Shown: piece after piece, positions 1-64,000 of the stretch
Position numbering within the stretch: position 1 is the stretch's first letter
Layout: the number at the start of each line of letters is the position of its first letter
Sequence record: NC_028840.1
Origin: Escherichia phage slur09
Reading direction: 5' to 3' (one strand)
DNA length: 64,000 nt
Program-made: the position numbers and the translations under genes
Notes under the pieces: model-generated
What the model was told of the DNA's origin: nothing
Databases searched by the model: none
Seen by the model: only the letters and a program-made list of their open reading frames with translations

Positions 1-3000
1 ACCGCAGCTAAAACTTCAGAAACTAATGCTAATAGTAGCAAAACTGCTGCGGCTGCTTCTGCTTCAGCAGCTAAAACATCAGAAACTAATGCCAGTGCTT
101 CGGCTGCTGCGGCTAAAACATCAGAAACTAATGCTAATAATAGTAAAAATGCTGCTGCTAATAGTGCTAATGCTGCTAAAGCATCAGAAACCAATGCTAA
201 AACATCAGAAACTAATGCGGCGGCATCTGCTACTAAAGCTGAAAATGTAGCTTCTGGTATGCGAGATTCTATAGGTCTTGGTTCATCACAACGTGAGTGT
301 ACTGATATTTCCGGCGATCCATCAGGATATATCGGATTTATGCGTATTAGGAGTAGCGCAAAAGGCTTCCCGTCGATCGCATCCGGTGAAAACAGTATTA
401 CAGGGTTTATTAGTCAGGTAGATGGAACTCCAGCGTATGCAGGTGTATTTCAGGGATGGGATACGTTCTCGCTTTATACTTATCGCTGGAATCCGACAAT
501 AGGTCCGCAATGGCAGCGCCATGCTCGCAAAAATGAAGTTGACAAACTTGTACAGCTTAATTCTGAGACCCAGCTGTTAAACCCAGGTGATAATGCTAAA
601 ATTATTATTACTAGTAATAAACTTTGGGGAGCTTATGATATAGAAAATAGATCATATATACCACTTGCAGTAGGACAAGGAGGTACTGGCGGTAGGTCAG
701 CTGCTGAAGCTAGAAATAATCTACAGCTAAACCGTTTTCAGCGTTCTAGTGATACAAGAACTATCATTTTATCTACAGACGTCCAGAAGGATGGTTGTTA
801 CTTACAGGTTGATGCTGATGGTCAATGGGGTGCGTTTAACCCTAAAATCGGTAAATGGCAAGCGCTTGCCATTCCGCAGGGTGGTACTGGGGCTAATGAT
901 ACCAGCACGGCACGCACAAATTTGCAGGTTATGTATGAGGCAAAAACTGGCCTTGATGAGAATACGAACTTAAACGATATAAAAGGTACTACAGCTGGTT
1001 TTTATTACCAACCAATGTCTGCCAATGCAAAGCCAGAACTAAATTACCCTATACAGCTTGCGGGTGCACTGAGGGTTTTAAAGGACGGGGCTAATGTTGG
1101 GTACTCATGTATTCAGACTTATTATGTATACAATAACCCAAAAATCTCATATAGCCGTGTATACAATGGTGGTTCTGACACATGGTCAGACTGGGTGAGA
1201 AACGTATCAACAGGAAGAATTGAAGAAGGAGAATCGACCACTTATGTTTATTCTGATTATTCTCCATTAGCACCTAGACTTCAAGTGGGAACATCTGGAT
1301 TGTGGGGCTGTCATAATGGATCATCATGGGTTCCATTATCTATTGGTCAAGGTGGCACAGGTGCAACTACACTTCAAGATGCAAAAACCAACTTACAGAT
1401 CCCTGAAGGTGGTTTAACTAAAGCCATGCTCTTGCAAGCTCCCAAAGGTGCAGAGGATGGTAAATACTACCCTGTCATAATCGACGCCTCAGGAATTGAA
1501 GGTAACGGAAACCTTACGTGCCCTATTGATATAAAAACAGCAGGACGCGCATCATCCGATCCGATGAATAGCAATACATTTAGTGGGTATTTTAGATGTG
1601 GTGGCTGGTCTGATACCAAAGATATAGCTTACGGCTCATTTATTACCTATGACAAAAATGAGCTTGGTATACTTTGTCTCAAGGTATCGCAGAAAGACTA
1701 TCCGCAATATGTAGCGTTTTATATTCACAAATCAGCTTTCCCGATATTATTGCAAACAGGCTATAAAGCGCGAGTTATTGTACCAACAGAAGATTATGTG
1801 ATCGGCACAAACGGCGTCAAATATAAATTTGGTGTATCAACGTCAACAGAGGGTAACGCCGAGAACTCTGTTAAAAATGCTCTCGATTTCACCGGTGGTG
1901 AAAGCGGGTTTTATAGCAACCTGCCGTTCCGGCAAGGCTACGCCTATAATGTGGCATTAACAAATGACCTGAATTTTGACAAAAATTTTACCTTCACTAC
2001 TCCTATATTTTTAAACAATGGCCAGATTAAAGCAACACAATCTTTCACCGCGTACGGTACGGATGTTTCAAATAGATCGTTTGTCTCTCAAAGATTACAA
2101 TCCGAAGGAGGTCAGGTTGTCGATCAAACCGAACTAAGGGCCGCTAACGGGTCAGGTGAGATCGTTGTTAGAGACGTAAACAATTCAGGTAATTCTAAAT
2201 GGTTTACTTTTAGTCTCGATGGAACTATGTCATCATACAATGGTATTGCTGTAACCGCGAGCCAAAACTGGGCAATACAACATAATGACAATGTAAATAA
2301 GTTTAAGCCAATAGCAGGGAGCGCAGGCAGTCCTGACGGAACAATGGTTGTTGGCGGATTCCATGCTCAATTTAGTGGTAATTACGCCACACAATTCGCC
2401 GGTCGCAACTCCAGTTTTTGGGCAAGAAGTTTTGAGGCTGGGGTTGATAAGGGATGGAAACGACTATTAACAGTAGACGATCTCAATTCATCTACTAATC
2501 TTACTGTTAACTCATTAACTACCATAAGTTCTGTAAAATCAGGAAGTGGCAATCTGACCATATTAGGTAGCACATCTGATAGCAGTTTAATGAATTGCAC
2601 TCTCCATGGGTATAACAGCGCCGGTTCAAGTCTTGCATGGACAATTGGAACGTCTGCATCTGAAAACAAGATGCTTACAATTAGGAACCTTCATAGCGAA
2701 GCAAAAGTATTACTAAACGGTGTAGATGGAGCAATTCAACTCAAAACAGGTACTGTTGGAGGAGCCGCTGCGCAAGCGATCACTATTAATAAGGATGAGG
2801 TCTACTCAACTGTTGATTTTGCCATTACAAAAGGAGGTAAGAGATTCTCTATACAAAACAGCGCCAACTCCGAACTACCATTCGCTATCAGGGTATGGGG
2901 CTCCAGCACTCGTCAAAACGTTTTTGAGGTTGGCACGTCTGCTGCGTATTTGTTCTATGCTCAAAAAACATCGCAGGGGCAACTGTTTGATGTAAATGGT

Positions 3001-3426
3001 AATATTAACTGTGTAACACTTAACCAGTCCTCGGACCGAAGACTTAAAGAGAATATCAATGTTATTTCTGACGCAACAGGAGCTATCAGAAAGATCAATG
3101 GATATACATACACCCTTAAAGATGGAGGTTCCAATAAGGCTGGTGTTATCGCCCAGGAAGTGATGGAAGCATTACCTGAAGCAGTAGGTTCATTTATCCG
3201 GTACGGTGAAGAACTTCCAGGCCCAACCGAAGATGGGAATACTTTGCGTGAAGAAGCATCATATCTTAACGTCGACTATTCCGCGCTTACTGGTCTTCTT
3301 GTTCAGGTGGCACGCGAAACAGATAACCGAGTCACCGAACTAGAATCAGAAGTATCTGATCTTAAAAAGCAACTTGCAGACCTAACTCTAGTAGTTAACT
3401 CTTTGTTAGCAAATAGGGCACAGTAA
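1..3426 (+). CDS. ltf: L-shaped tail fibre protein (pb1-like), 5'-partial, with C-terminal intramolecular chaperone (peptidase S74-like) domain
   Basis: Frame 1 is open from base 1 into the listed ORF 259..3426, so the start lies upstream of the window; N-terminal AAKTSETNA-type repeats; C-terminal SDRRLKENI...GYTYTLKDG...AQEVMEALPEAV motif typical of self-cleaving fibre chaperone domains. Confidence 0.85.
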   Translation, partial: TAAKTSETNANSSKTAAAASASAAKTSETNASASAAAAKTSETNANNSKNAAANSANAAKASETNAKTSETNAAASATKAENVASGMRDSIGLGSSQRECTDISGDPSGYIGFMRIRSSAKGFPSIASGENSITGFISQVDGTPAYAGVFQGWDTFSLYTYRWNPTIGPQWQRHARKNEVDKLVQLNSETQLLNPGDNAKIIITSNKLWGAYDIENRSYIPLAVGQGGTGGRSAAEARNNLQLNRFQRSSDTRTIILSTDVQKDGCYLQVDADGQWGAFNPKIGKWQALAIPQGGTGANDTSTARTNLQVMYEAKTGLDENTNLNDIKGTTAGFYYQPMSANAKPELNYPIQLAGALRVLKDGANVGYSCIQTYYVYNNPKISYSRVYNGGSDTWSDWVRNVSTGRIEEGESTTYVYSDYSPLAPRLQVGTSGLWGCHNGSSWVPLSIGQGGTGATTLQDAKTNLQIPEGGLTKAMLLQAPKGAEDGKYYPVIIDASGIEGNGNLTCPIDIKTAGRASSDPMNSNTFSGYFRCGGWSDTKDIAYGSFITYDKNELGILCLKVSQKDYPQYVAFYIHKSAFPILLQTGYKARVIVPTEDYVIGTNGVKYKFGVSTSTEGNAENSVKNALDFTGGESGFYSNLPFRQGYAYNVALTNDLNFDKNFTFTTPIFLNNGQIKATQSFTAYGTDVSNRSFVSQRLQSEGGQVVDQTELRAANGSGEIVVRDVNNSGNSKWFTFSLDGTMSSYNGIAVTASQNWAIQHNDNVNKFKPIAGSAGSPDGTMVVGGFHAQFSGNYATQFAGRNSSFWARSFEAGVDKGWKRLLTVDDLNSSTNLTVNSLTTISSVKSGSGNLTILGSTSDSSLMNCTLHGYNSAGSSLAWTIGTSASENKMLTIRNLHSEAKVLLNGVDGAIQLKTGTVGGAAAQAITINKDEVYSTVDFAITKGGKRFSIQNSANSELPFAIRVWGSSTRQNVFEVGTSAAYLFYAQKTSQGQLFDVNGNINCVTLNQSSDRRLKENINVISDATGAIRKINGYTYTLKDGGSNKAGVIAQEVMEALPEAVGSFIRYGEELPGPTEDGNTLREEASYLNVDYSALTGLLVQVARETDNRVTELESEVSDLKKQLADLTLVVNSLLANRAQ

Positions 3427-3433
3427 AAAGAAA

Positions 3434-3465
3434 CCCCAGTGGACAAAATCCACTGGGGTTTTTCT
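3434..3465 (+). terminator. Rho-independent terminator after ltf (hairpin CCCCAGTGG/CCACTGGGG plus T-run)
   Basis: GC hairpin followed by TTTTTCT directly after the ltf stop. Confidence 0.7.
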
Positions 3466-3466
3466 A

Positions 3467-3730
3467 TTATTCGCTTCTACAACCTTCTATAATACCAAGA
3501 TTATAAATAGTTAGTAGTATTTTTAAATGTTCATTATCAGTATTAGTACAAAGCTCTACAAAACCTTCAGGATCCCAGAAAGTAACATTACCTTCTTTAT
3601 CTGTTCTTAGCACAAATGTTTCTGATTCAGTAGTTTTAATCTGATAAGTTGACGTATTAGTATCAATACCTACCATATTAGGATCAGTAAAATTATTTGC
3701 TTCCTGAACTTCCAAATCCGCCTTCCCCAC
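3467..3730 (-). CDS. hypothetical small protein (true start may be the internal Met at 3676)
   Basis: ORF track; the longest ORF overlaps the dut stop, the internal ATG removes the overlap. Confidence 0.4.
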   Translation of the reverse strand: MGKADLEVQEANNFTDPNMVGIDTNTSTYQIKTTESETFVLRTDKEGNVTFWDPEGFVELCTNTDNEHLKILLTIYNLGIIEGCRSE

Positions 3731-4139
3731 GATTAGTCTCCCCTAGTTTGTCGACGATTTCAAAATTATGAGTTGAGTAGTGTGGTACTACTACTAGCTG
3801 ACAAAGTCTTTCAAAATTCTCCAGAGTTTGAATTTCAGAACCGTAGTTGAACAAGTTCATCTTAATAGTTCCACGATAGTCTGAGTCAATCACCCCTGCG
3901 GTGTTTGCAATCATCAGATGACGCTTACCTAAAGAACTACGAGGAACTACCAAACCGAACCAACCTCGCGGAATTTCTACCGCGACACCGGTGTCAATCA
4001 TAAGAGATTTGCCTGGTGCAATAGCACGTAAATCTGCAGCAGGGTTAGTACCAAAGAACGCTCTCAGATCCATACCTGCGGCATCTTCTGAACCAATCTT
4101 AGGCATACAATCTGGATGAGTTAACTTAATTTTAATCAT
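3693..4139 (-). CDS. dut: dUTP pyrophosphatase (dUTPase)
   Basis: 148 aa; AGMDLRA, GLVVPRSSLG, GVIDSDYRG and C-terminal GGFGSSG motifs of trimeric dUTPases. Confidence 0.9.
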   Translation of the reverse strand: MIKIKLTHPDCMPKIGSEDAAGMDLRAFFGTNPAADLRAIAPGKSLMIDTGVAVEIPRGWFGLVVPRSSLGKRHLMIANTAGVIDSDYRGTIKMNLFNYGSEIQTLENFERLCQLVVVPHYSTHNFEIVDKLGETNRGEGGFGSSGSK

Positions 4140-5011
4140 TGTTCTGCAATCTCCAAAATATCTTTTGTAAACTTATCTAATACATCTTGACCTACAGCAG
4201 CAATAGCATCCACACAGTAGGTAGGTAAATCAACCAGAATTAAATTTCGGTAAAGCAATTCTTCCGAAGCATTTAAATTCTGTATATATTTCTGTTTTCC
4301 AGGTAGTGGAAGCTGATCAATAATATCCAGAACGTTACCAAATTCACGAATAATGTTATACCCGCGTTTTGCCCCAATACCCTCAACACCACGGATATTA
4401 TCTCCTAAATCACCCATAATTGCTTTCAGAGAGATAAACTGCTCTACATCGTCAACATTATGATGCTCATACATATCACGAAGATGGTATTCACGACGTG
4501 TTGTGAAAGAGAAGCGAGATATTTTATCTGTTAATAAAGTATCCCAGTCACCGTCAGTAGAAATCAGCCAAACGTGATCATATAGATGCCCGATCAGCTT
4601 AACAATATAAGCTGCCATATCATCTGCTTCTACGCCACGAATAGTGAAGGTTGGGAATGTAGTTTCACATAGTTCGAAAGCATCTTTCAAATACTCGAAG
4701 AACTGCTCATCTAACGCTTTCTCCTCTTCCGTACGCTGTGAGTATTTCTCATCTCGGTTCCCTTTATACTCGGGGAGATGCTCTAGGCGGAATGCAGACT
4801 TCCCTTTATCTCCTAAAACTATTGTAGTTCTAGCAGAATAAGATTTTGCAAGAGACTGGATAGTGGAAACATAACTTGAGGCAAATGGTTTTTTACTATT
4901 GTTATGCTTGAAGCGAAAGCCTAAGTTAGTTCCATCGACAATCATTAGGTTACTACGGGAAGCCATTTCAGCTTCCTCTTCTTCAATAAATTTTCCCCAG
5001 GATTTACTCAT
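4136..5011 (-). CDS. flap endonuclease / 5'-3' exonuclease (T5 D15-like)
   Basis: 291 aa; N-terminal LMIVDGTNLGFR and helix-hairpin-helix GIGAKRG motifs of the FEN/T5 exonuclease family; start overlaps dut stop (ATGA). Confidence 0.9.
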   Translation of the reverse strand: MSKSWGKFIEEEEAEMASRSNLMIVDGTNLGFRFKHNNSKKPFASSYVSTIQSLAKSYSARTTIVLGDKGKSAFRLEHLPEYKGNRDEKYSQRTEEEKALDEQFFEYLKDAFELCETTFPTFTIRGVEADDMAAYIVKLIGHLYDHVWLISTDGDWDTLLTDKISRFSFTTRREYHLRDMYEHHNVDDVEQFISLKAIMGDLGDNIRGVEGIGAKRGYNIIREFGNVLDIIDQLPLPGKQKYIQNLNASEELLYRNLILVDLPTYCVDAIAAVGQDVLDKFTKDILEIAEQ

Positions 5012-5493
5012 TATTTAATTAAGTCCTCAACAGATGCATGATGTAGCCACGGCTCAAATAAACCAATTACGATTTCCATGTCTTTCTTATTTAACACCAT
5101 ATGGGTACGACTCATTAAGTTGTCAACCATCGGGTCTGAGCTATCCAAAGCTATTAACCACTGTCCTCTGTCTTTCTTGAATATTAATGCAGGTTTGGAG
5201 TTCATCTGCTCACCTTCACGTGAGCATTGCTGCCACCACTTCTCTAGAGTGGATTCACCAACATTAAATAAATTACTTGATAATGCGTCATCTTTATACC
5301 ACTTAACTTCGAAGCAGTATTTACTAATGTGTCCGCTTTGTGGTGGAAGGTAGATGTCACCTTTCAGTCCGTGGCTCTGGCCAAAAGCACCAGAGCCAGG
5401 AACACGTTCCCACTCAAGACCTGTACGCTCACGTAGAATATCTCTTACCTGATACTCACCTCGTTTACCTTTCTCTCTACTATCTACAGCCAT
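5011..5493 (-). CDS. putative PD-(D/E)xK-type nuclease (D14-like)
   Basis: 160 aa; GDIY...FEVKW arrangement resembles a D...ExK nuclease core; position between flap endonuclease and SbcC as in T5. Confidence 0.5.
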   Translation of the reverse strand: MAVDSREKGKRGEYQVRDILRERTGLEWERVPGSGAFGQSHGLKGDIYLPPQSGHISKYCFEVKWYKDDALSSNLFNVGESTLEKWWQQCSREGEQMNSKPALIFKKDRGQWLIALDSSDPMVDNLMSRTHMVLNKKDMEIVIGLFEPWLHHASVEDLIK

Positions 5494-5496
5494 GTT

Positions 5497-7335
5497 TTAT
5501 TCTAAGTAGGAAAATCCTTCTGCATCTTTTTTAACAGTAATCTTATGAGCTAATGGATGCGTATGCCCATGAGAAACAATGATAGAATTTAGACTTTCTT
5601 CCTCATTTAATAGTTCAACAAGAGTGTCAAGTCCTTTAGTATCAATAAAGCTAATTACTTCATCAAGGAATAGAAGATTAATATTAACTTTACTAATAGA
5701 TGTTAGTAGCATTCGAATAGCTAACAGAGTTGCTAGGTTGATTCGACTTTGCTGACCAGTAGAGCAATTCTCCATACTAGTACGATTTCCATCATTGAAG
5801 ATTACTACTTGTAATTTTGTTTCATCAAGTTCAAATCCAAGTGCGAACTTACCGCCAGTCATAATGGAAAGGTATTTATTGATAAGCTCTTCAAATACTT
5901 TCACACTATGCTCTAGTTTATATCCTACTAGATTCTTTAATGCAGCGATCAGAATATCGAGATCAGCAACAGCCTCTGATACCTCATCCAGTTTGGAAGT
6001 AATCTCAGACATTTCTGCCTCAGCTTTCTCAATCTGTTCTAGTTTCGCTTTATATTTTGCATTGGCTAATTCGACATTTGCATTATGCTCTTTGGCAATT
6101 GCAACCTTAGAACGGCCATCAGCGATTTCCTGTTCTAATTGTCGGATTTGCACCTGTAGGTTTTGCACATTGAGTTCTTCAAAAGAAGCATCACTCATTG
6201 AACTTTTGAACTCGTCTCTAGCTGCTAATGCTTTATCCAAAGCATCCTTTGCTCTAATATATGCAGTGTATTCAAGTTGTTCTTTCTTCAACTGTTCTAG
6301 CTTAGCTTCAAGAGATTGCTTCTCTTTGAACAGAGGATCATATTCTGTTCTAGCCATATCCATTGCTTTTTGAGCAGCCGTTGTATCCAGATGAGTACCG
6401 CAAGTAGGGCATTCAGTATTTGAAGCCTCTTGCTTGAACTTCTGATAACGTTTCTTAACTTCGCCTGCACGTGAGGTTACAATCGTTAGATCACGCGTAA
6501 CACTTGAGATCTCTTCGTTTTGGTCAATGGGCGCGGGCAAATTTTTGAAAGGCTCGAAAGATTGTTCGGCAACTTGTACAGCTTTGTCCAAATTACGCAA
6601 TTTAGTAATATTAGCCTCTTGAGACTTGGCTAATGCCGCCTTAATTTTCGATTCAGTAAGTTCTTGTGCTAATGGCTCTTCATCAAACTCTGGTACTTCT
6701 ACAGGTTCCTGCAAAGTTCCCAGATTATTCTTTCCATTAAGGATTTTCGTAATTACAGCCATTTGGCCCTGCAAATTATTTAAGGTATTTGCTATTTCTT
6801 TACGGTCAGCCTTAATAGTTTCTGACATTTCTTTGTACTGTTCTTGATTGAACAAGTTAACAAGAAAAGCCTTACGTGTTGCATCTGTTGCTTTTAGAAA
6901 GTCTAGATTGGAACCCACCGATTGATAAATCAGTTTGGTGAATGTTTGGAAGTCACCACCCATAATTTCTTCAATCATCTTGTATGTTTGGGTTGCCGTG
7001 TGTCCACTAATATCTTCCCCATTCTTAATAAGAGTTACTTTAGCAGTTGATTTAACTACTTTATGCAGTTCGTACTCATCTTCATCTTTCGAGAAGTAAG
7101 CGTGCATATCGTATTCTTTTTTCGGAGAAGACCAGGAGAACAGAGCATCCTTCTTAATACCACGTGAGTTCTTGTTATAAAACAATTCCTCGATAACCGT
7201 AGCGATGGTGGATTTTCCTAATCCATTGCCACCAATTAGTTGAGTAACTGGATTCTTATCGAAATGAATTACGATGTCCTTACCGTAAGACATAACGTTA
7301 CTAAATTTTAGTGTCTTAATTGTAATCTTTGACAT
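5497..7335 (-). CDS. SbcC/Rad50-like recombination nuclease ATPase subunit (D13-like)
   Basis: Walker A GGNGLGKST, long coiled-coil, CPTCG zinc hook, C-terminal signature/Walker B LLFLDE; start taken at the internal ATG (MSKITIKTL) to avoid overlap with the upstream gene; ORF track extends to 7416. Confidence 0.8.
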   Translation of the reverse strand: MSKITIKTLKFSNVMSYGKDIVIHFDKNPVTQLIGGNGLGKSTIATVIEELFYNKNSRGIKKDALFSWSSPKKEYDMHAYFSKDEDEYELHKVVKSTAKVTLIKNGEDISGHTATQTYKMIEEIMGGDFQTFTKLIYQSVGSNLDFLKATDATRKAFLVNLFNQEQYKEMSETIKADRKEIANTLNNLQGQMAVITKILNGKNNLGTLQEPVEVPEFDEEPLAQELTESKIKAALAKSQEANITKLRNLDKAVQVAEQSFEPFKNLPAPIDQNEEISSVTRDLTIVTSRAGEVKKRYQKFKQEASNTECPTCGTHLDTTAAQKAMDMARTEYDPLFKEKQSLEAKLEQLKKEQLEYTAYIRAKDALDKALAARDEFKSSMSDASFEELNVQNLQVQIRQLEQEIADGRSKVAIAKEHNANVELANAKYKAKLEQIEKAEAEMSEITSKLDEVSEAVADLDILIAALKNLVGYKLEHSVKVFEELINKYLSIMTGGKFALGFELDETKLQVVIFNDGNRTSMENCSTGQQSRINLATLLAIRMLLTSISKVNINLLFLDEVISFIDTKGLDTLVELLNEEESLNSIIVSHGHTHPLAHKITVKKDAEGFSYLE

Positions 7336-8293
7336 ATTTTGCAGCTCTAGCCAAGATTCTATCAATGTCGCCTTGAGATAGCTTCTCGACTTCACGGAAG
7401 TAAAGTTCAAGTTCACCTAACATATCAAGATCAACAAGATTTAACTTAGCGTCTTTAGTAACTCGATGGTTAATCTTCTTATCTAATAAATCAGAGTCTT
7501 TGATAGACTTTAATTGAACAACGTCACCAGTAACTTCATAGACTACACGATCATAATCACTAGGTTCCATCTCTTCACCAGCCCCGATTGTTTTACGAAT
7601 CAGTTGTGGTAAATCACCGAGTTCAATCCATTCTACTTTTAATGTGTCGGTATCAACGATAAAGCAACCATTTGTACCTTTTGTGCGTTCTCTATGAAAC
7701 GATGTAGTTAATGGAGACCCTGGGTAGAGAAGTCTAGTAGATCCGATAGTCTGGCTATTAGTATAAGAATGTAAATCGCCAGCAATTACAGTATCATAAC
7801 AGTTGTACTTAGTTAGATCAATTTCTGGTTTTACATGTGGAGGGATTTCACCACGAACATGCGTGAAACATAGTTTTGATTCAGATGGTTTCCACTTAGA
7901 TTTATGGATTTCATCATACGGAACAATATCAAATTCAGGGGAACGATATGGTTTGGTAATTACTTCCCACTTACCACTCGTTACCTTATTAATAACTCCT
8001 GCATAATGATATAGACATGAAATGGTTTTAGTTAACATTTCATGATTACCAGTAAAGATTTTGCCTGGATGGTCAAGTCTTGACATGAACTGTTCAAGCA
8101 GTTCTATTTCTTCTGACGACGGGTCGGCAACATCAAGTATATCACCACCAGCAATATGAAGATCACAGTTATGATTATGGAATATATCATTTAACCGTTC
8201 TCCTAGCATCAGGAAGCGACGCTTCTGCCATTCTTTGGGTATCTTATCTTGGCCCAGCTTAATATGATGATCAGCACTAAATAGTATTTTCAC
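7316..8293 (-). CDS. SbcD/Mre11-like nuclease (D12-like), calcineurin-type phosphoesterase
   Basis: 325 aa; N-terminal MKILFSADHH and GNHE metallophosphatase motifs. Confidence 0.85.
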   Translation of the reverse strand: MKILFSADHHIKLGQDKIPKEWQKRRFLMLGERLNDIFHNHNCDLHIAGGDILDVADPSSEEIELLEQFMSRLDHPGKIFTGNHEMLTKTISCLYHYAGVINKVTSGKWEVITKPYRSPEFDIVPYDEIHKSKWKPSESKLCFTHVRGEIPPHVKPEIDLTKYNCYDTVIAGDLHSYTNSQTIGSTRLLYPGSPLTTSFHRERTKGTNGCFIVDTDTLKVEWIELGDLPQLIRKTIGAGEEMEPSDYDRVVYEVTGDVVQLKSIKDSDLLDKKINHRVTKDAKLNLVDLDMLGELELYFREVEKLSQGDIDRILARAAKYVKDYN

Positions 8294-8753
8294 TTAATAG
8301 ACTATCATATACTGCATTTGCTACAGTCTCTGCTTCATGTATGGAATCTGTATATCCATAATGCTTACCTTTAATTTGAACAAAATATCTACCAGTTGAA
8401 TGTTTTAAGAAGACACCTTTTGGTAATTCTTTATTACTATTCTTGTTTCTATTCAACTGATTGCGTGACTTAGAAGAGTCTAGTAAATTATCTATGGCAT
8501 TATTTAATGGATTCCTATCCTTATGGTCAATTTCTTCTGGAATGTACCCATACACATATAAGAAAGCTAACTGATGTGCTTTATACCTTTTACTATCAAT
8601 TCGGATTTCCAATCTGATATAGTTATCAGATACCCGTACTTCCGTCCCTGCTATGGAGCCTTTCGATACTCTTCCTCTTGAGACTTTCCATCTAAATATA
8701 CCAGTTAGAGGATCATAGTCTAATAGCTCTTTAAGTCTATCTTGTGTAATCAT
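8277..8753 (-). CDS. HNH-family homing endonuclease
   Basis: 158 aa; N-terminus MITQDRLKELLDYDPLTGIFRWKV shared with ORFs 15805..16338 and 63464..64000; HKD/RNPLNN motif region. Confidence 0.7.
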   Translation of the reverse strand: MITQDRLKELLDYDPLTGIFRWKVSRGRVSKGSIAGTEVRVSDNYIRLEIRIDSKRYKAHQLAFLYVYGYIPEEIDHKDRNPLNNAIDNLLDSSKSRNQLNRNKNSNKELPKGVFLKHSTGRYFVQIKGKHYGYTDSIHEAETVANAVYDSLLSENTI

Positions 8754-8761
8754 AAAGATAT

Positions 8762-8786
8762 AAGAAAAGGGGCCGAAGCCCCTCTA
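8762..8786 (-). terminator. intrinsic terminator hairpin (GGGGC-CGAA-GCCCC)
   Basis: GC stem with tetraloop and T-run on the minus strand downstream of ORF 8791..9564. Confidence 0.5.
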
Positions 8787-8790
8787 TTTA

Positions 8791-9564
8791 TTAGTCGTCC
8801 AGATCGCTTGCAGCTTCTGTGTCAATACCTTTCTGGGAGCCTGCATTGCTATTACCAGATTTGGCATCGTCATCTTTATTCTCACGACCCTCCATGAAGG
8901 CTAGAATTGCTTCTTTCTGCTCTTCATAGGTAGGAACCGGATAGGTTTGTTCCAGAGAAGGAACTTTTTCGAACTTAATGATGTCGCCATCTTCATCACA
9001 CATAGCTTCACCGATCAGATCTACATCCGCAGCATATTGCTTAGATTCCGCGCTGTTAGGATCTTGCAGCTTAATCTGGAACTGCATAGCAGCAATCTGC
9101 TGTACATCATACTCAGTATCGAAACCTTTACCTTTTTTCTCGATAGAAATATCAATATCAAACGGAGTTGCCAAACTCAACTGCTTCATGATAGACTGGA
9201 TGCCTTTCAGAATAGTAGCCTTGACTTCCATTACTTTCAGTTTGTTATCAGAACGGTCGATAACAAAAGCGATATAGTTTTTCTTCGGTTTCAGCGGAAC
9301 ACGATTACCATCTTTATCCAGTTCTTTCTCGAAGAAGCCCATCTCATGAACCGGATCAGCTTTACCACGAACAAAGCTCTCTTTGTCACGGTTAAAACGG
9401 AGACATTCGAAAGGAGCTACGTTACCCTCTTTATTAGTCAGCCAATAGACATAACGTGGAAGAACACCAGAAACGATACGAACACGAGTGATACCGTTGT
9501 TGAACTTCAGGAATTCGATTTTATCGTTAGAACCGCCAGTAGTTTCGCCCCAAGACTTAGCCAT
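8791..9564 (-). CDS. putative single-stranded DNA-binding protein (D11-like), acidic C-terminal tail
   Basis: 257 aa; acidic C-terminus ...DTEAASDLDD typical of SSB tails; replication-module context. Confidence 0.45.
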   Translation of the reverse strand: MAKSWGETTGGSNDKIEFLKFNNGITRVRIVSGVLPRYVYWLTNKEGNVAPFECLRFNRDKESFVRGKADPVHEMGFFEKELDKDGNRVPLKPKKNYIAFVIDRSDNKLKVMEVKATILKGIQSIMKQLSLATPFDIDISIEKKGKGFDTEYDVQQIAAMQFQIKLQDPNSAESKQYAADVDLIGEAMCDEDGDIIKFEKVPSLEQTYPVPTYEEQKEAILAFMEGRENKDDDAKSGNSNAGSQKGIDTEAASDLDD

Positions 9565-9841
9565 ATTTTATTTCCTCTTTAAAGATTAATTTTGATTTGT
9601 TAATTGCGATTAGTGGGTTAGTGTCGATTACTAAACGTGGTATCCATACTGGAACATATTGCATGTCCAAACTAGGATCGTTTGTAAACTTGTATTCGGC
9701 ATAATTTCGTAGACTTAAAATTCCTAGATATTCTGCCAGTTGTCTATTAGACAATTTATTTGGATTATCAACTATTGTTGATTCATTCAAAATGAATGAG
9801 GAACCGACCAATAATTGGTGAGCATCAGGCTCTGTAAGCAT
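9557..9841 (-). CDS. hypothetical protein
   Basis: ORF track; preceded on the minus strand by tandem promoter-like repeats. Confidence 0.5.
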   Translation of the reverse strand: MLTEPDAHQLLVGSSFILNESTIVDNPNKLSNRQLAEYLGILSLRNYAEYKFTNDPSLDMQYVPVWIPRLVIDTNPLIAINKSKLIFKEEIKYG

Positions 9842-9948
9842 TCTTTTGAATAACTTAATAATTAGGTCGGAATTTCCTCTAGCTAGTAAGTATAGCTTTT
9901 CATAATCGAAGAATTTAATTTTTGTTTTCTCCTCGAATTTATGTATAT

Positions 9949-9978
9949 ATTATACTAGATTTCGAGAGAATTTAGCAA
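9949..9978 (-). promoter_or_regulatory. T5-type early promoter (minus strand), one of two tandem copies
   Basis: rc TTGCTA-N18-TATAAT; 25-bp motif TCTCAAATTTATGTATATATTATAC repeated at about 9931 and 10034. Confidence 0.55.
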
Positions 9979-10061
9979 CTAAAATTTTTATTTTTCTGCT
10001 TCGGACTTTCTTATCAATCCGAAACTTTCTCTCTCAAATTTATGTATATATTATACATCAT

Positions 10062-11414
10062 TTATGAGCTGTTGCCAAATGCAATTTTAGCTAATTGAAC
10101 TGCTTTCTCCGGAGTCATGGTAATAGTTTTCCACCCGTTGTTACGATATACTGCCATACGTCCAGAAGCCTGTCTTAGTCCAGTGCCCCCTTTCATAATT
10201 AGATCTACAACAATAGGGTCGAGTTTACCTTCAACAATACGTTGAACACGACCTGCAAGCTGTTCAATGAGAGACTCATTATTAATAAGACTTCCCATTA
10301 TTAAACAAGATAGCTCATTAAGGGAAATACCTTCAGAGAAGATACTCTGAGCTGCTGCAAGTACACAAGGTCCACCTTTTGCTATATCTTCCTGGATTTT
10401 TAATCGGTCATCTAAGGGGGTTGCCCCTATAATTTCATATGTTGTAACACCACGCTGTGCAAGAGCTTCTAGTACTGTTTGGATTAACTCTGTTCTATCG
10501 CTTACAATGAGTACTTTATGCCCCATATTCACGTATAAATGTGCTAGATTTATAATAGTCTCTCGATATTCAGGATGATTATATACATCGTTAGCACGTA
10601 ATGCCCATGGTACGTTTTGGTTCCCTGATAACTCAACAGGTACGGAGTACCTATGGATTGTAGGTGCAACAGTATTATTAACCGGTGGGCTAAAGATCTT
10701 ATATCCAAAGAAATCTTTGAACATAACTTGTAGACCATCTTTTCTTTTTAATGTTCCAGATAGTCCAATCTTATAGCGAGCACATGATATTTCTAGGAAG
10801 TTAGTGAAAGTTGTAGCCACACAATGGTGAACTTCATCAACTATAACAGTACCGAATACTTTAGAAAGATTATTCGCATGCTTATTCACTGTTTGAATAT
10901 TACTGACCACAATTGGTGGATCAATATTGTATTTCCCAGAACCTATGATACCAGGTTCAAACCCAAACCATTTACGAACTTCTGCTGCCCACATTTCACG
11001 AATGGATGTATTCGTACAGATTACCAAAGTTTTCTGGCCAAATTTATACGCAAGTGCAAGGGCTAGGATAGTTTTACCAAACCCAGGCTTACCATTAATA
11101 ATACAGGTATCATCGCACTCTTCATATATTGGGAGCTGGTCTTCTTCACGCAGCTTGAACTTAGGTTTTGGTATATCTACCGGAGCTAATGTACGTTTAT
11201 CTACTAATTCGTATTTTACTCCTTTAGCATCTAATAAATCCAGACGCGTGATAGGAATCCACTTAATCTCTTTAGCAACAACACCACTATTCTTATACAT
11301 AATAGGGTATTTACTAGTCATTGTCTCTATGTGATAGGTGGTTTGCTTACTACAATAATCCCAAAGTTCATCATCGGGCTTGAAATAGGCTTTATTAGAT
11401 ATAACAACCTTCAT
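10062..11414 (-). CDS. ATP-dependent DNA helicase (D10-like, SF2)
   Basis: 450 aa; Walker A GKPGFGKT, DEVHH box, helicase C-terminal motifs. Confidence 0.85.
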   Translation of the reverse strand: MKVVISNKAYFKPDDELWDYCSKQTTYHIETMTSKYPIMYKNSGVVAKEIKWIPITRLDLLDAKGVKYELVDKRTLAPVDIPKPKFKLREEDQLPIYEECDDTCIINGKPGFGKTILALALAYKFGQKTLVICTNTSIREMWAAEVRKWFGFEPGIIGSGKYNIDPPIVVSNIQTVNKHANNLSKVFGTVIVDEVHHCVATTFTNFLEISCARYKIGLSGTLKRKDGLQVMFKDFFGYKIFSPPVNNTVAPTIHRYSVPVELSGNQNVPWALRANDVYNHPEYRETIINLAHLYVNMGHKVLIVSDRTELIQTVLEALAQRGVTTYEIIGATPLDDRLKIQEDIAKGGPCVLAAAQSIFSEGISLNELSCLIMGSLINNESLIEQLAGRVQRIVEGKLDPIVVDLIMKGGTGLRQASGRMAVYRNNGWKTITMTPEKAVQLAKIAFGNSS

Positions 11415-11908
11415 AATTTTATTCTAAGTCTAGGAATTTCAGGCTCCTCTTGATGGACTTGATAAATAACAGGGCTATTATTTACCAGAATATAGCTTAT
11501 ATAAGCTGGAACATAGGATAATACAAATGGATATGGAACTTTAGCTACATAGCACTGGTATTTTCCGTTATAAATTCTAGCTGAATGCAAAACTTTAGAG
11601 GTAACAACATCATAGAACGTAGTTTTCTTCCAATTAATAAGATTTCCATCAGAATCTATAAATTGGCTACGCTTTGACCCAACTAATTGGGACAACATTG
11701 ATATTCTACCTCTAATAGGATAGAGCTTGTACGGTAATTCTTTCCGTTTCTCAAATAGAATAAGCCTACGTTGAGAAAACGTGCCAGGCAACTTCCTGTT
11801 ATCTAGCACATATTTATTATATCTTGTTGTAATTACGGAATAATCACCTTCTTGCTCAATTGATACAAACGCCCGTAACGCATAGACGGGCAATTTGAAA
11901 TCAAGCAC
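11411..11908 (-). CDS. hypothetical protein
   Basis: ORF track; start/stop overlaps with both neighbours (operon-like). Confidence 0.5.
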   Translation of the reverse strand: MLDFKLPVYALRAFVSIEQEGDYSVITTRYNKYVLDNRKLPGTFSQRRLILFEKRKELPYKLYPIRGRISMLSQLVGSKRSQFIDSDGNLINWKKTTFYDVVTSKVLHSARIYNGKYQCYVAKVPYPFVLSYVPAYISYILVNNSPVIYQVHQEEPEIPRLRIKL

Positions 11909-14468
11909 CGAGAATCCTTCTTACGTTATCCAAATCTTTACATACAGCAATAAACTTATCATCCTTGTATTTGCTATGATCTGGATGCTCTTTATCCATT
12001 GCAGCTAGTTTCTTATACTCGAAATCTGCATCAAGTAACACACCTTTGACATAACGAGTATATTCATCATCATCAATACAAGCGATTGATGGATGCTGCT
12101 TCTTCATCTTACCACAGGAATAGTCACGAGAACCTCCAGCCTCAGAATCAGAATCAATACCAATCGGACAGCCAGGAATACTGATACCACGGTCTTTCTG
12201 AATATTACGAATCAGGATTTCATTGTATTGGTCGATCAAATCCTCACGAACAATAGCAACTACGGAGTCATGAACCAGCATAACAATCTTCATCTCTTGT
12301 TCTAGGCCAAGAGAAATGATCTCATTATCTGCATCTACAGCACCTAAAAGTAGGCTATCAGAAGAAGCAGACTGAATGATTGCGTTAAATCCAGAACGAA
12401 TTTCTTCACCCTGAACACCACGGTCTTCGGAGTGGATATTATGCAGACGACGTTTACGACCAAAGTGACTGTAGATAAATCCATGATTCTTGATCTGATC
12501 ATGGCACTTATCAATCCAACGCTTAAGCTGCGGAAACTGACTGAAGTAAGTTTCAATGTACTCTTTAGCATCTGCAACAGTACACTCTACAAACGGTTCG
12601 CCTGTCTTAGCAGCCTGTTCCAGAAGAGCTTCGTTAACAGAATGAGCTACTTTAGCCGGGCCAGAACCGTACAAAATACCGAAGGTAATTGCCTTAGCAG
12701 CCTGACGCAGAGCTGGGAATAACTTTTTAACATCACGAGGCTCGCATTGGAGCTTAAATACCATGTGCGCGATGTTAGAATGGAAGTCCGGGTACTTATC
12801 AGGTTCATTTCTCATGTTGATAAATACCTGTTGCATATTTCTATCACCAGATAGAACAGCAGCATAATAAACTTCCGCAGTTGTTAAGTCCCACGCGATT
12901 ACACGATACCCTGGAGGAGCTACTACACAACCCTTGATAATAGATTCATCACGAGGTAACTGCTGCAGGTTCAGTTTACCAGAAGAACTCAGACGACCAG
13001 AAGTAGTCATGTGTTCGTGGAAACCAGTACGAATGCAACCATCAGCATCAATGCTCAGAAGAATCTTCTCAACATAAGTAGAGATCAGCTTAGTCAGCTT
13101 ACGAATCTCTAGCAGAGTCTTAGCAATTGGATGCTGCGTAGACAATTCGTTCAGAGCTTCTGCATCTGTAGAGTCTGCTCCAGTATCCGTCAATTTACCT
13201 GTTGGAGTTAAGCCAACATAATCAAACAGAAGAACACGGAGTTGTTTAACAGAGTTTGGGTTAAACGCTTCATTCTGATCTTTCTCTAGCTGAACTACTT
13301 CTGGATAAGTATACAGCTTCTCACGAGCTTTATTCAGATTATGGGTTAACTGGTACTGAGCTTCTTTTAAACGATCAATAGAAATTGGTACACCACGATC
13401 CTCAACACGCTGGAGAAATACACAACCAGGCATCAAAACATCATAATACAGACTGCAAAGTTTTTCGTTCTTCTCAATTTTTGGTAAGAAGAAGTTGTGC
13501 AAACGTATGGTGGCATCGGTATCTTTTGCAGCGTAAGGCCACATAATATCAAACGGAATTAAATCATAGGTGAAATCTTCTTTCTTGATTTTATGTGCTT
13601 TGCAGTAATCCTCTTTGAACTTATCTAGTTCGAAGTCATAGTCACCCATATCGGTGTACTTCATCGCTAGAGATTTCAAGCCATGAGTACCACGACGTTC
13701 ATCTAGAACATAGTGTTGCAACATGGTATCATGGAGCCTGCGTTCTTTATGCGCTTTATCAAAAGTAAGTCCCAGATGGTACTTATAAAAGTGCATATCA
13801 AACTTCAAGTTGTGAAAAACAATAGTGTGGTTTTCACTATCCAGAATTTTCTGGAGATAATATACCGCAACCTCTGTGAGGCAATCAGAATCTATATATA
13901 CACCCTGATACTCTTGGTGAGACATAGAAACACCGAGCAGATAACCATCTCGACAGTATAGTGCTGAGGTTTCGGAGTCGAATGCGACAGGTCCGATAAC
14001 CATATTATACACCATCTTGATATATTCTTCTGCCTCATCAGGGTCAGTAATAGGACGGTAATCACCAGCTTTTGCAATCTTCTCACGACCATTGATAATA
14101 TCGTGGATATTCTCTACTGTTGCATCAAAAACTGGTTTCATTTCAGGTTTAAAGTGTAACTGGGCTGGGCTGATACTCGCAATCCAGTTAGCATATCCAT
14201 TATATTCTACACGTTTACCGGTATAATCACCAATACCTTTCTTACCTGCAAAGTACAGGAAAGGTTCAGCACCTACTAGTATAACAAAATCATAATCATT
14301 CGGATCAAATGGGTTTTCTGGTGTTCCAATAGTAATGTGCTTTTTAAGCAAACGACCAGATAACTTCTCGTTACACATATGGAATACATCAACTTCCTCG
14401 CCGTATAGCTGGAAATGTTTATCATAACGAGTGTTGTTTAGAGCTTTATCAACTACTGCGATTTTCAA
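11901..14468 (-). CDS. DNA polymerase, family A, with 3'-5' exonuclease domain
   Basis: 855 aa; Pol A motifs (RRLHDTMLQHYVLDE..., KAITFGILYGSG, VHDSV) and exonuclease motifs. Confidence 0.92.
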   Translation of the reverse strand: MKIAVVDKALNNTRYDKHFQLYGEEVDVFHMCNEKLSGRLLKKHITIGTPENPFDPNDYDFVILVGAEPFLYFAGKKGIGDYTGKRVEYNGYANWIASISPAQLHFKPEMKPVFDATVENIHDIINGREKIAKAGDYRPITDPDEAEEYIKMVYNMVIGPVAFDSETSALYCRDGYLLGVSMSHQEYQGVYIDSDCLTEVAVYYLQKILDSENHTIVFHNLKFDMHFYKYHLGLTFDKAHKERRLHDTMLQHYVLDERRGTHGLKSLAMKYTDMGDYDFELDKFKEDYCKAHKIKKEDFTYDLIPFDIMWPYAAKDTDATIRLHNFFLPKIEKNEKLCSLYYDVLMPGCVFLQRVEDRGVPISIDRLKEAQYQLTHNLNKAREKLYTYPEVVQLEKDQNEAFNPNSVKQLRVLLFDYVGLTPTGKLTDTGADSTDAEALNELSTQHPIAKTLLEIRKLTKLISTYVEKILLSIDADGCIRTGFHEHMTTSGRLSSSGKLNLQQLPRDESIIKGCVVAPPGYRVIAWDLTTAEVYYAAVLSGDRNMQQVFINMRNEPDKYPDFHSNIAHMVFKLQCEPRDVKKLFPALRQAAKAITFGILYGSGPAKVAHSVNEALLEQAAKTGEPFVECTVADAKEYIETYFSQFPQLKRWIDKCHDQIKNHGFIYSHFGRKRRLHNIHSEDRGVQGEEIRSGFNAIIQSASSDSLLLGAVDADNEIISLGLEQEMKIVMLVHDSVVAIVREDLIDQYNEILIRNIQKDRGISIPGCPIGIDSDSEAGGSRDYSCGKMKKQHPSIACIDDDEYTRYVKGVLLDADFEYKKLAAMDKEHPDHSKYKDDKFIAVCKDLDNVRRILGA

Positions 14469-14529
14469 ATTTAATCTCCTCTTGGTAAGTAAGTATAACT
14501 TCAGTGTTTCTTCTCTAACTTACCAATAT

Positions 14530-14558
14530 ATTATATCAAAATATTGGGATAATAGCAA
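14530..14558 (-). promoter_or_regulatory. T5-type early promoter (minus strand) upstream of the DNA polymerase gene
   Basis: rc TTGCTA-N17-TATAAT. Confidence 0.55.
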
Positions 14559-14561
14559 ATA

Positions 14562-14891
14562 CTATTTATAGGTGTGAAGTAATTTACGCATTTCATTGCG
14601 CTGCTTTTCTAGTACCCGAAATTCTTCATCTATACGCAGAAAAGCATCTAGCGCTTTCATAGATTGCTCAGTATTTTCTACAACAGCCCAATCATATGTT
14701 AGGTATACCTCTTGACCTGTATCTTTTACTTTAAAGTAAATATAAGATGCAGGTAATTTAGGATCACCAAATAAATGGAAATTCTTTCGTTTATTAAGGG
14801 ACTCCAGTGTTGTAAACCGCTCTAGTTTAACCTCTTTGTGTGTTATACTATCATACACTGGAACATCCGCATAAATATATACATATTCCAT
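14562..14891 (-). CDS. hypothetical protein
   Basis: ORF track, 109 aa. Confidence 0.5.
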   Translation of the reverse strand: MEYVYIYADVPVYDSITHKEVKLERFTTLESLNKRKNFHLFGDPKLPASYIYFKVKDTGQEVYLTYDWAVVENTEQSMKALDAFLRIDEEFRVLEKQRNEMRKLLHTYK

Positions 14892-14917
14892 AGTAGCTCC
14901 TCAGTTATTTAGGACTA

Positions 14918-15808
14918 TTATACCAAATCTTTAAGCGATTCAGCAACTAAAATTTCAATACGTTTTGCTAACATATCAATTTCTTCTTTATTTAAGTCAC
15001 CTGGGTCTTTACCTTCAGGCAGAAGAAAGTTAGCAACTACAGGTGTTAAACGCGTTTTTGTACGAATTAGCTTAGCCAGTGCTTGTGCAGCTTTATTACC
15101 AGAAGCATCATTATCTAGTAAGATAACAACAACTTTAACACCAGCAATAATATACGGACTGAACTTATCTGCAATGTTGTCTGAAGTAAACTGATGTGTA
15201 CCAAAGCAACAAGAAGCATAGTCTATACCATTATCCTCTAGATTCAGCATATCAAAGATACCTTCAACTAGAATAAGAACTGGAGTATTATATCGTACAG
15301 GAAAAATTGGCGGTGAAACTTGTTTTGGTTTTACTAGGTATTTAGGAGGGGCAGAACTGTTTATAGAACGACCCAAAAATAGGATATTGCGTCCAACAGC
15401 ATCTGTGATTGGGAATACAATTCTGCCTTCCCAGTCTGCTTGGTGTTGGAAAGCAAAATATTTCTTCAAGGTCTTAGAACTTATACCTCGGAAATCACCT
15501 TCGAAAAGGTAAGCAGATTCAGGAATTGCAAGATTCGTAGATCCATTCCTAATCTCTGAAATCTTTTTACGTACCTGTGCTAGTCTTGGGGACTGTCGGT
15601 ACTGAGTCTCATTAAAATAATGGTAAATGCTCGGTATACCTTTACCGAAGCCACAACTCAAGCAGTGCATAATACCTGTTTCAGGATCAATACGCAAACT
15701 TGGGTGTTTATCGTCATGATCTGGATTGAGACAACAGATTAAAATATCTCCACCAGTATCTTTATACTCAATTCCCTTAAGATCAAGTAATTCTGTTATT
15801 CGACTCAT
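14918..15808 (-). CDS. DNA primase (CHC2 zinc finger plus Toprim)
   Basis: 296 aa; CLNPDHDDKHPSLRIDPETGIMHCLSCG zinc finger; Toprim-like acidic motifs (LVEGIFDMLNL, ILLDNDASG). Confidence 0.8.
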   Translation of the reverse strand: MSRITELLDLKGIEYKDTGGDILICCLNPDHDDKHPSLRIDPETGIMHCLSCGFGKGIPSIYHYFNETQYRQSPRLAQVRKKISEIRNGSTNLAIPESAYLFEGDFRGISSKTLKKYFAFQHQADWEGRIVFPITDAVGRNILFLGRSINSSAPPKYLVKPKQVSPPIFPVRYNTPVLILVEGIFDMLNLEDNGIDYASCCFGTHQFTSDNIADKFSPYIIAGVKVVVILLDNDASGNKAAQALAKLIRTKTRLTPVVANFLLPEGKDPGDLNKEEIDMLAKRIEILVAESLKDLV

Positions 15809-16338
15809 GAATTTAACTCCTCCAGTGAAGGATAATTAGATGTATCAAAAATTTCTATAACAGCACGTTCTCCATGTAACTTAGTCCTTAATATATTTGC
15901 TGAATTTACAGCTAGCTCTAGCTCTTCATGCTTAAATCTGCCACCATTTTTAAGAGTGCTATTAGAGTCTCTTACTTGAACTCTCCATCTTTGTTTTTCG
16001 GTATCCCAAGCAACTCCCAAATATCCAGACTTACTACATGCGGTTTTATTTCTACTATTTTCCTGAGCTGTGGCGTCTCTTAGATTACACCACCTATTAT
16101 CAAAAGGTATTCTGTTTACATGGTCTACTTTTTTCGGCAATGTATTTTCCATAAATAGAAAAGCCATCCGATGGGCTTTGTAATCCTTGCCATCTATACC
16201 AATAATTATATAACCGTTAGAGTCTTTTCTGGTTATTATACTACCAGCTTTCTGATTACCTCTAGATACTTTTCTAGTAAACTCCCCAGTTTCTGGGGAG
16301 TAATCAAATAACTCTTTTAGCCTTTCCTGTGTTATCAT
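15805..16338 (-). CDS. HNH-family homing endonuclease
   Basis: 177 aa; N-terminus MITQERLKELFDYSPETGEFTRKVS homologous to 8277..8753 and 63464..64000. Confidence 0.7.
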   Translation of the reverse strand: MITQERLKELFDYSPETGEFTRKVSRGNQKAGSIITRKDSNGYIIIGIDGKDYKAHRMAFLFMENTLPKKVDHVNRIPFDNRWCNLRDATAQENSRNKTACSKSGYLGVAWDTEKQRWRVQVRDSNSTLKNGGRFKHEELELAVNSANILRTKLHGERAVIEIFDTSNYPSLEELNS

Positions 16339-17807
16339 ATATCGCTGGCCTGTTCACCTGTTGAATTTTCAGCTTTGTCTTTCTTAGCACGTTTAGATTG
16401 AGCCGGCTTATCCTTCTCAATAGGGATAACGAACTCAGCTTCCATTTGAGATATATCTTCCATTGCTAGGTTGGTAGTGTTATCCATCCGCAGGGTTTCC
16501 CAGTTCATTTTAGGCATAAACTTCACGCTATCAGAAGAACGAGTCTTAACGAAGTCAAACATAATAGCACCTTGACCATTATCAGCTTTTGCAGCATTAA
16601 GATTAGCAGCCATGTCTGCGGAATCAAGAATCCCCTTTGACATACGTGTTCTACCATCTTGATCAATCTGGTAAGGAGCTACACCAGCCACGTTATGTTT
16701 CTGGCAGATAGATTTGAAAGACGAGCTAACAACCATCTGTTCTTTCCAGTCATACATATCAATGGTTTTAGAGTCTGGAAGTCGGGTTTGGTTAATATAG
16801 TCCAGTAAAGCTACTGTAACTTTATCCCCATATCTAGCAACTAATTTATTTAATTCTACGTCAACTGTTGTAATAGACAGCTCAGGGTCATAAACAATAA
16901 TCATAGGAGTATGTAGCTCATACCCTTCTATTAGCTTACTCTCCATATCGTAGAAATCACTCATCTTAGCCATTGTATACTGTTTAACGAAGTTATCGAA
17001 AAGCTCTTCACCACCGTTAAACATCCTAGCTCTAGTTCTGGCTAATCTCAACAGAGCTGCACCTTCTAGAGTATTATTACGCATTGCTAGTGCTGATACA
17101 CCAGCTAACATAGCTAGATTACGTCTAAATACTTCATGTTCTTTCATCTCAATTGAGAAGTATGGAGCAATATCTCCATTCAAATATTGCTGAACCTGTA
17201 TGTTTGAACAGATAATGGATTTACCAGTACCACGCCAACCACCAAGCAGTAACGTTTCTGTGCGAGCTAAACCAATTTGAGCGTCGAACTCATTACAAAT
17301 ACCAAGAGCGATTAAGTTCAGTTTGGTATCTTCTTCTCTCTGGAAAATACGCATGTTATCTGCGTTGAATACTTTTCCAGTATTCGTTACTTTCTCTTCT
17401 AATTTTAAGTGAAGGGAGGCAACTCGGTTAAGAATTTCTCCCTGATCCAGCATTGTTAAATCTTGAAGCACGTCTGTTTCTAGAAGCTTCAGGAATAAAT
17501 CCTGTGTATACTCGGCCTCTAGGACTTCAAGTGCCTGTTCCATGCTAACTTCTGGAATTTGAGTGTTAGCTAAAACGACTAGAGCTTGAGAAAGGCGGGC
17601 GTTCCTATTAGCCTCAAGCATCAGTGCGTCAATGGACGGCATTGTGTTATATTTTTTATAATAATTCTGGACGGCTTGGTAAATTGAGGAGAAAGCGTCA
17701 TTAAAATGATCTTTATGCAGTTTTGAGAATGTTTCCAATGCTATTTGCTTCTGTTCAGAAGCGAGAAGCATCTTCAACACTACAGCTTGCACGTTAAACA
17801 AGGTCAT
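16335..17807 (-). CDS. DnaB-like replicative helicase
   Basis: Walker A GGWRGTGKS; start set at the internal ATG preceded by AGGAGA RBS (ORF track extends to 17858). Confidence 0.75.
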   Translation of the reverse strand: MTLFNVQAVVLKMLLASEQKQIALETFSKLHKDHFNDAFSSIYQAVQNYYKKYNTMPSIDALMLEANRNARLSQALVVLANTQIPEVSMEQALEVLEAEYTQDLFLKLLETDVLQDLTMLDQGEILNRVASLHLKLEEKVTNTGKVFNADNMRIFQREEDTKLNLIALGICNEFDAQIGLARTETLLLGGWRGTGKSIICSNIQVQQYLNGDIAPYFSIEMKEHEVFRRNLAMLAGVSALAMRNNTLEGAALLRLARTRARMFNGGEELFDNFVKQYTMAKMSDFYDMESKLIEGYELHTPMIIVYDPELSITTVDVELNKLVARYGDKVTVALLDYINQTRLPDSKTIDMYDWKEQMVVSSSFKSICQKHNVAGVAPYQIDQDGRTRMSKGILDSADMAANLNAAKADNGQGAIMFDFVKTRSSDSVKFMPKMNWETLRMDNTTNLAMEDISQMEAEFVIPIEKDKPAQSKRAKKDKAENSTGEQASDI

Positions 17808-17889
17808 TCTCCTTTGCACGCTTTCGTGCCTTCTAAATGCAAAAAGGGGAAGGAGCATAGCCCCCTCCCCTTAGGTTTAATTTACCAGA

Positions 17890-18657
17890 TTATTCAGCAG
17901 CCGCAGCTTTTGCATCCAGTTTAGCACGCTTAGCGGCACCATCATAGTCCTTAGCAACCAGACCACGACGAGACAGCATAGATTTAACACCGCGCTCAGA
18001 TTTACCAGTTTTCTCAGCGATCTCAGCAACAGTCATGTTAACCAGATCCAGACCTTCTAACAGATCTTCACGAGTTTTAGCACTTGAGGTTTCCTGTACC
18101 GGCATAGCAGCGATACGACCTTCACGAAGCAAACTCAGAGCTTTACCACGGATCTGCTTAATATTGCGACCGAAGTGAGCAGCGATAGCTTCAATAGTAG
18201 CACCAGCAATAACCTGATTAACAAAATCAGTTTCTTCATCCGGAGTGAAGGAACGAACAGCAGCAGCTTTTTCAGTTGGTTTAACAGAAGCAGTCATTTC
18301 CAGACTCAGGATCTTACCCTGTACCTGTTTAGCACCGAACTGACCACCAGCTACAGCAGCAGCGATTTCAGCATAGGTATACTGACCAGCATGAGCGTTC
18401 AGGAAATCAACCAGTTCAGCTTCCTGCTCAGGAGTCCACGGGGATTTCTGTACTTCGTTAGCTTTCTGTACTTCAAAACCTTCTTTACGCAGTTTAGAGC
18501 CAACAGAGCGAGCAGTAACATCTTTGCCAGTTTCAGCAGCCAGTTCAGTAGCGATAGCAGCTACTTGTTCTTGAGAGATTACAGAAACACCCAGAGCAGT
18601 GGCTTTTGCTTTCAGAGACTCGGTTACACCTTCTACGTTCCAGTTCAGTTTAGACAT
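17890..18657 (-). CDS. putative DNA-binding protein (D5-like) with internal repeats
   Basis: 255 aa; Ala/Lys-rich with repeated ...IRGKALSLL... segments. Confidence 0.5.
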   Translation of the reverse strand: MSKLNWNVEGVTESLKAKATALGVSVISQEQVAAIATELAAETGKDVTARSVGSKLRKEGFEVQKANEVQKSPWTPEQEAELVDFLNAHAGQYTYAEIAAAVAGGQFGAKQVQGKILSLEMTASVKPTEKAAAVRSFTPDEETDFVNQVIAGATIEAIAAHFGRNIKQIRGKALSLLREGRIAAMPVQETSSAKTREDLLEGLDLVNMTVAEIAEKTGKSERGVKSMLSRRGLVAKDYDGAAKRAKLDAKAAAAE

Positions 18658-19432
18658 TATTATTTTTCTCCAATAGTTCTTTAATCGACAGGATTTCTAT
18701 CCCATTCATTTCGGCTTTCTTATAAGATGAGGAAGAACGTTTTGATTCATCCTCACAGATTAGGTATTTGACGTCTTTGGTAACGGATTTCTTAACCGTA
18801 TATCCTAGACCTTCTAAATAGTTTGTTGCATCCGTTCTATTTGCAAAACCTTGCAAAGATCCGGTAATACATACTGTGATTCCGTTTGGCTGGGCAACTA
18901 AATCATCAGTAATGATAATATTAGCTTTTGCACCTCTGATACCAGTTGAGAATTTCCACGGTAATTCGATAACATCCTTGCCTTGTGGGGAATTTAGCCA
19001 GGCTTTATAGTTTTCTCCAGCCTTGCCGTCAGCCTTCACATCGTGGAAGCTAGTGCAATTTTGGGATAATTTCTTTGCTGCAACCTCTCCAATTAGAGGG
19101 ATTCCTAAAGAACCGAGAACTGAACCAAAGTCAATGTCTCCGCGAACTTTAGTATTTAATTCGCTAATTAACTTAGCGGCAACCTTGCTACCCACGGCTC
19201 TAACCAAATCTTCTTCGGTTAGGTAAAATAGTTCTGAAATCTTCGTCAGCTCCAGCTTCTCAATAGTTTTTGGACCAAAGCCCTTTAACTTCATTTTTGT
19301 ACAGAAGTTCTCAATTAACTTACTTGATTGCGCTGGACAGTTGGACTTATTCCGACAGAATAATTGTCCGTTGACAAGATCTAGCTTAGAACCACAAGAG
19401 GGACATTGTGTTGGAATTTCGATTTTCATCAA
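18650..19432 (-). CDS. ligB: NAD-dependent DNA ligase, C-terminal subunit (Zn finger-HhH-BRCT)
   Basis: 260 aa; CPSCGSKLDLVNGQLFCRN...CP zinc finger followed by HhH and BRCT-like region. Confidence 0.85.
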   Translation of the reverse strand: MMKIEIPTQCPSCGSKLDLVNGQLFCRNKSNCPAQSSKLIENFCTKMKLKGFGPKTIEKLELTKISELFYLTEEDLVRAVGSKVAAKLISELNTKVRGDIDFGSVLGSLGIPLIGEVAAKKLSQNCTSFHDVKADGKAGENYKAWLNSPQGKDVIELPWKFSTGIRGAKANIIITDDLVAQPNGITVCITGSLQGFANRTDATNYLEGLGYTVKKSVTKDVKYLICEDESKRSSSSYKKAEMNGIEILSIKELLEKNNNV

Positions 19433-19459
19433 ATTTCTTCCTTATCAATTTATATAAAT

Positions 19460-19488
19460 ATTATAGCAAGTATTTAAGCATTTAGCAA
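19460..19488 (-). promoter_or_regulatory. T5-type promoter (minus strand) between the two ligase ORFs
   Basis: rc TTGCTA-N17-TATAAT in the roughly 200-bp spacer. Confidence 0.6.
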
Positions 19489-19631
19489 CTACAATTTTAA
19501 CTAACTTTGCTTACCCTCACCATAACTTTCTATCCCTCAACTGAATGATAATAGTATATACCTAAGCGGCGAAAATGTCAATAACCACTTTATAATTCCG
19601 ATATGGTAGATGGGTAGCAAAGGGTTATGTA

Positions 19632-20603
19632 TTAATCGTATACTCGCTCTACTATGCACGGGATTACACCACCAGCACGAATCACTCGAATCTGGCAACC
19701 GATCTCTAGATCAAGAGAGTTAATATAATCAACGTTATTAAGAGTCGCTTTAACAATTGTAGCATCATCAATAATTACCGGTTCGAAATAACCAACTGGA
19801 GTTACTTTACCAGAAGCCCCTACCTGCCATTCAACTTTAGTAAGAGTTGTAATCTCGCCTTCTTCATCCTCTTTAATAGCGAATGCTCCACGAGGGAATT
19901 TATTAGTCCAGCCTTCGCGGAAGAATTTGTTGTTATCATTAATACGAACAACTTTACCGTCCGTCGGAATCCATTTAAAGAAGGAACGCACATTAACAAC
20001 TGTTAAGAAGTTCTCATTCTCCAGCCAAAGCATATCTTTTAAATATGCTTCTGTAATACCTACAGATTCAGCAGAACACTGGATACCATATGCAACGAAG
20101 ATTAAACCACCTTCCCCGATACGTTGTACGAAATCATCGCTATCTTTTAGGTTAATAGCACCAGAGGCAAAGTTACGTTTATTTTCTACTTCTTTTGTAA
20201 TTAGAACTTCACCAGTGATTTGAGTAGGTATTTTTTGGGAAATCTTTTTAGGGATATTCAGCAATCTTACGTTGCTTGTGACATCATTTCCCAGAATACC
20301 ATTGCCACGAGTTAGTGCTTGAACAAATTCTCCATTAATATATAACAGAGAAATCGCACAACCATCTAACTTATCAGTTTCTACCTGACCTAATGGGTTG
20401 AATGGGGGTTTATCTCCACGATTATAATAAACTTTCTGTAAAGAATACATACGATATAGATGTGGAATATCACCCTTAGGTCCGATCTCTTCTTCTAATG
20501 GGAAGCGTTTTACCAGGCAATCATACTCCTCATCAGAGATTAAAGACATACCTTGATAATATGCTTCTTGACAGCGTTTAATAAAGTCTTTTACATTAGT
20601 CAT
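19632..20603 (-). CDS. ligA: NAD-dependent DNA ligase, N-terminal subunit (adenylation and OB domains)
   Basis: 323 aa; KLDG adenylation motif (ETDKLDGCAISLLY) and LigA-type adenylation domain. Confidence 0.85.
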   Translation of the reverse strand: MTNVKDFIKRCQEAYYQGMSLISDEEYDCLVKRFPLEEEIGPKGDIPHLYRMYSLQKVYYNRGDKPPFNPLGQVETDKLDGCAISLLYINGEFVQALTRGNGILGNDVTSNVRLLNIPKKISQKIPTQITGEVLITKEVENKRNFASGAINLKDSDDFVQRIGEGGLIFVAYGIQCSAESVGITEAYLKDMLWLENENFLTVVNVRSFFKWIPTDGKVVRINDNNKFFREGWTNKFPRGAFAIKEDEEGEITTLTKVEWQVGASGKVTPVGYFEPVIIDDATIVKATLNNVDYINSLDLEIGCQIRVIRAGGVIPCIVERVYD

Positions 20604-20634
20604 TTATTTATATCTCTCATCAATTTATATAAAT

Positions 20635-20663
20635 ATTATATAATAAAACTGAGTTGAAAGCAA
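20635..20663 (-). promoter_or_regulatory. T5-type promoter (minus strand) upstream of ligA
   Basis: rc TTGCTT-N17-TATAAT. Confidence 0.55.
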
Positions 20664-20690
20664 ATACATTTATAAAGAAAAAGCCAAGAA

Positions 20691-20999
20691 CTAGGCATTC
20701 TTGGCTTTGAGTTCTTCAGCTCGTTTCTGTACTTCATGTAAAACCTCAGATTCGCTAAGAATCTGTGTAAACGCATAGAAAAGCTGCGATGTTGTTTCTA
20801 GGGTGTAAGGAAAAGAGAAGCCAGATTTCGTTGGAAACCATTCATCATTAATATCAAGAAGCCAGTAACGAATACCCATGTATAGATTCCCACGAAATTC
20901 AGATACTGTTAGTCTTACTTGTTCTCCCTCCTTCTCCCAAAGTATGATGGACTGGTCATCAACGTGTCCTTCATAGTTTTGATTTACCTGTTCGCTCAT
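20691..20999 (-). CDS. hypothetical protein
   Basis: ORF track, 102 aa. Confidence 0.5.
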   Translation of the reverse strand: MSEQVNQNYEGHVDDQSIILWEKEGEQVRLTVSEFRGNLYMGIRYWLLDINDEWFPTKSGFSFPYTLETTSQLFYAFTQILSESEVLHEVQKRAEELKAKNA

Positions 21000-21018
21000 T
21001 TACATATCCCAAATACAC

Positions 21019-21039
21019 AAAAAGCCCCATATAGGGGCT
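21019..21039 (-). terminator. terminator-like hairpin (GCCCC-ATATA-GGGGC)
   Basis: GC stem-loop with T-run on the minus strand between ORFs. Confidence 0.45.
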
Positions 21040-21049
21040 AATTGGTTTC

Positions 21050-21346
21050 TTATCGGCCTACTGGAGAAGCACGATCTAACTCTGATTGGAGGCTAGTCAC
21101 ACGACGGACTTTTTCGACAGGAATAAAACGGAAGCTATCATTAGTACGAGAGAAGACAAGGATCTCATCATCTTTCGCTTTACGAATACGTTCACGTTTA
21201 ATACGCTCAGCCAGATATTTATCTTGGGCTGGATCAAATTCCATCGTACCCTGAAGGTACGTGGTTCCTTTCTGACGAAGTTTCTCGTAATGAAGATAAA
21301 ACTCACCAAATTTTTCACATTGTGCGATAATTTCAGCTTTGGTCAT
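21050..21346 (-). CDS. hypothetical protein
   Basis: ORF track, 98 aa. Confidence 0.5.
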   Translation of the reverse strand: MTKAEIIAQCEKFGEFYLHYEKLRQKGTTYLQGTMEFDPAQDKYLAERIKRERIRKAKDDEILVFSRTNDSFRFIPVEKVRRVTSLQSELDRASPVGR

Positions 21347-21382
21347 AACTGTAGTTCCTTTTGTTGGTGGATTTATCTAAAA

Positions 21383-21793
21383 TTACTTAGTGATAGCTCG
21401 GATTGCTTCTGCCAGATGAGCAGCCGCTTTACCGGTCAGTTTGTCGATAATTGCATCATCCAGAAAATCTGGGGCTAAGCCAGCATCAGAGAATGCTGAA
21501 CGAAGGTCGGCATGAGCTTGGGCTTTGGAAGTACGAGAACCACCAGAAGCCTTTTCTCCAGTAGATGCGCTAGATTTAGAAGCAGAGCCAGCAGCTTTCT
21601 TGATATATACACCTGCTTTGGTCAACTTCATACGAAAACCGTTCGGAGTTACACCATTTTCCTGAGCAATTTCGCTAACAATTTCCATGCTAACACCCGG
21701 ACGTTCATCCTCTGGGAATTGCTCCATACGAGCAACGTATTCGGAAGACATTTTTTCGAACAGTTCATCAGTCCACTGAGTTGGAGTAGTCAT
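21383..21793 (-). CDS. hypothetical protein
   Basis: ORF track, 136 aa. Confidence 0.5.
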   Translation of the reverse strand: MTTPTQWTDELFEKMSSEYVARMEQFPEDERPGVSMEIVSEIAQENGVTPNGFRMKLTKAGVYIKKAAGSASKSSASTGEKASGGSRTSKAQAHADLRSAFSDAGLAPDFLDDAIIDKLTGKAAAHLAEAIRAITK

Positions 21794-21850
21794 ATTTTAT
21801 ATTTCCTTAATTAAGAATTAAACAGAATAGTTCTTTCAAACTATGAGAAT

Positions 21851-21879
21851 ATTATATCAAGAATTATAGGATTAAGCAA
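21851..21879 (-). promoter_or_regulatory. T5-type promoter (minus strand)
   Basis: rc TTGCTT-N17-TATAAT. Confidence 0.55.
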
Positions 21880-21899
21880 CTGAAATTTTTCGGTAATTG

Positions 21900-22169
21900 C
21901 TACACATCTAGCTCAACAATCTCCCAATCATCCGCTAGAATTTCTTCTAAAGTTAACTCCACATCTTGCTTATGTGATCGTTTAAAATTTTCAAAAATAC
22001 CTGTGGGCAATGGTGCAAAACTTTTGATGGTATCATTGTCAACATTAAACTCAAAAAGAAGCATAAAGTTTTTATCGTTTTTCCAGCAATCTCGCTGGAG
22101 ATATTTTACGTCCCCAGCTTTCAGTAAATCTGTTAGTTTACTCACGGCGTTTTCCTTTTTCTTTATCAA
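21900..22169 (-). CDS. hypothetical protein
   Basis: ORF track, 89 aa. Confidence 0.45.
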   Translation of the reverse strand: MIKKKENAVSKLTDLLKAGDVKYLQRDCWKNDKNFMLLFEFNVDNDTIKSFAPLPTGIFENFKRSHKQDVELTLEEILADDWEIVELDV

Positions 22170-22842
22170 GTTTCAGGGCAGCCTTAACAGCTTCGTTAAT
22201 CAACGAAATTACTTCTTCACGAGTCCACTTGTATCCCAGAGATTTTACATCAACCCCTAGCTTTTCCAGATGTTTAACAGAAGCCAGCTCGTAATTCATA
22301 TAATGAACGTTCTGTTGTTTGCCTTCTGATAGAAGCCATACACGGTAACAACCAACAGGGTTATCCATTGCTTTTTTGATTTCACCAATACACTGGTATC
22401 CAGGAACCCAAACAAGCTCACCAACTGCAAATTCTTCTGCTACAGCATCATCAGGAATAATTGGAGGATTCAATGGATCTACAATATCGTTCAAACGAAG
22501 TAGAGCACCGTAGCGTTCCAGAACAGATTTAACCATTGCTACAGAGCGGTAATTACGATCAGCAATTTCTTCAAAAGAATCACCAGATAAATACTGCTCA
22601 ATAACGTTAGCTAACTCAATGCCTTCAATGAGTGTGCCACGTTTCTTTTTCTTCATTTCGGCAACTTGAATCTGGCGGTCTTGCCATTCTTCAATCATCC
22701 TTTCCATAGTTGGATTGGATGATACGCCGAGCATTTCACATGCTGCTTTCTTAGTACCACCGTTCTCCAGATGCTCTATAACCTTTTTAAAGACTTCATC
22801 CGGGATTTCATGGATGTGTTTCTTTCTACGAGAACCAGCCAT
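22138..22842 (-). CDS. putative DNA-binding protein (helix-turn-helix-like N-terminus)
   Basis: Start set at the internal ATG (MAGSRRKK) downstream of the minus-strand promoter at 22876-22904; ORF track extends to 22947. Confidence 0.5.
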   Translation of the reverse strand: MAGSRRKKHIHEIPDEVFKKVIEHLENGGTKKAACEMLGVSSNPTMERMIEEWQDRQIQVAEMKKKKRGTLIEGIELANVIEQYLSGDSFEEIADRNYRSVAMVKSVLERYGALLRLNDIVDPLNPPIIPDDAVAEEFAVGELVWVPGYQCIGEIKKAMDNPVGCYRVWLLSEGKQQNVHYMNYELASVKHLEKLGVDVKSLGYKWTREEVISLINEAVKAALKLDKEKGKRRE

Positions 22843-22875
22843 ATTTAAACTCCTCTCTCTCAAATTTATGAATCT

Positions 22876-22904
22876 ATTATACAGAAAAATTTTCCTGAAA
22901 GCAA
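22876..22904 (-). promoter_or_regulatory. T5-type promoter (minus strand)
   Basis: rc TTGCTT-N17-TATAAT. Confidence 0.55.
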
Positions 22905-22912
22905 ATAAATTT

Positions 22913-23155
22913 TTACGATTCCTTGAGCAAAGAAGCAAGTTCAGCATAGACTTTATCTAACTCAAAGCCGATGCGAAGAGACACGTTAGTTTTCCGTTGT
23001 TTAAGTAACCACTCGGATATGTTAGGGATGCCAGCTAATCTGTGTGGTACCACCCTACATAGCTTTTCCGAAGTGTCGTAAACAGGAACTTTACGTTCTT
23101 TTACTGGAAACTTCCTTGTCTCCCATTTTTTATTCTTCACTGTCATTTCTAGCAC
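22913..23155 (-). CDS. hypothetical protein
   Basis: ORF track, 80 aa. Confidence 0.4.
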   Translation of the reverse strand: MLEMTVKNKKWETRKFPVKERKVPVYDTSEKLCRVVPHRLAGIPNISEWLLKQRKTNVSLRIGFELDKVYAELASLLKES

Positions 23156-25919
23156 CTAGCTCTGCCATTGCTTCATCATGCATATGTTTCTCCTCATCAG
23201 TCATAAACTTATACGGGATTGGCATACACTCGATTTTACAGTAAGTTCTGTACCAGTCTACAATATTCTCCGTGTTCATATCCTTACCAATACCCATCAT
23301 ACCAAGATACATTCTGGCGTATTTTGGGTTAGCACTCTGACCTGTTTTAAGGAAGAAATCTTTCTTCTTACCTTTCAGAGCTTCTATGAATGGTTTGATA
23401 GTGACATTTGAACACTTCTTAATATCTTCCCAGAACATCTCGTGCATTTTATGGAAGAATGCGGCTCGATCATTCGGTTTATCCTTGATATACTGTTCAA
23501 CATGCTCAACTGTTACATCTTTAATAGACTCAAGATGATAATAGCGAACAAGAAGTAGTTTAGCTTCATACGCATCTGCATGGCGTGGAGCACAATAATC
23601 AGGGGTTGAATACAAAATGGCTTTGATTCGCTCTTCCGTATACTCTTTTCCCGCACCTTCGATAGTTCCCCAGCTTTCACTGAAAATATCAATAGTTGCA
23701 CCCTGATCAAGCAAGTAATAACGTAAAGTACTAGTATATTTTCTAGATTCCAGCTCCCTACGACGTGCGTATAATTGCTGTGCTAACTCCAGCCAACCTT
23801 CATCAATGTTATATTGCTCAGAACCTGCGGAGAATCCACTCGTAGATTTATCAATAAAATAATAAATGTTCTGGGCGCCACGGTCGCGCCTGATTGCTTG
23901 GAAACGCATGTTTGGCGCTTGGTTGCTGGTTCTAGTAATAACGAATACGTTATCAAAATAGTTGAAGTCAACACCACTAGTTACGGATGGACTACATAAT
24001 AAGCAATCAATTTGTTGATCAATTAGCTCATTAGTTGTGTAATCCAGAATACGTCGAATATCTACATCAGACGTAGAGTTTGAGTGGATTTCCTTAACTA
24101 ACGCACCCGTATTACGACGAAGTGCCATACCCTTCTCATTCAGTTCATCCGGCCCACAGTCAGATACTAGGATAGATTTCTCACCCATCTCTAGGGAAGT
24201 CTGAAGTGCAACCCAAATACTGGATTCATCAGGGAACTCATAAGCATGGGCTTTTGAGAGCATTTTACGATGATGATTGTAAAATGCAACCGGTTTATCA
24301 AAATCAATTAGAGAACCGTAGGCTTCAATAGTCTCAGCACTAATATCACCATCGGATAAGATTACAGTTTTAGCTGTCATGAGGATGTCACGTAGAACTT
24401 GAATACATTCGCGACGTTGTTTAACAACTGGGGCGAATAATAGATCATTCATTACAGCGTCACATTCATCAATAAAGATGGTGTCTATTTGACCAATAAA
24501 ACTTTTGAACTTATGCAAAGAGTGAATAGTTGTGGACATACGATCAATAGCTCCACGTTTAAAGTTGAGCATATCTACAGACTTATCATATTGTCCTGCG
24601 CTAAATTTCTTAGCGTTTGAAGATACCAGCGCCCTAGTATTTGTAACTGCTAAAAAGTTGCCAGGAAGAACACCTGCGTCCAGCCATTTAGTTACTGCCG
24701 TAGTTTTGCCAGTACCAAGACTTGCCTTAACAAATGTTATATGGCCTTTTGGGGGCACAATGTTAATCTTCAGGTATGGAACTTCTGGTGGAGAATCCAC
24801 TTCTAATTTCTTAAGAGGAACACCTTTCAGATTTAATGGAATCTCGCGTTTAGAATTATTAACAAACGCTTTGAGAGCCTGCTTACGACCGTTATTAAAG
24901 TAATCTTGAATATTACGACTGTTATCTTTAGTTGCAATATATTCAGATAAAGCGGGTTTAATCTCACGTTCTAGCCATGCGAAATCAACACCATCCTCTA
25001 ATGCTCTATGGTATAGTTTGGGGATAATACGCAAGTACACCCCATCCTCAGCTTCTTCCAATTCGCTGATGGTTTCTTCTACTTTATCAGACGCGATCTT
25101 TTTGCCTTTAATTTGGTCAAGTAAGGAATAGAATTCCTCTTTGAACTCCCCTCTAGTTGTTTCATAGTCAACCAGATTATTAGGCAAATTTACCTTCGAA
25201 CCTTTAACATACACCAGACGTGGCTTACTCTCCGCTTTAAACGGATCAACAATACCATCACTAAATAAAGGGTCGGCAAAATAGTGAAGCTGGACAGATG
25301 AATAATAAGCTAAGTCGGCAATATCAAAACCGAATTTTTGCTTACTACTATCATTGATAGACGTAAATAAGAACTTTAACTGACCTTGAGTTACCTTGAC
25401 GTTAGATTCTAGCATTAAGTGCATTCGGATACCTGGTTTTAGGCCAGCCGAAGACGATGCATGAGCAATAAACCCTGCATCAAGAGGAAACATGTCCTCA
25501 CTAATACTATTCAACATCTTAATAATGTGACGGGCCATACCTACAAGATTAAACTTGTCGTACCCACCGGTATCCAGGATACCATCCACGTCCATAGCAA
25601 TAATATTGCTAGGGTTGGATACATTAAAGTTACCTTTCTTACGTCGCACATTATTTTTAGGTGCAAGACATCGACCTCGCACCGCAACGATATGAGGGTC
25701 AGACGTTAAACGTCTCATAAGTGGTAACATTTCGGCAAGGCTTTGCGGGTCATGCTCTTCTATTACATCAAATTTGAAGGGCATAGAAGCTGGTTTACCT
25801 TCTGGATGCTCTTTCGAGAATCGCTTGGCAAAGGTATAATCTTCCGCTTTGATTTCTCGCCAAATACCTGTTGCTAAATCACGAGAAAATCCGGCGTGAC
25901 CTTGAAGAATAGAAAACAC
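23130..25919 (-). CDS. large replication-associated ATPase/helicase (D2-like, putative origin-binding)
   Basis: 929 aa; Walker A GTGKTTAV and Walker B-like FIDECD. Confidence 0.7.
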   Translation of the reverse strand: MFSILQGHAGFSRDLATGIWREIKAEDYTFAKRFSKEHPEGKPASMPFKFDVIEEHDPQSLAEMLPLMRRLTSDPHIVAVRGRCLAPKNNVRRKKGNFNVSNPSNIIAMDVDGILDTGGYDKFNLVGMARHIIKMLNSISEDMFPLDAGFIAHASSSAGLKPGIRMHLMLESNVKVTQGQLKFLFTSINDSSKQKFGFDIADLAYYSSVQLHYFADPLFSDGIVDPFKAESKPRLVYVKGSKVNLPNNLVDYETTRGEFKEEFYSLLDQIKGKKIASDKVEETISELEEAEDGVYLRIIPKLYHRALEDGVDFAWLEREIKPALSEYIATKDNSRNIQDYFNNGRKQALKAFVNNSKREIPLNLKGVPLKKLEVDSPPEVPYLKINIVPPKGHITFVKASLGTGKTTAVTKWLDAGVLPGNFLAVTNTRALVSSNAKKFSAGQYDKSVDMLNFKRGAIDRMSTTIHSLHKFKSFIGQIDTIFIDECDAVMNDLLFAPVVKQRRECIQVLRDILMTAKTVILSDGDISAETIEAYGSLIDFDKPVAFYNHHRKMLSKAHAYEFPDESSIWVALQTSLEMGEKSILVSDCGPDELNEKGMALRRNTGALVKEIHSNSTSDVDIRRILDYTTNELIDQQIDCLLCSPSVTSGVDFNYFDNVFVITRTSNQAPNMRFQAIRRDRGAQNIYYFIDKSTSGFSAGSEQYNIDEGWLELAQQLYARRRELESRKYTSTLRYYLLDQGATIDIFSESWGTIEGAGKEYTEERIKAILYSTPDYCAPRHADAYEAKLLLVRYYHLESIKDVTVEHVEQYIKDKPNDRAAFFHKMHEMFWEDIKKCSNVTIKPFIEALKGKKKDFFLKTGQSANPKYARMYLGMMGIGKDMNTENIVDWYRTYCKIECMPIPYKFMTDEEKHMHDEAMAELGARNDSEE

Positions 25920-26416
25920 AACAATACTCCTGTGTTGGTTAATCGAAATCTTTTCTTTAGGACTATTCAGAAAGAATAGAACAACTATTACTACTATTTA
26001 CGTAAACATCAATCATCATCAAGCAATATGAATAAGTTATCATATCTCAGTGCTGTGCTCTCTTCGCTCATATACAGAATAGAACCTAGGTCATTGGCCG
26101 CTAAGCCGATTCTATTTGTCCTCACTATCCTATTGGTAGGTGACTACTGTACGTGCCGCCATTCGCTGCTCTTTTCGTTCGCACCCCCATATAAAGCTCT
26201 GCCTATATAACGAGCTAAATATGCACGGTTTGGATTTACCTTTCCGAATTCAGGGTACACAGATCACTTAATTGAAGATTAACTAATGCAATATAAACAC
26301 TAGTAATAGTTAAAACAACCCTTAATGGGGCAGCCTAACTGTTCCGTATCGCGGATTGTAAACAAGAAAAATTAGCAAAATCAATTTTTACTAATGTCTC
26401 TCAATTCAATATAAAT

Positions 26417-26445
26417 ATTATATCAAGATTTTGGGCATCCTGCAA
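26417..26445 (-). promoter_or_regulatory. promoter-like element (minus strand), weaker -35 TTGCAG
   Basis: rc TTGCAG-N17-TATAAT in the 620-bp intergenic region. Confidence 0.4.
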
Positions 26446-26539
26446 GTAAAATTTTCCAGATGGTGCTATCATTGGTCTTGAGTACGGATAAAACCGAGCC
26501 AAAATGACTCGGTAATCAGAGTTCAGCTAATAAAAATCA

Positions 26540-26935
26540 TTAGTCATTTAATCCCGGAACATATATCCCAACACGGTTTAATTGTTCTTTAGCTTCTTTG
26601 AGAATATCTGGAGTGTACTCCCAAATATCATCTTCCACCTGTAAAAGATGGGGCGAACAACCATCATCCGGCACACGACATATGGCCAAACCACGTGGAT
26701 GGAACAAAGAGAAGTTTAGGGCAACAATCAATCCCATAGCAGACAATTCATTCCAATCCAATTCCCATCCCCCGGCGTATCCAGACAGGAAAACGCCAAT
26801 GCATGGATCATCTGTTTGCTGCTCAGGAAAAGTGAAGGAGGCTTGTCTTACCCCCCCCCCCAACCAACGTTGTAGCAGCTTCTCCGCACGTTTCACCAAA
26901 CTAGGATCAATCTGACGCCAATATACTTGTTCCAT
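26540..26935 (-). CDS. hypothetical protein, tandem paralog 1; contains an in-frame G11 homopolymer
   Basis: 131 aa; related to ORF 26945..27373 (shared ...CIG...GW.EL...MGL..ALN..LF.P...VPGL pattern). Confidence 0.5.
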   Translation of the reverse strand: MEQVYWRQIDPSLVKRAEKLLQRWLGGGVRQASFTFPEQQTDDPCIGVFLSGYAGGWELDWNELSAMGLIVALNFSLFHPRGLAICRVPDDGCSPHLLQVEDDIWEYTPDILKEAKEQLNRVGIYVPGLND

Positions 26936-26944
26936 TCTGCCTCC

Positions 26945-27373
26945 TTAAGCAGTTAAACCTGGGATCATATATCCGAAACGTCGAAGTTTTTGGATACCAT
27001 CATTCACTTCTTCTGGTGAGTAAGACCAACCGTAACGTTCATTAACTTGAAAACCAGGAGATTCACTAGTTTTATAGTTAACAACAAGGCGATGCTTAGC
27101 AGGCATAAACAGCTTATAGTTTAACGCAAAAACTAAGCCCATTTCGTCTAACTCTTTCCAGCCCACAATCTCTTCAAGACCATCCTCTACCTGCACAATT
27201 AAACCAATACAGGGGGCCTCATCAATATCATCTTTAAAAGCAAAGGAGATTTCGTTATTCTCACACCATATTTTCAAAGAGTTAATAGCCTCATTATATA
27301 GGCTAGCTGGGAGAGTACGCCAAAAGTTAACCAAAATTGGATTAGCTTCTTTAGAGAATACATTATTGAACAT
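26945..27373 (-). CDS. hypothetical protein, tandem paralog 2
   Basis: 142 aa; paralogous to 26540..26935. Confidence 0.5.
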   Translation of the reverse strand: MFNNVFSKEANPILVNFWRTLPASLYNEAINSLKIWCENNEISFAFKDDIDEAPCIGLIVQVEDGLEEIVGWKELDEMGLVFALNYKLFMPAKHRLVVNYKTSESPGFQVNERYGWSYSPEEVNDGIQKLRRFGYMIPGLTA

Positions 27374-27375
27374 AC

Positions 27376-27882
27376 TTACACCTTAAATTGTTGTAGAGCT
27401 TTACACATTTCAAGATCTGGACTAAATTCTAGCATATAGCTAACAGCTTTTAAATCTTGAAGATTTATCCCAGTCCTACCGTTGACTATAACCGTTGGAT
27501 ACTGATACATCATAGCACCCGCATCATCAAGCACACACCAATGTTTGAGCTTATGCTTTTCAACGAAGCGAAGAACAGAATTACCCCTAGATAATCCACC
27601 ACCAGTAAAATCCGTTGTACCAAGAAAACGATCGATAAGACCTAATCCGGTCATAATCTGAACGTTCTCCATCTCATTTCTGACAGAGAACCAAGATGAT
27701 ACTCCAACAATCATTATCGGAGAAGGACGAATAAAGTCCTGAAAAGCCTTGAGAAGCGGTTTGAAAACCCAGTCACTTCCAAAGAAAATCTTTTCATCAT
27801 CAGGTGCATGATGGTGGGAGATGCTCGAATTAAGCACCCCATCAATGTCTAGAAAAATAATTGGAGTATTACTTATTTCCAT
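27376..27882 (-). CDS. HAD-superfamily hydrolase-like protein
   Basis: 168 aa; N-terminal IIFLDIDGVLN motif. Confidence 0.5.
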   Translation of the reverse strand: MEISNTPIIFLDIDGVLNSSISHHHAPDDEKIFFGSDWVFKPLLKAFQDFIRPSPIMIVGVSSWFSVRNEMENVQIMTGLGLIDRFLGTTDFTGGGLSRGNSVLRFVEKHKLKHWCVLDDAGAMMYQYPTVIVNGRTGINLQDLKAVSYMLEFSPDLEMCKALQQFKV

Positions 27883-28051
27883 TTTTGTTCCTTTCTAAGA
27901 ACGTATCATACTCAACCGTATCAACATATATGACACCATAGTCATCGGATTTATAGTCCATTTCCCATAACTCACATCGATAGCACCAACTACCATCCGC
28001 CCATACAAATATATCATCGGGATGTGTATACACAGATTTAACTATAGACAT
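27869..28051 (-). CDS. hypothetical small protein
   Basis: ORF track, 60 aa, overlapping start/stop chain. Confidence 0.35.
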   Translation of the reverse strand: MSIVKSVYTHPDDIFVWADGSWCYRCELWEMDYKSDDYGVIYVDTVEYDTFLERNKNGNK

Positions 28052-28227
28052 ATCTGTTTCTCCTCATCTCCAGAGGATAACCATATGTTCTCTGTGGTAT
28101 AGATAATTTTATATGTGTATCCCAACCGTTCTCTTACACTAGGAAACCTGTAGGCAAACCTATAACACCAAGTGCCAGACTCAGTTATAAAAATATCCCA
28201 TTCATTATTTCTTGCTTCTCGACACAT
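28042..28227 (-). CDS. hypothetical small protein
   Basis: ORF track, 61 aa. Confidence 0.35.
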   Translation of the reverse strand: MCREARNNEWDIFITESGTWCYRFAYRFPSVRERLGYTYKIIYTTENIWLSSGDEEKQICL

Positions 28228-29023
28228 AAGGTCTACCCTCTAAATGAGCTTCTACACGAGCAATAAAATCAGGATCACTGAAAGCATCTACCGCACCTTT
28301 ACTCCAGTAAGGGATACCACGTTCTTCCAGCTGGTACATCTCATTACGAGTCATACCTTGATAGCCCAGTTCCGCCGCTAGGGCACTATCATAGTAGTTA
28401 ACAACCATAAGTTTCGCAGCAGTCAAATTAAGAACAGGAAATAATTCCCAGTAGAAGTTAATTACTTGGTTAGAGCAACCAACCACAACGATCATATCTT
28501 GACTGGTAATACCATCAAAAACATTGTACATTTCTGCGTATGTAGGAGCATGCTCTCCAAAGAAGATTACATTAGGTTTAACCCATTTATAATTATCTGG
28601 ATCAATAGAATTGTACCCTACATCAATAATCCGTTTATTGCTACTATTGTAGCTATCAGCTACAACAACCTCTTTTAAATATCCGTGAATGTGCAGAATG
28701 TCACTATGTGGAACGCCAGCACGCTCAATAAGGTCATCAACGTTGGTAGTCAAGTTTACTACTTGACCTGGATATTGTTTATACCATTCACCGATACGCA
28801 AATGTGCAAGATTGGGTTCAACAGTTTTTAGCTCTTCACGACGCTTGTTGTAAAACATATGGGTTTTATGATAAAAATTACCACGAAAGGCATGAATATT
28901 ACACACTTCTTCTAGATCATAATCATCCCATAATGCTTTACCATTAGCAGTATCAGTACGGAAGGCTCGTACACCACTTTCAACACTCAAACCTGCACCG
29001 CTAATAATAATTAATCTACGCAT
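28205..29023 (-). CDS. Sir2-family (sirtuin-like) NAD-dependent protein, no Zn ribbon
   Basis: 272 aa; SGAGLSVESGVRAFR, catalytic-type HIHGYL, VIFFGE and VVVGCS motifs; no CxxC pairs. Confidence 0.65.
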   Translation of the reverse strand: MRRLIIISGAGLSVESGVRAFRTDTANGKALWDDYDLEEVCNIHAFRGNFYHKTHMFYNKRREELKTVEPNLAHLRIGEWYKQYPGQVVNLTTNVDDLIERAGVPHSDILHIHGYLKEVVVADSYNSSNKRIIDVGYNSIDPDNYKWVKPNVIFFGEHAPTYAEMYNVFDGITSQDMIVVVGCSNQVINFYWELFPVLNLTAAKLMVVNYYDSALAAELGYQGMTRNEMYQLEERGIPYWSKGAVDAFSDPDFIARVEAHLEGRPYVSRSKK

Positions 29024-29237
29024 TTTTCACCTGTTCTCTGAAGTTTTGCCCAATACTGTCTAATAGCTCAGCTAATTCTTTATTGCCTTTCTCCATTAAG
29101 GTATTAGCAATAACTTCTAGCATAGTAGCACAGGATTCAACACCATCCTTATAGCCAGTTTCCCACTGCTGCATTAATGCATTTTCCAAAGCGGCATTTA
29201 AACCATTATCTGGTAGCATCGGCTTCGAGAATGCCAT
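29016..29237 (-). CDS. hypothetical protein
   Basis: ORF track, 73 aa. Confidence 0.4.
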   Translation of the reverse strand: MAFSKPMLPDNGLNAALENALMQQWETGYKDGVESCATMLEVIANTLMEKGNKELAELLDSIGQNFREQVKNA

Positions 29238-29430
29238 AAAGTTTCTCCTCTAGTTCCATAACACGATTTTCATAAGAGGCACGCAACTTTTCAATTGCCA
29301 GCGCACGCACTGTAACCTCATTAGAATTAATAGCTAATTGGGCCAGATCTTCTGTTTCCATACGTCCGTTGTAGATTAAGCGATATTTAAGGTGTTTCAC
29401 ATTCTTAGTCATTATTAAACTCCACTGCAA
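29206..29430 (-). CDS. hypothetical protein
   Basis: ORF track, 74 aa. Confidence 0.4.
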   Translation of the reverse strand: MQWSLIMTKNVKHLKYRLIYNGRMETEDLAQLAINSNEVTVRALAIEKLRASYENRVMELEEKLYGILEADATR

Positions 29431-29785
29431 CTGTTTCTAGGTCTTCATCAGAAAAATTAGAGTATACATCTTTAAGATATTGTTTAATGTCTTCAGTAAT
29501 ATCTTCGTATCCCTCAGGACTACGTTGGTATACTTTTAGTACTCTATTATAAACAAATTCAATATCATACTTTATTTCCCCCTCATCCTCGTCAAACAAG
29601 CAATCTGAGTTATACGGTGATACATCTAGATTTGTTTCTACCCAATCACCAATAATTGATGAATATCCAATACCCTCTAGATGGGAATAATCTCCAGTAG
29701 ATGCAAAAATAGCTTCCCTAAGATCGTCTACGCCAAGATGGAAATCACCACATGTAGACTCAACTATATAGGGCTTTAATTCCAT
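29405..29785 (-). CDS. hypothetical acidic protein
   Basis: ORF track, 126 aa. Confidence 0.45.
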   Translation of the reverse strand: MELKPYIVESTCGDFHLGVDDLREAIFASTGDYSHLEGIGYSSIIGDWVETNLDVSPYNSDCLFDEDEGEIKYDIEFVYNRVLKVYQRSPEGYEDITEDIKQYLKDVYSNFSDEDLETVAVEFNND

Positions 29786-29813
29786 ATCTTTCTCCTCTCA
29801 AATTTATAAATCT

Positions 29814-29842
29814 ATTATATATAAATTTTTGGCTGAAAGCAA
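29814..29842 (-). promoter_or_regulatory. T5-type promoter (minus strand)
   Basis: rc TTGCTT-N17-TATAAT. Confidence 0.55.
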
Positions 29843-29884
29843 ATAAAATAAAAGCCAGGTCGACTAGCAACCCGGCTGATTAGC

Positions 29885-31759
29885 TTATTTAGCTCGAATA
29901 TCCTGATGTTTCACCCTGCCCATCACCTCGTGCTGTTTGCCAGGGTTAAATGGACGAGCACCCGGATTTCCAAGATACCCACAAACTCGACGAGTTACTT
30001 CAAGAGTTTCGGGGTCATGATTACCACAGATAGGGCACTTAAATCCATCTTCGGATGCTATTGTTTCACCTAAGAATCCACATTTACCACAAGAATCCAC
30101 TGGAGTATTAATACCGAAGTAATGAACCTTACTAGCAGCATAATTAATAACCCATTCCAATGCATCTGGGAATCGTTTCATATCCGGTAATTCTACGTAG
30201 GAAATACACCCACCAGAAGCAATCGGAGTAAAGTTAGACTCATAATCAAATTTCACGTTAGGAGCAACTTTACGTTCCACATCAAGGTGGTGAGAGTTAG
30301 TGTAGTACCCTTTGGACAGAATATCTTCATGCTCCGGGAAATATTCACGGTCTAGACGACAAAAACGGTCACATAGGGATTCTGATGGTGTAGCATACAG
30401 GCTATAACCTAATTTAGTTTCTTCCTTCTTCTGATCGACTCTATCTCGCATGTACTGCAATACACGCTGAACAAACTTGATGCAGGTCTCGGACATTGTG
30501 TCTACATCTTTGCCAAACATGAACTGTAGCATTTCATGGCAACCAATATACCCTAGAGATACAGAAGCACGGTTATAGAAATGATCGAATACATACTCAT
30601 CAGGCCCTAAGCGTAATCCAAAGGCTCCTGACATATAGAGGATGGGTGCGGCTTTAGCTTGAATGTATTTTAAGCGATCAACTCTCCACTCCAATGCTTT
30701 TAACGCTGTATCCACACGTAGCTCAAGCAAATCAAAGAATAGATCAATATTCCCTTCAGCTTCGATAGCAATTCTAGGCAAGTTTACAGAAACAACACCT
30801 AAGTTATTACGGCCGGCAGTTTCACCATCTTCTGTAGCAGCTAGGAATGAACGGCAGCCCATAGAAACTTTGTAGTCTCCAGTAACTTCTACAACCTTGT
30901 CATAGCTGATATAATCTGGATACATACGTTCAGCAGTACATTTCATAGCTAACTTCTTGATGTCATAATTAACATCTCCTGGTTTCATATTTACACCATC
31001 ACGAAGTACAAATACCAGTTTCGGGAAGATAGCTGTACGTTTATTGATACCTAAGCCATCCATGCGTACTTTCAGTATTGCTTTCTGTACTAGACGTGCT
31101 TCCCAAGAAGTTCCTAGACCAAAACCAAAGGTAATAAATGGACTCTGACCATTAGAGTTGAACATGGTATTGATTTCATATTCTAAACCCTGACAAGCGT
31201 CATAGACTTCTTTTTCAGTCATCTCCGTAGCCATTACGGATGCTTTGGCTTCATCCTTAGTCCAACGTTTTGCAAACGCATGATTTTTATCATAGGATTT
31301 ACGAACATAAGGGGCTAATACTTCATCAAGGCGATCCACAGAAGTACCACCATACTGATGGGAGCTAACTTGAGTGATAATCTGAGCAGTAATAGCCGCC
31401 GCAGTAGTGATAGAATTTGGAGTGCTAATTTCAGCATTACCAACCTTCATACCATTCTTTAACATATCTTCCAGAGCTACCAGACAACAATTAGTCATGC
31501 CTAATGCAGCATAATCAGCATCATGGAAATGAATATCCCCAATCATATGAGCATTTCGAATCTGAATTGGCATTTCTTCTAGAATCAGATACTTACTCAA
31601 TTCGCCTGCAAGCATATCCCTTTGTGTAGGGAAACGTTCTGAGGGTTTATTGGCATTATTAAATAGCAGTTCTTCATCTGCTGACCCTTCGATAATCTCT
31701 TTGCAGTTTCTAATTAACGCCTGCATTTCTTTATATTTTAGTTCTTCATTACGATTCAT
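29885..31759 (-). CDS. nrdD: anaerobic ribonucleoside-triphosphate reductase (class III RNR)
   Basis: 624 aa; C-terminal glycyl-radical motif RVCGYLG and CxxC zinc site (CGKCG...CPICG). Confidence 0.92.
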   Translation of the reverse strand: MNRNEELKYKEMQALIRNCKEIIEGSADEELLFNNANKPSERFPTQRDMLAGELSKYLILEEMPIQIRNAHMIGDIHFHDADYAALGMTNCCLVALEDMLKNGMKVGNAEISTPNSITTAAAITAQIITQVSSHQYGGTSVDRLDEVLAPYVRKSYDKNHAFAKRWTKDEAKASVMATEMTEKEVYDACQGLEYEINTMFNSNGQSPFITFGFGLGTSWEARLVQKAILKVRMDGLGINKRTAIFPKLVFVLRDGVNMKPGDVNYDIKKLAMKCTAERMYPDYISYDKVVEVTGDYKVSMGCRSFLAATEDGETAGRNNLGVVSVNLPRIAIEAEGNIDLFFDLLELRVDTALKALEWRVDRLKYIQAKAAPILYMSGAFGLRLGPDEYVFDHFYNRASVSLGYIGCHEMLQFMFGKDVDTMSETCIKFVQRVLQYMRDRVDQKKEETKLGYSLYATPSESLCDRFCRLDREYFPEHEDILSKGYYTNSHHLDVERKVAPNVKFDYESNFTPIASGGCISYVELPDMKRFPDALEWVINYAASKVHYFGINTPVDSCGKCGFLGETIASEDGFKCPICGNHDPETLEVTRRVCGYLGNPGARPFNPGKQHEVMGRVKHQDIRAK

Positions 31760-31788
31760 TATACTCTCCTTCTCTAACTAAGACTACT

Positions 31789-31817
31789 ATTATAACTCAT
31801 TCGAGGGCGGATGTCAA
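31789..31817 (-). promoter_or_regulatory. consensus sigma70 promoter for nrdD (TTGACA-N17-TATAAT, minus strand)
   Basis: Perfect -35 and -10 hexamers with 17-bp spacer, about 30 bp upstream of the nrdD start; RBS AGGAG follows. Confidence 0.65.
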
Positions 31818-32009
31818 CAATATTTTACTGTAAAGTTCTGTAACATGATCTGAGTCAAAAAATTTTATTTGCCAACCTCTATTAAAAATCGTATAATCAC
31901 GCACTCGTGTATGCGATATAAAATGATTATCTAGTATCACACATCTCCCGTTAAAAGCAAGCAAATTTTTTATTTAAATGCAATATCATAGGCTTATTTA
32001 AAATTGTAG

Positions 32010-32038
32010 TTGCTTTTTACTGTATATATTGGTATAAT
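32010..32038 (+). promoter_or_regulatory. T5-type early promoter upstream of phoH
   Basis: TTGCTT-N17-TATAAT. Confidence 0.6.
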
Positions 32039-32111
32039 ATATTTGTAAGTTGATAAACAAGATCTTTTTGTTGATCCTCTGTTAGCGAAGTACACTATAG
32101 GAGTGTTATTT

Positions 32112-32864
32112 ATGGGAAAAGCACGTCAAAAAAGAGAGAACCGCAATGGTTCAAGAAAGCGTGGCAACAAATATGAGAATAACGTAATTCAGGCTGATTT
32201 TTCTAATGATTACGCTAACCCAGTTGCTAAATCCCTAGTAGGTAAAAACCGCGAGCAAAAATCATATATCAATATGATCAAGAACAACACAGTGACTGTG
32301 GGTATCGGTGAGCCAGGTACTGGTAAAACTTTTATTCCGTCCGTTCTTGCAGCTCAGGAACTCGTAGACATTCACTCAGATATTGAGCAAGTGATTCTCG
32401 TACGTCCTAATGAACCTCTAGGTAAGTCTCTTGGTATGCTTCCTGGTGATCTAGCGGAAAAGCTAGAGCCTTGGTTGGAGCCAATAGCTGATGGTATGAA
32501 ATGGGCCATCGGCGATCATGCATATAAAGGATATGTCGAACGTCAGAAAATTAAATTTTTGGCTATCGAACATGCTCGTGGCAGAACTTTCAACAACTCC
32601 TATGTAATTGTCGATGAAGCTCAGAATATTTCCGTTGAGGCAATGATTTGTCTCCTAACTCGTGTAGGACAAGACTGCCGTTTAATTATCTGCGGAGATA
32701 TAGCTCAGAAAGACATTAAAGGTGACTCAGGTCTAGCACTCCTTATGGAAGTCTATGAAAAATACGAAAATGCCCCATTCTCAATGATCGAATTGATTGA
32801 TAACGTTCGTTCTATTGAGTCTAAAGCATTCTATGATATTTTTAAAGACATGGGGAAGGTGTAA
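32112..32864 (+). CDS. phoH: PhoH-like ATPase
   Basis: Walker A GEPGTGKT, Walker B IVDEAQN; start at ATG 32112 after AGGAG RBS (ORF track starts at 32103). Confidence 0.85.
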   Translation: MGKARQKRENRNGSRKRGNKYENNVIQADFSNDYANPVAKSLVGKNREQKSYINMIKNNTVTVGIGEPGTGKTFIPSVLAAQELVDIHSDIEQVILVRPNEPLGKSLGMLPGDLAEKLEPWLEPIADGMKWAIGDHAYKGYVERQKIKFLAIEHARGRTFNNSYVIVDEAQNISVEAMICLLTRVGQDCRLIICGDIAQKDIKGDSGLALLMEVYEKYENAPFSMIELIDNVRSIESKAFYDIFKDMGKV

Positions 32865-32865
32865 T

Positions 32866-33087
32866 ATGGGAAACGTCGTTCATCTGAGCCGTAAAACTAA
32901 AATACATCGTACTTCACTGAGTGCTGCTAATATGATTACACGTAAGGAAGGGGAAGAAAGTCCTAAGACAACCCTAGCGTGGAAAATTGTAACCTCAAAT
33001 CCAAATAAACCATTCAACTATAACGAGCTGAGCACCTCCATAGATATTCTATTAAAAGAAGTAGCTAGAGCTAAAGTAATTGAATAA
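32866..33087 (+). CDS. hypothetical small protein
   Basis: ATG overlapping the phoH stop (TAATATG); longer ORF in track starts inside phoH. Confidence 0.4.
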   Translation: MGNVVHLSRKTKIHRTSLSAANMITRKEGEESPKTTLAWKIVTSNPNKPFNYNELSTSIDILLKEVARAKVIE

Positions 33088-33229
33088 GCTAAAAAGCTAG
33101 ACTGGTAGTATACAGGGCCTGGGTATGAAAATACTCGGGCCTTTTCTATCAGAAAATTTTATTTGCCTAATGACCGATAATAAAGTAGAATATTCCTTAA
33201 ATCCTGATAACTATAAAAAGGAAAGCCAA

Positions 33230-35560
33230 ATGAGCCATCGCATTGAAAAAGTAATTAAACGTGACGGTACTGTAGAAGACTTTGCTCCTGAAAAACTCAA
33301 TGGTTGGGCAGAGTATGGTTGCAAAACAGTTGATGTAAGTTGGTCAGCCATTACTATGGCTGCTCAAAAAACTCTGCCTAAAGGGGTTGTAGATTCCGAC
33401 ACTCTGATGGATGCATTAATTAAAGCTGCTGAAAGTCTTATCAAAGATAATCCAGCATATGATGTGCCGGCAAAGGAATTACGTCTTGCGCAAATGCGTA
33501 AACGCCTTTATGATTCTTTCGAACCACCTTCTCTACGCTTCTTCCATGACCATATGGTTAGCGTAGGTGCATGGGAAGACATGAGTGCATGGATTACCGA
33601 TGAGCAATTTGAAGCTCTGAATCAGGTTATCGACCATGATCGTGACCGTCTTTTTACTAGTGGTGGGCTAAAGCAGTTCTTTGATAAGTATTCCCGTCGT
33701 AACATAGCCACTGGTGAAATTTATGAAACTCCGCAGTTTGCCTACATGGGTATGGCAATGGCGATGCTATCTCAACCTAACTGGACAATTCTAGATGCAA
33801 TCGACCTCTACAACGCAATGTCACTCCACAAAATCAACGTTCCTACGCCGCCACTGGTTGGTCTGCGCTCTAGTGACCGTGGATTTGCTAGTTGCTGCCT
33901 CGTGGATTCCACTGACACGTTGGATTCAATCGACACCGCCGAGCACATCGTCTTCAAAATGGTCGCAGCCAGAGCGGGAATCGGGTATCATCTTGAAAGC
34001 CGATCAATTGCTGATCCGGTGCGAAATGGGGCATTCCCGCATTCCGGAAAACTGCCATATTATCGACACATTGACCGCTCAGTAAAGGCCAATACTCAGC
34101 AAACTCGTGGTGGTTCTGCCACAGTGTCTTATCCGTACTTCGACCCTGAAATCATTCAATTGATGCAGGTTAAGCAACAACGTGCTACAGATGAGAATAA
34201 AATCGATAAGATGGATTATTCTCTGAGCTTTAACAATCTTTTGTTAAAACGTTATCTTAAAAACGAAGATATTACGCTAATGTCATACTTCTATGCTCCA
34301 GAAGTTCATGAAGCGTTTTATAGTGATGACGAGGCTAAATTTGAAGAAATCTACGTGGCAGCGGAGAAACGTGTGGCATCTCTTACAAAGATCGACCACG
34401 AAGGAAAAACAGTTCCTGCAGCTCCTAAAGTCTCTGCAAAAGAAATTCTAGATACTTGGCTACGTATCCGAATGGAAACAGGACGTATGTATGCTCATCA
34501 CATTGGGGAATCTAATCGTCACGGTAACTTTCTTGATCCGATCCGTATGACAAACCTTTGTGTTGAAATTACTCAGCCTACACGCCCGTTCCATCATATC
34601 ACAGAGCTGTATAAGACAAAAGAGCAGCTTGATCAAATGAAGCCGGAGGATATTGGTGAAGTATCTCTGTGTAACTTAGGTGGTGTTGTACTTGGACGCA
34701 TGGAATCTCTGGCTGAGTGGGAAAAAACTTGCTACATCCTTCTGAAATTCGTTGATACAATTATTGAAATTCAGGATTATCCGTTCCCAACTATGGAATA
34801 TACGGCTAAGAAACGTCGTAATGTTGGTATTGGCCTGATGAACGCAGCAGGTGCAATGGCAGCAGAAGGTCTGGCTTATGAAGGTATTGAAGCCCGTAAC
34901 TGGATTCACCGTGAGGCTGAAAAACTGTCTTACTTCCTGCATAAAGCCTCTGTACGCCTAGCTAAAGAACAGGGTGCATGTGAGTGGTTTGATCGTACTA
35001 AACCGTCTAAAGGAATTCTGGTAATCGACACGTACAAGAAAACTGTTGATGAACTGGTATCCGTAGGTCTAGAAATGGATTGGGAGTCTCTGCGTGCAGA
35101 TATTCTGAAATATGGTATGCGTAACTCTGTTCTGACTGCTCAGATGCCAGGAGAAAGTTCTTCTGTTCTGCTAGGAGTTACTAACTCTATCGAACCGCCT
35201 CGTAAGATTGTATCTATCAAGGGTAGTGCAGTAAATAAAGTAATTGCAATTGCTCCAGGTGCAACCGATTGGGAAACGTTAATGAGCTATAAACTGGCTT
35301 ATGACATTGATAGGGTAGAGTATATTAAGTGGAATGCTGTTTACCAGAAGTTCCTGAATCAGTCTTCAAGCTTCCAGTCGTATTATGACTACTCTAAATT
35401 CGAGAATGAAATCATTCCAGGCCCAGTAGTAGTTCGTGACTTCATGATCGCTGTTAAGTATGGTATAAAAACTTGGTATTATGCTAATTTTAACACTGAA
35501 AATGGTGGTGGAGCTGGTGAAGAAGCAGTAGGTTGTGCATCAGGAGGCTGTCAGTTATAA
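33230..35560 (+). CDS. nrdA: ribonucleoside-diphosphate reductase alpha subunit (class Ia)
   Basis: ATP-cone N-terminus (MSHRIEKVIKRDGTVEDF), catalytic Cys motifs (NLCVEI, SLCNLG) and C-terminal Cys pair; start set at the internal ATG after AGGAAAG (ORF track starts at 33125). Confidence 0.9.
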   Translation: MSHRIEKVIKRDGTVEDFAPEKLNGWAEYGCKTVDVSWSAITMAAQKTLPKGVVDSDTLMDALIKAAESLIKDNPAYDVPAKELRLAQMRKRLYDSFEPPSLRFFHDHMVSVGAWEDMSAWITDEQFEALNQVIDHDRDRLFTSGGLKQFFDKYSRRNIATGEIYETPQFAYMGMAMAMLSQPNWTILDAIDLYNAMSLHKINVPTPPLVGLRSSDRGFASCCLVDSTDTLDSIDTAEHIVFKMVAARAGIGYHLESRSIADPVRNGAFPHSGKLPYYRHIDRSVKANTQQTRGGSATVSYPYFDPEIIQLMQVKQQRATDENKIDKMDYSLSFNNLLLKRYLKNEDITLMSYFYAPEVHEAFYSDDEAKFEEIYVAAEKRVASLTKIDHEGKTVPAAPKVSAKEILDTWLRIRMETGRMYAHHIGESNRHGNFLDPIRMTNLCVEITQPTRPFHHITELYKTKEQLDQMKPEDIGEVSLCNLGGVVLGRMESLAEWEKTCYILLKFVDTIIEIQDYPFPTMEYTAKKRRNVGIGLMNAAGAMAAEGLAYEGIEARNWIHREAEKLSYFLHKASVRLAKEQGACEWFDRTKPSKGILVIDTYKKTVDELVSVGLEMDWESLRADILKYGMRNSVLTAQMPGESSSVLLGVTNSIEPPRKIVSIKGSAVNKVIAIAPGATDWETLMSYKLAYDIDRVEYIKWNAVYQKFLNQSSSFQSYYDYSKFENEIIPGPVVVRDFMIAVKYGIKTWYYANFNTENGGGAGEEAVGCASGGCQL

Positions 35561-35568
35561 TAAAAACA

Positions 35569-35594
35569 AGGAGATCTTCGGGTCTCCTTTTTCT
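35569..35594 (+). terminator. Rho-independent terminator after nrdA
   Basis: Hairpin AGGAGATC-TTCG-GGTCTCCT plus T-run. Confidence 0.7.
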
Positions 35595-35606
35595 TTGAAA
35601 TTTTAC

Positions 35607-35635
35607 TTGCTAATCGCTACCAGATTTGCTATAAT
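35607..35635 (+). promoter_or_regulatory. T5-type promoter upstream of nrdB
   Basis: TTGCTA-N17-TATAAT. Confidence 0.6.
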
Positions 35636-35666
35636 ATTCCTGAAATAGTGAGAAAGAGGAAAATCA

Positions 35667-36812
35667 ATGACTACTTTACTAAACCTGAATTGGGATCATA
35701 CTAACGCTGACCTTTTCCTGGGAGATTCTCTCGGTATCGCAGATTATGTACGTGTAGCACATCCAGAACTAGAACGTCTGGCACTTCTGCAACGCTCTCA
35801 ATTTTGGACTGAAACTGAAATCAGTCTGGAAGCAGATAAGAAACAATGGCCTAATCTCCCACGGGAAATTCAGGAAATTACACTCCTGAACTTAGCATGG
35901 CAGACTCAAACAGATTCCTTTATCAGTCGTGCTCCTGAAGCAGCTATTATGCCGCTTGTAAGTCGTCCAGAATTGGAAGGTATGCTCAAGCAGTGGAGCT
36001 ACTTCGAAGATCTGCATAGTCGTGCTTATAGCAATATTATTCGTAATGTGCTAACTGATCCAGCAGAATTTATTGATTCTGTAACCAAAAACCAAGAAGC
36101 ATTCGCCCGTATCGCTGATTCTGTTGAACTATTCGATGAGCTATATCAGTTAGGTCAGTATTTCATCGCAGTACGCGATCATCGTGGCGACAATACATAT
36201 CCAGAAACTGAGTTCCCTGAAGTTAAACGTGAAACTCAGGCTAAGCTATTAGATGCTTACTTTGCGATCTACGGTCTGGAAGCAATGCAGTTTTACGCAT
36301 CCTTTGCATGTACCTTTGCATTAGCAGAGAACGATATTCTGCAAGGTATTGCTAAAAATCTGCAATTAATCGCTAAAGATGAAGCTCTGCACACTCAGAT
36401 GTCCAAAGCAATCATCCAGATTATGTTCCAGCAGTTTGACAAAGATCTGGTGGATGAAGCATTGGCTAAAGCACCAGCACAGCTCCTGAAAACTCTGAAA
36501 ACTGAAATTGAATGGGGTCATTTCATTTTCAAAGGTCGTAGTCTGATTGGTTTGAACGCAGAACTTCTAGAAGAGTACCTATATTTTGTGGGGCGTAATG
36601 CGTTTATGCACATTGGGGTAGAATGGCCTAGTCATTTACCAGTAATCACCAAAAACCCTATTCCGTGGATCATGAACTGGTTGGATACCACTTCTTTACA
36701 GCCTGCTCCACAAGAAATCCAGATTGGTGCAGCCTACCGTGTAGGTCAGGTAACTGAGACCTCTACGGATACTCTGAAAGATCTGGGCAATGAATTTGGA
36801 GATTTCTTATGA
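35667..36812 (+). CDS. nrdB: ribonucleoside-diphosphate reductase beta subunit
   Basis: 381 aa; di-iron ligand pattern (EALH, ENDILQ) and tyrosyl radical region. Confidence 0.9.
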   Translation: MTTLLNLNWDHTNADLFLGDSLGIADYVRVAHPELERLALLQRSQFWTETEISLEADKKQWPNLPREIQEITLLNLAWQTQTDSFISRAPEAAIMPLVSRPELEGMLKQWSYFEDLHSRAYSNIIRNVLTDPAEFIDSVTKNQEAFARIADSVELFDELYQLGQYFIAVRDHRGDNTYPETEFPEVKRETQAKLLDAYFAIYGLEAMQFYASFACTFALAENDILQGIAKNLQLIAKDEALHTQMSKAIIQIMFQQFDKDLVDEALAKAPAQLLKTLKTEIEWGHFIFKGRSLIGLNAELLEEYLYFVGRNAFMHIGVEWPSHLPVITKNPIPWIMNWLDTTSLQPAPQEIQIGAAYRVGQVTETSTDTLKDLGNEFGDFL

Positions 36813-37342
36813 TAACGGCATTATATGCAGTTGGGCCGAATGGGGAGTTCGGCCTCCGAGGTAAACTCCCCTGGGGTTCCTTCAAAGAAGAACTAGATGC
36901 TTTCTACTCCCAACTGGACGTGTTGAACCCAGATAACATCATCATTGGTGCGGGTACTTATTTAGCACTTCCAGAAGTTGTTCGGCAACGTATGATTGGA
37001 GAATCTGACCTCTTTATTCGTGCGGATCGTCCTCTGCCTGATGATATTAAACATGGTATCTATACCCCGATTTCAAAGATTGGGGATACATTACCTACTT
37101 TCTTAAAAGATCAGCAGACAGTGGTTTTAGGTGGCGCAACATTACTATACGAAATGTATATTCATGGACATATTGAAAGTGCTTTTGTATCCACAATCTT
37201 TAGTAATCAAAAACTAGAGGCAGATGTACATCTGGATAATATGATTCTAGATTACAACTATGAATCTACTCGTTTAGTTTACGCAACTGGCGCAAACAGT
37301 GATAACAGCCTGCGATTTGTACAGGAATTGGTTACTTATTAA
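36809..37342 (+). CDS. frd: dihydrofolate reductase
   Basis: 177 aa; position between nrdB and thyA, DHFR-like N-terminus (ITALYAVGPNGEFG); overlaps the nrdB stop (ATGA). Confidence 0.75.
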   Translation: MITALYAVGPNGEFGLRGKLPWGSFKEELDAFYSQLDVLNPDNIIIGAGTYLALPEVVRQRMIGESDLFIRADRPLPDDIKHGIYTPISKIGDTLPTFLKDQQTVVLGGATLLYEMYIHGHIESAFVSTIFSNQKLEADVHLDNMILDYNYESTRLVYATGANSDNSLRFVQELVTY

Positions 37343-38181
37343 TGCAACAATATTTAAAAATTCTAACAGATGTAATTCTACTAGGTGAACCACGTAACGA
37401 TCGTACAGGAACAGGCACAGTTTCAATTTTTGATTCCTATGCTAAGTTCGATTTACGTGAGGGATTCCCAGCTGTAACTACTAAACGTCTAGCTTGGAAA
37501 TCGGTAGTTGGAGAACTCTTATGGTTTTTATCTGGATCTACAAATCTCCATGATCTACGAGTATTCACATTTGGGCGTGACGAAGGACAGTGGACTATCT
37601 GGACTCCAAATTATGAAGACCAAGCCATAAGCATGGGTTATGACAGAGGTAATCTGGGGCCAGTATATGGTAAACAATGGCGCAACTTTGGTGGACGAGA
37701 TCAGATCCTAGAACTCATTGAGGGTCTCAAGAATAATCCACATGGTCGTAGACACCTAGTATCTGCATGGAACGTAGCTGAACTGGATAAGATGGCATTA
37801 CCACCATGTCACTATGGTTTCCAATGTTACGTAAGTAATGATGGATACTTAGATCTTAAATGGACACAACGTTCTGTAGACTGTTTTCTAGGTCTGCCTT
37901 TCAATATTGCTAGCTATGCTTTATTAACACATATCCTGGCAAAACTGACTGGATTAAAACCCCGTTATCTTATCTTTAGTGGGGGAGATACGCATATTTA
38001 TAGTGATCATATAGAGCAAGTAGAGGAGCAAATGAAACGTAAACCACGTCCTTTGCCAACTCTAGTAATGCCAGAATTTGTAGATCTCTATGATTTATTA
38101 GAGAATAATACTGCGGCTTGGTCCTTCCAACTTGAAGGATATGATCCACATCCAGCTCTTAAAGCTAAAATGTCCTCTTAA
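37342..38181 (+). CDS. thyA: thymidylate synthase
   Basis: 279 aa; active-site LPPCHYGFQCYV motif and DRTGTGT N-terminal motif. Confidence 0.92.
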   Translation: MQQYLKILTDVILLGEPRNDRTGTGTVSIFDSYAKFDLREGFPAVTTKRLAWKSVVGELLWFLSGSTNLHDLRVFTFGRDEGQWTIWTPNYEDQAISMGYDRGNLGPVYGKQWRNFGGRDQILELIEGLKNNPHGRRHLVSAWNVAELDKMALPPCHYGFQCYVSNDGYLDLKWTQRSVDCFLGLPFNIASYALLTHILAKLTGLKPRYLIFSGGDTHIYSDHIEQVEEQMKRKPRPLPTLVMPEFVDLYDLLENNTAAWSFQLEGYDPHPALKAKMSS

Positions 38182-38187
38182 CTTAAG

Positions 38188-38212
38188 TAGCCCTTCGGGG
38201 CTATTATATTTA
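38188..38212 (+). terminator. terminator hairpin after thyA (AGCCC-TTCG-GGGCT)
   Basis: GC stem with TTCG loop followed by T-rich tract. Confidence 0.6.
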
Positions 38213-38220
38213 AATTTCAT

Positions 38221-38249
38221 TTGCTTATTTAGTGAAATTTAAATATAAT
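38221..38249 (+). promoter_or_regulatory. T5-type promoter
   Basis: TTGCTT-N17-TATAAT. Confidence 0.6.
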
Positions 38250-38274
38250 ATATTTTATAAATTGGAGGTATATA

Positions 38275-38556
38275 ATGATCTCAGCCAAAGAAGCTCAAGA
38301 ACTTGCAGGATTAACAGAAGTACCCGCATTTCTAAAGTTTATAGAAGAAAAGATTGTAGAAGCTGCTAAGTCTGGAAATACAGAAGTAATTATTCGAGAT
38401 AATCCTTACGCTAGGTGGCTATATAATCCTAGAGAAATGCCAGGAGCAGCTAAATCGGTACTAAAAACCTTATCGGATAAGGGGTATCATCTCTCACAAT
38501 ACTACCGAGAAGCCGCCTTTGTAGACATGGGTCTTAAAATTAGTTGGGAGGTATAA
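38275..38556 (+). CDS. hypothetical protein
   Basis: ORF track, 93 aa, GGAGG RBS. Confidence 0.5.
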   Translation: MISAKEAQELAGLTEVPAFLKFIEEKIVEAAKSGNTEVIIRDNPYARWLYNPREMPGAAKSVLKTLSDKGYHLSQYYREAAFVDMGLKISWEV

Positions 38557-39032
38557 TGTCGGTTTTCCACATTTACACAGATGGTGCTTGTAAGTCTAAC
38601 CCAGGTCCAGGTGCTTGGGGTTTTATTGTCTATGATGATAACGACGATCGTTTAGGTTCTAAATCTGGTTATAGTCCTAAAACTACAAATAATGAGATGG
38701 AACTCACAGCTATTGTAGAAGCTCTACGTTGGTCTGTTAAAAAAGATAATAGACCAATTGCTATCTATACTGACTCTGCTTATTGCAAAAATGGCATGGA
38801 AAGTTGGATGTTTTCTTGGCAAAGGAAAGGCTGGAAGAAAGCAGATGGTGAAGCTCCTCTTAATCTAGAACTTTGGCAGGAAGCATTTAAATTAACACAG
38901 CAGTATATCAACTTTCATAATACTAACCCTACATTTATTAAGGTTAAAGGACATTCTGGTATTAGTGGTAATGAAGCTGTAGATGCCTTATGTAATACAG
39001 TTATTACTGAAGCTGAAATGGCTGAGATGTGA
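38556..39032 (+). CDS. rnh: ribonuclease H
   Basis: RNase H motifs (IYTDGAC, ELTAI, YTDSAY, GHSG...NE.VD); start at ATG after GGGAGG (ORF track starts at 38544). Confidence 0.85.
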   Translation: MSVFHIYTDGACKSNPGPGAWGFIVYDDNDDRLGSKSGYSPKTTNNEMELTAIVEALRWSVKKDNRPIAIYTDSAYCKNGMESWMFSWQRKGWKKADGEAPLNLELWQEAFKLTQQYINFHNTNPTFIKVKGHSGISGNEAVDALCNTVITEAEMAEM

Positions 39033-39052
39033 TAAATAAATTAAAAATTTTC

Positions 39053-39081
39053 TTGCTTAAAGCCCTCTAATTTAGTATAAT
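39053..39081 (+). promoter_or_regulatory. T5-type promoter, -10 region enclosed by an inverted repeat (AAGCCCTC / GAGGGCTT)
   Basis: TTGCTT-N17-TATAAT; 8-bp inverted repeat arms at about 39060 and 39092. Confidence 0.55.
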
Positions 39082-39108
39082 ATTCGTATTGAAAGTGAGG
39101 AGGGCTTT

Positions 39109-39393
39109 ATGCGGATTTATAACTCAAATTCATTAGGATTTAAACCATTGAGAAAACGTGCACAATCACCTCGTCAAATAAGAAAGGCTAATATTGGTGA
39201 GCCAGAAACACGTCTTCCACCCCCTCCAGAACAACGTTTAGTTTATCTGGACGAAGAATTAGCTGAACGCGAAAGAAAAGCTCAAGAAGAGATTGAGCGT
39301 AAGAAAATGTGTACTGCTCCAGCCTACTCCAAAGGGGCTTATCAGTATATCTATACAGCCGAGGAGGCTAAAGATGCGGGGCGTAAAAAATGA
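39109..39393 (+). CDS. hypothetical protein
   Basis: ORF track, 94 aa. Confidence 0.5.
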   Translation: MRIYNSNSLGFKPLRKRAQSPRQIRKANIGEPETRLPPPPEQRLVYLDEELAERERKAQEEIERKKMCTAPAYSKGAYQYIYTAEEAKDAGRKK

Positions 39394-39839
39394 AGATTAC
39401 TGAATTTAAAGGTGCTTATAGTTTCTTATCAAACTTTTATTTATCACCAATTACTTTCGAATATCTAAATGAAATATGGCATGCTGATACTGTAGAACAT
39501 GCTTTTCAGGCTATGAAATCCGACCAAAAAGATGATGTAGCTCATGTACTGCGCTCCCTAAATGCAGGTGTTGCCAAACGTAGAGGACGTAAATTAACTC
39601 TGCGCTCTGACTGGGATAAGGTAAAAGATGATGTAATGCTAGAGCTTTTACGGTTAAAGTTTGCAATCCCTGATTTGAGAGACAAACTGTTAGCAACAAA
39701 AAATGCAACTTTGATCGAAGGAAATACCTGGGGAGATACATATTGGGGTGTTTGCCGAGGCATCGGGGATAATACTTTAGGAGTTCTTTTGATGCAGGTA
39801 AGGTCTGAAATTAAAAGAAGCTTACAGTTAATAAATTAA
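39390..39839 (+). CDS. NADAR-domain (YbiA/DUF1768-like) protein
   Basis: 149 aa; YSFLSNFY, EHAFQAMK and GNTWGD...YWGV motifs resemble the NADAR family. Confidence 0.6.
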   Translation: MKITEFKGAYSFLSNFYLSPITFEYLNEIWHADTVEHAFQAMKSDQKDDVAHVLRSLNAGVAKRRGRKLTLRSDWDKVKDDVMLELLRLKFAIPDLRDKLLATKNATLIEGNTWGDTYWGVCRGIGDNTLGVLLMQVRSEIKRSLQLIN

Positions 39840-39847
39840 AAATTCAT

Positions 39848-39876
39848 TTGCTAAACGCTTCAAATTCTCGTATAAT
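39848..39876 (+). promoter_or_regulatory. T5-type promoter
   Basis: TTGCTA-N17-TATAAT with downstream CATAAATT. Confidence 0.65.
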
Positions 39877-39914
39877 ATACTTCATAAATTGATAAACAAA
39901 AAGGAAAACAAATA

Positions 39915-49194: not shown

Positions 49195-49383
49195 GTGGAA
49201 TTATACATAGTTTATGTTGTGTTTATTCAAGATAGAGAATACCCTGATGAATATAAACAAGGATATAGGTTAGCCAGAGCTACTTCTGAAGCCCAAGCTA
49301 TGGATAAGGTGGCAGATTATATGATTACAGTAGAAAACGTACACTATATCGACTACCTTGAAGCCTCAAAAGTAATTGACTAA
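49195..49383 (+). CDS. hypothetical small protein (GTG start)
   Basis: ORF-track ORF 49048..49383 overlaps two tRNAs at its 5' end; in-frame GTG after AGGGGA lies downstream of the tRNAs. Confidence 0.3.
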   Translation: MELYIVYVVFIQDREYPDEYKQGYRLARATSEAQAMDKVADYMITVENVHYIDYLEASKVID

Positions 49384-49392
49384 GGAGACTAT

Positions 49393-49578
49393 ATGTCTAA
49401 GTTTCAAGAACTCAAGCAAGAGCTAGAAGAGTGTGCCTGCCCTGAGTGTAGAGGAATTGGTGAAAGTTCTGATGCAGAAGCAGGAGATACTTTTTGCAAT
49501 ATCTGGGTTTGCCCAAATTGCAATGGTACAGGTATTAATCCTAACTGTGGTATTTCCCTAGATATTGAACGAGGATAA
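49393..49578 (+). CDS. hypothetical zinc-ribbon mini-protein
   Basis: 61 aa; CACPEC...CPNC. Confidence 0.45.
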   Translation: MSKFQELKQELEECACPECRGIGESSDAEAGDTFCNIWVCPNCNGTGINPNCGISLDIERG

Positions 49579-49679
49579 TACCTGTGAAACTAAAAGATTA
49601 TTATATTGGTTGGTTTGTGGGACTAGTAGTAGGATTTTCACTAGGCTATAATATGTATCAACTAATAAACTGATTACAT

Positions 49680-49756
49680 GGGGGTGTAATCGAATTGGCA
49701 TAGGTACTGGACTTAAAATTCAGGTTTTGTGGGTTCGAATCCCACCACCCCTACCA
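49680..49756 (+). tRNA. tRNA with Leu anticodon TAA on a short-variable-arm (type I) scaffold
   Basis: Acceptor GGGGGTG/CACCCCT, A73, D-loop AATTGGCAT, anticodon arm CTGGA-CTTAAAA-TTCAG, 5-nt variable loop, T-arm GTGGG-TTCGAAT-CCCAC. Confidence 0.6.
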
Positions 49757-49772
49757 AATTAAGGAAATAAGA

Positions 49773-49943
49773 TGTATAGACATCCACCTCCGCCAACACG
49801 TCGTTCTAGAGAAGTTATTCTCATGGAATTGACTAAAAACTTCAAGGCAACTCTTGAAGATAGAGATCTAGGCACGGATGAAGACATTGATTTTATTTGT
49901 AGACTATTAAAGATGAAACTGGAGAAACAACATGGCTAATCCT
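49773..49943 (+). CDS. hypothetical small protein (56 aa)
   Basis: ATG after AAGGAAATAAG; below ORF-track length cutoff; stop overlaps the next ORF start. Confidence 0.4.
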
Positions 49944-50138
49944 GAAATTACCGCACAACGTTTCATGCTTAAAGGCATGATTGCTGAGGCAGGTATAACT
50001 CAAGAGGTTGCAGATTTTCATAAGCAATTTCTTGACATTATAACTCTAGCTAAAGAGACTGGAGAAAAAGAACACGGAGCAGCAATTATGGCTATATCTC
50101 TTATTAGTCTAGACTTGGCTGAAGAGTCTGGAGTTTAG
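49932..50138 (+). CDS. hypothetical protein
   Basis: ORF track, 68 aa. Confidence 0.45.
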   Translation: MANPEITAQRFMLKGMIAEAGITQEVADFHKQFLDIITLAKETGEKEHGAAIMAISLISLDLAEESGV

Positions 50139-50168
50139 CTCCTCCAAACAGAATTTTTAAAAATGTAC

Positions 50169-50198
50169 TTGCCTTTTGCTTTAAATTTCTGGTATAAT
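50169..50198 (+). promoter_or_regulatory. T5-type promoter (TTGCCT -35)
   Basis: TTGCCT-N18-TATAAT. Confidence 0.5.
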
Positions 50199-50228
50199 AG
50201 TTATATAAATTGATGAAGGAGTTAACGA

Positions 50229-50504
50229 ATGCAAAATCGTGTTATAGCAACTGGTATTGAAAGTGCAATCTGTAAATCCTGGGAAGGCTGGGAAGGTGAG
50301 ATTGAATGGCTTTATTTCTACGATGTAGAACTTCTGCCGGAAGTTAAAACTAAATGTGTTGAAGCTGGCATGGCTCCAGATGCAAAAGCTGATATTGATA
50401 TTTCAATGTCTGAACTTAAAGGTCGTGTAATTACTGTTAGTGATGAGGGTGAAGAAGTTTTCGAACTTCCATTCTCCTTAACTGTCACTCCTAAGTTCGA
50501 CTAA
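50229..50504 (+). CDS. hypothetical protein
   Basis: ORF track, 91 aa. Confidence 0.5.
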   Translation: MQNRVIATGIESAICKSWEGWEGEIEWLYFYDVELLPEVKTKCVEAGMAPDAKADIDISMSELKGRVITVSDEGEEVFELPFSLTVTPKFD

Positions 50505-50527
50505 CTAATACAGCACTGAGCAAGTTC

Positions 50528-50567
50528 TTTAAAATTTGACTTGCTCAGTGCCATAAAACTTGATATA
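50528..50567 (+). terminator. long hairpin (13-bp stem GCACTGAGCAAGT/ACTTGCTCAGTGC) whose 3' arm overlaps the -35 of the next promoter
   Basis: Perfect 13-bp inverted repeat; TTGACT -35 lies inside the 3' arm; TATAAT follows 17-18 bp later. Confidence 0.55.
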
Positions 50568-50634
50568 ATATTTATCTAATTTGGAAACATATTTAAAAGT
50601 GTTTAAATGAGGCTTTTTGAATACTTCTAAATAT

Positions 50635-50722
50635 GGGCGTTTATTCCGTAAGTGGTAGCGGAGGGGATTGTAAATCCCTGGTCATTGCGACTCGAGTGGT
50701 TCGACTCCATTAACGCCCACCA
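50635..50722 (+). tRNA. tRNA-Tyr (anticodon GTA), long variable arm
   Basis: Acceptor GGGCGTT/AACGCCC, A73, anticodon arm GGGGA-TTGTAAA-TCCCT, long variable arm, encoded CCA. Confidence 0.75.
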
Positions 50723-50739
50723 AATTAAAGGTAAAGGAT

Positions 50740-51231
50740 ATGTATATTGATCGGATAATTCAAGAAGCTGCAAATAGGGGTATTATACAGTTGGGTTCAC
50801 CCGCTGATATAAACAAAGATCTAATATTAGAAAGCCTCACATTTGGTACAGCTAACTTTGGTCGCGATAGTAATCGTCGATATAGCTTGAAGTTATCTGC
50901 ACTATCTTTTATCAAGTATAACAAAAGTATTGGAGAAAAATCCAGCTGTGGTTTTATTTACGCAATAACTAACCCAGCTTGGGATAACTATGTAAAAATT
51001 GGTATGTCTTCTGATCCTAAAACAAGATTAGGAAATTACCAAACCTATTCTCCTTTACGTGATTATAAGTTAATACATTGGTCATTTTGGTTTAATGCTA
51101 GAGAAGCGGAGAAAATGCTTCATAATAGCTTTCCTGAACGGCTTAATGAATGGGTAGTGTTAGACAGAGGTGTAGACGAAATACTTTCCGAGTTTAACAA
51201 TCTATCCAATAAGCAATTTAAGTCCTGTTAG
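50740..51231 (+). CDS. T5orf172-domain protein (GIY-YIG-like, putative homing endonuclease family)
   Basis: 163 aa; GFIYAITNPAWDNYVKIGMS...RL.NYQTYSP motif shared with ORF 54257..54730. Confidence 0.6.
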   Translation: MYIDRIIQEAANRGIIQLGSPADINKDLILESLTFGTANFGRDSNRRYSLKLSALSFIKYNKSIGEKSSCGFIYAITNPAWDNYVKIGMSSDPKTRLGNYQTYSPLRDYKLIHWSFWFNAREAEKMLHNSFPERLNEWVVLDRGVDEILSEFNNLSNKQFKSC

Positions 51232-51298
51232 ACAAACTGGTAAAGTCACTACCCTTTCAAGGTAGGATTTGCGGGTTCGATCCCCGCACAGGACGCCA
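51222..51298 (+). tRNA. tRNA-Glu (anticodon TTC)
   Basis: Acceptor GTCCTGT/ACAGGAC, anticodon arm CTACC-CTTTCAA-GGTAG, T-arm GCGGG-TTCGATC-CCCGC; 5' end overlaps the last codons of ORF 50740..51231. Confidence 0.75.
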
Positions 51299-51306
51299 AT
51301 TTCTGC

Positions 51307-51383
51307 ATTCCTAGAGTGTTACTGGACAGCATGTCGGTCTCCAAAACCGTACGGTCTAGGTTCGAGTCCTAGTAGGTTTGCCA
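51307..51383 (+). tRNA. tRNA-Trp-like (anticodon CCA) with two U-U mismatches in the acceptor stem
   Basis: Anticodon arm CGGT-CTCCAAA-ACCG, T-arm CTAGG-TTCGAGT-CCTAG, acceptor ATTCCTA/TAGGTTT pairs 5 of 7. Confidence 0.45.
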
Positions 51384-51389
51384 AAATTT

Positions 51390-51464
51390 GCACCTTTAGC
51401 TGAGATGGATTAGCGCTTGCCTGAAGAGCTTGAGAGGTTCGTTCGATTCGAACAGGGTGCACCA
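51390..51464 (+). tRNA. tRNA-Phe (anticodon GAA)
   Basis: Acceptor GCACCTT/AGGGTGC, anticodon loop CTGAAGA, T-arm GTTCG-TTCGATT-CGAAC; anticodon stem has two U-U mismatches. Confidence 0.6.
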
Positions 51465-51481
51465 ATTTGAAGGAGCTGCTG

Positions 51482-51754
51482 ATGCATCCTGAAAACTTCT
51501 TTATTTACTGCGCTGATAAGTCGCTGAAACGTAGAATTAACAAAGTCTATCATTATCGTGCTAGTCAACAGCCTTATGTATATGCTTTTGACGGTGATCA
51601 CATTCCATTAGAACAATTATCCTGTGATTACATGATATTGAAGAACTTTGATGAGACAAAGATCTCAAGCGTTCATAATCGACAGAATCCATTAACGTGG
51701 AAATATAAGAAGAAAAAGAAAGGCATCAAATTCTTAAAAAATGTAGTTGCTTAG
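51482..51754 (+). CDS. hypothetical protein
   Basis: ATG after AAGGAG RBS (ORF track starts at 51467). Confidence 0.45.
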   Translation: MHPENFFIYCADKSLKRRINKVYHYRASQQPYVYAFDGDHIPLEQLSCDYMILKNFDETKISSVHNRQNPLTWKYKKKKKGIKFLKNVVA

Positions 51755-51775
51755 TTTCCAAAAGTTCTGTATAAT
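51747..51775 (+). promoter_or_regulatory. T5-type promoter
   Basis: TTGCTT-N17-TATAAT. Confidence 0.6.
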
Positions 51776-51804
51776 AATTACATAAATTGAACTGGAGAAG
51801 CAAC

Positions 51805-52029
51805 ATGACAGAACAAGAATTGAATGAACGTAAGCTGGTAATGCTTCGCTTACTAAATATTTTCTCTGGTATGGACGGTGGAATTGACTTTGTTCATCTA
51901 CGTTCTTTCGTAGAAGAAGCCGAAGGCGAATCTATCACTAAAATCCTTAAACACATGGGATTACTTTTAGATGCTGCTAATGTGGCTACTGAATATAAAC
52001 TAGAAGATCTACCGAAGCGTGTTAAATGA
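51805..52029 (+). CDS. hypothetical protein
   Basis: ATG after GGAGAAG (ORF track starts at 51787). Confidence 0.45.
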   Translation: MTEQELNERKLVMLRLLNIFSGMDGGIDFVHLRSFVEEAEGESITKILKHMGLLLDAANVATEYKLEDLPKRVK

Positions 52030-52217
52030 AACGATTAGTTAGATTTAAGTGTTGTGGTTCTGAACATATTTTCACATATCTTCGTGAATTTAAAATGTGT
52101 GATTGTGGTAAATCAGGCTATGACTCAGGAGACGGGTTCTACACCCGTACTCTAGGGAACTTCAATGATCTAGAATTTGAAGATCTCGAAAAACAAGATA
52201 AATCGACCGTTGGCTGA
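52026..52217 (+). CDS. hypothetical zinc-ribbon mini-protein
   Basis: 63 aa; CC...CDC pattern; 3' end overlaps the start of tRNA-Cys. Confidence 0.45.
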   Translation: MKRLVRFKCCGSEHIFTYLREFKMCDCGKSGYDSGDGFYTRTLGNFNDLEFEDLEKQDKSTVG

Positions 52218-52279
52218 ATGGCTTAGGCGAAGGATTGCAAATCCTTTTTATGTGAGTTCAAATCTCATGCGGTCGTCCA
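52204..52279 (+). tRNA. tRNA-Cys (anticodon GCA)
   Basis: Acceptor CGACCGT/GCGGTCG, anticodon arm AAGGA-TTGCAAA-TCCTT, T-arm GTGAG-TTCAAAT-CTCAT, encoded CCA. Confidence 0.75.
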
Positions 52280-52281
52280 AT

Positions 52282-52422
52282 TTGCTGAAAGAATTGTTAA
52301 ATCAATTCAGGCACGCGTAGGAACACTGTCTCCGTAATTGAAAGATGAGGCACGGTTTGGAGAGGTATGCTGCTACACGCTACGGTGCTAACTCCGTCTA
52401 GGTGAAAATCCTAGTCAGCAAT
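52282..52422 (+). ncRNA. tRNA-like RNA (about 141 nt) with 7-bp acceptor stem, D-like arm, T-arm and a roughly 59-nt insertion enclosed by an extended anticodon-type stem
   Basis: Perfect acceptor TTGCTGA/TCAGCAA; T-arm CTAGG-TGAAAAT-CCTAG; D-like hairpin GAATT...AATTC; 9-bp stem GCACGCGTAG/CTACGGTGC enclosing 52321-52379; no encoded CCA. Confidence 0.4.
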
Positions 52423-52431
52423 ATAAATTTA

Positions 52432-52514
52432 GGGTCGTTAGCCAAGCGGTTTGGCGGTGGACTGTTAATCCATGTCGAAAGACAACGTAGGTTCGAATCC
52501 TACACGGCCCGCCA
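52432..52514 (+). tRNA. tRNA with Asn anticodon GTT on a long-variable-arm (type II) scaffold
   Basis: Acceptor GGGTCGT/ACGGCCC, G73, D-arm GCCA/TGGC, anticodon arm GTGGA-CTGTTAA-TCCAT, 13-nt variable arm with GTC-GAAA-GAC hairpin, T-arm GTAGG-TTCGAAT-CCTAC. Confidence 0.6.
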
Positions 52515-52616
52515 AATTCTGTGTAGAGTTAAGTAAACCGGTAGCCAACCAGCTATCATTGCTGACATCGAATTCAGCCACAGATACCATTTTCATTAAT
52601 AACTGAGGAAACAAGC

Positions 52617-52802
52617 ATGTCCAAGAATGTAATTGCACAGTTAGAAGTTCATCGTGATAGCACTATCAACAATATTGAAGTTGAGAAGAAATACATCGAA
52701 GAACTTAAACATGATATACTAGTAAGTCTTAATCGTCTTAATGTACGAAAAGACTTTCTTAAAGAACTTAATGCAGCTATTGAAAAACTCAAAGCTGAGT
52801 AA
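52617..52802 (+). CDS. hypothetical protein
   Basis: ORF track, 61 aa. Confidence 0.45.
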   Translation: MSKNVIAQLEVHRDSTINNIEVEKKYIEELKHDILVSLNRLNVRKDFLKELNAAIEKLKAE

Positions 52803-52811
52803 ATGAATTAT

Positions 52812-52888
52812 GCGACCGGGGCTGGCTTGGTAATGGTACTCCCCTGTCACGGGAGAGAATGTGGGTTCGAATCCCATCGGTCGCGCCA
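52812..52888 (+). tRNA. tRNA-Asp (anticodon GTC)
   Basis: Acceptor GCGACCG/CGGTCGC, anticodon arm CTCCC-CTGTCAC-GGGAG, T-arm GTGGG-TTCGAAT-CCCAT, encoded CCA. Confidence 0.75.
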
Positions 52889-52914
52889 AACTAAACTAGC
52901 ACGAGAAATATGCT

Positions 52915-53262
52915 ATGATTAATGCTAAAGAAGAATTGTTACTTGCCCTAAAGAATACTAATTCTGAAGTTAAGTGTATTAAGATAGAATTCGGTTATTA
53001 TGGGGACAAAGAAGTTTGGGTATTACCCGTAGGTTATACAGAAAAAGATATTGAAGATTTTCTAAATAATCTAGACTTTAAATATGATTCTGGTTTCGGT
53101 GGACAATTGCTTTATGGTAACGTATGGTTTACTGATGGAACTTGGTTAGAACGTGGTGAATATGATGGTTCTGAATGGTGGGAATATAAGACTACACCAG
53201 CAATTCCAGAGGAATGTCGAACAATTAATGGTGAAGTAGATCATACATTACTATTAAATTAA
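52915..53262 (+). CDS. hypothetical protein
   Basis: ORF track, 115 aa. Confidence 0.5.
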   Translation: MINAKEELLLALKNTNSEVKCIKIEFGYYGDKEVWVLPVGYTEKDIEDFLNNLDFKYDSGFGGQLLYGNVWFTDGTWLERGEYDGSEWWEYKTTPAIPEECRTINGEVDHTLLLN

Positions 53263-53384
53263 CAAAATTTCAGTGCAGAACACGGAGCTAGCAATTCGGA
53301 AGTGCCGACTCATGATAGGCTGCCTATGTACTTGCGAAGCGGTCGTGTCCAAGACTCGGACTCTTGCACTGAAAACAATCAAAC

Positions 53385-53505
53385 ATTCTAGCGTGGTTGA
53401 TGGGGAAACCAGCTTGGCTAGGGCAGAAGCTCGTTCGATTCGAGTGAAAGAATGGTTCTCGTAAGTCCGCACAAGTGATAACAGGTTCGAGTCCTGTCTA
53501 GAATG
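53385..53505 (+). ncRNA. tRNA-like RNA (about 121 nt) with a roughly 53-nt insertion in the anticodon arm
   Basis: Perfect 7-bp acceptor ATTCTAG/CTAGAAT; D-arm TGGT/ACCA with GG-containing loop; anticodon-type stem CTTG/CAAG enclosing 53418-53470; T-arm ACAGG-TTCGAGT-CCTGT. Confidence 0.4.
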
Positions 53506-53514
53506 ACACTATAA

Positions 53515-53637
53515 AGTTTACTTATTATGTAGGTTCCGATAGATCGGCGGGTCTATTCTGGCATTTAAGAGAGGTCTCGCAAACTTCTTTGTCAGCCGTG
53601 GGGTTGATAGCCTCCAGGTGGCCTACACAATAAGTAA
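53515..53637 (+). repeat. 17-bp inverted repeat (TTTACTTATTATGTAGG / CCTACACAATAAGTAAA, one mismatch) flanking an 89-bp core
   Basis: Arms at 53515-53531 and 53621-53637 are reverse complements with a single mismatch; no ORF inside. Confidence 0.6.
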
Positions 53638-53654
53638 ATTTATTAAAAATTCAT

Positions 53655-53683
53655 TTGCTATTCTGCTTAATTATCTGTATAAT
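53655..53683 (+). promoter_or_regulatory. T5-type promoter
   Basis: TTGCTA-N17-TATAAT. Confidence 0.6.
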
Positions 53684-53715
53684 ATATTTTATAAAGTGAA
53701 GAGAAGGAAAGCAAA

Positions 53716-53913
53716 ATGAAAAAAGTTTTACTGCTGTCTGTATTCCTACTCACTGGTTGTTTTAAACTTGACTCAACCATTAATAAAGAGTATGAATTTG
53801 CTAAAAATTTCTGTGGCGGAGAGAGTAATATAAAGAATTTCTACATATATAGTACAATTCCTAGTACCGTTTATTGTGTAGACGGACGAATTATTAATAT
53901 TCCTCCACAATAA
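53716..53913 (+). CDS. small lipoprotein (lipobox LLTGC)
   Basis: 65 aa; MKKVLLLSVFLLTGC signal peptide with lipobox Cys. Confidence 0.55.
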   Translation: MKKVLLLSVFLLTGCFKLDSTINKEYEFAKNFCGGESNIKNFYIYSTIPSTVYCVDGRIINIPPQ

Positions 53914-53922
53914 AAGAATTAA

Positions 53923-53998
53923 CAGTGCGTAGCGCAGTTGGTAGCGTGGGAGCCTTGGATGCTTCGGGTCGCAGGTTCGAGTCCTGCCGCACTGACCA
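53923..53998 (+). tRNA. tRNA-Pro (anticodon TGG)
   Basis: Acceptor CAGTGCG/CGCACTG, D-arm GCGC/GCGT, anticodon arm GGAGC-CTTGGAT-GCTTC, T-arm GCAGG-TTCGAGT-CCTGC, encoded CCA. Confidence 0.8.
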
Positions 53999-54004
53999 AA
54001 CAAT

Positions 54005-54082
54005 TGCGGGTTAGATCTCTGGTAGAGATCGCTAGTCTCATAAGCTAGAAAGAGGTAGGTTCGATTCCTGCACCCGCTTCCA
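54005..54082 (+). tRNA. tRNA with CAT anticodon (Met/Ile2/initiator candidate), U1-U72 mismatch
   Basis: Acceptor TGCGGGT/ACCCGCT (first pair U-U), D-arm GATC/GATC, anticodon arm CTAGT-CTCATAA-GCTAG, T-arm GTAGG-TTCGATT-CCTGC. Confidence 0.6.
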
Positions 54083-54102
54083 TTTTAATAGAGGATTTCG
54101 AA

Positions 54103-54267
54103 ATGAAAGTATTTCGATTAGTAGTAAGTGACAAACGTTTAGGTAAGAATACCTCAAAATCCTTACTTGCTCATTATGGAAAAGACGAGAAAGAAGTAAT
54201 GGCGGAGTTTGGGATTAATCACCCTTACTTGAAAGTTCACTCTATTAAGGAAGTTTATGCTTATTAA
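54103..54267 (+). CDS. hypothetical small protein (54 aa)
   Basis: ATG shortly after the tRNA; below ORF-track cutoff; stop overlaps the start of ORF 54257. Confidence 0.35.
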   Translation: MKVFRLVVSDKRLGKNTSKSLLAHYGKDEKEVMAEFGINHPYLKVHSIKEVYAY

Positions 54268-54730
54268 CAAGGTGCTTCAAGCTCTAGATCTTCCAGAGCT
54301 CTTTACTATTACCGACTCCTTAATACATCGGTATATGGAAAAGTATAATGAAATCTCTGGTAAAAAAGGGAAACTAAAATCCTCAGAATTTAAGTTCTGT
54401 TATAGAATGGCAGCATTAAACCTCTTAAAGTATAAGAGGGAGCATAAAATTCCTATAACAGAAGGATTTGTCTATGTAATAGGTAATCCAGCATGGCCTG
54501 GACTATATAAGATAGGCATGACAGTAGATGTGAACGAAAGACTGTCTAGTTATCAAACATATTCGCCTTATCGTGATTACAAGTTATACCATTTCAGATT
54601 CTCCTCAGACAAGAGAAGAACTGAAAAAGCATTACATAACCTTCTGAAAGACTACAAAATATCAGGAGAATGGTTTGAAGTACCTCTGTTAGACGCCTTC
54701 AAACTATTAGTAGAAAATTTGGATTGCTAA
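54257..54730 (+). CDS. T5orf172-domain protein (GIY-YIG-like, putative homing endonuclease family)
   Basis: 157 aa; GFVYVIGNPAWPGLYKIGMT...RLSSYQTYSP motif, paralog of 50740..51231. Confidence 0.6.
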   Translation: MLINKVLQALDLPELFTITDSLIHRYMEKYNEISGKKGKLKSSEFKFCYRMAALNLLKYKREHKIPITEGFVYVIGNPAWPGLYKIGMTVDVNERLSSYQTYSPYRDYKLYHFRFSSDKRRTEKALHNLLKDYKISGEWFEVPLLDAFKLLVENLDC

Positions 54731-54798
54731 CTCAACTGGATAAGAGTACCGGACCTTTAATCCGTCAGTTCTGGGTTCGAATCCCAGGCAATCCACCA
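54721..54798 (+). tRNA. tRNA-Lys (anticodon TTT)
   Basis: Acceptor GGATTGC/GCAATCC, D-arm ACTC/GAGT, anticodon loop CCTTTAA, T-arm CTGGG-TTCGAAT-CCCAG, encoded CCA. Confidence 0.8.
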
Positions 54799-54816
54799 AT
54801 TTCAAGAAAAACTCAG

Positions 54817-54845
54817 TTGCTTGATGCTTAATTTCTTGTTATAAT
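54817..54845 (+). promoter_or_regulatory. T5-type promoter driving a 1.2-kb ORF-free tRNA/ncRNA transcript
   Basis: TTGCTT-N17-TATAAT; no ORF of 60 aa or more until 56023. Confidence 0.6.
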
Positions 54846-55083
54846 ATTTATATAAATTGATGAGGAGAAATCCTCATCATAGTTCACTAAGGTATTAGCT
54901 CGACCTAGGACTGGCTGCCAAAAAGCACGATCCCTTCTACTTGGGAGGAGTTCTAGATTAGTCCACTAGATTCAGTGGCAACTGAGTAGTGTATCGGGTT
55001 TGCGAGATGACGTAGTTCCTTCCGCTCGAAGCGAAGGTGCTGTAGTTACGCCGAGCTAATAGCCTTAGTAAACTAAAGAATTT

Positions 55084-55162
55084 GGGGAATGGGTCTGCAT
55101 GGAGTGGACACCTCGCTTGCACCGAGGACATCAGGACGGTTCGATTCCGTTATTCTCCACCA
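55084..55162 (+). tRNA. tRNA-Ala (anticodon TGC)
   Basis: Acceptor GGGGAAT/ATTCTCC (G3-U70 wobble), anticodon arm CCTCG-CTTGCAC-CGAGG, T-arm GACGG-TTCGATT-CCGTT, encoded CCA. Confidence 0.65.
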
Positions 55163-55167
55163 AATAC

Positions 55168-55244
55168 GCGTGATTGATGGAATTGGCATACATACCGTCC
55201 TTAGAAGTCGGGTTTTGAGGGTTCGAATCCCTTGTCACGCACCA
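55168..55244 (+). tRNA. tRNA with Leu anticodon TAG on a short-variable-arm (type I) scaffold
   Basis: Acceptor GCGTGAT/GTCACGC, A73, D-loop AATTGGCAT, anticodon arm CCGTC-CTTAGAA-GTCGG (one U-U), T-arm GAGGG-TTCGAAT-CCCTT; paralogous to the tRNA at 49680. Confidence 0.6.
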
Positions 55245-55356
55245 AATTTGATGGTCAGAGTAAATTAAACCTACTATCTCGGTTGAGCTGTTTTAATGGG
55301 TTCGAATCCCAGCGAGGCGTAACTGCCTGGTGTGATAGAGGCATCATCTTATTATT

Positions 55357-55447
55357 GGAAGAGCAAATCGAATTGGCGACGAAAACCGCTTGGAAAGTGG
55401 CTGACTGGTAAAACGGCTTGAGAGTTCAAATCTCTCCTCTTCCGCCA
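55357..55447 (+). tRNA. tRNA-Ser (anticodon GGA), long variable arm
   Basis: Acceptor GGAAGAG/CTCTTCC, G73, anticodon arm CCGC-TTGGAAA-GTGG, long variable arm, T-arm GAGAG-TTCAAAT-CTCTC, encoded CCA. Confidence 0.65.
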
Positions 55448-55459
55448 AACAATTTATAT

Positions 55460-55554
55460 GGTAGGTCAATCCAATGGCTGGCGCTGGACTCCGACTTGAA
55501 ATCGGTTGATCGTAGTGATACGGTGTAAGGGTTCGATCCCCTTACCTACCTCCA
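55460..55554 (+). tRNA. tRNA-Ser (anticodon TGA), long variable arm
   Basis: Acceptor GGTAGGT/ACCTACC, anticodon arm CCGA-CTTGAAA-TCGG, long variable arm, T-arm AAGGG-TTCGATC-CCCTT, encoded CCA. Confidence 0.65.
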
Positions 55555-55559
55555 AGTCT

Positions 55560-55691
55560 TGAAGTATGCCGGAATCGGTAGACGGGGCTGCCTAAAAGGT
55601 TTACAGGGAACATCCACTCCTTGCAACATACCTCATAAAGCGGCTGAGATAAATGGTCTATCTCGTGAAGGTTCAAGTCCTTCTGCTTCTT
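55560..55691 (+). ncRNA. tRNA-like RNA (about 132 nt): type II-like scaffold with a roughly 48-nt insertion in the anticodon arm
   Basis: Acceptor TGAAGTA/TGCTTCT (6 of 7 pairs, U1-U72), D-arm CCG-GAATCGGTAGA-CGG, anticodon-type stem GCTGC/GCGGC enclosing 55592-55639, variable hairpin GAGATA/TATCTC, T-arm GAAGG-TTCAAGT-CCTTC; no CCA. Confidence 0.35.
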
Positions 55692-55802
55692 GATACATCT
55701 ATGGCTCAAAGTGTAACGGTGCTATTTGATGCTCTTAGTAAGACTTTCCCGACATGCGTTCGGGAGTAAGCTGCTAAGGCTAGAGTAGAAGAGTTTCTGA
55801 GA

Positions 55803-55925
55803 GCCGCCACAATTGAAAATTCGTACTCGTCTTGAGCTGCGTGCAATAGGAGATAACTTGATTAGTATTCTAGAACATGCTAATTGAGGATGGTTTCGCT
55901 AACCCTGCGAGTTTTCAATTGTGGC
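55803..55925 (+). repeat. 14-bp perfect inverted repeat (GCCACAATTGAAAA / TTTTCAATTGTGGC, extendable to about 18 bp with one mismatch) flanking a 95-bp core; 3' arm overlaps the 5' end of tRNA-His
   Basis: Arms at 55803-55816 and 55912-55925 are exact reverse complements. Confidence 0.55.
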
Positions 55926-55997
55926 TATATCATAATTGGTTAATGATCCTGATTGTGAATCAGGCCTATGTGGATTCGAATTCCACTAGCCACCCCA
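55921..55997 (+). tRNA. tRNA-His (anticodon GTG)
   Basis: Acceptor GTGGCTA/TAGCCAC, anticodon arm CCTGA-TTGTGAA-TCAGG, T-arm GTGGA-TTCGAAT-TCCAC, encoded CCA. Confidence 0.8.
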
Positions 55998-56022
55998 AAT
56001 TAACTTAAATAGGAAATAAAAT

Positions 56023-56220
56023 ATGGCTGATTTCTGCAAACAATGCTCCATTGATATGTGGGGCAGAGATACTGGTGATCTTTCTGGTTTGATTACAGAA
56101 GCTGAGGTCAAAGAAGGTTATGGTGCAGTTGTGATTTGCGAAGGGTGCGGAGTTATTCGAGTAGATCATGAAGGCAAACGTTTAGAAGAACCGGAAAACT
56201 TAGGAGAAACAAATGAGTAA
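56023..56220 (+). CDS. hypothetical zinc-ribbon mini-protein
   Basis: 65 aa; CKQCS...CEGCG. Confidence 0.45.
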   Translation: MADFCKQCSIDMWGRDTGDLSGLITEAEVKEGYGAVVICEGCGVIRVDHEGKRLEEPENLGETNE

Positions 56221-56449
56221 TGCTTTAATTAGTGAAATTATGTTAACACGTCTTGCAGAACTGCAAACTCTTCGAGATGAATCTCAGAATAACTTATCCT
56301 ACCATAAACAAATGGTAGATACTCTTACTACTCGTATTGATACTTACGAGCGTGATATTGCAGCATTACAAGCTCTCTTCTCTGTATCAGCACCAGATAC
56401 GTTAGAACAGCCTGCTGTATCCCAGCCAGTAGAAACAGCGTCTAGTTAA
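56213..56449 (+). CDS. hypothetical protein
   Basis: ORF track, 78 aa. Confidence 0.45.
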   Translation: MSNALISEIMLTRLAELQTLRDESQNNLSYHKQMVDTLTTRIDTYERDIAALQALFSVSAPDTLEQPAVSQPVETASS

Positions 56450-56458
56450 TAGCATTCT

Positions 56459-56534
56459 TGGGATGTAGATCAATTGGCAGATCGTCGGCCCCTGACTCCG
56501 AAGGTTCCTGGTTCGATCCCAGGCACTCCAGCCA
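56459..56534 (+). tRNA. tRNA-Gln (anticodon CTG), non-canonical anticodon arm
   Basis: Acceptor TGGGATG/CACTCCA (one A-C mismatch), D-arm GATC/GATC, anticodon region TCGGC-CCCTGAC-TCCGA (C at position 33), T-arm CCTGG-TTCGATC-CCAGG, encoded CCA. Confidence 0.5.
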
Positions 56535-56540
56535 AATAAT

Positions 56541-56616
56541 TGGAGAGTAGTGTAACGGTTAGCACAACGGCCTTTGACTCCGTTAATGGTAGGTTCGATT
56601 CCTCCTTCTCCAGCCA
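56541..56616 (+). tRNA. tRNA-Gln (anticodon TTG)
   Basis: Acceptor TGGAGAG/TTCTCCA, anticodon arm ACGGC-CTTTGAC-TCCGT, T-loop TTCGATT, encoded CCA. Confidence 0.65.
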
Positions 56617-56624
56617 AATAATAA

Positions 56625-56700
56625 GCGGTTAAGCACACGGGTTGTGTCGCAGGCCTTCCAAGCCTCGCTGAGTAGGGTTCGATTCCCTCTAGCCGCTCCA
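56625..56700 (+). tRNA. tRNA-Gly (anticodon TCC)
   Basis: Acceptor GCGGTTA/TAGCCGC, D-arm CACA/TGTG, anticodon arm AGGC-CTTCCAA-GCCT, T-loop TTCGATT, encoded CCA. Confidence 0.7.
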
Positions 56701-56716
56701 ACTTTAAGGAAACATT

Positions 56717-56968
56717 ATGCACGTTTTTGAGTTTCGTAATAAAAGTACCGATAAACGGGTTATTGTTATTGGAGAAACATACCGAGCATACGAACAAACT
56801 GACGGCTCTGTTATCCTGAATGATGAGAAAGGAGGTTTTAGCTTTTATCCAGAAGAACCTTATGAAGAGTTTCGAAAACAATTTAACCTAGACTGGAGAA
56901 AGCATTTAAACACTGTTGCTTCATCTGTAGTATTGCCAACTACCAGTACTGTACTCTCTAATGGCTGA
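56717..56968 (+). CDS. hypothetical protein
   Basis: ORF track, 83 aa. Confidence 0.45.
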   Translation: MHVFEFRNKSTDKRVIVIGETYRAYEQTDGSVILNDEKGGFSFYPEEPYEEFRKQFNLDWRKHLNTVASSVVLPTTSTVLSNG

Positions 56969-57125
56969 TAACCTAAAAGTCAAGATCGATAAACAAAAGA
57001 AACGTGTAGAAGTAGAGATTGGTGAAGAACGTGTAGCCTTCACCTTTGAATTTCTACAACAAATGGCAATGACAGTTATGACTGATAAGTCCCCTGTTAT
57101 TGAAAAAGAAATCCCGTTGAAATAA
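56961..57125 (+). CDS. hypothetical small protein (54 aa)
   Basis: ATG overlapping the previous stop region; below ORF-track cutoff. Confidence 0.35.
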   Translation: MADNLKVKIDKQKKRVEVEIGEERVAFTFEFLQQMAMTVMTDKSPVIEKEIPLK

Positions 57126-57133
57126 CGGGTTCT

Positions 57134-57220
57134 GCTGGGTTGGCAGAATGGTTGAATGCACCTGATTTGTAATCAGGAGGAGTAATCCCGTTGCAGGTTC
57201 GAATCCTGTGCCCAGCACCA
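57134..57220 (+). tRNA. tRNA with Thr anticodon TGT on a long-variable-arm (type II, Leu-like) scaffold
   Basis: Acceptor GCTGGGT/GCCCAGC (G1-C72, C2-G71), A73, D-arm GCA-GAATGGTTGAA-TGC, anticodon arm CCTGA-TTTGTAA-TCAGG, 15-nt variable arm, T-arm GCAGG-TTCGAAT-CCTGT, encoded CCA. Confidence 0.6.
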
Positions 57221-57234
57221 ATTTAAGGACTATT

Positions 57235-57402
57235 ATGTTTAAATTATTAGTAGTTATCTGGTATAGTCAATCAAATAGAGCGAATACCTCCCACGTTATA
57301 GACTTTAATACTAAAAATGAAGCTGAAAAAGCATATGCTAATTTAATAGAACGTAATAAAGAATCTCGTAGTATAGTTTATGAAGTGACTAAACTTTATT
57401 AA
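57235..57402 (+). CDS. hypothetical small membrane-like protein
   Basis: ATG after AAGGA RBS; ORF-track version 57208..57402 overlaps the preceding tRNA. Confidence 0.45.
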   Translation: MFKLLVVIWYSQSNRANTSHVIDFNTKNEAEKAYANLIERNKESRSIVYEVTKLY

Positions 57403-57410
57403 AAATTCAT

Positions 57411-57439
57411 TTGCTTTCTCTCTTATTTATTGTTATAAT
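57411..57439 (+). promoter_or_regulatory. T5-type promoter
   Basis: TTGCTT-N17-TATAAT. Confidence 0.6.
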
Positions 57440-57469
57440 ATTTATATAAATTAATGAGAGGGAAGCCAA

Positions 57470-57763
57470 ATGAAACGTTATCTTTCTGTTGTGTTCCAAA
57501 CTGGTGGTCAACACTATACCTATGAATTTCCTGGCTCTTGGAAGATCAAAGAAGGTGATCAAGTAGTAGTGTTAACACCGCGTGAGGGTTTCAAGGTAGT
57601 AACGGTTAAGCAAGTATTTCCAAAAGATCATGAACCAGCTAAAGGCATTCGCTATAAGATGATTCATGGTGTAGTTCGTCAAGTACCACGAGCGGAAGTC
57701 GAAATCAAAGTAGATAAAGATGGTAAACTTAAATATACCTCTTGCTTAGACGAGTTGCTATAA
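57470..57763 (+). CDS. hypothetical protein
   Basis: ORF track, 97 aa. Confidence 0.5.
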   Translation: MKRYLSVVFQTGGQHYTYEFPGSWKIKEGDQVVVLTPREGFKVVTVKQVFPKDHEPAKGIRYKMIHGVVRQVPRAEVEIKVDKDGKLKYTSCLDELL

Positions 57764-57969
57764 TGAGGATTACTTTCACAGAAAAGATCATGAGTAATGG
57801 TGTTATGATCATTACCGCATGGGATGGTAATCAGTGGTGTAGTGTTTCAGGTATTAAGCCTGAAGAACAAACACTAGAAAATATCTCAAAGATTAAGCGA
57901 AGAATGGCAGAACGTGCACGACTTCCAGGTGCACCTAGAAATGGCAAACGTTCTGCTGTAAAATGTTAA
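57763..57969 (+). CDS. hypothetical protein
   Basis: ATG overlapping the upstream stop (TAATG); ORF track starts at 57742. Confidence 0.45.
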   Translation: MRITFTEKIMSNGVMIITAWDGNQWCSVSGIKPEEQTLENISKIKRRMAERARLPGAPRNGKRSAVKC

Positions 57970-57970
57970 T

Positions 57971-58047
57971 GCTTCGGTAGCTTAGCGATCTAAAGCACTC
58001 GGCCGATAACCGAGAGATCGGGGGTTTAAATCCCTCCCGGAGTACCA
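57971..58047 (+). tRNA. tRNA-Ile (anticodon GAT)
   Basis: Acceptor GCTTCGG/CCGGAGT (two G-U), D-arm GCTT/AAGC, anticodon arm CTCGG-CCGATAA-CCGAG (C at position 33), T-arm GGGGG-TTTAAAT-CCCTC, encoded CCA. Confidence 0.65.
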
Positions 58048-58143
58048 AATTTAGGAACTAAGACTATGCGTCCAGGAAAGTTTAAAAAAGCTAATTGGTC
58101 TAAAGAGTATAAAGAATACTTACTTAGTCTAGTAAAACATAAT

Positions 58144-58219
58144 AGTTAGTTGGCAGAGTGGTTATGCACCTCCTTCATACGGAGCGACTACAGTGGTTCA
58201 AATCCACTACTAACTACCA
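58144..58219 (+). tRNA. tRNA with CAT anticodon (Met/initiator/Ile2 candidate)
   Basis: Acceptor AGTTAGT/ACTAACT, anticodon arm CTCC-TTCATAC-GGAG, T-arm AGTGG-TTCAAAT-CCACT, encoded CCA. Confidence 0.65.
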
Positions 58220-58256
58220 TTAAAAGAGCTAGAGATAGCCAAATTTAGGAGCAGCT

Positions 58257-58451
58257 ATGTTAACAATTAAAATAATGTCAGCCAAGAATGGGGAGCAGAT
58301 TCATACAGGCAAAAGTGTAAGCTTTAATCCTAGAAATAAAAGATTGGCTATAGTTGGAGTAGACCAAGCCATCTTTTTAAAAGAAGATGAAGTAGCATAT
58401 GTCATGAACCAAACTGGTAAGACAGTTTCCGTATACTATGGAAAAGTATAA
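58257..58451 (+). CDS. hypothetical protein
   Basis: ORF track, 64 aa. Confidence 0.45.
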   Translation: MLTIKIMSAKNGEQIHTGKSVSFNPRNKRLAIVGVDQAIFLKEDEVAYVMNQTGKTVSVYYGKV

Positions 58452-58637
58452 AGAATAAAAAGATCAGGCCTTTGTGCCAGATCTCTATGTTTATTAAGCT
58501 GAATGGGACTATCAATCCACGAGCCGGACTACGAGCGATTATCGGGTATTCACTTAATAAATAGCCTGCCTCCCAGTTTTTATCTTGCTTCTGGGTTAAC
58601 AAAAAGCTGAGCCAAATTCTAACATCGGGGAGATCTA

Positions 58638-59006
58638 ATGAAAGCGTATCAAAATATTAAATCTGGCGTAATTAACCTTGTTCATGAAAATCAGATTATT
58701 CAGCTATACTCCGACAACGGTGAACTTAAACAGAAAGTTCTAGTTGAAGATCTAGAAGGTATCACACCACAATTCGATCCCGAAGCCTTCCGTGAAGTCA
58801 AAGTGGAAGTCGCCCCTCAAATTGAAGGTGGTCAACACCTAAATGTCAATGTGTTAAGTCGTGATCAGCTTTTGGATGCACAGAAACATCCTGAAAAATA
58901 CCCTCAATTAACTATCCGTGTTTCAGGATACGCTGTACGTTTTAATGCACTGACGCGTGAACAACAGAACGACGTTATTAGTCGTACATTTACTCAGGCG
59001 ATGTAA
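58638..59006 (+). CDS. hypothetical protein
   Basis: ORF track, 122 aa. Confidence 0.5.
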
Positions 59007-59087
59007 TGGGGTTTGGGTACGATTTCTCCGAACTACGTGAGGTAGTCGAGCAAACTCCATTTATCTCCCAAGTTTTAGGAGAAATGT

Positions 59088-59402
59088 GTGGATCGAGCAT
59101 TAAGACGCCATCACCGGCAACGTGTGAAGAACAACCGCAGGAAGTATTGGACAGTCTTCCCACATGAAGAAAGCCCTAAGCGGTTAGGTATTATCACTAC
59201 TACTCCTTGCATCTGTTCTTGTTGGATGTGTGGGAACCCTCGCAAGTACTATAAGAATAGTAAAGCAGGCATGAAAATTTCGGAGATTAGAAAAATGGAA
59301 GCAATGATTATGGGCATCTCAAATGATGAATTTGATGGCTTTGTAGGATTCGGAGAAGGAATCAGTTCAGGCTGTTTCGAAGATGAACGCCCCGATCTGT
59401 GA
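59088..59402 (+). CDS. hypothetical Cys-rich basic protein
   Basis: 104 aa; basic N-terminus and CICSCWMCGNP cluster. Confidence 0.45.
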   Translation: MDRALRRHHRQRVKNNRRKYWTVFPHEESPKRLGIITTTPCICSCWMCGNPRKYYKNSKAGMKISEIRKMEAMIMGISNDEFDGFVGFGEGISSGCFEDERPDL

Positions 59403-59411
59403 TTAATAACA

Positions 59412-59447
59412 AACCCCAGCTATTGAATAAGTAGTCTGGGGTTTTTC
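59412..59447 (+). terminator. Rho-independent terminator (ACCCCAG ... CTGGGGT plus T-run)
   Basis: GC stem followed by TTTTTCT. Confidence 0.65.
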
Positions 59448-59523
59448 TGTATATAGGTAAATAGTTTATGTATAATAAAATTCATCCACATTAGGTTAAT
59501 TTAAAAGACTTAATGGAGGTAAT

Positions 59524-59871
59524 ATGAGCCGTACTTATCGTAAACAATCTGGTGATCAGTGGTGGAAGTCTAAAGAACAATTCTCTCAAGAATATTCTTT
59601 CCTTAAAGAAAATGGCTACTGGATTCGTGTTATTTATGCTAAATCCTGGGATGATGTAGAACAGGAAATGAAGGAAGCAACCATTCGTAATGAGAAAAAG
59701 GATGGTTATAACTGGAATTCTATTAGTAAGAATGTTAAGTGGCATTCTAATAAAATGGTTCGTCAAGGGAATCGTCAAGAACTCCACCGCGTGATGAAAG
59801 ATCCAGAAAATTACGACTATAATCGCGATCATGACATGCGTAAGCGTGGATTATGGTGGTGCTATGACTAA
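59524..59871 (+). CDS. hypothetical protein
   Basis: ORF track, 115 aa. Confidence 0.5.
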   Translation: MSRTYRKQSGDQWWKSKEQFSQEYSFLKENGYWIRVIYAKSWDDVEQEMKEATIRNEKKDGYNWNSISKNVKWHSNKMVRQGNRQELHRVMKDPENYDYNRDHDMRKRGLWWCYD

Positions 59872-59888
59872 ATTCTGAAATAATTCAT

Positions 59889-59917
59889 TTGCTAAACCTC
59901 TCTTTTCTTGATATAAT
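59889..59917 (+). promoter_or_regulatory. T5-type promoter
   Basis: TTGCTA-N17-TATAAT. Confidence 0.6.
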
Positions 59918-59947
59918 ATATTTATAAATTGATGAGAGAGGTTTGAA

Positions 59948-60229
59948 ATGAAAAATCGCCTAGACTGTGCTGTTCATGTTCTTGAACATGATGTTGCGGG
60001 AACCTGTATGTCTTACCACGAAGCAGGTCGTTTAATTAAAGAACGTGTGGCAGATGTGTGCGGATTGAAGATTACTGCTGAGGAAGCTGATGATCTTTTA
60101 GGTCAAGCACTGGAGAAAACCGAAATGTTCCTCTGCGATTCTTGTTCTTGGTGGTGTGAAGCTCACGAACGTTCTTTCAACGATTATGATGTATGTCGTG
60201 ATTGTAGTGGGGAGGATGAAGATGAATAA
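59948..60229 (+). CDS. hypothetical Cys-rich acidic protein
   Basis: 93 aa; CDSCSWWC...CRDCSG. Confidence 0.45.
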   Translation: MKNRLDCAVHVLEHDVAGTCMSYHEAGRLIKERVADVCGLKITAEEADDLLGQALEKTEMFLCDSCSWWCEAHERSFNDYDVCRDCSGEDEDE

Positions 60230-60521
60230 GTTTATTATTGCACTGATGATCTCCACAGTTAGTTTCGGTTCTCTGGCATCTACCAAAGTTTCTATGAAAA
60301 ATGGTAATGTTAAAGTTCAACAGAATGGCATTATTACCGAGTATGGTAAAGTTCGTGATGTTAAGGAACGTAATGGTAAAGTAGAAATATATACTAATAA
60401 AAACTTCTCTACTCCAGCCGTTACTATTAGTAAACATGGTGAAATAACTACTCAACGTACTAATAGCTCTAGTTCTTTTACTTGTCGTTATGATTGCGAC
60501 TTTGAAGGTGAAGATGAATAA
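60222..60521 (+). CDS. hypothetical secreted protein (signal peptide)
   Basis: ATG overlapping the upstream stop after GGGGAGGA; N-terminus MNKFIIALMISTVSFGSLAS; ORF track starts at 60156. Confidence 0.5.
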   Translation: MNKFIIALMISTVSFGSLASTKVSMKNGNVKVQQNGIITEYGKVRDVKERNGKVEIYTNKNFSTPAVTISKHGEITTQRTNSSSSFTCRYDCDFEGEDE

Positions 60522-60933
60522 TTTAGACCCTAGAATTAAATTTGCAATTACAGAAATCCAAGATCAAATTGATGAGGACTTCACTGTTTGGTCAAGGTCT
60601 GGTAATGGAGAATATTGCCAGCTTTATAGCATGAAAATGGGTATCTCAATTGAGCTTAATATCAACTCTGAAGGTAGAGTAGAAGCCCAACCCATGTTCA
60701 GTGTTCCAGGCTTCTCTGGATTTGTTTCAGGTATAAAATTGTGTCTACCAAATAACCATCTTCATCGAGTTATTTGTCAGCTAGAGACTATCAAGCATTT
60801 CTTGCCAGAAGATAACATTAATGACTACTACCACGAAGTTGTAGCAGCTCATATGATGAAAGAATGTAAACGTCGGAGAGAAGAACGTGAAAAGGCTAAA
60901 CATCAACAGCACGGTGCAGATTCCAGCAACTAA
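60514..60933 (+). CDS. hypothetical protein
   Basis: ATG overlapping the upstream stop (ATGAATAA); ORF track starts at 60490. Confidence 0.5.
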   Translation: MNNLDPRIKFAITEIQDQIDEDFTVWSRSGNGEYCQLYSMKMGISIELNINSEGRVEAQPMFSVPGFSGFVSGIKLCLPNNHLHRVICQLETIKHFLPEDNINDYYHEVVAAHMMKECKRRREEREKAKHQQHGADSSN

Positions 60934-61183
60934 GGATATTTTAACATTCCTACGTAGTGAGAATACCCAGTTTTGGCATGACTATATTCAGGAAAATAAA
61001 AATAATCCAGATGTAGTTGCTTTTGCCAAGAAACGTATTGGGGAGTATAAAGATCCAGAGATTAAAGATGGGATGATTACTATGCAGTTATGGATAGCTA
61101 TGAAAACCTTTGGACCCACTATGAGTCTAGGATTTACTCCACTGTTTACTGATATTCTAATTAATGAAAAGGATCTGAAATGA
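60887..61183 (+). CDS. hypothetical protein (overlaps upstream gene by 47 nt)
   Basis: ORF track; no alternative in-frame start downstream of the upstream stop. Confidence 0.4.
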   Translation: MKRLNINSTVQIPATKDILTFLRSENTQFWHDYIQENKNNPDVVAFAKKRIGEYKDPEIKDGMITMQLWIAMKTFGPTMSLGFTPLFTDILINEKDLK

Positions 61184-61464
61184 TTATCTCTCCCTTTGCT
61201 CTTTGGTTCGTCATCGGGTCTGTGGTTGCTATTTACAGCTTGATTGATGATCTATATATTTCTAAGAATAAAGATGTAATATTATACGTTATACATAAAA
61301 CCCGACCATTAGACCTACCACCTCTTGATGATAAAACATTACTCAGGTGTGCTAGATCTATGATATTTATTATGGATATTCTTTTAGGGCCAGCATCTGT
61401 ACTTTTCTTTTATAGAAAAACTCGTAATATGAAAAAGTTTAAAGCTGAAATGCGGAATATTTAA
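61180..61464 (+). CDS. hypothetical membrane protein
   Basis: 94 aa; hydrophobic N-terminus. Confidence 0.45.
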   Translation: MIISPFALWFVIGSVVAIYSLIDDLYISKNKDVILYVIHKTRPLDLPPLDDKTLLRCARSMIFIMDILLGPASVLFFYRKTRNMKKFKAEMRNI

Positions 61465-61574
61465 AGAACTCGCGTAGGACCGAGTTGCGTCACCTGCAAC
61501 TGTTACGGATAAGGGAGTCGTGCCCCTTAGTGCGGTAAGTGGTGAGGTGGCTGCTAGCCATAACTGGAGATGAT

Positions 61575-61919
61575 ATGACTATATTACTAATTCTTGTTAC
61601 AACTTGGTTTTTAATTGGTGCTGGATATGCGATAGCTATTATTAGACATTTGGACGAATATTCTGCTGAATGGTTTGTTAAGTATCTACGTATTGATGAT
61701 CAGGAACATGAATTTAAGGATGAAAAGCAGAAAAAGGCAGTAGAGAAAATGACAGGCAAAGAATGTTTATTCTACATGCGTATTGTAGGATTCTTTGGGT
61801 TATTAATTGCTGGCCCAATTGGTTCTACTATTGCTCCGTACAAAGAAACAGTTGCTGACATCAAATTATGGAGAAATTCAGGGGTACTACGCAAAGCTAG
61901 AGAAACTAATATCACATAA
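61575..61919 (+). CDS. hypothetical membrane protein
   Basis: ATG after GGAG (ORF track starts at 61539); two hydrophobic segments. Confidence 0.45.
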   Translation: MTILLILVTTWFLIGAGYAIAIIRHLDEYSAEWFVKYLRIDDQEHEFKDEKQKKAVEKMTGKECLFYMRIVGFFGLLIAGPIGSTIAPYKETVADIKLWRNSGVLRKARETNIT

Positions 61920-61962
61920 GATTGACACTAAGTCAACTTACTAGCAAAAGCAAATAATGACA

Positions 61963-61999
61963 AAGCCCAGCCTGCACTTTTGCGACTGGGCTATTTTTG
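61963..61999 (+). terminator. Rho-independent terminator (AGCCCAG ... CTGGGCT plus T-run)
   Basis: Stem-loop followed by ATTTTTGT. Confidence 0.6.
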
Positions 62000-62013
62000 T
62001 AATAAAATTTTAG

Positions 62014-62042
62014 TTGCATAGATGCCCGAACTTTTGTATAAT
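62014..62042 (+). promoter_or_regulatory. T5-type promoter (TTGCAT -35)
   Basis: TTGCAT-N17-TATAAT. Confidence 0.55.
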
Positions 62043-62073
62043 ATATTCATAGATTGAGGCAAGAGGATTAAAT

Positions 62074-62772
62074 ATGAGGATTATTTCTAAATTCGCAGAT
62101 GTATATGATTTGCAGAACAGTTTGTTTGATCCCGATCGTGTTTGGGAGCGTAAAACTGAAGAGCTACTGGTTAAAGTAACTGATGATGCAGAAAAGAACA
62201 TCGTGCATAGTCGCCAGGTATTTCGTGAAGATTCACTATCTTTCCGTGGCGACTTCGAATACTTTGTAAATCCATTGTTCGTTGCAGGTGAAGTTTACTG
62301 GTTACACGAGCTGTACTGCTGGCATCCAGAGTTTAGCTTCAAAACGTTCGACCTCGACACTATGTTCGATAAAATGGAAGAGATGGGATTGCATGCTCGC
62401 TCTTACTTAATGGATAAGAGTCGTGGAGATGTTCGTGAAACAATGCGTGATTTGCTCGTTGAAGCAAAACCTAAAGCAGAACGTATCTTGTCCGAACTGC
62501 GTGTACCGATTGCATATGTGAAAGGTATCAAGAAGAACGATAACGATGATGTCCGTAACTTCGTGATTCAGACTAACATTCGTTTCCATCAGTCAGGTAT
62601 TCCGTGGCAGGAAATTGAAAGTAACTTATACCGTTTACACCAAGTTCTCGAACAGTATATCTTCGGTGTACTAGGAACTGGTGAGCCTGATATGATTAAA
62701 GTATCAGATAAAGATAGGTTAGCAGCGCATGGATTTGATACAAAAACTTCTTTCAGGAATATGGCACGGTAA
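62074..62772 (+). CDS. hypothetical protein
   Basis: ORF track, 232 aa. Confidence 0.5.
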   Translation: MRIISKFADVYDLQNSLFDPDRVWERKTEELLVKVTDDAEKNIVHSRQVFREDSLSFRGDFEYFVNPLFVAGEVYWLHELYCWHPEFSFKTFDLDTMFDKMEEMGLHARSYLMDKSRGDVRETMRDLLVEAKPKAERILSELRVPIAYVKGIKKNDNDDVRNFVIQTNIRFHQSGIPWQEIESNLYRLHQVLEQYIFGVLGTGEPDMIKVSDKDRLAAHGFDTKTSFRNMAR

Positions 62773-63157
62773 GTGGTATATCCTGGGAGCAGGTCTAGCG
62801 ATAGGCATCGGGTTCGGTGCTTATCACTTAGTTAATAAGGTTGAGACTCTAGCAGGTGATCTTGCAGTAGCTACTAAAAAGATTTCTTCTCTAGAGACTT
62901 CCCTTAATAAGGTGAAAGCTGAAAGCGAACTTCGTGAGACTAGAATGAATCAGTATTTCACGATGAATAATATTTCGCAAGCAGATCTAGACAAAAAGAT
63001 TAAGCAGTTAGACAAAGCTCTTAGTCGCCAAGATATTATAGCTGCAAAGCCTGGATTGGTAACATTAATTGCTAAAAAGCAGAATAAAGAGTTCGAGGAA
63101 AGATTAGCGTGTTTAACTGGAAACTTGGAATACTGCTCGCAGCCGCAATCACAATAA
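62729..63157 (+). CDS. hypothetical membrane-anchored coiled-coil protein (overlaps upstream gene)
   Basis: ORF track; N-terminal hydrophobic segment. Confidence 0.4.
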   Translation: MDLIQKLLSGIWHGKWYILGAGLAIGIGFGAYHLVNKVETLAGDLAVATKKISSLETSLNKVKAESELRETRMNQYFTMNNISQADLDKKIKQLDKALSRQDIIAAKPGLVTLIAKKQNKEFEERLACLTGNLEYCSQPQSQ

Positions 63158-63462
63158 CAGGCTGTGCAGAAGAAATAAAACCAGAGCCATCTCATGAGTT
63201 AAAGCAAGCTCATGTAGACTGGCCTAAAGGACTTCAACCTTGTAGCTTTGACTTTAAGTTTGAAAAGAAACTAGCTACAAATGGAGAAGATGGCGTAGTA
63301 GTTGTTGTACCATATAAAGATTGGAATGCAAAAGCAAAATGTGAGGAAGCAGTTTACTCTTACATTTCACGACTGACTGGTATGGTTTGCTTCTATCGCC
63401 AAGATTTACAAGAAAAACGTTGCTTAGTTTACTATCCACCAATTAACAATAGGAAAGATTAA
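63109..63462 (+). CDS. putative lipoprotein (lipobox ITGC)
   Basis: 117 aa; MFNWKLGILLAAAITITGC signal/lipobox. Confidence 0.5.
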   Translation: MFNWKLGILLAAAITITGCAEEIKPEPSHELKQAHVDWPKGLQPCSFDFKFEKKLATNGEDGVVVVVPYKDWNAKAKCEEAVYSYISRLTGMVCFYRQDLQEKRCLVYYPPINNRKD

Positions 63463-63463
63463 T

Positions 63464-64000
63464 GTGGTGACACAAGAAAGATTAAAGGAATTACTTGAAT
63501 ATACCCCTGATACTGGATTATTTACTAGATTAGTGAGTGTTGGTAATCAAAAAGCGGGTAATATTGCAGGTACACTTAGGAAAGATGGGTATATACAAAT
63601 AAAGGTAGATGGAAAACCTTACCTAGCACATCAGCTAGCATTCCTTTATATGGAGGGCTATTTTCCTGAGATGGTGGATCACATAAACCGCGTAGGTGGT
63701 GACAATCGTTGGCTAAATCTTAGAGAGTCCAATAACCAAGAAAACCAGAGAAATAAAGCTGCCAGAAGTAAATCTGGTTATCTAGGAGTTAGCTGGAAGA
63801 AACGTGACCAGAAGTGGGAAGTAAACGTTGCTAATTCTAAGGGTAATAATATATACGGAGGTCACTTTGATTACCTATATCTAGGATCCGCCGTTAAAAG
63901 AGCCAATGAACTTCGTTTACAATTGCACGGTGAAAATGCTGTTATAGAAACTTTTGATTCTACAAAATCTTTACCAACTTTAGAGGAACTTAATAAATGA
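63464..64000 (+). CDS. HNH-family homing endonuclease
   Basis: 178 aa; N-terminus MVTQERLKELLEYTPDTGLFTRLVS homologous to 8277..8753 and 15805..16338; ends with a stop at the window edge. Confidence 0.7.
   Translation: MVTQERLKELLEYTPDTGLFTRLVSVGNQKAGNIAGTLRKDGYIQIKVDGKPYLAHQLAFLYMEGYFPEMVDHINRVGGDNRWLNLRESNNQENQRNKAARSKSGYLGVSWKKRDQKWEVNVANSKGNNIYGGHFDYLYLGSAVKRANELRLQLHGENAVIETFDSTKSLPTLEELNK

What the first reader, a model, noticed from the sequence alone, without database searches (positions are those of the whole stretch)
55560..55691. Third tRNA-like element: type II-like scaffold with a 48-nt anticodon-loop insertion
Acceptor stem with a U1-U72 mismatch, a Leu/Ser-type D-arm (3-bp stem, 11-nt loop GAATCGGTAGA), a long variable-arm hairpin and a canonical T-arm. 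The anticodon-type stem GCTGC/GCGGC encloses 48 nt. The insert begins CTAAAA and ends CTCATAAA, which resemble fragments of Leu and Met anticodon loops. This is the third member of what looks like a family of expanded-anticodon-arm tRNA-like RNAs in the cluster.
Basis: seen in the sequence. Interest (0 to 1): 0.7.

Follow-up and report, generated by a model that had tools for sequence, protein, structure and literature searches.

The report
Known T5 tRNA-like RNA1, function unknown
This 132-base stretch is a real, strongly conserved tRNA-shaped RNA gene of T5-like phages, already annotated in phages T5 and BF23 as "RNA1, tRNA-like RNA with unknown functions"; its anticodon loop is replaced by a long conserved arm, so it almost certainly does not decode codons, and what it does is still unknown.

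Summary
Window 55560-55691 (+) folds as a long-variable-arm (type II) tRNA cloverleaf whose anticodon stem encloses 48 nt. ARAGORN with intron search and my covariance model both return exactly these coordinates.

The structure is real. In 24 distinct homologs, 95.4% of cells pair, against 39-50% for slid controls. Sixteen of 36 pairs keep pairing through changes on both sides, and all seven helices are covered.

It is not new. It is the ortholog of misc_RNA "RNA1" in T5 st0 and BF23, noted there as "tRNA-like RNA with unknown functions". It occurs in 491 phage records: E. coli, Salmonella and Klebsiella T5-like phages. An unannotated copy sits in Pectobacterium phage My1.

The scaffold looks tRNA-Leu-derived. 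The 48 nt form a rod of two helices and two A-rich internal loops, ending in a loop with a conserved CAUCC core. That loop is nearly invariant, while the bases that splicing would turn into an anticodon loop vary. There is no encoded CCA, the discriminator varies, and U1xU72 is conserved.

My best reading is a non-decoding tRNA mimic that presents the arm to an unknown partner. Splicing, pseudogene and coding readings are disfavoured. The "family" with RNA2 is architectural, not homologous.

The parts
55560..55691 (+). Whole RNA1 ortholog: tRNA-like RNA of 132 nt, from position 1 to the discriminator.
   Evidence: The covariance model hits 55560-55691 at 159.3 bits, E = 1.3e-43. ARAGORN with introns allowed gives the same coordinates. 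It aligns with T5 st0 misc_RNA rna1.
55560..55566 (+). Acceptor stem, 5' strand UGAAGUA. U1 is mismatched with U72.
   Evidence: It pairs with 55684-55690. Four of the 7 pairs change on both sides across homologs. U1xU72 is kept in 22 of 24 sequences and is G-U in the Klebsiella phages.
55569..55585 (+). D-arm: 3-bp stem CCG/CGG with the 11-nt loop GAAUCGGUAGA. U8 and G9 precede it.
   Evidence: It is invariant in T5-like phages. My1 has a C-G to U-A double change in the stem. G18, G19, A14 and A21 are present.
55587..55591 (+). Anticodon-type stem, 5' strand GCUGC.
   Evidence: It pairs with 55640-55644. Two pairs change on both sides (G-C to A-U, and G-C to U-A).
55592..55639 (+). The 48-nt extended arm that replaces the anticodon loop. 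It consists of A-rich internal loop 1 (55592-55596 / 55634-55639), the middle helix, internal loop 2 (55601-55603 / 55624-55629) and the apical hairpin.
   Evidence: The consensus fold and covariation support it. The invariant loop bases are listed.
55597..55600 (+). Middle helix, 5' strand AGGU. It pairs with ACCU at 55630-55633.
   Evidence: There is an A-U to G-C double change in Ob_P and Klebsiella types. 91.7-93.8% of cells pair.
55604..55623 (+). Apical hairpin CAGGGA-ACAUCCAC-UCCUUG.
   Evidence: Four of 6 stem pairs change on both sides, with up to 4 pair types per position.
55610..55617 (+). Apical loop ACAUCCAC with the conserved core CAUCC.
   Evidence: The 12-nt block GAACAUCCACUC is invariant in 21 distinct sequences. 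One T5 record has ACAUCCGC. My1 has GA-CAUCCUA-UC.
55640..55644 (+). Anticodon-type stem, 3' strand GCGGC.
   Evidence: See the 5' strand.
55646..55664 (+). Long variable arm: 6-bp stem GAGAUA/UAUCUC with the 7-nt loop AAUGGUC.
   Evidence: Within the T5-like set there is one A-U to U-A double change. Three pairs change on both sides once My1 is included.
55667..55683 (+). T-arm GAAGG-UUCAAGU-CCUUC.
   Evidence: This is a canonical T-loop. My1 has an A-U to U-A double change.
55684..55691 (+). Acceptor stem 3' strand UGCUUCU plus discriminator U. GAU follows, so no CCA is encoded.
   Evidence: Read from the sequence. The discriminator is U, C or A in different lineages.
55460..55554 (+). Context: tRNA-Ser(UGA) with encoded CCA, ending 5 nt upstream of RNA1.
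   Evidence: The tRNA-Sec model scores 37.6 bits here. Relatives annotate it as tRNA-Ser. My1 shows the same Ser-then-RNA1 order with a 5-nt spacer.
55703..55809 (+). Context: ortholog of the T5/BF23 stable RNA I (107 nt). Its ends pair as GGCUC...GAGCC, followed by GCCA.
   Evidence: Coordinates were transferred from T5 st0 through the alignment.
55814..55919 (+). Context: ortholog of the T5/BF23 stable RNA III, directly upstream of tRNA-His (55921-55997).

Best explanation
Window 55560-55691 is the ortholog of RNA1 of phages T5 and BF23. It is a non-coding, non-decoding tRNA mimic that most likely arose from a long-variable-arm tRNA-Leu gene.

Shown here:
- The cloverleaf is conserved: acceptor, D, variable and T arms, with the elbow nucleotides kept.
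- The 7-nt anticodon loop is replaced by a conserved rod of about 48 nt. The rod has two helices and two A-rich internal loops, and ends in a loop whose core CAUCC is conserved from T5-like phages to Pectobacterium phage My1.
- Every helix keeps pairing through compensatory changes, while the apical loop is nearly invariant.
- The element lies in the + strand tRNA operon, 5 nt after the CCA of tRNA-Ser(UGA).

Inferred:
- It is co-transcribed with the tRNAs from the upstream early promoter.
- It is cut out by the host tRNA-maturation machinery: RNase P at U1 and 3' trimming, possibly followed by CCA addition.
- It accumulates as a stable L-shaped RNA.
- It cannot decode, because the arm is roughly 13-15 helix steps too long and has no U33-type loop.
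- It is probably not aminoacylated. The discriminator is U, C or A, U1xU72 is conserved, and the A73 needed by E. coli LeuRS is absent in E. coli and Salmonella phages (A73 requirement from my own knowledge).
- The tRNA body supplies processing, stability and tRNA-likeness, and the arm with its CAUCC loop is the working end that binds a partner.

My estimates for the partner:
- About 35%: a protein that normally handles tRNA. About 15-20% of this is specifically a host tRNA-targeting defence nuclease or sensor, with RNA1 acting as decoy or inhibitor.
- About 12%: an RNA bound by loop base-pairing.
- About 15%: no trans-acting partner, only a processing or stability role.
- The rest: unknown.

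The confidence given below applies to the general statement (ortholog of RNA1; selected, structured, non-decoding tRNA mimic whose arm is the functional module). It does not apply to any specific partner.
For: Identity:
- The element aligns with T5 st0 misc_RNA rna1 and lies in the same order: RNA1, RNA I, RNA III, tRNA-His.

Structure and selection:
- 95.1-95.4% of cells pair, against 39-50% in slid controls. 12 to 16 of 36 pairs change on both sides, against 1-3 in slid controls, and no shuffle of 500 reaches the observed covariation score.
- RNAalifold independently recovers the same helices apart from the D stem, for which it draws an alternative pairing.

Apical loop as the constrained part:
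- Twelve consecutive columns (GAACAUCCACUC) are invariant above a stem with up to four pair types per position.
- My1 keeps GA-CAUCC..-UC.

Not a decoder:
- The bases that would form an anticodon loop after removal of 40-41 nt differ between lineages. T5 gives CUUAAAA; the window, Ob_P and Klebsiella types give CUAAAAA or CUAAAAC.
- No CCA is encoded, whereas the neighbouring tRNAs I printed encode it.

Leu ancestry:
- The best non-self hits of the model are tRNA-Leu genes: 34.5 and 29.6 bits in the window, 39.2 in My1, 46.6 in pVp-1 and 41.1 in T4.

Retention:
- It is present at >=80% coverage in 491 phage records, including 71 Klebsiella phages. RNA I plus RNA III are found in only 361 records.

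Processing context:
- A 5-nt spacer follows the tRNA-Ser CCA both in the window and in My1.

Background plausibility of tRNA-linked counter-defence in T5:
- Several defence nucleases that cut the anticodon arm act during T5 infection (PMC13056530).
Against: - No expression, end-mapping, aminoacylation or binding data could be examined here. In BF23, RNA1 is called 'tRNA-like RNA', while RNA I, III, IV and 2H are called 'stable RNA'. Its accumulation may therefore never have been shown.
- No partner was identified. No complement of 9 nt or more to the loop exists in the window. The arm has no similarity to E. coli DNA. No Rfam motif matches. No neighbouring protein is conserved between T5, Ob_P and My1.
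- The sequence diversity is shallow: three to four lineages plus one outgroup. The shuffle controls therefore overstate significance; the slid controls are the fairer comparison.
- The T5-type sequence does give a perfect tRNA-Leu(UAA) anticodon arm if 40 nt are removed. This keeps a splicing reading alive for that lineage.
- The decoy idea rests on analogy only.
Confidence: 0.6

Rival explanations
1. Processing or punctuation element only. RNA1 is kept because its tRNA shape directs RNase P and 3' processing of the polycistronic early transcript. This would release tRNA-Ser or the upstream ORF on one side, and RNA I, RNA III or the downstream ORF on the other. It might also stabilise them. 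It has no function of its own in trans.
For: It sits between other processed units, 5 nt after the tRNA-Ser CCA and 11 nt before RNA I. In My1 it is followed within 17 nt by an ORF with a ribosome-binding site. In T5 an ORF precedes it.
Against: A processing signal needs only the acceptor and T arms. It does not explain a 12-nt invariant apical block on a covarying stem, the conserved A-rich internal loops, or the conserved variable-arm loop. The neighbours differ between lineages while RNA1 stays.
Confidence: 0.15
2. Base-pairing regulator on a tRNA scaffold. The single-stranded apical loop (A)CAUCC(AC) pairs with a GGAUG-containing site in a phage or host RNA. The tRNA body gives processing and stability.
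For: The apical loop is invariant while its stem is free to vary, which is the pattern expected of a seed. The loop is 7-8 nt and exposed.
Against: The core conserved as far as My1 is only 5 nt. No complement of 9 nt or more exists in the 64-kb window, and the 7-8-nt matches are at chance level and not in notable places. One T5 record carries A to G within the loop. Only about half of the phage genome, and no host genome, could be scanned for targets.
Confidence: 0.12
3. Intron-containing pre-tRNA. The 40-41 nt are removed and the halves rejoined, by an unknown endonuclease plus a ligase such as host RtcB, or by self-splicing. This would give a working long-variable-arm tRNA, which would be Leu(UAA) in T5.
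For: With introns allowed, ARAGORN models all four lineage types I tested as tRNA plus a 40-41-nt intron, and the T5 type gives a perfect CUUAAAA loop. One genome record annotates it as tRNA-Phe(aaa) of 135 nt. A 4-bp helix flanked by unpaired bases faintly recalls a bulge-helix-bulge motif.
Against: The conservation pattern is the reverse of an intron's. The 'intron' apex is invariant, and the would-be anticodon loop varies: UAA in T5, AAA elsewhere, with G33 or C33 in some registers. 48 nt is far below group I size, and no intron or ribozyme family matches at E<=10. The loops flanking the 4-bp helix are two-sided internal loops of 5/6 and 3/6 nt, not 3-nt bulges. Cutting there would leave a loop of the wrong size. 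There is no CCA, the discriminator is U or C, and U1xU72 is kept, so it would be a poor LeuRS and EF-Tu substrate (A73 requirement from my own knowledge). The phages already carry tRNA-Leu(UAA) and tRNA-Leu(UAG).
Confidence: 0.04
4. Decaying tRNA-Leu pseudogene, or a scar of a mobile-element or homing-endonuclease insertion, with no function.
For: The tRNA region of T5-like phages is full of HNH homing endonuclease genes and is mosaic. The A-rich sequences on both sides of the insert look like a duplicated loop. Standard tools do not call it a tRNA.
Against: Sixteen of 36 pairs are kept through double changes, and 95% of cells pair. The loops are invariant. It is retained full-length in 491 records and in a different subfamily. 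A decaying gene would lose pairing and be deleted often in this mosaic region.
Confidence: 0.02
5. Protein-coding. A small ORF, such as the 44-aa TTG-start ORF at 55559-55693 (+) or the 55-aa ORF on the minus strand, is the real feature. Several genome records annotate a 'hypothetical protein' here.
For: ORFs of 27-55 aa overlap the element. Some records list hypothetical proteins under the match.
Against: The ORFs use weak start codons and are of chance length. The substitutions are paired across helices rather than falling at codon third positions. T5-type sequences carry a 1-nt deletion inside the + strand ORF. The curated T5 and BF23 records annotate an RNA.
Confidence: 0.01

Closest known systems
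RNA1 (gene rna1) of phages T5 st0 (GenBank AY692264) and BF23 (AJ604530), annotated 'tRNA-like RNA with unknown functions'
   Same: It is an ortholog. The window query matched T5 at 92.6% identity over the stretch spanning RNA1 through RNA III to the start of tRNA-His, and the two-sequence alignment of that stretch has 95% mean column identity. The position is the same (after tRNA-Ser, before RNA I, RNA III and tRNA-His), the strand is the same, and the fold is the same.
   Different: The window belongs to a sequence variant (type A). Compared with T5, it has compensatory changes in the acceptor stem, the anticodon-type stem and the apical stem. It also has one extra base in internal loop 1, where CUCAUAAA replaces CUUAAAA. 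The deposited feature is 144 nt because it runs 2 nt upstream and up to the start of RNA I. The cloverleaf itself is 131-132 nt.
RNA2 (rna2) of BF23/T5; window 53385-53508
   Same: It has the same annotation class ('tRNA-like RNA with unknown functions') and lies in the same operon. It is a cloverleaf with acceptor, D and T arms and an enlarged central arm.
   Different: It is not detectably homologous: the RNA1 model gives no hit even at E<=10. It has no long variable arm. Its 5-bp D stem is different, and its insert is different and contains an internal T-arm-like hairpin. It has no CAUCC loop.
Phage T4 species 1 and species 2 RNAs (rnaC, rnaD)
   Same: These are small stable RNAs of unknown function encoded at the end of a phage tRNA cluster. 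They are made from the same primary transcript as the tRNAs (PMC2330249; annotation). rnaC ends in a T-arm-like hairpin, CCGGG-UUCGAAU-CCCGG.
   Different: There is no homology: the RNA1 model hits only T4 tRNA-Leu. Whether they share the cloverleaf-plus-long-arm architecture was not examined.
Bacterial-type long-variable-arm (type II) tRNA-Leu, e.g. tRNA-Leu(UAA)
   Same: The D-loop GGAAUYGGUAGAC, the T-loop GGUUCAAGUCC and a long variable arm are shared. tRNA-Leu genes are the best non-self hits of the RNA1 model in four phages. The T5 type contains CUUAAAA next to the 3' strand of the stem.
   Different: There is no 7-nt anticodon loop and no encoded CCA. The discriminator is U, C or A rather than A73, and U1xU72 is mismatched. 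The element is missed by Rfam tRNA and by default ARAGORN. The phage's own working tRNA-Leu genes have short variable arms.
Intron-containing pre-tRNAs: archaeal/eukaryotic bulge-helix-bulge introns, and the cyanobacterial tRNA-Leu(UAA) group I intron
   Same: An insertion in the anticodon loop of a tRNA-shaped RNA extends the anticodon arm. In cyanobacteria the host gene is also tRNA-Leu(UAA) (from my own knowledge).
   Different: There is no bulge-helix-bulge geometry and no group I core, since 48 nt is too short (no Rfam hit). No conserved mature anticodon loop would result. The insert apex is the most conserved part. No splicing endonuclease is known in these hosts or phages (my own knowledge).
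tRNA-like modules in other non-decoding RNAs (tmRNA, bacterial Y-RNA-like YrlA)
   Same: They work on the same principle: a tRNA elbow and acceptor mimic is joined to a non-tRNA functional domain that takes the place of the anticodon arm.
   Different: ARAGORN finds no tmRNA, and no Rfam tmRNA or YrlA hit appears at E<=10. RNA1 keeps a full D-arm and variable arm and has no reading frame. YrlA has the opposite topology, with its ends in the non-tRNA stem (my own knowledge).

Membership tests
T5/BF23 RNA1 (tRNA-like RNA with unknown functions) | Sequence homology to the annotated rna1 feature | tested here: met
   The element aligns base for base with T5 st0 rna1 and is linked to BF23 rna1 by BLAST (H151). 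The covariance model scores 146-161 bits for all E. coli, Salmonella and Obesumbacterium phage copies, 135-141 bits for the Klebsiella phage copies, and 81.7 bits for My1.
T5/BF23 RNA1 (tRNA-like RNA with unknown functions) | Same genomic position and strand in the tRNA operon | tested here: met
   The order tRNA-Ser(UGA), RNA1, RNA I, RNA III, tRNA-His is found in the window, T5 and BF23.
T5/BF23 RNA1 (tRNA-like RNA with unknown functions) | Made as an RNA in infected cells | not testable with these tools
   No expression data were accessible. The open-access literature searches found nothing on RNA1.
Canonical tRNA (Rfam RF00005) | Cloverleaf with acceptor, D and T arms and elbow nucleotides | tested here: met
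   All helices are supported by covariation. U8, A14, G18, G19, the UUC of the T-loop and A58 are present.
Canonical tRNA (Rfam RF00005) | 7-nt anticodon loop with U33 and a conserved anticodon | tested here: not met
   The stem encloses 48 nt. No conserved 7-nt loop can be derived in any register.
Canonical tRNA (Rfam RF00005) | Reaches the family score threshold or is detected by the standard tool | tested here: not met
   There is no RF00005 hit at the gathering score or at E<=10, and default ARAGORN does not call it.
Canonical tRNA (Rfam RF00005) | Aminoacylation and use in translation | not testable with these tools
   Indirect signs argue against it: no encoded CCA, a variable discriminator, and a conserved U1xU72 mismatch.
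Intron-containing tRNA, bulge-helix-bulge type | Two 3-nt bulges on opposite strands separated by a 4-bp helix, placed so that excision leaves a 7-nt loop | tested here: not met
   The 4-bp helix (55597-55600 / 55630-55633) is flanked by two-sided internal loops of 5/6 and 3/6 nt. Cuts there would leave an oversized loop. This was read from the consensus structure.
Intron-containing tRNA, group I intron type | Group I catalytic core, usually 200 nt or more | tested here: not met
   The insert is 47-48 nt, and no Intron_gpI or other ribozyme family matches at E<=10.
Intron-containing tRNA, any type | Exon sequence (the mature anticodon loop) more conserved than the intron | tested here: not met
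   The apical block is invariant, while the flanking would-be loop bases vary between lineages.
tmRNA | tRNA-like domain plus a tag reading frame | tested here: not met
   ARAGORN's tRNA and tmRNA search finds no tmRNA in the window. No Rfam tmRNA hit appears.
   The RNA1 model finds one copy only. The RNA2 region (53385-53508) is not hit at E<=10. The resemblance is architectural.

The most novel reading that the evidence does not exclude
RNA1 is an anti-defence tRNA mimic. It is an uncleavable, non-decoding decoy with a long-variable-arm tRNA body and a lengthened anticodon arm. It would bind and block, or mislead, a host tRNA-directed immune nuclease or sensor during T5-like infection. That would be the RNA counterpart of the phage tRNAs already known to rescue infection from PARIS, Retron-Eco7 and similar systems. 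In the same phages the working tRNA-Leu genes have lost the long variable arm, and RNA1 alone keeps it.
Probability: 0.15. Interest if true: 0.8.

Novelty: already known. Interest (0 to 1): 0.42.

Why it matters
T5-like phages carry the largest tRNA sets among the classic coliphages. Their tRNA region is now known to be a front line against tRNA-cleaving defence systems.

RNA1 is one of several small RNAs there that are annotated in T5 and BF23 but have never been explained. None of the other phage genome records I opened annotates it as an RNA. One calls it tRNA-Phe(aaa), and several place a hypothetical protein over it. No Rfam family matched it.

This analysis adds four things:
- It is under clear structural selection.
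- It is more widely retained in phage records than the neighbouring RNA I and RNA III.
- It extends to Klebsiella phages and to a different subfamily (My1).
- Its most constrained part is a CAUCC loop at the tip of a long arm.

These points give concrete mutants and baits for finding its partner. If the partner turns out to be a defence nuclease or another tRNA-handling enzyme, RNA1 would be a new kind of phage counter-measure. If not, it remains an ordinary, if unexplained, phage stable RNA.

Tried and rejected
1. Standard detection. Default ARAGORN and Rfam, at the gathering score and at E<=10, give nothing on the element.
2. Target search for the apical loop. No complement of 9 nt or more occurs in the window, and shorter matches are at chance level.
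3. Host origin of the arm or of the in-silico 'spliced' tRNA. Neither gives a BLAST match in 5,426 E. coli genomes. The second result is uninformative, because short tRNA matches cannot reach significance in 28 Gb.
4. Wider homolog hunts.
   - Two viral-contig scans found only T5-like copies.
   - A loop-independent metagenome scan found 8 contigs, all T5-like.
   - A relaxed viral scan gave 77 loci, of which only My1 and the T5-likes are real.
   - A bacterial-genome scan gave 49 loci, none real.
   - Vibrio phage pVp-1 has none in its first 50 kb, which include its tRNA region.
5. Homology to T4 species 1 and 2 RNAs: none.
6. A conserved neighbouring protein as candidate partner: the ORFs next to RNA1 in T5, Ob_P and My1 are unrelated.
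7. A tertiary kiss between the apical loop (CCA / CCG / UCCUA) and the variable-arm loop (UGG / UGGGA). Only 3 bp are possible in T5-likes and 5 bp in My1. This is too little complementarity and too little diversity to claim, so I dropped it.
8. Anti-Shine-Dalgarno mimicry. The window's AUCCACUCCUU resembles the 16S rRNA 3' end as I remember it (not checked with a tool), but the CUCC part is not conserved in Klebsiella phages or My1. I rejected it.
9. Reading the apical loop as an anticodon loop (UCC, CCA or CAU registers). There is no U33, and no register is conserved. I rejected it.
10. Literature. Six full-text searches found no paper on RNA1 or on T5 tRNA-like RNAs in the open-access library. 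The original work is probably in journals the library does not hold.
Full report
**What is there**

The window is from a T5-like phage. The closest records are Salmonella phages Kenya-K20 and Kenya-K16, genus Tequintavirus. Positions 44.8-58.2 kb hold a + strand tRNA cluster.

The finding, 55560-55691, lies 5 nt after the encoded CCA of a tRNA-Ser(UGA) at 55460-55554. It lies 11 nt before a 107-nt element that ends in GCCA.

- a seven-position acceptor stem with U1xU72;
- U8 and G9, then a 3-bp D stem with the loop GAAUCGGUAGA;
- a stem GCUGC/GCGGC enclosing exactly 48 nt;
- a 6-bp variable arm;
- a canonical T-arm;
- a U discriminator, with no CCA after it.

**Is it more than chance?**

Default ARAGORN and Rfam do not report the element, at the gathering score or at E<=10. 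When ARAGORN is allowed introns of 0-100 nt, it adds exactly one gene in the whole window on both strands, at 55560-55691.

The single-sequence MFE structure is the cloverleaf with an extended arm. It scores -39.4 kcal/mol with z = -2.07. The arm alone gives z = -2.48.

The decisive evidence is comparative. I collected homologs from annotated phage genomes, IMG/VR and metagenomes and aligned 21 distinct sequences.
- For the structure I wrote down, 95.1% of cells form standard pairs. When the 3' partners are slid by 1-3 columns, only 39-50% do.
- Twelve of 36 pairs keep pairing through changes on both sides, against 1-2 for the slid versions.
- RNAalifold predicts the same helices on its own, except for the D stem, where it draws an alternative.
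- After adding the Pectobacterium phage My1 copy through the covariance model, 16 of 36 pairs show double changes, and each of the seven helices has at least one.

That last alignment is fitted to the model, which favours the structure. The diversity is only three to four lineages plus one outgroup, so I rely on the slid controls rather than the shuffles.

**What it is**

BLAST links the region to T5 strain st0 (AY692264). There the matching interval is annotated, in order, as misc_RNA RNA1 (144 nt), RNA I (107 nt), RNA III (106 nt) and tRNA-His.

The BF23 tRNA-region record (AJ604530) gives the same features with notes. RNA1 and RNA2 are each a 'tRNA-like RNA with unknown functions'. RNA I, III, IV and 2H are each a 'stable RNA with unknown functions'.

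The finding is therefore the ortholog of a feature that the T5/BF23 sequencing group had already recognised as tRNA-like. Of the other records I opened, none annotates an RNA there. Listed matches mostly have nothing under them or a 'hypothetical protein', and JLBYU43 calls it tRNA-Phe(aaa) of 135 nt. Six full-text searches found no open-access paper that discusses RNA1.

**Distribution**

The element is found at >=80% coverage in 491 phage records. These include Salmonella, Escherichia and 71 Klebsiella (Sugarlandvirus) phages, as well as Citrobacter, Yersinia and Obesumbacterium phages.

This is wider than the adjacent RNA I plus RNA III, which are found in 361 records and at full length in 242.

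The covariance model built from the alignment found an unannotated full-length copy in Pectobacterium phage My1 of subfamily Mccorquodalevirinae, at 81.7 bits. It again lies 5 nt after a tRNA-Ser.

No copy was found in the first 50 kb of Vibrio phage pVp-1. None was found among 49 bacterial loci from a pattern scan. None was found in further viral or metagenome scans beyond T5-likes.

**Anatomy of the arm**

The 48 nt do not form a loop. They form a rod with these parts:
- internal loop 1, with 5 nt on one strand and 6 on the other, A-rich, with C33, A35, A36, A76, A78 and A79 invariant;
- a 4-bp helix AGGU/ACCU, which becomes GGG/CCC in the Ob_P and Klebsiella types;
- internal loop 2, UUA against CAACAU, with U43, A44, A66, A67, A69 and U70 invariant;
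- a 5-6-bp apical stem;
- an 8-nt loop, ACAUCCAC.

The apical stem is the fastest-covarying part, with up to four pair types per position. Directly above it, twelve consecutive columns (GAACAUCCACUC) are invariant in the 21 sequences. One T5 record has ACAUCCGC. My1 has GA-CAUCCUA-UC. The deeply conserved core is therefore CAUCC.

**Ancestry**

Apart from RNA1 itself, the model's best hits are always tRNA-Leu genes:
- the window's tRNA-Leu(UAA) and tRNA-Leu(UAG), at 34.5 and 29.6 bits;
- long-variable-arm Leu-type genes in My1 (39.2 bits) and pVp-1 (46.6 bits);
- T4 tRNA-Leu, at 41.1 bits.

ARAGORN reads the T5-type sequence as tRNA-Leu(UAA) with a 40-nt insert. A long-variable-arm tRNA-Leu ancestor is thus likely.

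The window's working tRNA-Leu genes have short variable arms: they are 77 nt including CCA. RNA1 is the only Leu-like RNA here that keeps the long arm.

**Why it is unlikely to be a tRNA or a pre-tRNA**

- If 40-41 nt were removed, the resulting loop would be CUUAAAA in T5 but CUAAAAA or CUAAAAC in the other lineages. Other registers give G33 or C33.
- The conservation pattern is the opposite of exon versus intron.
- The insert is far too small for a group I intron. No ribozyme or intron family matches.
- The unpaired regions around the 4-bp helix are two-sided internal loops, not the two 3-nt bulges of a bulge-helix-bulge site.
- No CCA is encoded, although the neighbouring tRNAs I printed encode it.
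- The discriminator is U, C or A.
- The U1xU72 mismatch is retained in 22 of 24 sequences.
- From my own knowledge, E. coli LeuRS needs A73, and a 1-72 mismatch weakens EF-Tu binding.
- The arm adds roughly 13-15 helix steps, so the tip cannot sit where an anticodon sits on the ribosome (inference).

**Why it is not a relic or a protein gene**

Pairing is maintained by double changes in all helices, the loops are invariant, and the element is retained in a mosaic region where its neighbours come and go. The overlapping ORFs are 27-55 aa, mostly with weak start codons, and T5-type sequences carry a 1-nt deletion inside the + strand ORF.

**How it most likely works**

Shown:
- a selected cloverleaf;
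- a conserved arm with a constrained apical loop;
- its position within the tRNA operon.

Inferred:
- co-transcription from the upstream early promoter, annotated P13b in T5 and BF23;
- excision by RNase P and 3' processing, as for the flanking tRNAs;
- accumulation as a stable L-shaped RNA;
- a tRNA body that confers processing, stability and recognition by tRNA-binding proteins, with the arm and its CAUCC loop making the specific contact.

My estimates for the partner are a tRNA-handling protein at about 35%. About 15-20% of that is specifically a host tRNA-directed defence nuclease or sensor, with RNA1 as decoy. I put an RNA partner at about 12% and a purely cis processing or stability role at about 15%.

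The decoy idea draws only on context. Several defence nucleases that cut the anticodon arm are active in T5 infection, and phage tRNAs are known counter-measures (PMC13056530). I found no direct evidence for any partner:
- no complementary target in the window;
- no similarity of the arm to E. coli DNA;
- no conserved neighbouring protein;
- no known RNA motif.

**The 'family' claim**

Window 53385-53508 is the ortholog of BF23 RNA2. It also folds as a cloverleaf with an enlarged central arm. Two tRNA-like RNAs with expanded middle arms therefore do exist in this cluster, as the T5/BF23 annotators recorded. The RNA1 model does not detect RNA2 or any other paralog, and their D arms, variable regions and inserts differ. 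The likeness is one of architecture, not demonstrable common descent.

**Comparison with known things, and verdict**

The closest known entity is RNA1 of T5 and BF23 itself. The closest analogs are BF23 RNA2 and the T4 species 1 and 2 RNAs. The T4 RNAs are also made from the tRNA-cluster transcript and also have no known function (PMC2330249).

The element is already known as an annotated feature, so I rate its novelty accordingly. This analysis adds:
- covariation support for the structure;
- the definition of the arm and its CAUCC loop;
- evidence for Leu ancestry;
- the wider distribution, including My1 and the Klebsiella phages;
- arguments against the splicing, pseudogene and coding readings.

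Interest is moderate. The function is a decades-old open question, and tRNA-centred phage-host conflict now makes it topical.

Noticed in passing
window 49680-49756 and 55168-55244: The phage's tRNA-Leu(UAA) and tRNA-Leu(UAG) genes are only 77 nt including CCA, so they have short variable arms. This is atypical for bacterial-type tRNA-Leu. The BF23 record notes that its tRNA-Leu becomes an effective amber suppressor when the anticodon is changed, so such Leu tRNAs function. RNA1 is the only Leu-like RNA here with a long variable arm.
   Followed up: partly
window 55357-55447, 55460-55554 and 56625-56700: Three probable real tRNAs are missed by ARAGORN and by Rfam tRNA at the gathering score: Ser(GGA), Ser(UGA) and Gly(UCC). 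All have encoded CCA and unusual D-arms. The two Ser genes hit only the tRNA-Sec model, below its threshold. Relatives annotate them as tRNA-Ser and tRNA-Gly.
   Followed up: partly
window 53385-53508: This is the ortholog of BF23 'rna2' (tRNA-like RNA with unknown functions). It has a 7-bp acceptor stem, a 5-bp D stem and a T-arm. Its 64-nt central arm contains an internal T-arm-like hairpin, GCUCG-UUCGAUU-CGAGU. Compared with BF23, there is one compensatory change in the T stem.
   Followed up: partly
window 55703-55809 and 55814-55919: These are orthologs of the T5/BF23 stable RNAs I and III. RNA I folds as a rod whose ends pair (GGCUC/GAGCC) and are followed by GCCA, which gives it an acceptor-like end (z = -2.32). 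RNA III lies directly against tRNA-His. Their functions are unknown.
   Followed up: partly
window about 54884-55065: This is the ortholog of the T5/BF23 stable RNA '2H' (172 nt), downstream of the annotated promoter P13b and closed by a long-range stem (GGUAUUAGCUCG...CGAGCUAAUAGCC). No function is known.
   Followed up: no
window 55245-55356: This 112-nt gap between tRNA-Leu(UAG) and tRNA-Ser(GGA) is unannotated. It contains an orphan T-arm-like hairpin, AUGGG-UUCGAAU-CCCAG, at 55296-55312. It may be a tRNA remnant. T5 has an HNH endonuclease gene at this position.
   Followed up: no
window 57134-57220 and 52432-52514: tRNA-Thr (87 nt) and tRNA-Asn (83 nt) have unusually long variable regions for these amino-acid specificities.
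   Followed up: no
L078 4174-4359 (IMGVR_UViG_3300029822_000106): An unrelated viral contig carries a long-variable-arm tRNA-like gene with encoded CCA and an insertion of about 100 nt in the anticodon loop. Default ARAGORN does not detect it. The RNA1 model hits it weakly, at 28.9 bits. Large anticodon-arm insertions in viral tRNA-like genes may be more widespread.
   Followed up: partly
L004 580-740 (Klebsiella phage GZ8) and relatives: In Klebsiella Sugarlandvirus phages the flanks of RNA1 can extend the acceptor pairing to 12 of 13 positions (CGCGUUGAUGCCG with CGGGGUUAGCGUG). The neighbours are different too, with no tRNA-Ser upstream and no RNA I or RNA III downstream. The ends of RNA1 may therefore differ there. 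I read this by eye.
   Followed up: no
L041 992-1122 (T5 record of 121,750 bp in IMG/VR): This T5 record has ACAUCCGC in the apical loop, where T5 st0 and all the other T5-like copies I aligned have ACAUCCAC. It is either a true strain difference or a sequencing difference.
   Followed up: no

What the first reader, a model, noticed from the sequence alone, without database searches (positions are those of the whole stretch)
55803..55925. Second long inverted repeat whose 3' arm overlaps the 5' end of tRNA-His
A 14-bp perfect inverted repeat (about 18 bp with one mismatch) brackets 95 bp, and the 3' arm includes the first five nucleotides of the tRNA-His acceptor stem. A hairpin competing with the tRNA acceptor stem could control tRNA-His maturation or mark an insertion event. 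The architecture matches the 53515-53637 element although the sequence differs.
Basis: seen in the sequence. Interest (0 to 1): 0.55.

Follow-up and report, generated by a model that had tools for sequence, protein, structure and literature searches.

The report
Closing stem of phage T5 RNAIII
The inverted repeat is real, but it is the closing stem of RNAIII, a small stable RNA of unknown function already annotated in phage T5, and its position suggests that a host double-strand RNA nuclease cuts here to free the neighbouring histidine tRNA.

Summary
The repeat is confirmed. In RNA, 55806-55825 pairs with 55906-55925 over 20 contiguous base pairs (two G·U). The 3' arm covers nucleotides 1-5 of tRNA-His.

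It is not a new element. The window is a T5-like phage, and this is the terminal helix of rnaIII (window 55814-55919). GenBank annotates it as 'stable RNA with unknown functions' in T5, BF23, phage 5 and DT57C. It lies between RNA I (55703-55809) and tRNA-His.

Three things go beyond the annotation:
- **End geometry.** The annotated RNAIII ends lie opposite each other inside the helix. Both follow CAAU in a palindromic CAAUUG, which leaves a 2-nt 3' overhang. That is the geometry of an RNase III double cut.
- **Variable cargo, constant stem.** Relatives carry five unrelated sequences in this slot (42-147 nt). All keep a 14-21 bp stem with the same first and last pair, and show compensatory changes.
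- **Specific and competing.** Only tRNA-His among 25 tRNAs has such a stem. In the uncut precursor it is predicted to beat the tRNA acceptor stem by 9.5 kcal/mol.

My best reading, at moderate confidence, is an RNase III processing helix that releases RNA I, RNAIII and tRNA-His. RNase III dependence is inferred, not shown. The object is already known and interest is modest.

The parts
55703..55809 (+). RNA I (107 nt), an annotated stable RNA. Its 5' GGCUC pairs with GAGCC (55801-55805), followed by G-CCA, which makes a tRNA-like acceptor end. Its GCCA tail (55806-55809) is the outermost part of the left arm.
   Evidence: Mapped exactly from the T5 AY543070 annotation. Fold.
55806..55825 (+). 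Left (5') arm of the 20-bp helix: GCCACAAUUGAAAAUUCGUA.
55810..55815 (+). CAAUUG palindrome on the left arm. The annotated RNAIII 5' end implies a cut between 55813 and 55814.
   Evidence: plus direct reading of the sequence.
55814..55919 (+). RNAIII (106 nt), annotated 'stable RNA with unknown functions'. It has a 12-bp terminal stem, a 2-nt 3' overhang and a multi-hairpin interior.
   Evidence: Annotated in AY543070, AJ604531, KM979354, AY692264 and AJ604530. The 130 nt upstream of tRNA-His are identical to T5. Fold.
55857..55888 (+). Internal 12-bp hairpin of RNAIII (CUUGAUUAGUAU / AUGCUAAUUGAG, 8-nt loop).
   Evidence: Predicted. Relatives carry uncompensated changes here, so comparison does not support it.
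55906..55925 (+). Right (3') arm: UGCGAGUUUUCAAUUGUGGC. Its last 5 nt are tRNA-His positions 1-5.
55916..55921 (+). CAAUUG palindrome on the right arm. The annotated RNAIII 3' end and tRNA-His 5' end imply a cut between 55919 and 55920. This is offset 2 bp from the left-arm cut.
55920..55997 (+). tRNA-His (GUG). ARAGORN and Rfam start it at G55921. The T5 annotation starts at U55920, which is position -1. That position is U here, whereas E. coli tRNA-His has an encoded G-1 (my knowledge).

Best explanation
The inverted repeat is the closing helix of the RNAIII gene of a T5-like phage.

In the polycistronic precursor (RNA1, RNA I, RNAIII, tRNA-His) a 20-bp RNA duplex forms. It pairs the 3' GCCA tail of RNA I, a 4-nt spacer and the first 12 nt of RNAIII with the last 12 nt of RNAIII, the two leader nucleotides (of which -2 is RNAIII's last nucleotide) and nucleotides 1-5 of tRNA-His. 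The left arm is transcribed before the tRNA's own 3' acceptor strand, so the duplex forms first and locks up the tRNA 5' end.

Host RNase III then makes a staggered double cut, symmetric about the dyad of the conserved CAAUUG palindrome (55813|55814 and 55919|55920). This has three effects:
- It releases RNAIII with a 12-bp stem and a 2-nt 3' overhang.
- It leaves RNA I with a CAAU tail, which is trimmed back to CCA.
- It leaves tRNA-His with a single U at -1, now free to fold into its cloverleaf.

Shown: the helix, its conservation, the annotated ends and the predicted competition. Inferred: that RNase III is the enzyme, and that tRNA-His maturation needs the cut.
For: - **Identity.** The 130 nt upstream of tRNA-His are identical to T5, and the site is annotated rnaIII.
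- **End geometry.** With the pairing 55806+k: 55925-k, the RNAIII 5' end (55814) pairs with 55917 and its 3' end is 55919. That is a 2-nt 3' overhang. Both cuts follow CAAU of a palindromic CAAUUG, so they are dyad-symmetric. A double cut leaving 2-nt 3' overhangs is the established RNase III pattern (PMC6212723).
- **RNase III position preferences.** The pairs at positions D and D' are A-U (55816-55915 and 55809-55922). That paper reports these as the most strongly A-U/U-A-preferring positions.
- **Duplex length.** 20 bp, about two helical turns.
- **Comparative evidence.** Five slot alleles have unrelated interiors (blastn-short finds only the basal 11-15 nt shared, apart from 20 nt between the L020-type and S124 hairpin alleles). 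All keep a 14-21 bp closing helix, of which 12-21 bp are contiguous from the base, starting at the same G and ending at tRNA-His nt 5. On the register-aligned arms 97.5% of cells pair, against 30-46% when the partner is slid. Nine of 20 pairs change on both sides, and 0 of 500 shuffles reach the covariation score. In phage S124, CAAUUG has become CAAUUA with the matching UAAUUG on the other arm. The invariant block is the basal 11 bp, which spans the inferred cleavage dyad and both D positions.
- **Cargo is dispensable.** S124 carries only a 42-nt hairpin in the slot.
- **Specificity.** Only tRNA-His of 25 tRNAs has such a stem.
- **Energetics.** The uncut precursor keeps the long stem by 9.5 kcal/mol. 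After the inferred cut, the U-1 tRNA folds as a cloverleaf by itself, and the residual 6-bp intermolecular duplex is worth only about -6 kcal/mol.
- **Parallel case.** RNAIV's annotated ends also lie opposite each other inside a 20-bp stem.
- **Precedent.** E. coli RNase III takes part in maturation of phage T4 tRNAs (review PMC4810235).
Against: - No RNA end-mapping or rnc-mutant data were available. The RNAIII ends are GenBank annotations from the Ksenzenko laboratory, and I could not read the primary papers to see how they were determined.
- The two pairs between the inferred cuts are A-U and U-A, whereas in vivo E. coli sites prefer at least one G-C there.
- Only 7 bp lie outside the dyad before the helix ends at the RNA I acceptor stem. 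That is shorter than the roughly 11 bp seen on each side of typical sites.
- RNAIV shows a 1-nt rather than 2-nt overhang, and has a G-C at one D position (and my reading of the sequence).
- RNase P alone could produce the junction between RNAIII and tRNA-His.
- The eight rows used for covariation represent five alleles and were aligned by register from the helix base, not by homology.
Confidence: 0.55

Rival explanations
1. The helix only clamps RNAIII for stability, and the ends come from other nucleases. RNase P cuts at the tRNA-His 5' end and so creates the RNAIII 3' end. Another endonuclease followed by 3' exonuclease trimming makes the RNA I 3' end and the RNAIII 5' end. The 2-nt overhang is then a coincidence.
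For: - RNAIII abuts tRNA-His directly, and RNase P is the general 5' maturase of tRNAs.
- RNA2H, another T5 stable RNA, keeps its whole 15-bp terminal stem, with ends at the helix base. Terminal stems are therefore a general feature of these RNAs.
- The A/A' pairs do not match the in vivo RNase III preference.
Against: - E. coli has no 5'-to-3' exonuclease (my knowledge), so the RNAIII 5' end at 55814 must be an endonucleolytic cut 8 bp inside a 20-bp duplex. That is inaccessible to single-strand-specific RNase E.
- The site AAU|UG lacks the U at +2 that marks RNase E sites (PMC5222698 abstract).
- With U-1 opposite C73 unpaired, RNase P should cut at 55920|55921, not at 55919|55920 (inference from the known G-1:C73 rule).
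- RNase P needs a formed acceptor stem, which is predicted not to form in the uncut precursor.
- This model does not explain why the helix continues through the spacer into RNA I's tail and the tRNA in all five alleles.
Confidence: 0.27
2. The repeat marks a DNA-level insertion or cassette-exchange site. On this view a palindrome GCCACAATTGTGGC joining RNA I to tRNA-His was split by inserted cassettes. The repeated CAATTG would be a target duplication, and the outer pairing would have no RNA function.
For: - CAATTG occurs at both ends of every allele, and GCCACAATTGTGGC would be a perfect palindrome.
- There are five discrete alleles, each more than 90% identical internally, with no intermediates.
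- RNA I alleles and slot alleles assort independently. CitS1 and Sds2 have RNA I about 70% identical to the window but a slot 96% identical. IrmaTschudi has RNA I 98% identical but an unrelated slot.
- HNH homing endonuclease genes are scattered through this tRNA region in relatives.
Against: - Each cassette is single-copy in its genome and has no similarity elsewhere in the window (one place per record).
- No empty-site allele was found in IMG/VR.
- Beyond the shared 11 bp, every cassette has its own different but still complementary arms.
- Non-Watson-Crick positions are mostly G.U, which pairs only in the + strand RNA.
- A compensatory G-C to A-U change lies inside the supposed target duplication in S124.

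Cassette exchange by recombination at the conserved junctions is likely real, but it is compatible with the RNA-processing model.
Confidence: 0.08
3. The helix is a conditional switch, a riboregulator that releases or withholds tRNA-His or RNA I in response to a signal such as a ligand, a protein or temperature.
For: There are two mutually exclusive pairings for tRNA-His nt 1-5, separated by a large predicted energy gap.
Against: - The interior, where a sensor would sit, is replaced by unrelated sequences or reduced to a bare hairpin in relatives.
- No Rfam family matches.
- Variation within the T5-type interior is not compensatory.
Confidence: 0.04

Closest known systems
rnaIII (RNAIII) of bacteriophage T5, BF23, phage 5 and DT57C (GenBank misc_RNA, 'stable RNA with unknown functions')
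   Same: Same sequence, length (106 nt) and position between rnaI and tRNA-His.
   Different: Nothing differs. The window element is this gene. The annotations say nothing about the helix, the processing enzyme or the allelic variation.
RNase III processing stems that flank 16S and 23S rRNA in E. coli rrn operons
   Same: A stable RNA is excised from a long duplex formed by its flanking sequences, by a staggered double cut that leaves 2-nt 3' overhangs. The neighbouring RNAs in the same transcript are released (general knowledge; PMC4810235; PMC6212723).
   Different: - The cargo here is 106 nt, not 1.5-2.9 kb.
- The outer part of the duplex is made from functional ends of two other stable RNAs (the RNA I CCA tail and the tRNA-His 5' strand).
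- RNase III dependence has not been shown.
RNase III-dependent maturation in the phage T4 tRNA cluster, which also encodes two stable RNAs of unknown function (species 1 and 2, rnaC and rnaD)
   Same: A phage tRNA cluster is co-transcribed with small stable RNAs of unknown function, and host RNase III takes part in tRNA maturation (PMC4810235). The T4 stable RNAs are from my own knowledge.
   Different: RNAIII shows no detectable sequence similarity outside phages named as T5-like. The T4 sites were not compared here.
Miniature inverted-repeat insertion elements
   Same: Terminal inverted repeats flanked by a repeated short palindrome.
   Different: - Single copy.
- The arms differ between alleles beyond 11 bp.
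- G.U wobble pairs point to RNA-level pairing.

Membership tests
T5-group rnaIII stable RNA | Sequence identity to the annotated rnaIII | tested here: met
   Window 55818-55913 is 100% identical to T5 AY692264 and BF23 AJ604530, where it is annotated rnaIII. The 130 nt upstream of tRNA-His are identical to T5 locus L014.
T5-group rnaIII stable RNA | Position between rnaI and tRNA-His on the same strand | tested here: met
   The annotated features map exactly onto the window: RNA I 55703-55809, RNAIII 55814-55919, tRNA-His 55920-55997.
T5-group rnaIII stable RNA | Accumulates as a stable RNA of about 106 nt in infected cells | not testable with these tools
   This rests on GenBank annotation by the laboratory that studied T5 stable RNAs. 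The primary papers are not in the searchable library.
RNase III double-cleavage substrate | Continuous dsRNA of about two helical turns | tested here: met
   20 contiguous pairs, 55806-55825 / 55906-55925.
RNase III double-cleavage substrate | Cuts on both strands offset so as to leave 2-nt 3' overhangs | tested here: met
   This uses the annotated ends. 55814 pairs with 55917 and the 3' end is 55919, so the overhang is 2 nt and the cuts are symmetric about the CAAUUG dyad. It depends on the accuracy of the annotation. RNAIV gives only a 1-nt overhang.
RNase III double-cleavage substrate | A-U or U-A pairs at positions D and D'; G-C preferred at the two pairs between the cuts (Altuvia et al. 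2018) | tested here: inconclusive
   D and D' are both A-U, which fits. The two central pairs are A-U and U-A, which does not fit the preference (with the sequence).
RNase III double-cleavage substrate | Cleavage depends on rnc in vivo, or occurs with purified enzyme | not testable with these tools
   No transcript-end or mutant data were available.
Mobile inverted-repeat element (MITE-like) | Multiple dispersed copies with the same termini | tested here: not met
   One copy in the window. 283 places in 281 records for the T5-type, and one place per record for the other alleles.
Mobile inverted-repeat element (MITE-like) | Existence of an empty target site | tested here: not met
   GCCGCCACAATTGTGGCTATA has 0 matches in IMG/VR. 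Only that collection was scanned.
Any Rfam family | Covariance-model match | tested here: not met
   No hit at E <= 1 on 55700-55920. None at E <= 0.1 in the slot of four other alleles.
Intrinsic terminator | GC-rich hairpin followed by a free U-run | tested here: not met
   The only match is a weak 5-bp one at 55895-55911, and its U-run is paired within the long stem. The scan found 3 matches against a shuffle mean of 1.4, sd 1.1.

The most novel reading that the evidence does not exclude
T5-like phages may mature their tRNA-His by a dedicated RNase III route rather than by the normal RNase P rule.

The gene has U instead of the encoded G at -1, so RNase P could not leave the extra 5' nucleotide that histidyl-tRNA synthetase recognises. 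The conserved helix would place an RNase III cut exactly between -2 and -1, giving a tRNA-His that carries U-1 with a 5' phosphate.

The space enclosed by the helix would then be a free 'cargo bay'. Unrelated small stable RNAs (RNAIII and four other alleles) have been swapped into it. They may be by-products, or they may be decoys against host defences.
Probability: 0.2. Interest if true: 0.6.

Novelty: already known. Interest (0 to 1): 0.3.

Why it matters
The T5 stable RNAs (I, III, IV, 2H) are still annotated as of unknown function in the current GenBank records. This analysis does not reveal what RNAIII does in trans.

It does suggest that the conserved, selected part is the helix rather than the cargo. 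It also gives a sharp, cheap test: compare RNA ends in an RNase III mutant host. If the helix is an RNase III site that frees tRNA-His, it would be a compact example of a phage tRNA whose maturation depends on dsRNA cleavage. It might also explain how a tRNA-His gene without an encoded G-1 becomes functional.

For genome annotation, long stems that overlap tRNA ends in T5-like phages should be read as stable-RNA genes, not as insertions.

Tried and rejected
- **Rfam.** cmscan of 44000-60000 at E <= 1, and of four other alleles at E <= 0.1, found only tRNAs near the element.
- **Literature.** Searches for T5 RNAIII, its processing or T5 small-RNA transcriptomics found nothing in the open library. 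Two searches failed on term syntax.
- **Empty-slot allele.** None in IMG/VR.
- **Metagenome scan.** Anchored on tRNA-His, it returned only 8 contigs and added one allele, L037.
- **MITE or repeat-family idea.** Rejected: single copy and no similarity between cassettes or to RNAIV and RNA2H.
- **Promoter or terminator reading.** No + strand promoter-like site, and only a weak terminator-like match inside the stem.
- **Coding reading.** Only spurious ORFs of 46 aa or less overlap the element, for example 55877-56008, which runs through the tRNA.
- **Covariation inside the T5-type RNAIII.** Variation is too low, and the few changes in the 12-bp internal hairpin are not compensatory.
- **RNAIV as a second RNase III case.** Only partly consistent: a 1-nt overhang, a G-C at one D position, and an uncompensated T-to-C in the outer stem in two relatives.
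- **Deeper conservation.** Proteus phage 2 (Novosibvirus) has a hairpin that overlaps the tRNA-His 5' end. Its 14 close relatives are at least 95% identical over the query, so no covariation could be extracted.

Full report
**Observation**

The inverted repeat exists. The repeat finder gives arms 55806-55823 and 55908-55925 (18 nt, one non-complementary position, 84 nt apart). The odd position is T55820 opposite G55911, which is a U.G wobble in RNA. Counting wobbles, the helix runs 20 contiguous pairs, 55806-55825 with 55906-55925.

tRNA-His is called at 55921-55997 by ARAGORN and Rfam.

The repeat is more than chance would give:
- Inverted repeats with at least 14 perfect bp within 200 nt occur twice in the window, against 0.12 expected from dinucleotide shuffles.
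- The fold of 55800-55930 is -46.8 kcal/mol, z = -5.4.
- The other 24 tRNAs in the window have at most 11 contiguous pairs reaching into their 5' ends.

**What it is**

The window is a T5-like phage of the Demerecviridae. The region 55200-56100 is up to 99.3% identical to Tequintavirus genomes, and the 130 nt upstream of tRNA-His are identical to phage T5 itself.

Four GenBank records from the laboratory that characterised the T5 tRNA region annotate this stretch: T5 AY543070 and AY692264, phage 5 AJ604531 and BF23 AJ604530. So does DT57C KM979354. The annotation reads, in order: RNA1 (tRNA-like), RNA I (107 nt), RNAIII (106 nt, 'stable RNA with unknown functions'), then tRNA-His.

Exact mapping onto the window:

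| Feature | Window coordinates |
|---|---|
| RNA I | 55703-55809 |
| RNAIII | 55814-55919 |
| tRNA-His, as annotated | 55920-55997 |

The 'matching' element at 53515-53637 is RNAIV (53527-53629), another annotated stable RNA that lies inside a 20-bp stem (53514-53533 / 53622-53641). A third one, RNA2H (54893-55064), has a 15-bp terminal stem. No Rfam family covers any of them.

**Anatomy**

RNA I begins GGCUC. This pairs with GAGCC at 55801-55805 and is followed by G-CCA, a tRNA-like acceptor end. The long helix starts at that G (55806).

From the base inward, the left arm consists of RNA I's GCCA tail, the 4-nt spacer CAAU and the first 12 nt of RNAIII. The right arm consists of the last 12 paired nt of RNAIII, its two 3'-terminal nucleotides, the U at tRNA position -1, and tRNA nt 1-5.

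The annotated RNAIII ends sit opposite each other in the middle of the helix. Position 55814 pairs with 55917, and the 3' end is 55919, which makes a 2-nt 3' overhang. Both cuts follow CAAU within CAAUUG. That hexamer is its own reverse complement and occupies the same position on both arms, so the cuts are symmetric about the dyad.

A double cut with 2-nt 3' overhangs is the hallmark of RNase III (PMC6212723). The pairs four positions either side of the dyad centre (D and D') are A-U, which matches the strongest in vivo preference reported there. The two central pairs are A-U and U-A, where G-C is preferred, so the fit is partial.

**Comparison with relatives**

I collected the slot between RNA I's CCA and tRNA-His from 40-odd loci. 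Five alleles exist:

| Allele | Length, G of GCCAC to tRNA nt 5 | Records in the phage collection |
|---|---|---|
| T5-type | 120 nt | 281 |
| L020-type | 77 nt | 65 |
| L037-type | 135 nt | 55 |
| L012-type | 147 nt | 15 |
| Bare hairpin (Salmonella phage S124) | 42 nt | 2 (one phage) |

Their interiors share no detectable similarity. Yet every allele has a closing helix of 14-21 bp, of which 12-21 bp are contiguous from the base. Each helix starts at the same G and ends at tRNA nt 5.

On the register-aligned arms, 97.5% of cells pair, against 30-46% when the partner is slid by 1-3 columns. Nine of 20 pairs change on both sides, and no shuffle out of 500 reaches the observed covariation score. 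There are 14 G.U cells against 4 other non-pairs, which points to the + strand RNA. S124 carries CAAUUA with UAAUUG, a compensatory change inside the conserved core. The invariant block is the basal 11 bp, which is the segment spanning the inferred cleavage dyad and both D positions.

There is a caveat. The eight rows represent five alleles, and the arms were aligned by register, not by homology.

RNA I alleles and slot alleles assort independently. The modules are therefore exchanged by recombination at the conserved junction.

**Energetics**

For RNA I through tRNA-His, the MFE (-102.3 kcal/mol) keeps the long helix, with pair probabilities of at least 0.997. Forcing the tRNA acceptor stem gives -92.8. 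The model ignores tRNA tertiary structure. Still, the left arm is transcribed long before the tRNA's 3' strand, so the helix should form first.

After the inferred cut, the U-1 tRNA-His folds as a cloverleaf by itself. RNAIII keeps a 12-bp stem with a 2-nt overhang. The leftover 6-bp intermolecular duplex is worth only about 6 kcal/mol.

**Best explanation and rivals**

My best reading is that the helix is an RNase III processing site. It separates RNA I, RNAIII and tRNA-His, and it frees the tRNA 5' end. E. coli RNase III is known to take part in T4 tRNA maturation (PMC4810235), and rRNA operons use the same architecture.

- **RNase P plus another nuclease.** The main rival holds that RNase P makes the RNAIII/tRNA junction, another nuclease makes the 5' end, and the helix merely stabilises RNAIII. 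Against it, the 5' end lies 8 bp inside a duplex, and the site lacks the RNase E signature. U-1 cannot pair with C73, so it cannot shift RNase P to the -2/-1 bond.
- **DNA insertion.** This reading explains the cassette polymorphism. It does not explain the wobble pattern, the single-copy status or the compensatory change.
- **Conditional switch.** This is unlikely because the interior is replaceable.

**Novelty**

The element is already known as rnaIII. The helix geometry, the His-specificity and the allelic 'cargo bay' are, as far as I could find, not described in the open literature. I could not read the original 1980s papers. Interest is modest unless the RNase III-dependent, G-1-less tRNA-His route proves true.

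Noticed in passing
window 55920 (position -1 of tRNA-His); also L054, L056, L058: The phage tRNA-His has the same acceptor stem and C73 as E. coli tRNA-His (my knowledge) but T, not G, at -1. The T5 annotation nevertheless includes this U in a 78-nt tRNA. T at -1 is kept in all five slot alleles. It is also seen upstream of tRNA-His in Proteus phage 2, Pectobacterium phage Wc4 and Salmonella phage SPLA5a.
   Followed up: partly
window 53514-53641: RNAIV (annotated 53527-53629) lies inside a 20-bp stem. Its ends are opposite each other with a 1-nt 3' overhang, and an A.C mismatch sits at the 5' end. The outer stem carries an uncompensated T-to-C change in two relatives.
   Followed up: partly
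window 54893-55064: RNA2H (172 nt, an annotated stable RNA) has a 15-bp terminal stem, 54893-54907 / 55047-55061. Its ends are at the helix base, unlike RNAIII and RNAIV.
   Followed up: no
window 55357-55447, 55460-55554, 49097-49171, 44817-44888, 56624-56697: These are tRNA genes that ARAGORN did not call in this window. Two are tRNA-Ser genes annotated in relatives. The first of them (55357-55447) was also missed by Rfam at E <= 1. The other three positions are Rfam tRNA hits.
   Followed up: partly
window 55558-55702: RNA1, an annotated 'tRNA-like stable RNA' of about 145 nt, has a T-arm-like GGUUCAAGUCC and directly abuts RNA I. A similar pairing of a tRNA-like RNA with a stem RNA recurs upstream as RNA2 followed by RNAIV.
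   Followed up: no
window 55245-55356 and 53510-53513: The window lacks genes that relatives carry at these points: the HNH endonuclease gene found between tRNA-Leu and tRNA-Ser in T5 (hegC), and a 350-bp segment that phage 5 carries between RNA2 and RNAIV, containing a small ORF (trn 2.10.1); phage 5's hegB lies downstream of RNAIV and was not compared with the window. Other relatives have a 225-248 bp insert with a small ORF in the first gap. A T-arm-like remnant (GGGTTCGAATCCC) sits at about 55298-55311.
   Followed up: no
L055 (Escherichia phage SelmaRatti) 901-991: The tRNA-His 5' half is fused after the anticodon arm to an unrelated 3' half. The acceptor strand of that 3' half cannot pair with GUGGCUA, so the tRNA is chimeric and probably non-functional. 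RNAIII and the stem are intact.
   Followed up: no
L054 (Proteus phage 2, Novosibvirus) about 640-705: In a distant genus of the same family, an unannotated tRNA-Phe is followed by two hairpins. The second has a 13-bp helix whose 3' arm includes tRNA-His nt 1-2, with irregular pairing that extends to nt 10.
   Followed up: partly
window 38202-38250: This is the only other inverted repeat in the window with at least 14 perfect bp. It is an AT-rich perfect 18-bp hairpin with a 13-nt loop.
   Followed up: no

What the first reader, a model, noticed from the sequence alone, without database searches (positions are those of the whole stretch)
57134..57220. Thr-anticodon tRNA on a Leu-like long-variable-arm scaffold
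This 84-nt tRNA has a Leu-type D-arm (3-bp stem, 11-nt loop), a 15-nt variable arm and A73, yet its anticodon is UGU and it carries G1-C72 and C2-G71 pairs, which are ThrRS identity elements. The scaffold and anticodon do not match any standard bacterial isoacceptor class.
Basis: partly seen in the sequence, partly recalled or inferred. Interest (0 to 1): 0.6.

Follow-up and report, generated by a model that had tools for sequence, protein, structure and literature searches.

The report
Threonine tRNA with an extra arm
This is the known threonine tRNA (anticodon UGU) of T5-like phages; its extra hairpin arm is real and conserved. The same design turns up in about a fifth of sampled viral tRNA-Thr(UGU) genes and on some bacterial chromosomes, where textbooks expect extra arms only on Leu, Ser and Tyr tRNAs.

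Summary
Window 57134-57220 (+) is an 84-nt tRNA plus encoded CCA, with anticodon UGU, a 3-bp D stem, an 11-nt D loop and a 15-nt variable region folding into a GNRA-capped 3-bp hairpin.

The window is a T5-like phage, and this gene is annotated tRNA-Thr in about 100 relatives. A 2025 paper shows that T5 tRNA-Thr(UGU) helps rescue E. coli from the PARIS nuclease AriB, which cleaves host tRNA-Thr(UGU).

"Leu-like" is not supported:
- The D-arm format is common to all E. coli long-arm tRNAs.
- Its sequence and GG register match tRNA-Ser(UGA), not Leu.
- A73, G1-C72 and C2-G71 occur in both E. coli tRNA-Thr and tRNA-Leu.

It belongs to a large class I found no description of. About 21% of sampled viral tRNA-Thr(UGU) genes carry such an arm. 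All 71 unique members have G1-C72 and C2-G71, 80% have U73, and the arm's stem covaries. The same design sits in cellular gene contexts in Eremiobacterota and Spirosoma.

Most likely it is a ThrRS-charged ACA/ACU decoder that replaces the nuclease-targeted host tRNA. That the extra arm itself blocks the nucleases is an untested inference.

The parts
57134..57217 (+). tRNA-Thr(UGU) body, positions 1-73 (84 nt)
   Evidence: ARAGORN. Rfam RF00005 58.9 bits. Annotated tRNA-Thr in T5-like records.
57218..57220 (+). genome-encoded 3' CCA
   Evidence: Read directly from the sequence and included in the ARAGORN call.
57134..57140 (+). acceptor stem 5' strand GCUGGGU, pairing with 57210-57216. G1-C72 and C2-G71 are the E. 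coli ThrRS determinants.
   Evidence: G1-C72 and C2-G71 are invariant in 71/71 related viral long-arm tRNA(UGU) genes and in 25/25 aligned sequences.
57143..57159 (+). D arm: 3-bp stem (GCA/UGC) and 11-nt loop GAAUGGUUGAA. This is the class II format with the Ser-type GG register; A15 is the partner of U48.
   Evidence: Region 8-26 is 80% identical to E. coli serT. All three D-stem pairs covary. 15/48 covaries between subclasses.
57161..57177 (+). anticodon arm CCUGA-UUUGUAA-UCAGG. It keeps the AriB site U36-A-A-U-C40|A41 (cut equivalent between 57174 and 57175). It also keeps the paired CNG motif (C28UG30 / C40AG42) that P2-OLD uses.
   Evidence: Sequence compared with E. coli thrU, ACUGA-CUUGUAA-UCAGU. 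Cleavage sites are from PMC12409363 and PMC12445682.
57168..57170 (+). anticodon TGT (UGU, reads ACA; with the U34 modification usual in E. coli, also ACU and ACG)
   Evidence: ARAGORN and the Rfam alignment. The decoding range rests on established knowledge of cmo5U34, not on a test here.
57178..57192 (+). 15-nt variable region: A, then hairpin GGA-GUAA-UCC (57179-57188, GNRA tetraloop), then CGUU, with U48 at 57192
   Evidence: In a 25-sequence alignment chosen by length only, all three stem pairs change on both sides and 89% of cells pair. Hairpins are longer than in shuffled controls across 71 relatives.
57193..57209 (+). T arm GCAGG-UUCGAAU-CCUGU
57210..57217 (+). acceptor stem 3' strand GCCCAGC and discriminator A73
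   Evidence: The E. coli thrU, thrT and thrW genes also have A73.
57113..57129 (+). hairpin CCCGUU-GAAAU-AACGGG, 4 nt upstream of the tRNA 5' end and overlapping the stop codon of the 54-aa ORF at 56961-57125. Possibly a precursor-processing or terminator element. On the minus strand it reads as an intrinsic-terminator-like site.
   Evidence: Its function was not tested.

Best explanation
This is the genuine tRNA-Thr(UGU) of a T5-like phage.

How it most likely works:
1. The host ThrRS charges it with threonine, using G1-C72, C2-G71, G35 and U36 (inferred from identity rules).
2. It decodes ACA, and probably ACU and ACG. Together these make up 85% of the phage's Thr codons.
3. It replaces the host's single tRNA-Thr(UGU) when defence nucleases that cut the anticodon stem destroy that tRNA (PARIS AriB; P2 OLD).

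Its body is not the usual short-loop tRNA-Thr body. It is a class II type body with a 3-bp D stem, an 11-nt Ser(UGA)-like D loop and a short GNRA-capped variable-arm hairpin.

That design defines a large natural lineage of tRNA-Thr(UGU), found in many phages and as a chromosomal gene in some bacteria. The lineage probably arose by remoulding a tRNA-Ser(UGA)-type gene, since anticodon UGA becomes UGU with one base change.

What is shown here: the structure, its conservation and covariation, the Thr-type identity elements, its distribution, and ACA = Thr in the phage's genes. What comes from the literature: function in E. coli under PARIS. What is inferred: direct charging by ThrRS, and the idea that the remodelled body is what lets the tRNA escape the nucleases although it keeps their cleavage-site sequences.
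For: Structure and detection.

Identity of the phage and annotation.

Function:
- Co-expressing T5 tRNA-Lys and tRNA-Thr(UGU), with or without tRNA-Asn, restores growth and phage infection (PMC12409363).
- The T5 gene differs from the window's at one T-stem base.
- P2-OLD also targets host tRNA-Thr(UGU), and phage tRNA-Thr(UGU) genes rescue the cell (PMC12445682).

Thr identity of the class:
- G1-C72 in 71/71 and C2-G71 in 71/71.
- Position 73 is U in 57, A in 13 and C in 1, much like short-arm viral Thr(UGU).
- The acceptor stem is closest to Thr classes.

The extra arm is under selection:
- All three stem pairs show compensatory changes, and 89% of cells pair.
- Mean stem length is 3.07 against 2.57 +/- 0.085 in shuffles, with 41 distinct stems.

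Distribution:
- 20 of 95 viral tRNA-Thr(UGU) genes in a scan that did not select on variable-region length carry a long arm.
- The design also sits in cellular gene contexts in Eremiobacterota, next to the Tyr-Gly-Thr(GGU) tRNA cluster, and in Spirosoma.

Codon evidence:
- ACA is 27% and ACU 49% of the phage's Thr codons.
- ACA codons in NrdA, NrdB, NrdD and ThyA align to Thr in the E. coli homologues in 12/27 cases and to Leu in 2/27, the same as for ACU, ACC and ACG.
Against: - No aminoacylation was measured here. I found no direct charging assay of this tRNA in the papers I read.
- The rescue experiments used over-expression. The authors note that some viral tRNAs might act as competitive inhibitors of AriB rather than as decoders.
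- A73 and the A15/U48 pair are two of the E. coli LeuRS determinants listed in PMC9976931, so some Leu mischarging is possible.
- ThrRS is a class II synthetase, and whether E. coli ThrRS tolerates a protruding variable arm has not been shown directly.
- The bacterial loci show a cellular gene context only. I could not check whether those genomes also carry a short-arm tRNA-Thr(UGU).
Confidence: 0.85

Rival explanations
1. Body remodelling as immune evasion (an add-on to the main explanation, not an exclusive rival). The variable-arm hairpin and the altered D loop would stop anticodon-stem Toprim nucleases (AriB, P2-OLD) from docking. The phage tRNA would then stay intact although it keeps their cleavage-site sequences.
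For: - The window tRNA keeps U36AAUC|A41 and both CNG motifs exactly as in E. coli thrU. In contrast, T5 tRNA-Lys resists AriB through stem and D-loop substitutions.
- The AF3 model in PMC12409363 has the AriB dimer spanning the anticodon stem and D-loop positions 16-17, and the authors infer further contacts elsewhere in the tRNA. The variable arm starts 3 nt after the cut site, and this tRNA has no nucleotide at position 17.
- Only two non-Leu/Ser/Tyr tRNAs in the window have a variable region of 10 nt or more: Thr(UGU) and Asn(GUU). Both are AriB target isoacceptors that keep the site. A rough post-hoc chance estimate is 3/136.
- In viral contigs the long arm is found on Thr(UGU), but not on Thr(CGU) (0/15) and rarely on Thr(GGU) (1/14).
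Against: - Resistance of T5 tRNA-Thr(UGU) to AriB or OLD was not shown directly in the text I could read.
- The 27-43 pair (C-G instead of A-U) or position 32 could be the real determinant.
- The same design is an ordinary chromosomal gene in Eremiobacterota and Spirosoma, so it need not be a counter-defence device.
- Retention of the CNG motif is only mildly higher in long-arm than in short-arm viral tRNAs (45/71 versus 32/72).
Confidence: 0.35
2. A Leu-scaffold tRNA with a Thr anticodon that LeuRS charges, wholly or partly. It would insert Leu at ACA codons, like the nematode nev-tRNAs.
For: - A73, an A15/U48 pair and a long arm are present.
- E. coli LeuRS ignores the anticodon and relies on A73 and core tertiary elements (PMC9976931).
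- Class II tRNAs with non-Leu anticodons that are charged with Leu do exist (PMC3333845).
- One true Leu-type scaffold with a UGU anticodon was seen in a Woeseiaceae MAG (L232).
Against: - The D loop lacks the Leu register and A20a, and matches Ser(UGA).
- The phage's own Leu tRNAs carry the Leu-type D loop.
- 80% of the class has U73.
- ACA codons lie at conserved Thr positions, and ACA is 27% of the phage's Thr codons.
- The tRNA helps rescue growth when host tRNA-Thr(UGU) is destroyed.
Confidence: 0.05
3. A degenerate or non-functional tRNA-like relic, for example a Ser or Leu tRNA gene that drifted, or a tRNA disrupted by an insertion in the variable loop.
For: Phage tRNA clusters do contain odd and pseudo-tRNAs. 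In this window the tRNA-Trp call has acceptor mismatches.
Against: - The Rfam score is 58.9 bits, seventh of 20 tRNAs in the region.
- All stems are perfect, and CCA is encoded.
- The gene is conserved at 94-100% in about 100 genomes.
- All five helices show compensatory covariation in distant relatives.
- There is functional rescue in E. coli.
Confidence: 0.02

Closest known systems
Bacteriophage T5 tRNA-Thr(UGU), annotated in T5-like genomes and used in PMC12409363
   Same: It is the same gene. It is 98.9-100% identical, in the same position between the same small ORFs of the tRNA cluster. It was shown to contribute to bypassing PARIS.
   Different: Nothing material: one T-stem base (G.U here, A-U in T5_ev212). 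The word 'variable' does not occur in the main text of that paper or of the P2-OLD paper, so the long arm is not discussed there.
Canonical bacterial tRNA-Thr(UGU) (E. coli thrU)
   Same: G1-C72, C2-G71, A73, anticodon UGU, A37-A38, and an anticodon stem identical at positions 28-31 and 39-42.
   Different: thrU has a 4-bp D stem, an 8-nt D loop, A9 and a 5-nt variable loop. The phage tRNA has a 3-bp D stem, an 11-nt loop, G9 and a 15-nt variable arm.
Bacterial class II tRNAs, especially tRNA-Ser(UGA) (E. coli serT)
   Same: The D-arm format and sequence (80% identity over positions 8-26), the hairpin in the variable region with a GNRA loop, and an anticodon one base away (UGA versus UGU).
   Different: It has A73 rather than G73. 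It has C2-G71, which is an antideterminant for SerRS, rather than G2-C71. Its arm stem is 3 bp rather than 5-7 bp, and it has A15/U48 rather than G15/C48.
nev-tRNAs of nematodes (class II tRNAs with Gly or Ile anticodons, charged with Leu; PMC3333845)
   Same: A long variable arm combined with an anticodon outside Leu/Ser/Tyr.
   Different: nev-tRNAs keep Leu identity and mistranslate. This class keeps the acceptor and anticodon determinants of the amino acid that its anticodon specifies.
allo-tRNAs (8/4 or 9/3 acceptor/T-stem tRNAs with a long V arm and varied anticodons; PMC5389517)
   Same: Non-canonical long-arm tRNAs found in bacteria and phages, some with missense anticodons.
   Different: allo-tRNAs have 8/4 or 9/3 acceptor/T helices, a tRNA-Sec-like D arm and SerRS identity. 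This tRNA has the standard 7/5 arrangement and Thr determinants.
Nuclease-resistant phage tRNAs (T5 tRNA-Lys against AriB; T5 tRNA-Tyr against PtuAB; mycobacteriophage anticodon-loop variants, PMC10264068)
   Same: A phage copy of exactly the isoacceptor that a defence nuclease destroys, which restores translation.
   Different: The known cases escape through point substitutions in the anticodon stem-loop or D loop. Here the cleavage-site sequence is unchanged and the whole body architecture differs.

Membership tests
tRNA (Rfam RF00005) | Cloverleaf scoring above the gathering threshold (29 bits) | tested here: met
   58.9 bits, E = 8.8e-13, full model 1-71. ARAGORN agrees.
tRNA-Thr (E. coli ThrRS identity set) | G1-C72 and C2-G71 in the acceptor stem | tested here: met
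   GCUGGGU/GCCCAGC. Invariant in 71/71 class members. These pairs also occur in E. coli tRNA-Leu, so on their own they do not discriminate.
tRNA-Thr (E. coli ThrRS identity set) | Anticodon G35 and U36 | tested here: met
   Anticodon UGU at 57168-57170.
tRNA-Thr (E. coli ThrRS identity set) | Actually charged with threonine and decodes ACN as Thr | not testable with these tools
   The support is indirect. T5 tRNA-Thr(UGU) helps rescue PARIS toxicity (PMC12409363). The phage's ACA codons sit at Thr positions.
Class II (long-variable-arm) tRNA architecture | Variable region of more than 10 nt forming a stem-loop | tested here: met
   15 nt with a 3-bp stem and a GUAA loop. The stem covaries.
Class II (long-variable-arm) tRNA architecture | 3-bp D stem with an enlarged (11-nt) D loop, as in bacterial Leu, Ser and Tyr tRNAs | tested here: met
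   Same bracket pattern as all E. coli Leu, Ser and Tyr tRNAs.
tRNA-Leu (E. coli LeuRS identity set, per PMC9976931) | Discriminator A73 | tested here: met
   A at 57217. A73 is also present in E. coli thrU, thrT and thrW.
tRNA-Leu (E. coli LeuRS identity set, per PMC9976931) | A15-U48 Levitt pair | tested here: met
   A15 in the D loop and U at 57192. This is typical of the A73 subclass (10/13).
tRNA-Leu (E. coli LeuRS identity set, per PMC9976931) | Leu-type placement of G18G19 and A20a in the D loop (GAAUUGGUAGA) | tested here: not met
   The D loop is GAAUGGUUGAA, with GG one position earlier and the UUGAA tail seen in E. coli Ser(UGA). The phage's own Leu tRNAs have GAAUUGGCAUA.
tRNA-Ser (E. 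coli SerRS identity set) | G73, G2-C71 and a long (5-7 bp) variable-arm stem | tested here: not met
   It has A73, C2-G71 (listed as an antideterminant against SerRS) and a 3-bp arm stem.
allo-tRNA (PMC5389517) | 8/4 or 9/3 acceptor/T-stem composition | tested here: not met
   Standard 7-bp acceptor and 5-bp T stem.
Nuclease-resistant phage tRNA (anti-defence tRNA) | Matches the isoacceptor targeted by a host nuclease and restores growth or infection when expressed | not testable with these tools
   Reported for the near-identical T5 gene in combination with T5 tRNA-Lys (PMC12409363).
Nuclease-resistant phage tRNA (anti-defence tRNA) | Is itself not cleaved by the nuclease | not tested
   The main text I could read gives no direct cleavage assay of T5 tRNA-Thr. 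The cleavage-site sequence is retained.

The most novel reading that the evidence does not exclude
Class II type tRNA-Thr(UGU) is a natural, widespread and so far undescribed isoacceptor architecture, present in many phages and native to some bacteria. In phages, its remodelled body (variable-arm hairpin plus Ser-type D arm) would be a new way to evade immunity. It would keep the ThrRS determinants and even the nucleases' cleavage-site sequence, while blocking docking of the Toprim nucleases AriB and P2-OLD. The same logic would explain the long-arm tRNA-Asn(GUU) in this phage.
Probability: 0.3. Interest if true: 0.8.

Novelty: new variant of a known kind. Interest (0 to 1): 0.55.

Why it matters
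The gene itself is not new. It is T5's annotated tRNA-Thr(UGU), and it has been studied experimentally. What seems to have gone unremarked is its architecture.

Textbooks and recent reviews limit bacterial long-arm tRNAs to Leu, Ser, Tyr and Sec (PMC7609411). Here a Thr isoacceptor with a covarying extra arm makes up about a fifth of sampled viral tRNA-Thr(UGU) genes. It is also chromosomal, in non-phage gene contexts, in Eremiobacterota and in cultured Spirosoma.

This matters for three reasons:
- **tRNA identity.** It raises the question of how a class II synthetase such as ThrRS accommodates an extra arm, and how mischarging by LeuRS and SerRS is avoided.
- **tRNA evolution.** It points to a remoulding route from Ser(UGA) to Thr(UGU).
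- **Phage-host conflict.** Two defence nucleases cut host tRNA-Thr(UGU) a few nucleotides from where the arm emerges, and the phage copy keeps their target sequence. Whether the arm is the resistance determinant can be tested directly with materials that already exist.

Tried and rejected
- **BLAST against E. coli genomes.** The 87-nt tRNA gave no match even at E <= 10, because the database is very large. I fetched E. coli tRNA genes by coordinates instead.
- **MFE folding of the single sequence.** This gave a non-cloverleaf structure with z = -2.25. I discarded it in favour of the ARAGORN, Infernal and covariation evidence.
- **Alternative anticodon register giving a Leu anticodon.** None exists. 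The loop UUUGUAA is unambiguous.
- **Literature on a class II tRNA-Thr or on the T5 extra arm.** Nine searches found no description. The supplements of the PARIS and P2-OLD papers are not held. The 1980s T5 tRNA gene papers and the 2005 T5 genome paper could not be read, so an earlier mention cannot be excluded.
- **BLAST of a U73-type class member against cultured phages.** It found only five weak hits (Rhodococcus phage Trina, Prevotella phage Lak-A2 and others). BLAST is too insensitive for this class.
- **CNG-motif retention as a test of the shield idea.** The difference is weak (45/71 long-arm versus 32/72 short-arm) and not decisive.
- **Weak Rfam hits.** The sX4 and anti-hemB hits are far below their gathering thresholds. 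I dismissed them as tRNA-like and terminator-like chance matches.
Full report
**1. What is there**

The window is a T5-like phage (Tequintavirus). The 1.7 kb around the finding is 96-98% identical to Escherichia phage IME178, Lindwurm, T5_ev212 and many Salmonella and Escherichia relatives. The finding lies in the phage's tRNA cluster: ARAGORN tRNAs between 45.3 and 58.3 kb, and Rfam.

At 57134-57220 on the + strand, ARAGORN calls tRNA-Thr(tgt), 87 nt including an encoded CCA. Its drawn structure is:
- a 7-bp acceptor stem, GCUGGGU/GCCCAGC;
- U8 and G9;
- a 3-bp D stem with the 11-nt loop GAAUGGUUGAA;
- the anticodon arm CCUGA-UUUGUAA-UCAGG;
- a 15-nt variable region, A + GGA-GUAA-UCC + CGUU;
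- the T arm GCAGG-UUCGAAU-CCUGU;
- the discriminator A73.

Rfam's tRNA model scores 58.9 bits (E = 8.8e-13) and places the extra bases as an insertion in the variable region. No other register gives a Leu anticodon.

**2. It is a known, working gene**

The same 87 nt, at 94-100% identity, occur in about 100 T5-like records, most of them annotated tRNA-Thr. T5_ev212 is one of them, and its copy differs at a single T-stem base.

PMC12409363 reports three things:
- Ribosomes then stall at AAA and ACA codons.
- Co-expressing the T5 versions of these tRNAs restores growth and phage infection. Adding T5 tRNA-Thr(UGU) to T5 tRNA-Lys improves rescue.

[quoted passage not shown] Phage tRNA-Thr(UGU) genes rescue the cell by restoring ACA decoding.

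The word 'variable' does not occur in the main text of either paper, so neither discusses the long arm.

**3. Is the scaffold Leu-like? No**

I extracted the E. coli K-12 Leu, Ser, Tyr, Thr, Asn, Lys and Trp tRNA genes.
- The 3-bp stem and 11-nt loop format of the D arm is common to every E. coli Leu, Ser and Tyr tRNA.
- Within the loop, Leu tRNAs read GAAUUGGUAGA, with GG at loop positions 6-7 and A20a. The phage tRNA reads GAAUGGUUGAA, with GG at positions 5-6 and the tail UUGAA. That matches E. coli tRNA-Ser(UGA), GAGCGGUUGAA.
- Over positions 8-26 the phage tRNA is 80% identical, ungapped, to serT. It is 65-70% identical to the other Ser tRNAs and 60-65%, with a gap, to the Leu tRNAs.
- A73 is present in E. 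coli thrU, thrT and thrW.
- G1-C72 and C2-G71 are present in all E. coli Leu tRNAs as well as the Thr tRNAs.

Two real LeuRS determinants listed in PMC9976931 are present: A73 and the A15-U48 pair. The G18G19 placement and A20a are not.

SerRS elements are absent. The tRNA has A73 and a 3-bp arm, and C2-G71 is a listed antideterminant against SerRS.

The phage's own tRNA-Leu(UAA) and tRNA-Leu(UAG) keep the Leu-type D loop (GAAUUGGCAUA), A15/U48 and A73, yet have only a 5-nt variable loop.

**4. It belongs to a large class**

BLAST with the tRNA also found full-length relatives outside T5-like phages:
- an 86-nt copy in Synechococcus phage BUCT-ZZ01;
- 85-nt copies annotated tRNA-Thr in Aeromonas T4-like phages PX29 and Ah1.

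Of the 96 matches lying inside ARAGORN tRNAs, 82 were tRNA-Thr(UGU) with variable regions of 11-18 nt, and their sequences were very diverse.

A second scan with the gap opened to 10-27 nt ran in the same order and therefore did not select on variable-region length. It gave 75 short-loop and 20 long-arm tRNA-Thr(UGU), about 21% long. This figure is conditional on that particular T-arm sequence.

Among 71 unique long-arm viral members:
- G1-C72 is present in 71/71 and C2-G71 in 71/71;
- position 73 is U in 57, A in 13 and C in 1.

That is nearly the same as in 72 short-loop viral tRNA-Thr(UGU) genes. U73 in 80% of the class rules out Leu identity for the class.

The window's tRNA belongs to the A73 subclass, which carries A15/U48 (10/13). 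The U73 subclass carries G15/C48 (53-54 of 57), so the Levitt pair covaries.

Segment by segment, the acceptor stems are closest to Thr classes and the D arms closest to Ser(UGA).

In the same viral loci, Thr(CGU) has no long arm (0/15) and Thr(GGU) almost none (1/14).

**5. The extra arm is a selected helix**
- Across the 71 sequences, 62 have a hairpin of 3 bp or more. Mean stem length is 3.07, against 2.57 +/- 0.085 in shuffles.
- There are 41 distinct stems with a fixed layout: one unpaired base 5' of the stem and 3-4 unpaired bases 3' of it.
- 24 of the 62 loops are GNRA.
- In an ungapped alignment of 25 sequences chosen by length alone (A1), all three arm pairs change on both sides and 89% of cells pair.
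- For the whole cloverleaf, 97.7% of cells pair, against 32-44% when partners are slid by 1-3 columns.

**6. It is not only viral**

Inside tRNAs it gave 72 Tyr and 19 long-arm Thr(UGU).

About a dozen of the 19 are Candidatus Eremiobacterota (including Cybelea and Elarobacter), on large contigs or whole chromosomes.
- All have the acceptor GCCGACG and U73.
- They usually lie beside, and divergent from, a Tyr(GUA)-Gly(UCC)-Thr(GGU) cluster whose Thr(GGU) has a short loop.
- Their neighbours are cellular genes: a sigma factor, CysRS, a SpoU methylase and sugar-modifying enzymes.

Two cultured Spirosoma species carry one next to an amylase and an amidase-like gene.

So some ThrRS enzymes live with such a tRNA as what appears to be a normal chromosomal gene. 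I could not check whether a short-loop copy also exists in those genomes.

**7. Codon evidence**

The phage's Thr codons are ACU 49%, ACA 27%, ACC 15.5% and ACG 9%. From my own recollection, not checked here, ACC dominates Thr codons in E. coli.

In NrdA, NrdB, NrdD and ThyA, ACA codons align to Thr in the E. coli homologue in 12/27 cases and to Leu in 2/27. This is no different from ACU (21/58 Thr, 5/58 Leu), ACC or ACG. ACA therefore means Thr in this genome, and a Leu-inserting tRNA(UGU) would be harmful.

**8. Mechanism**

Best supported (confidence 0.85): a ThrRS-charged tRNA-Thr(UGU) that supplies ACA/ACU decoding for an AT-rich phage, and that stands in for the host's single tRNA-Thr(UGU) when defence nucleases remove it.

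Inferred (about 0.35): the class II body is what protects it. The argument runs as follows.
- The phage tRNA keeps the AriB site U36AAUC|A41 and both CNG motifs exactly as in thrU.
- T5 tRNA-Lys, in contrast, escapes AriB through substitutions in the stem and D loop.
- In the authors' AF3 model the AriB dimer contacts the anticodon stem and D-loop nucleotides 16-17, and they infer further contacts elsewhere.
- The arm emerges three nucleotides after the cut site, and the D loop here has no nucleotide at position 17.
- The only other tRNA in the window outside Leu/Ser/Tyr with a variable region of 10 nt or more is Asn(GUU), another AriB target that also keeps its site.

Against this: resistance of T5 tRNA-Thr was not measured in what I could read. 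The 27-43 pair does differ from thrU. And the same design exists as an ordinary bacterial gene.

Origin (inference): the Ser(UGA)-like D arm, together with the single-base distance between anticodons UGA and UGU, suggests remoulding of a Ser(UGA)-type gene into a Thr acceptor.

**9. Comparison with known kinds**

The tRNA passes the tests for tRNA, for the ThrRS identity elements and for class II architecture. It fails part of the Leu test, fails the Ser test, and fails the allo-tRNA test (its acceptor/T arrangement is 7/5, not 8/4 or 9/3).

It resembles the nev-tRNAs (PMC3333845) only in combining a long arm with an unexpected anticodon.

A 2020 review of non-canonical tRNAs lists class II as Ser, Leu and Tyr and, in the passages matching my search terms, describes no long-arm tRNA-Thr and does not mention phages. 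Nine literature searches found no description of a long-arm tRNA-Thr. Older T5 papers could not be read.

**10. Verdict**

'Leu-like' is wrong; the body is a class II type closest to Ser(UGA). The gene is known and functional. I rate it a new variant of a known kind, interest 0.55.

Noticed in passing
window 49680-49756 and 55168-55244: Both phage Leu tRNAs (UAA and UAG) are short-loop tRNAs with a 5-nt variable loop. They still keep the Leu-type D loop GAAUUGGCAUA, A15/U48 and A73. Short-loop Leu tRNAs are also common in the viral contigs sampled: caa 5/15, taa 7/23, tag 7/18. So in this phage Leu lacks the extra arm while Thr and Asn have one.
   Followed up: partly
window 52432-52514: tRNA-Asn(GUU) has a 13-nt variable region, GUC-GAAA-GAC + AAC, which is a GNRA-capped 3-bp hairpin. 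It sits on an otherwise short-loop type body with a 4-bp D stem. It keeps the AriB site U36AAUC|C41 of E. coli asnT. In viral loci 12/50 Asn(GUU) tRNAs had long variable regions.
   Followed up: partly
window 57110-57119 and 57184-57193: There is a 10-nt direct repeat, AATCCCGTTG. One copy is in the hairpin just upstream of the tRNA; the other spans the 3' side of the variable arm and the first base of the T stem. The upstream AACGGG (57124-57129) could pair with CCCGUU in the arm within a precursor transcript. It may be chance or a processing signal.
   Followed up: no
L004 2992-3078 (Erwinia phage IT22) and L005 2992-3078 (Erwinia phage Hena1): These are 87-nt tRNAs with anticodon CCA and Trp-type acceptor features (A1-U72, G2, G3, G73). 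By my own count, their D arm, variable hairpin (GGA-GAAA-UCC, or GGG-GAAA-CCC with a compensatory change) and T arm are roughly 85-90% identical to the T5-type tRNA-Thr body; BLAST gave 78-81% over positions 10-76. The same long-arm body seems to serve different amino-acid identities. Hena1 also has an 86-nt Asn(GUU).
   Followed up: partly
L232 5448-5533 (Woeseiaceae MAG JANQGQ010000018.1): This is a genuine Leu-type scaffold (acceptor GCCCGAG, D loop GAAUUGGCAUA, A73, long arm) carrying a UGU anticodon.
   Followed up: no
window 49097-49171: A tRNA(CAU) is found by Rfam (40.3 bits) but not by ARAGORN. It lies directly after tRNA-Ser(GCU).
   Followed up: partly
window 54721-54798: As ARAGORN draws it, tRNA-Lys(UUU) has the anticodon loop CCUUUAA, with C at position 33 where U is nearly universal. 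It also has C41 where E. coli has A41, and a C27/U43 mismatch. This is the AriB-resistant type of tRNA-Lys, but its details differ from the substitutions named for T5 in PMC12409363.
   Followed up: no
viral loci L019-L138: ARAGORN calls long variable regions sporadically in many other isotypes in the sampled viral contigs: Cys 4/19, Ile(UAU) 5/25, Lys(UUU) 4/32, and also Gly, Gln, Glu, His and Met. Some may be mispredictions or introns.
   Followed up: no
window 51307-51383: The tRNA-Trp(CCA) call has two acceptor-stem mismatches and the lowest Rfam score in the cluster (36.3 bits).
   Followed up: no
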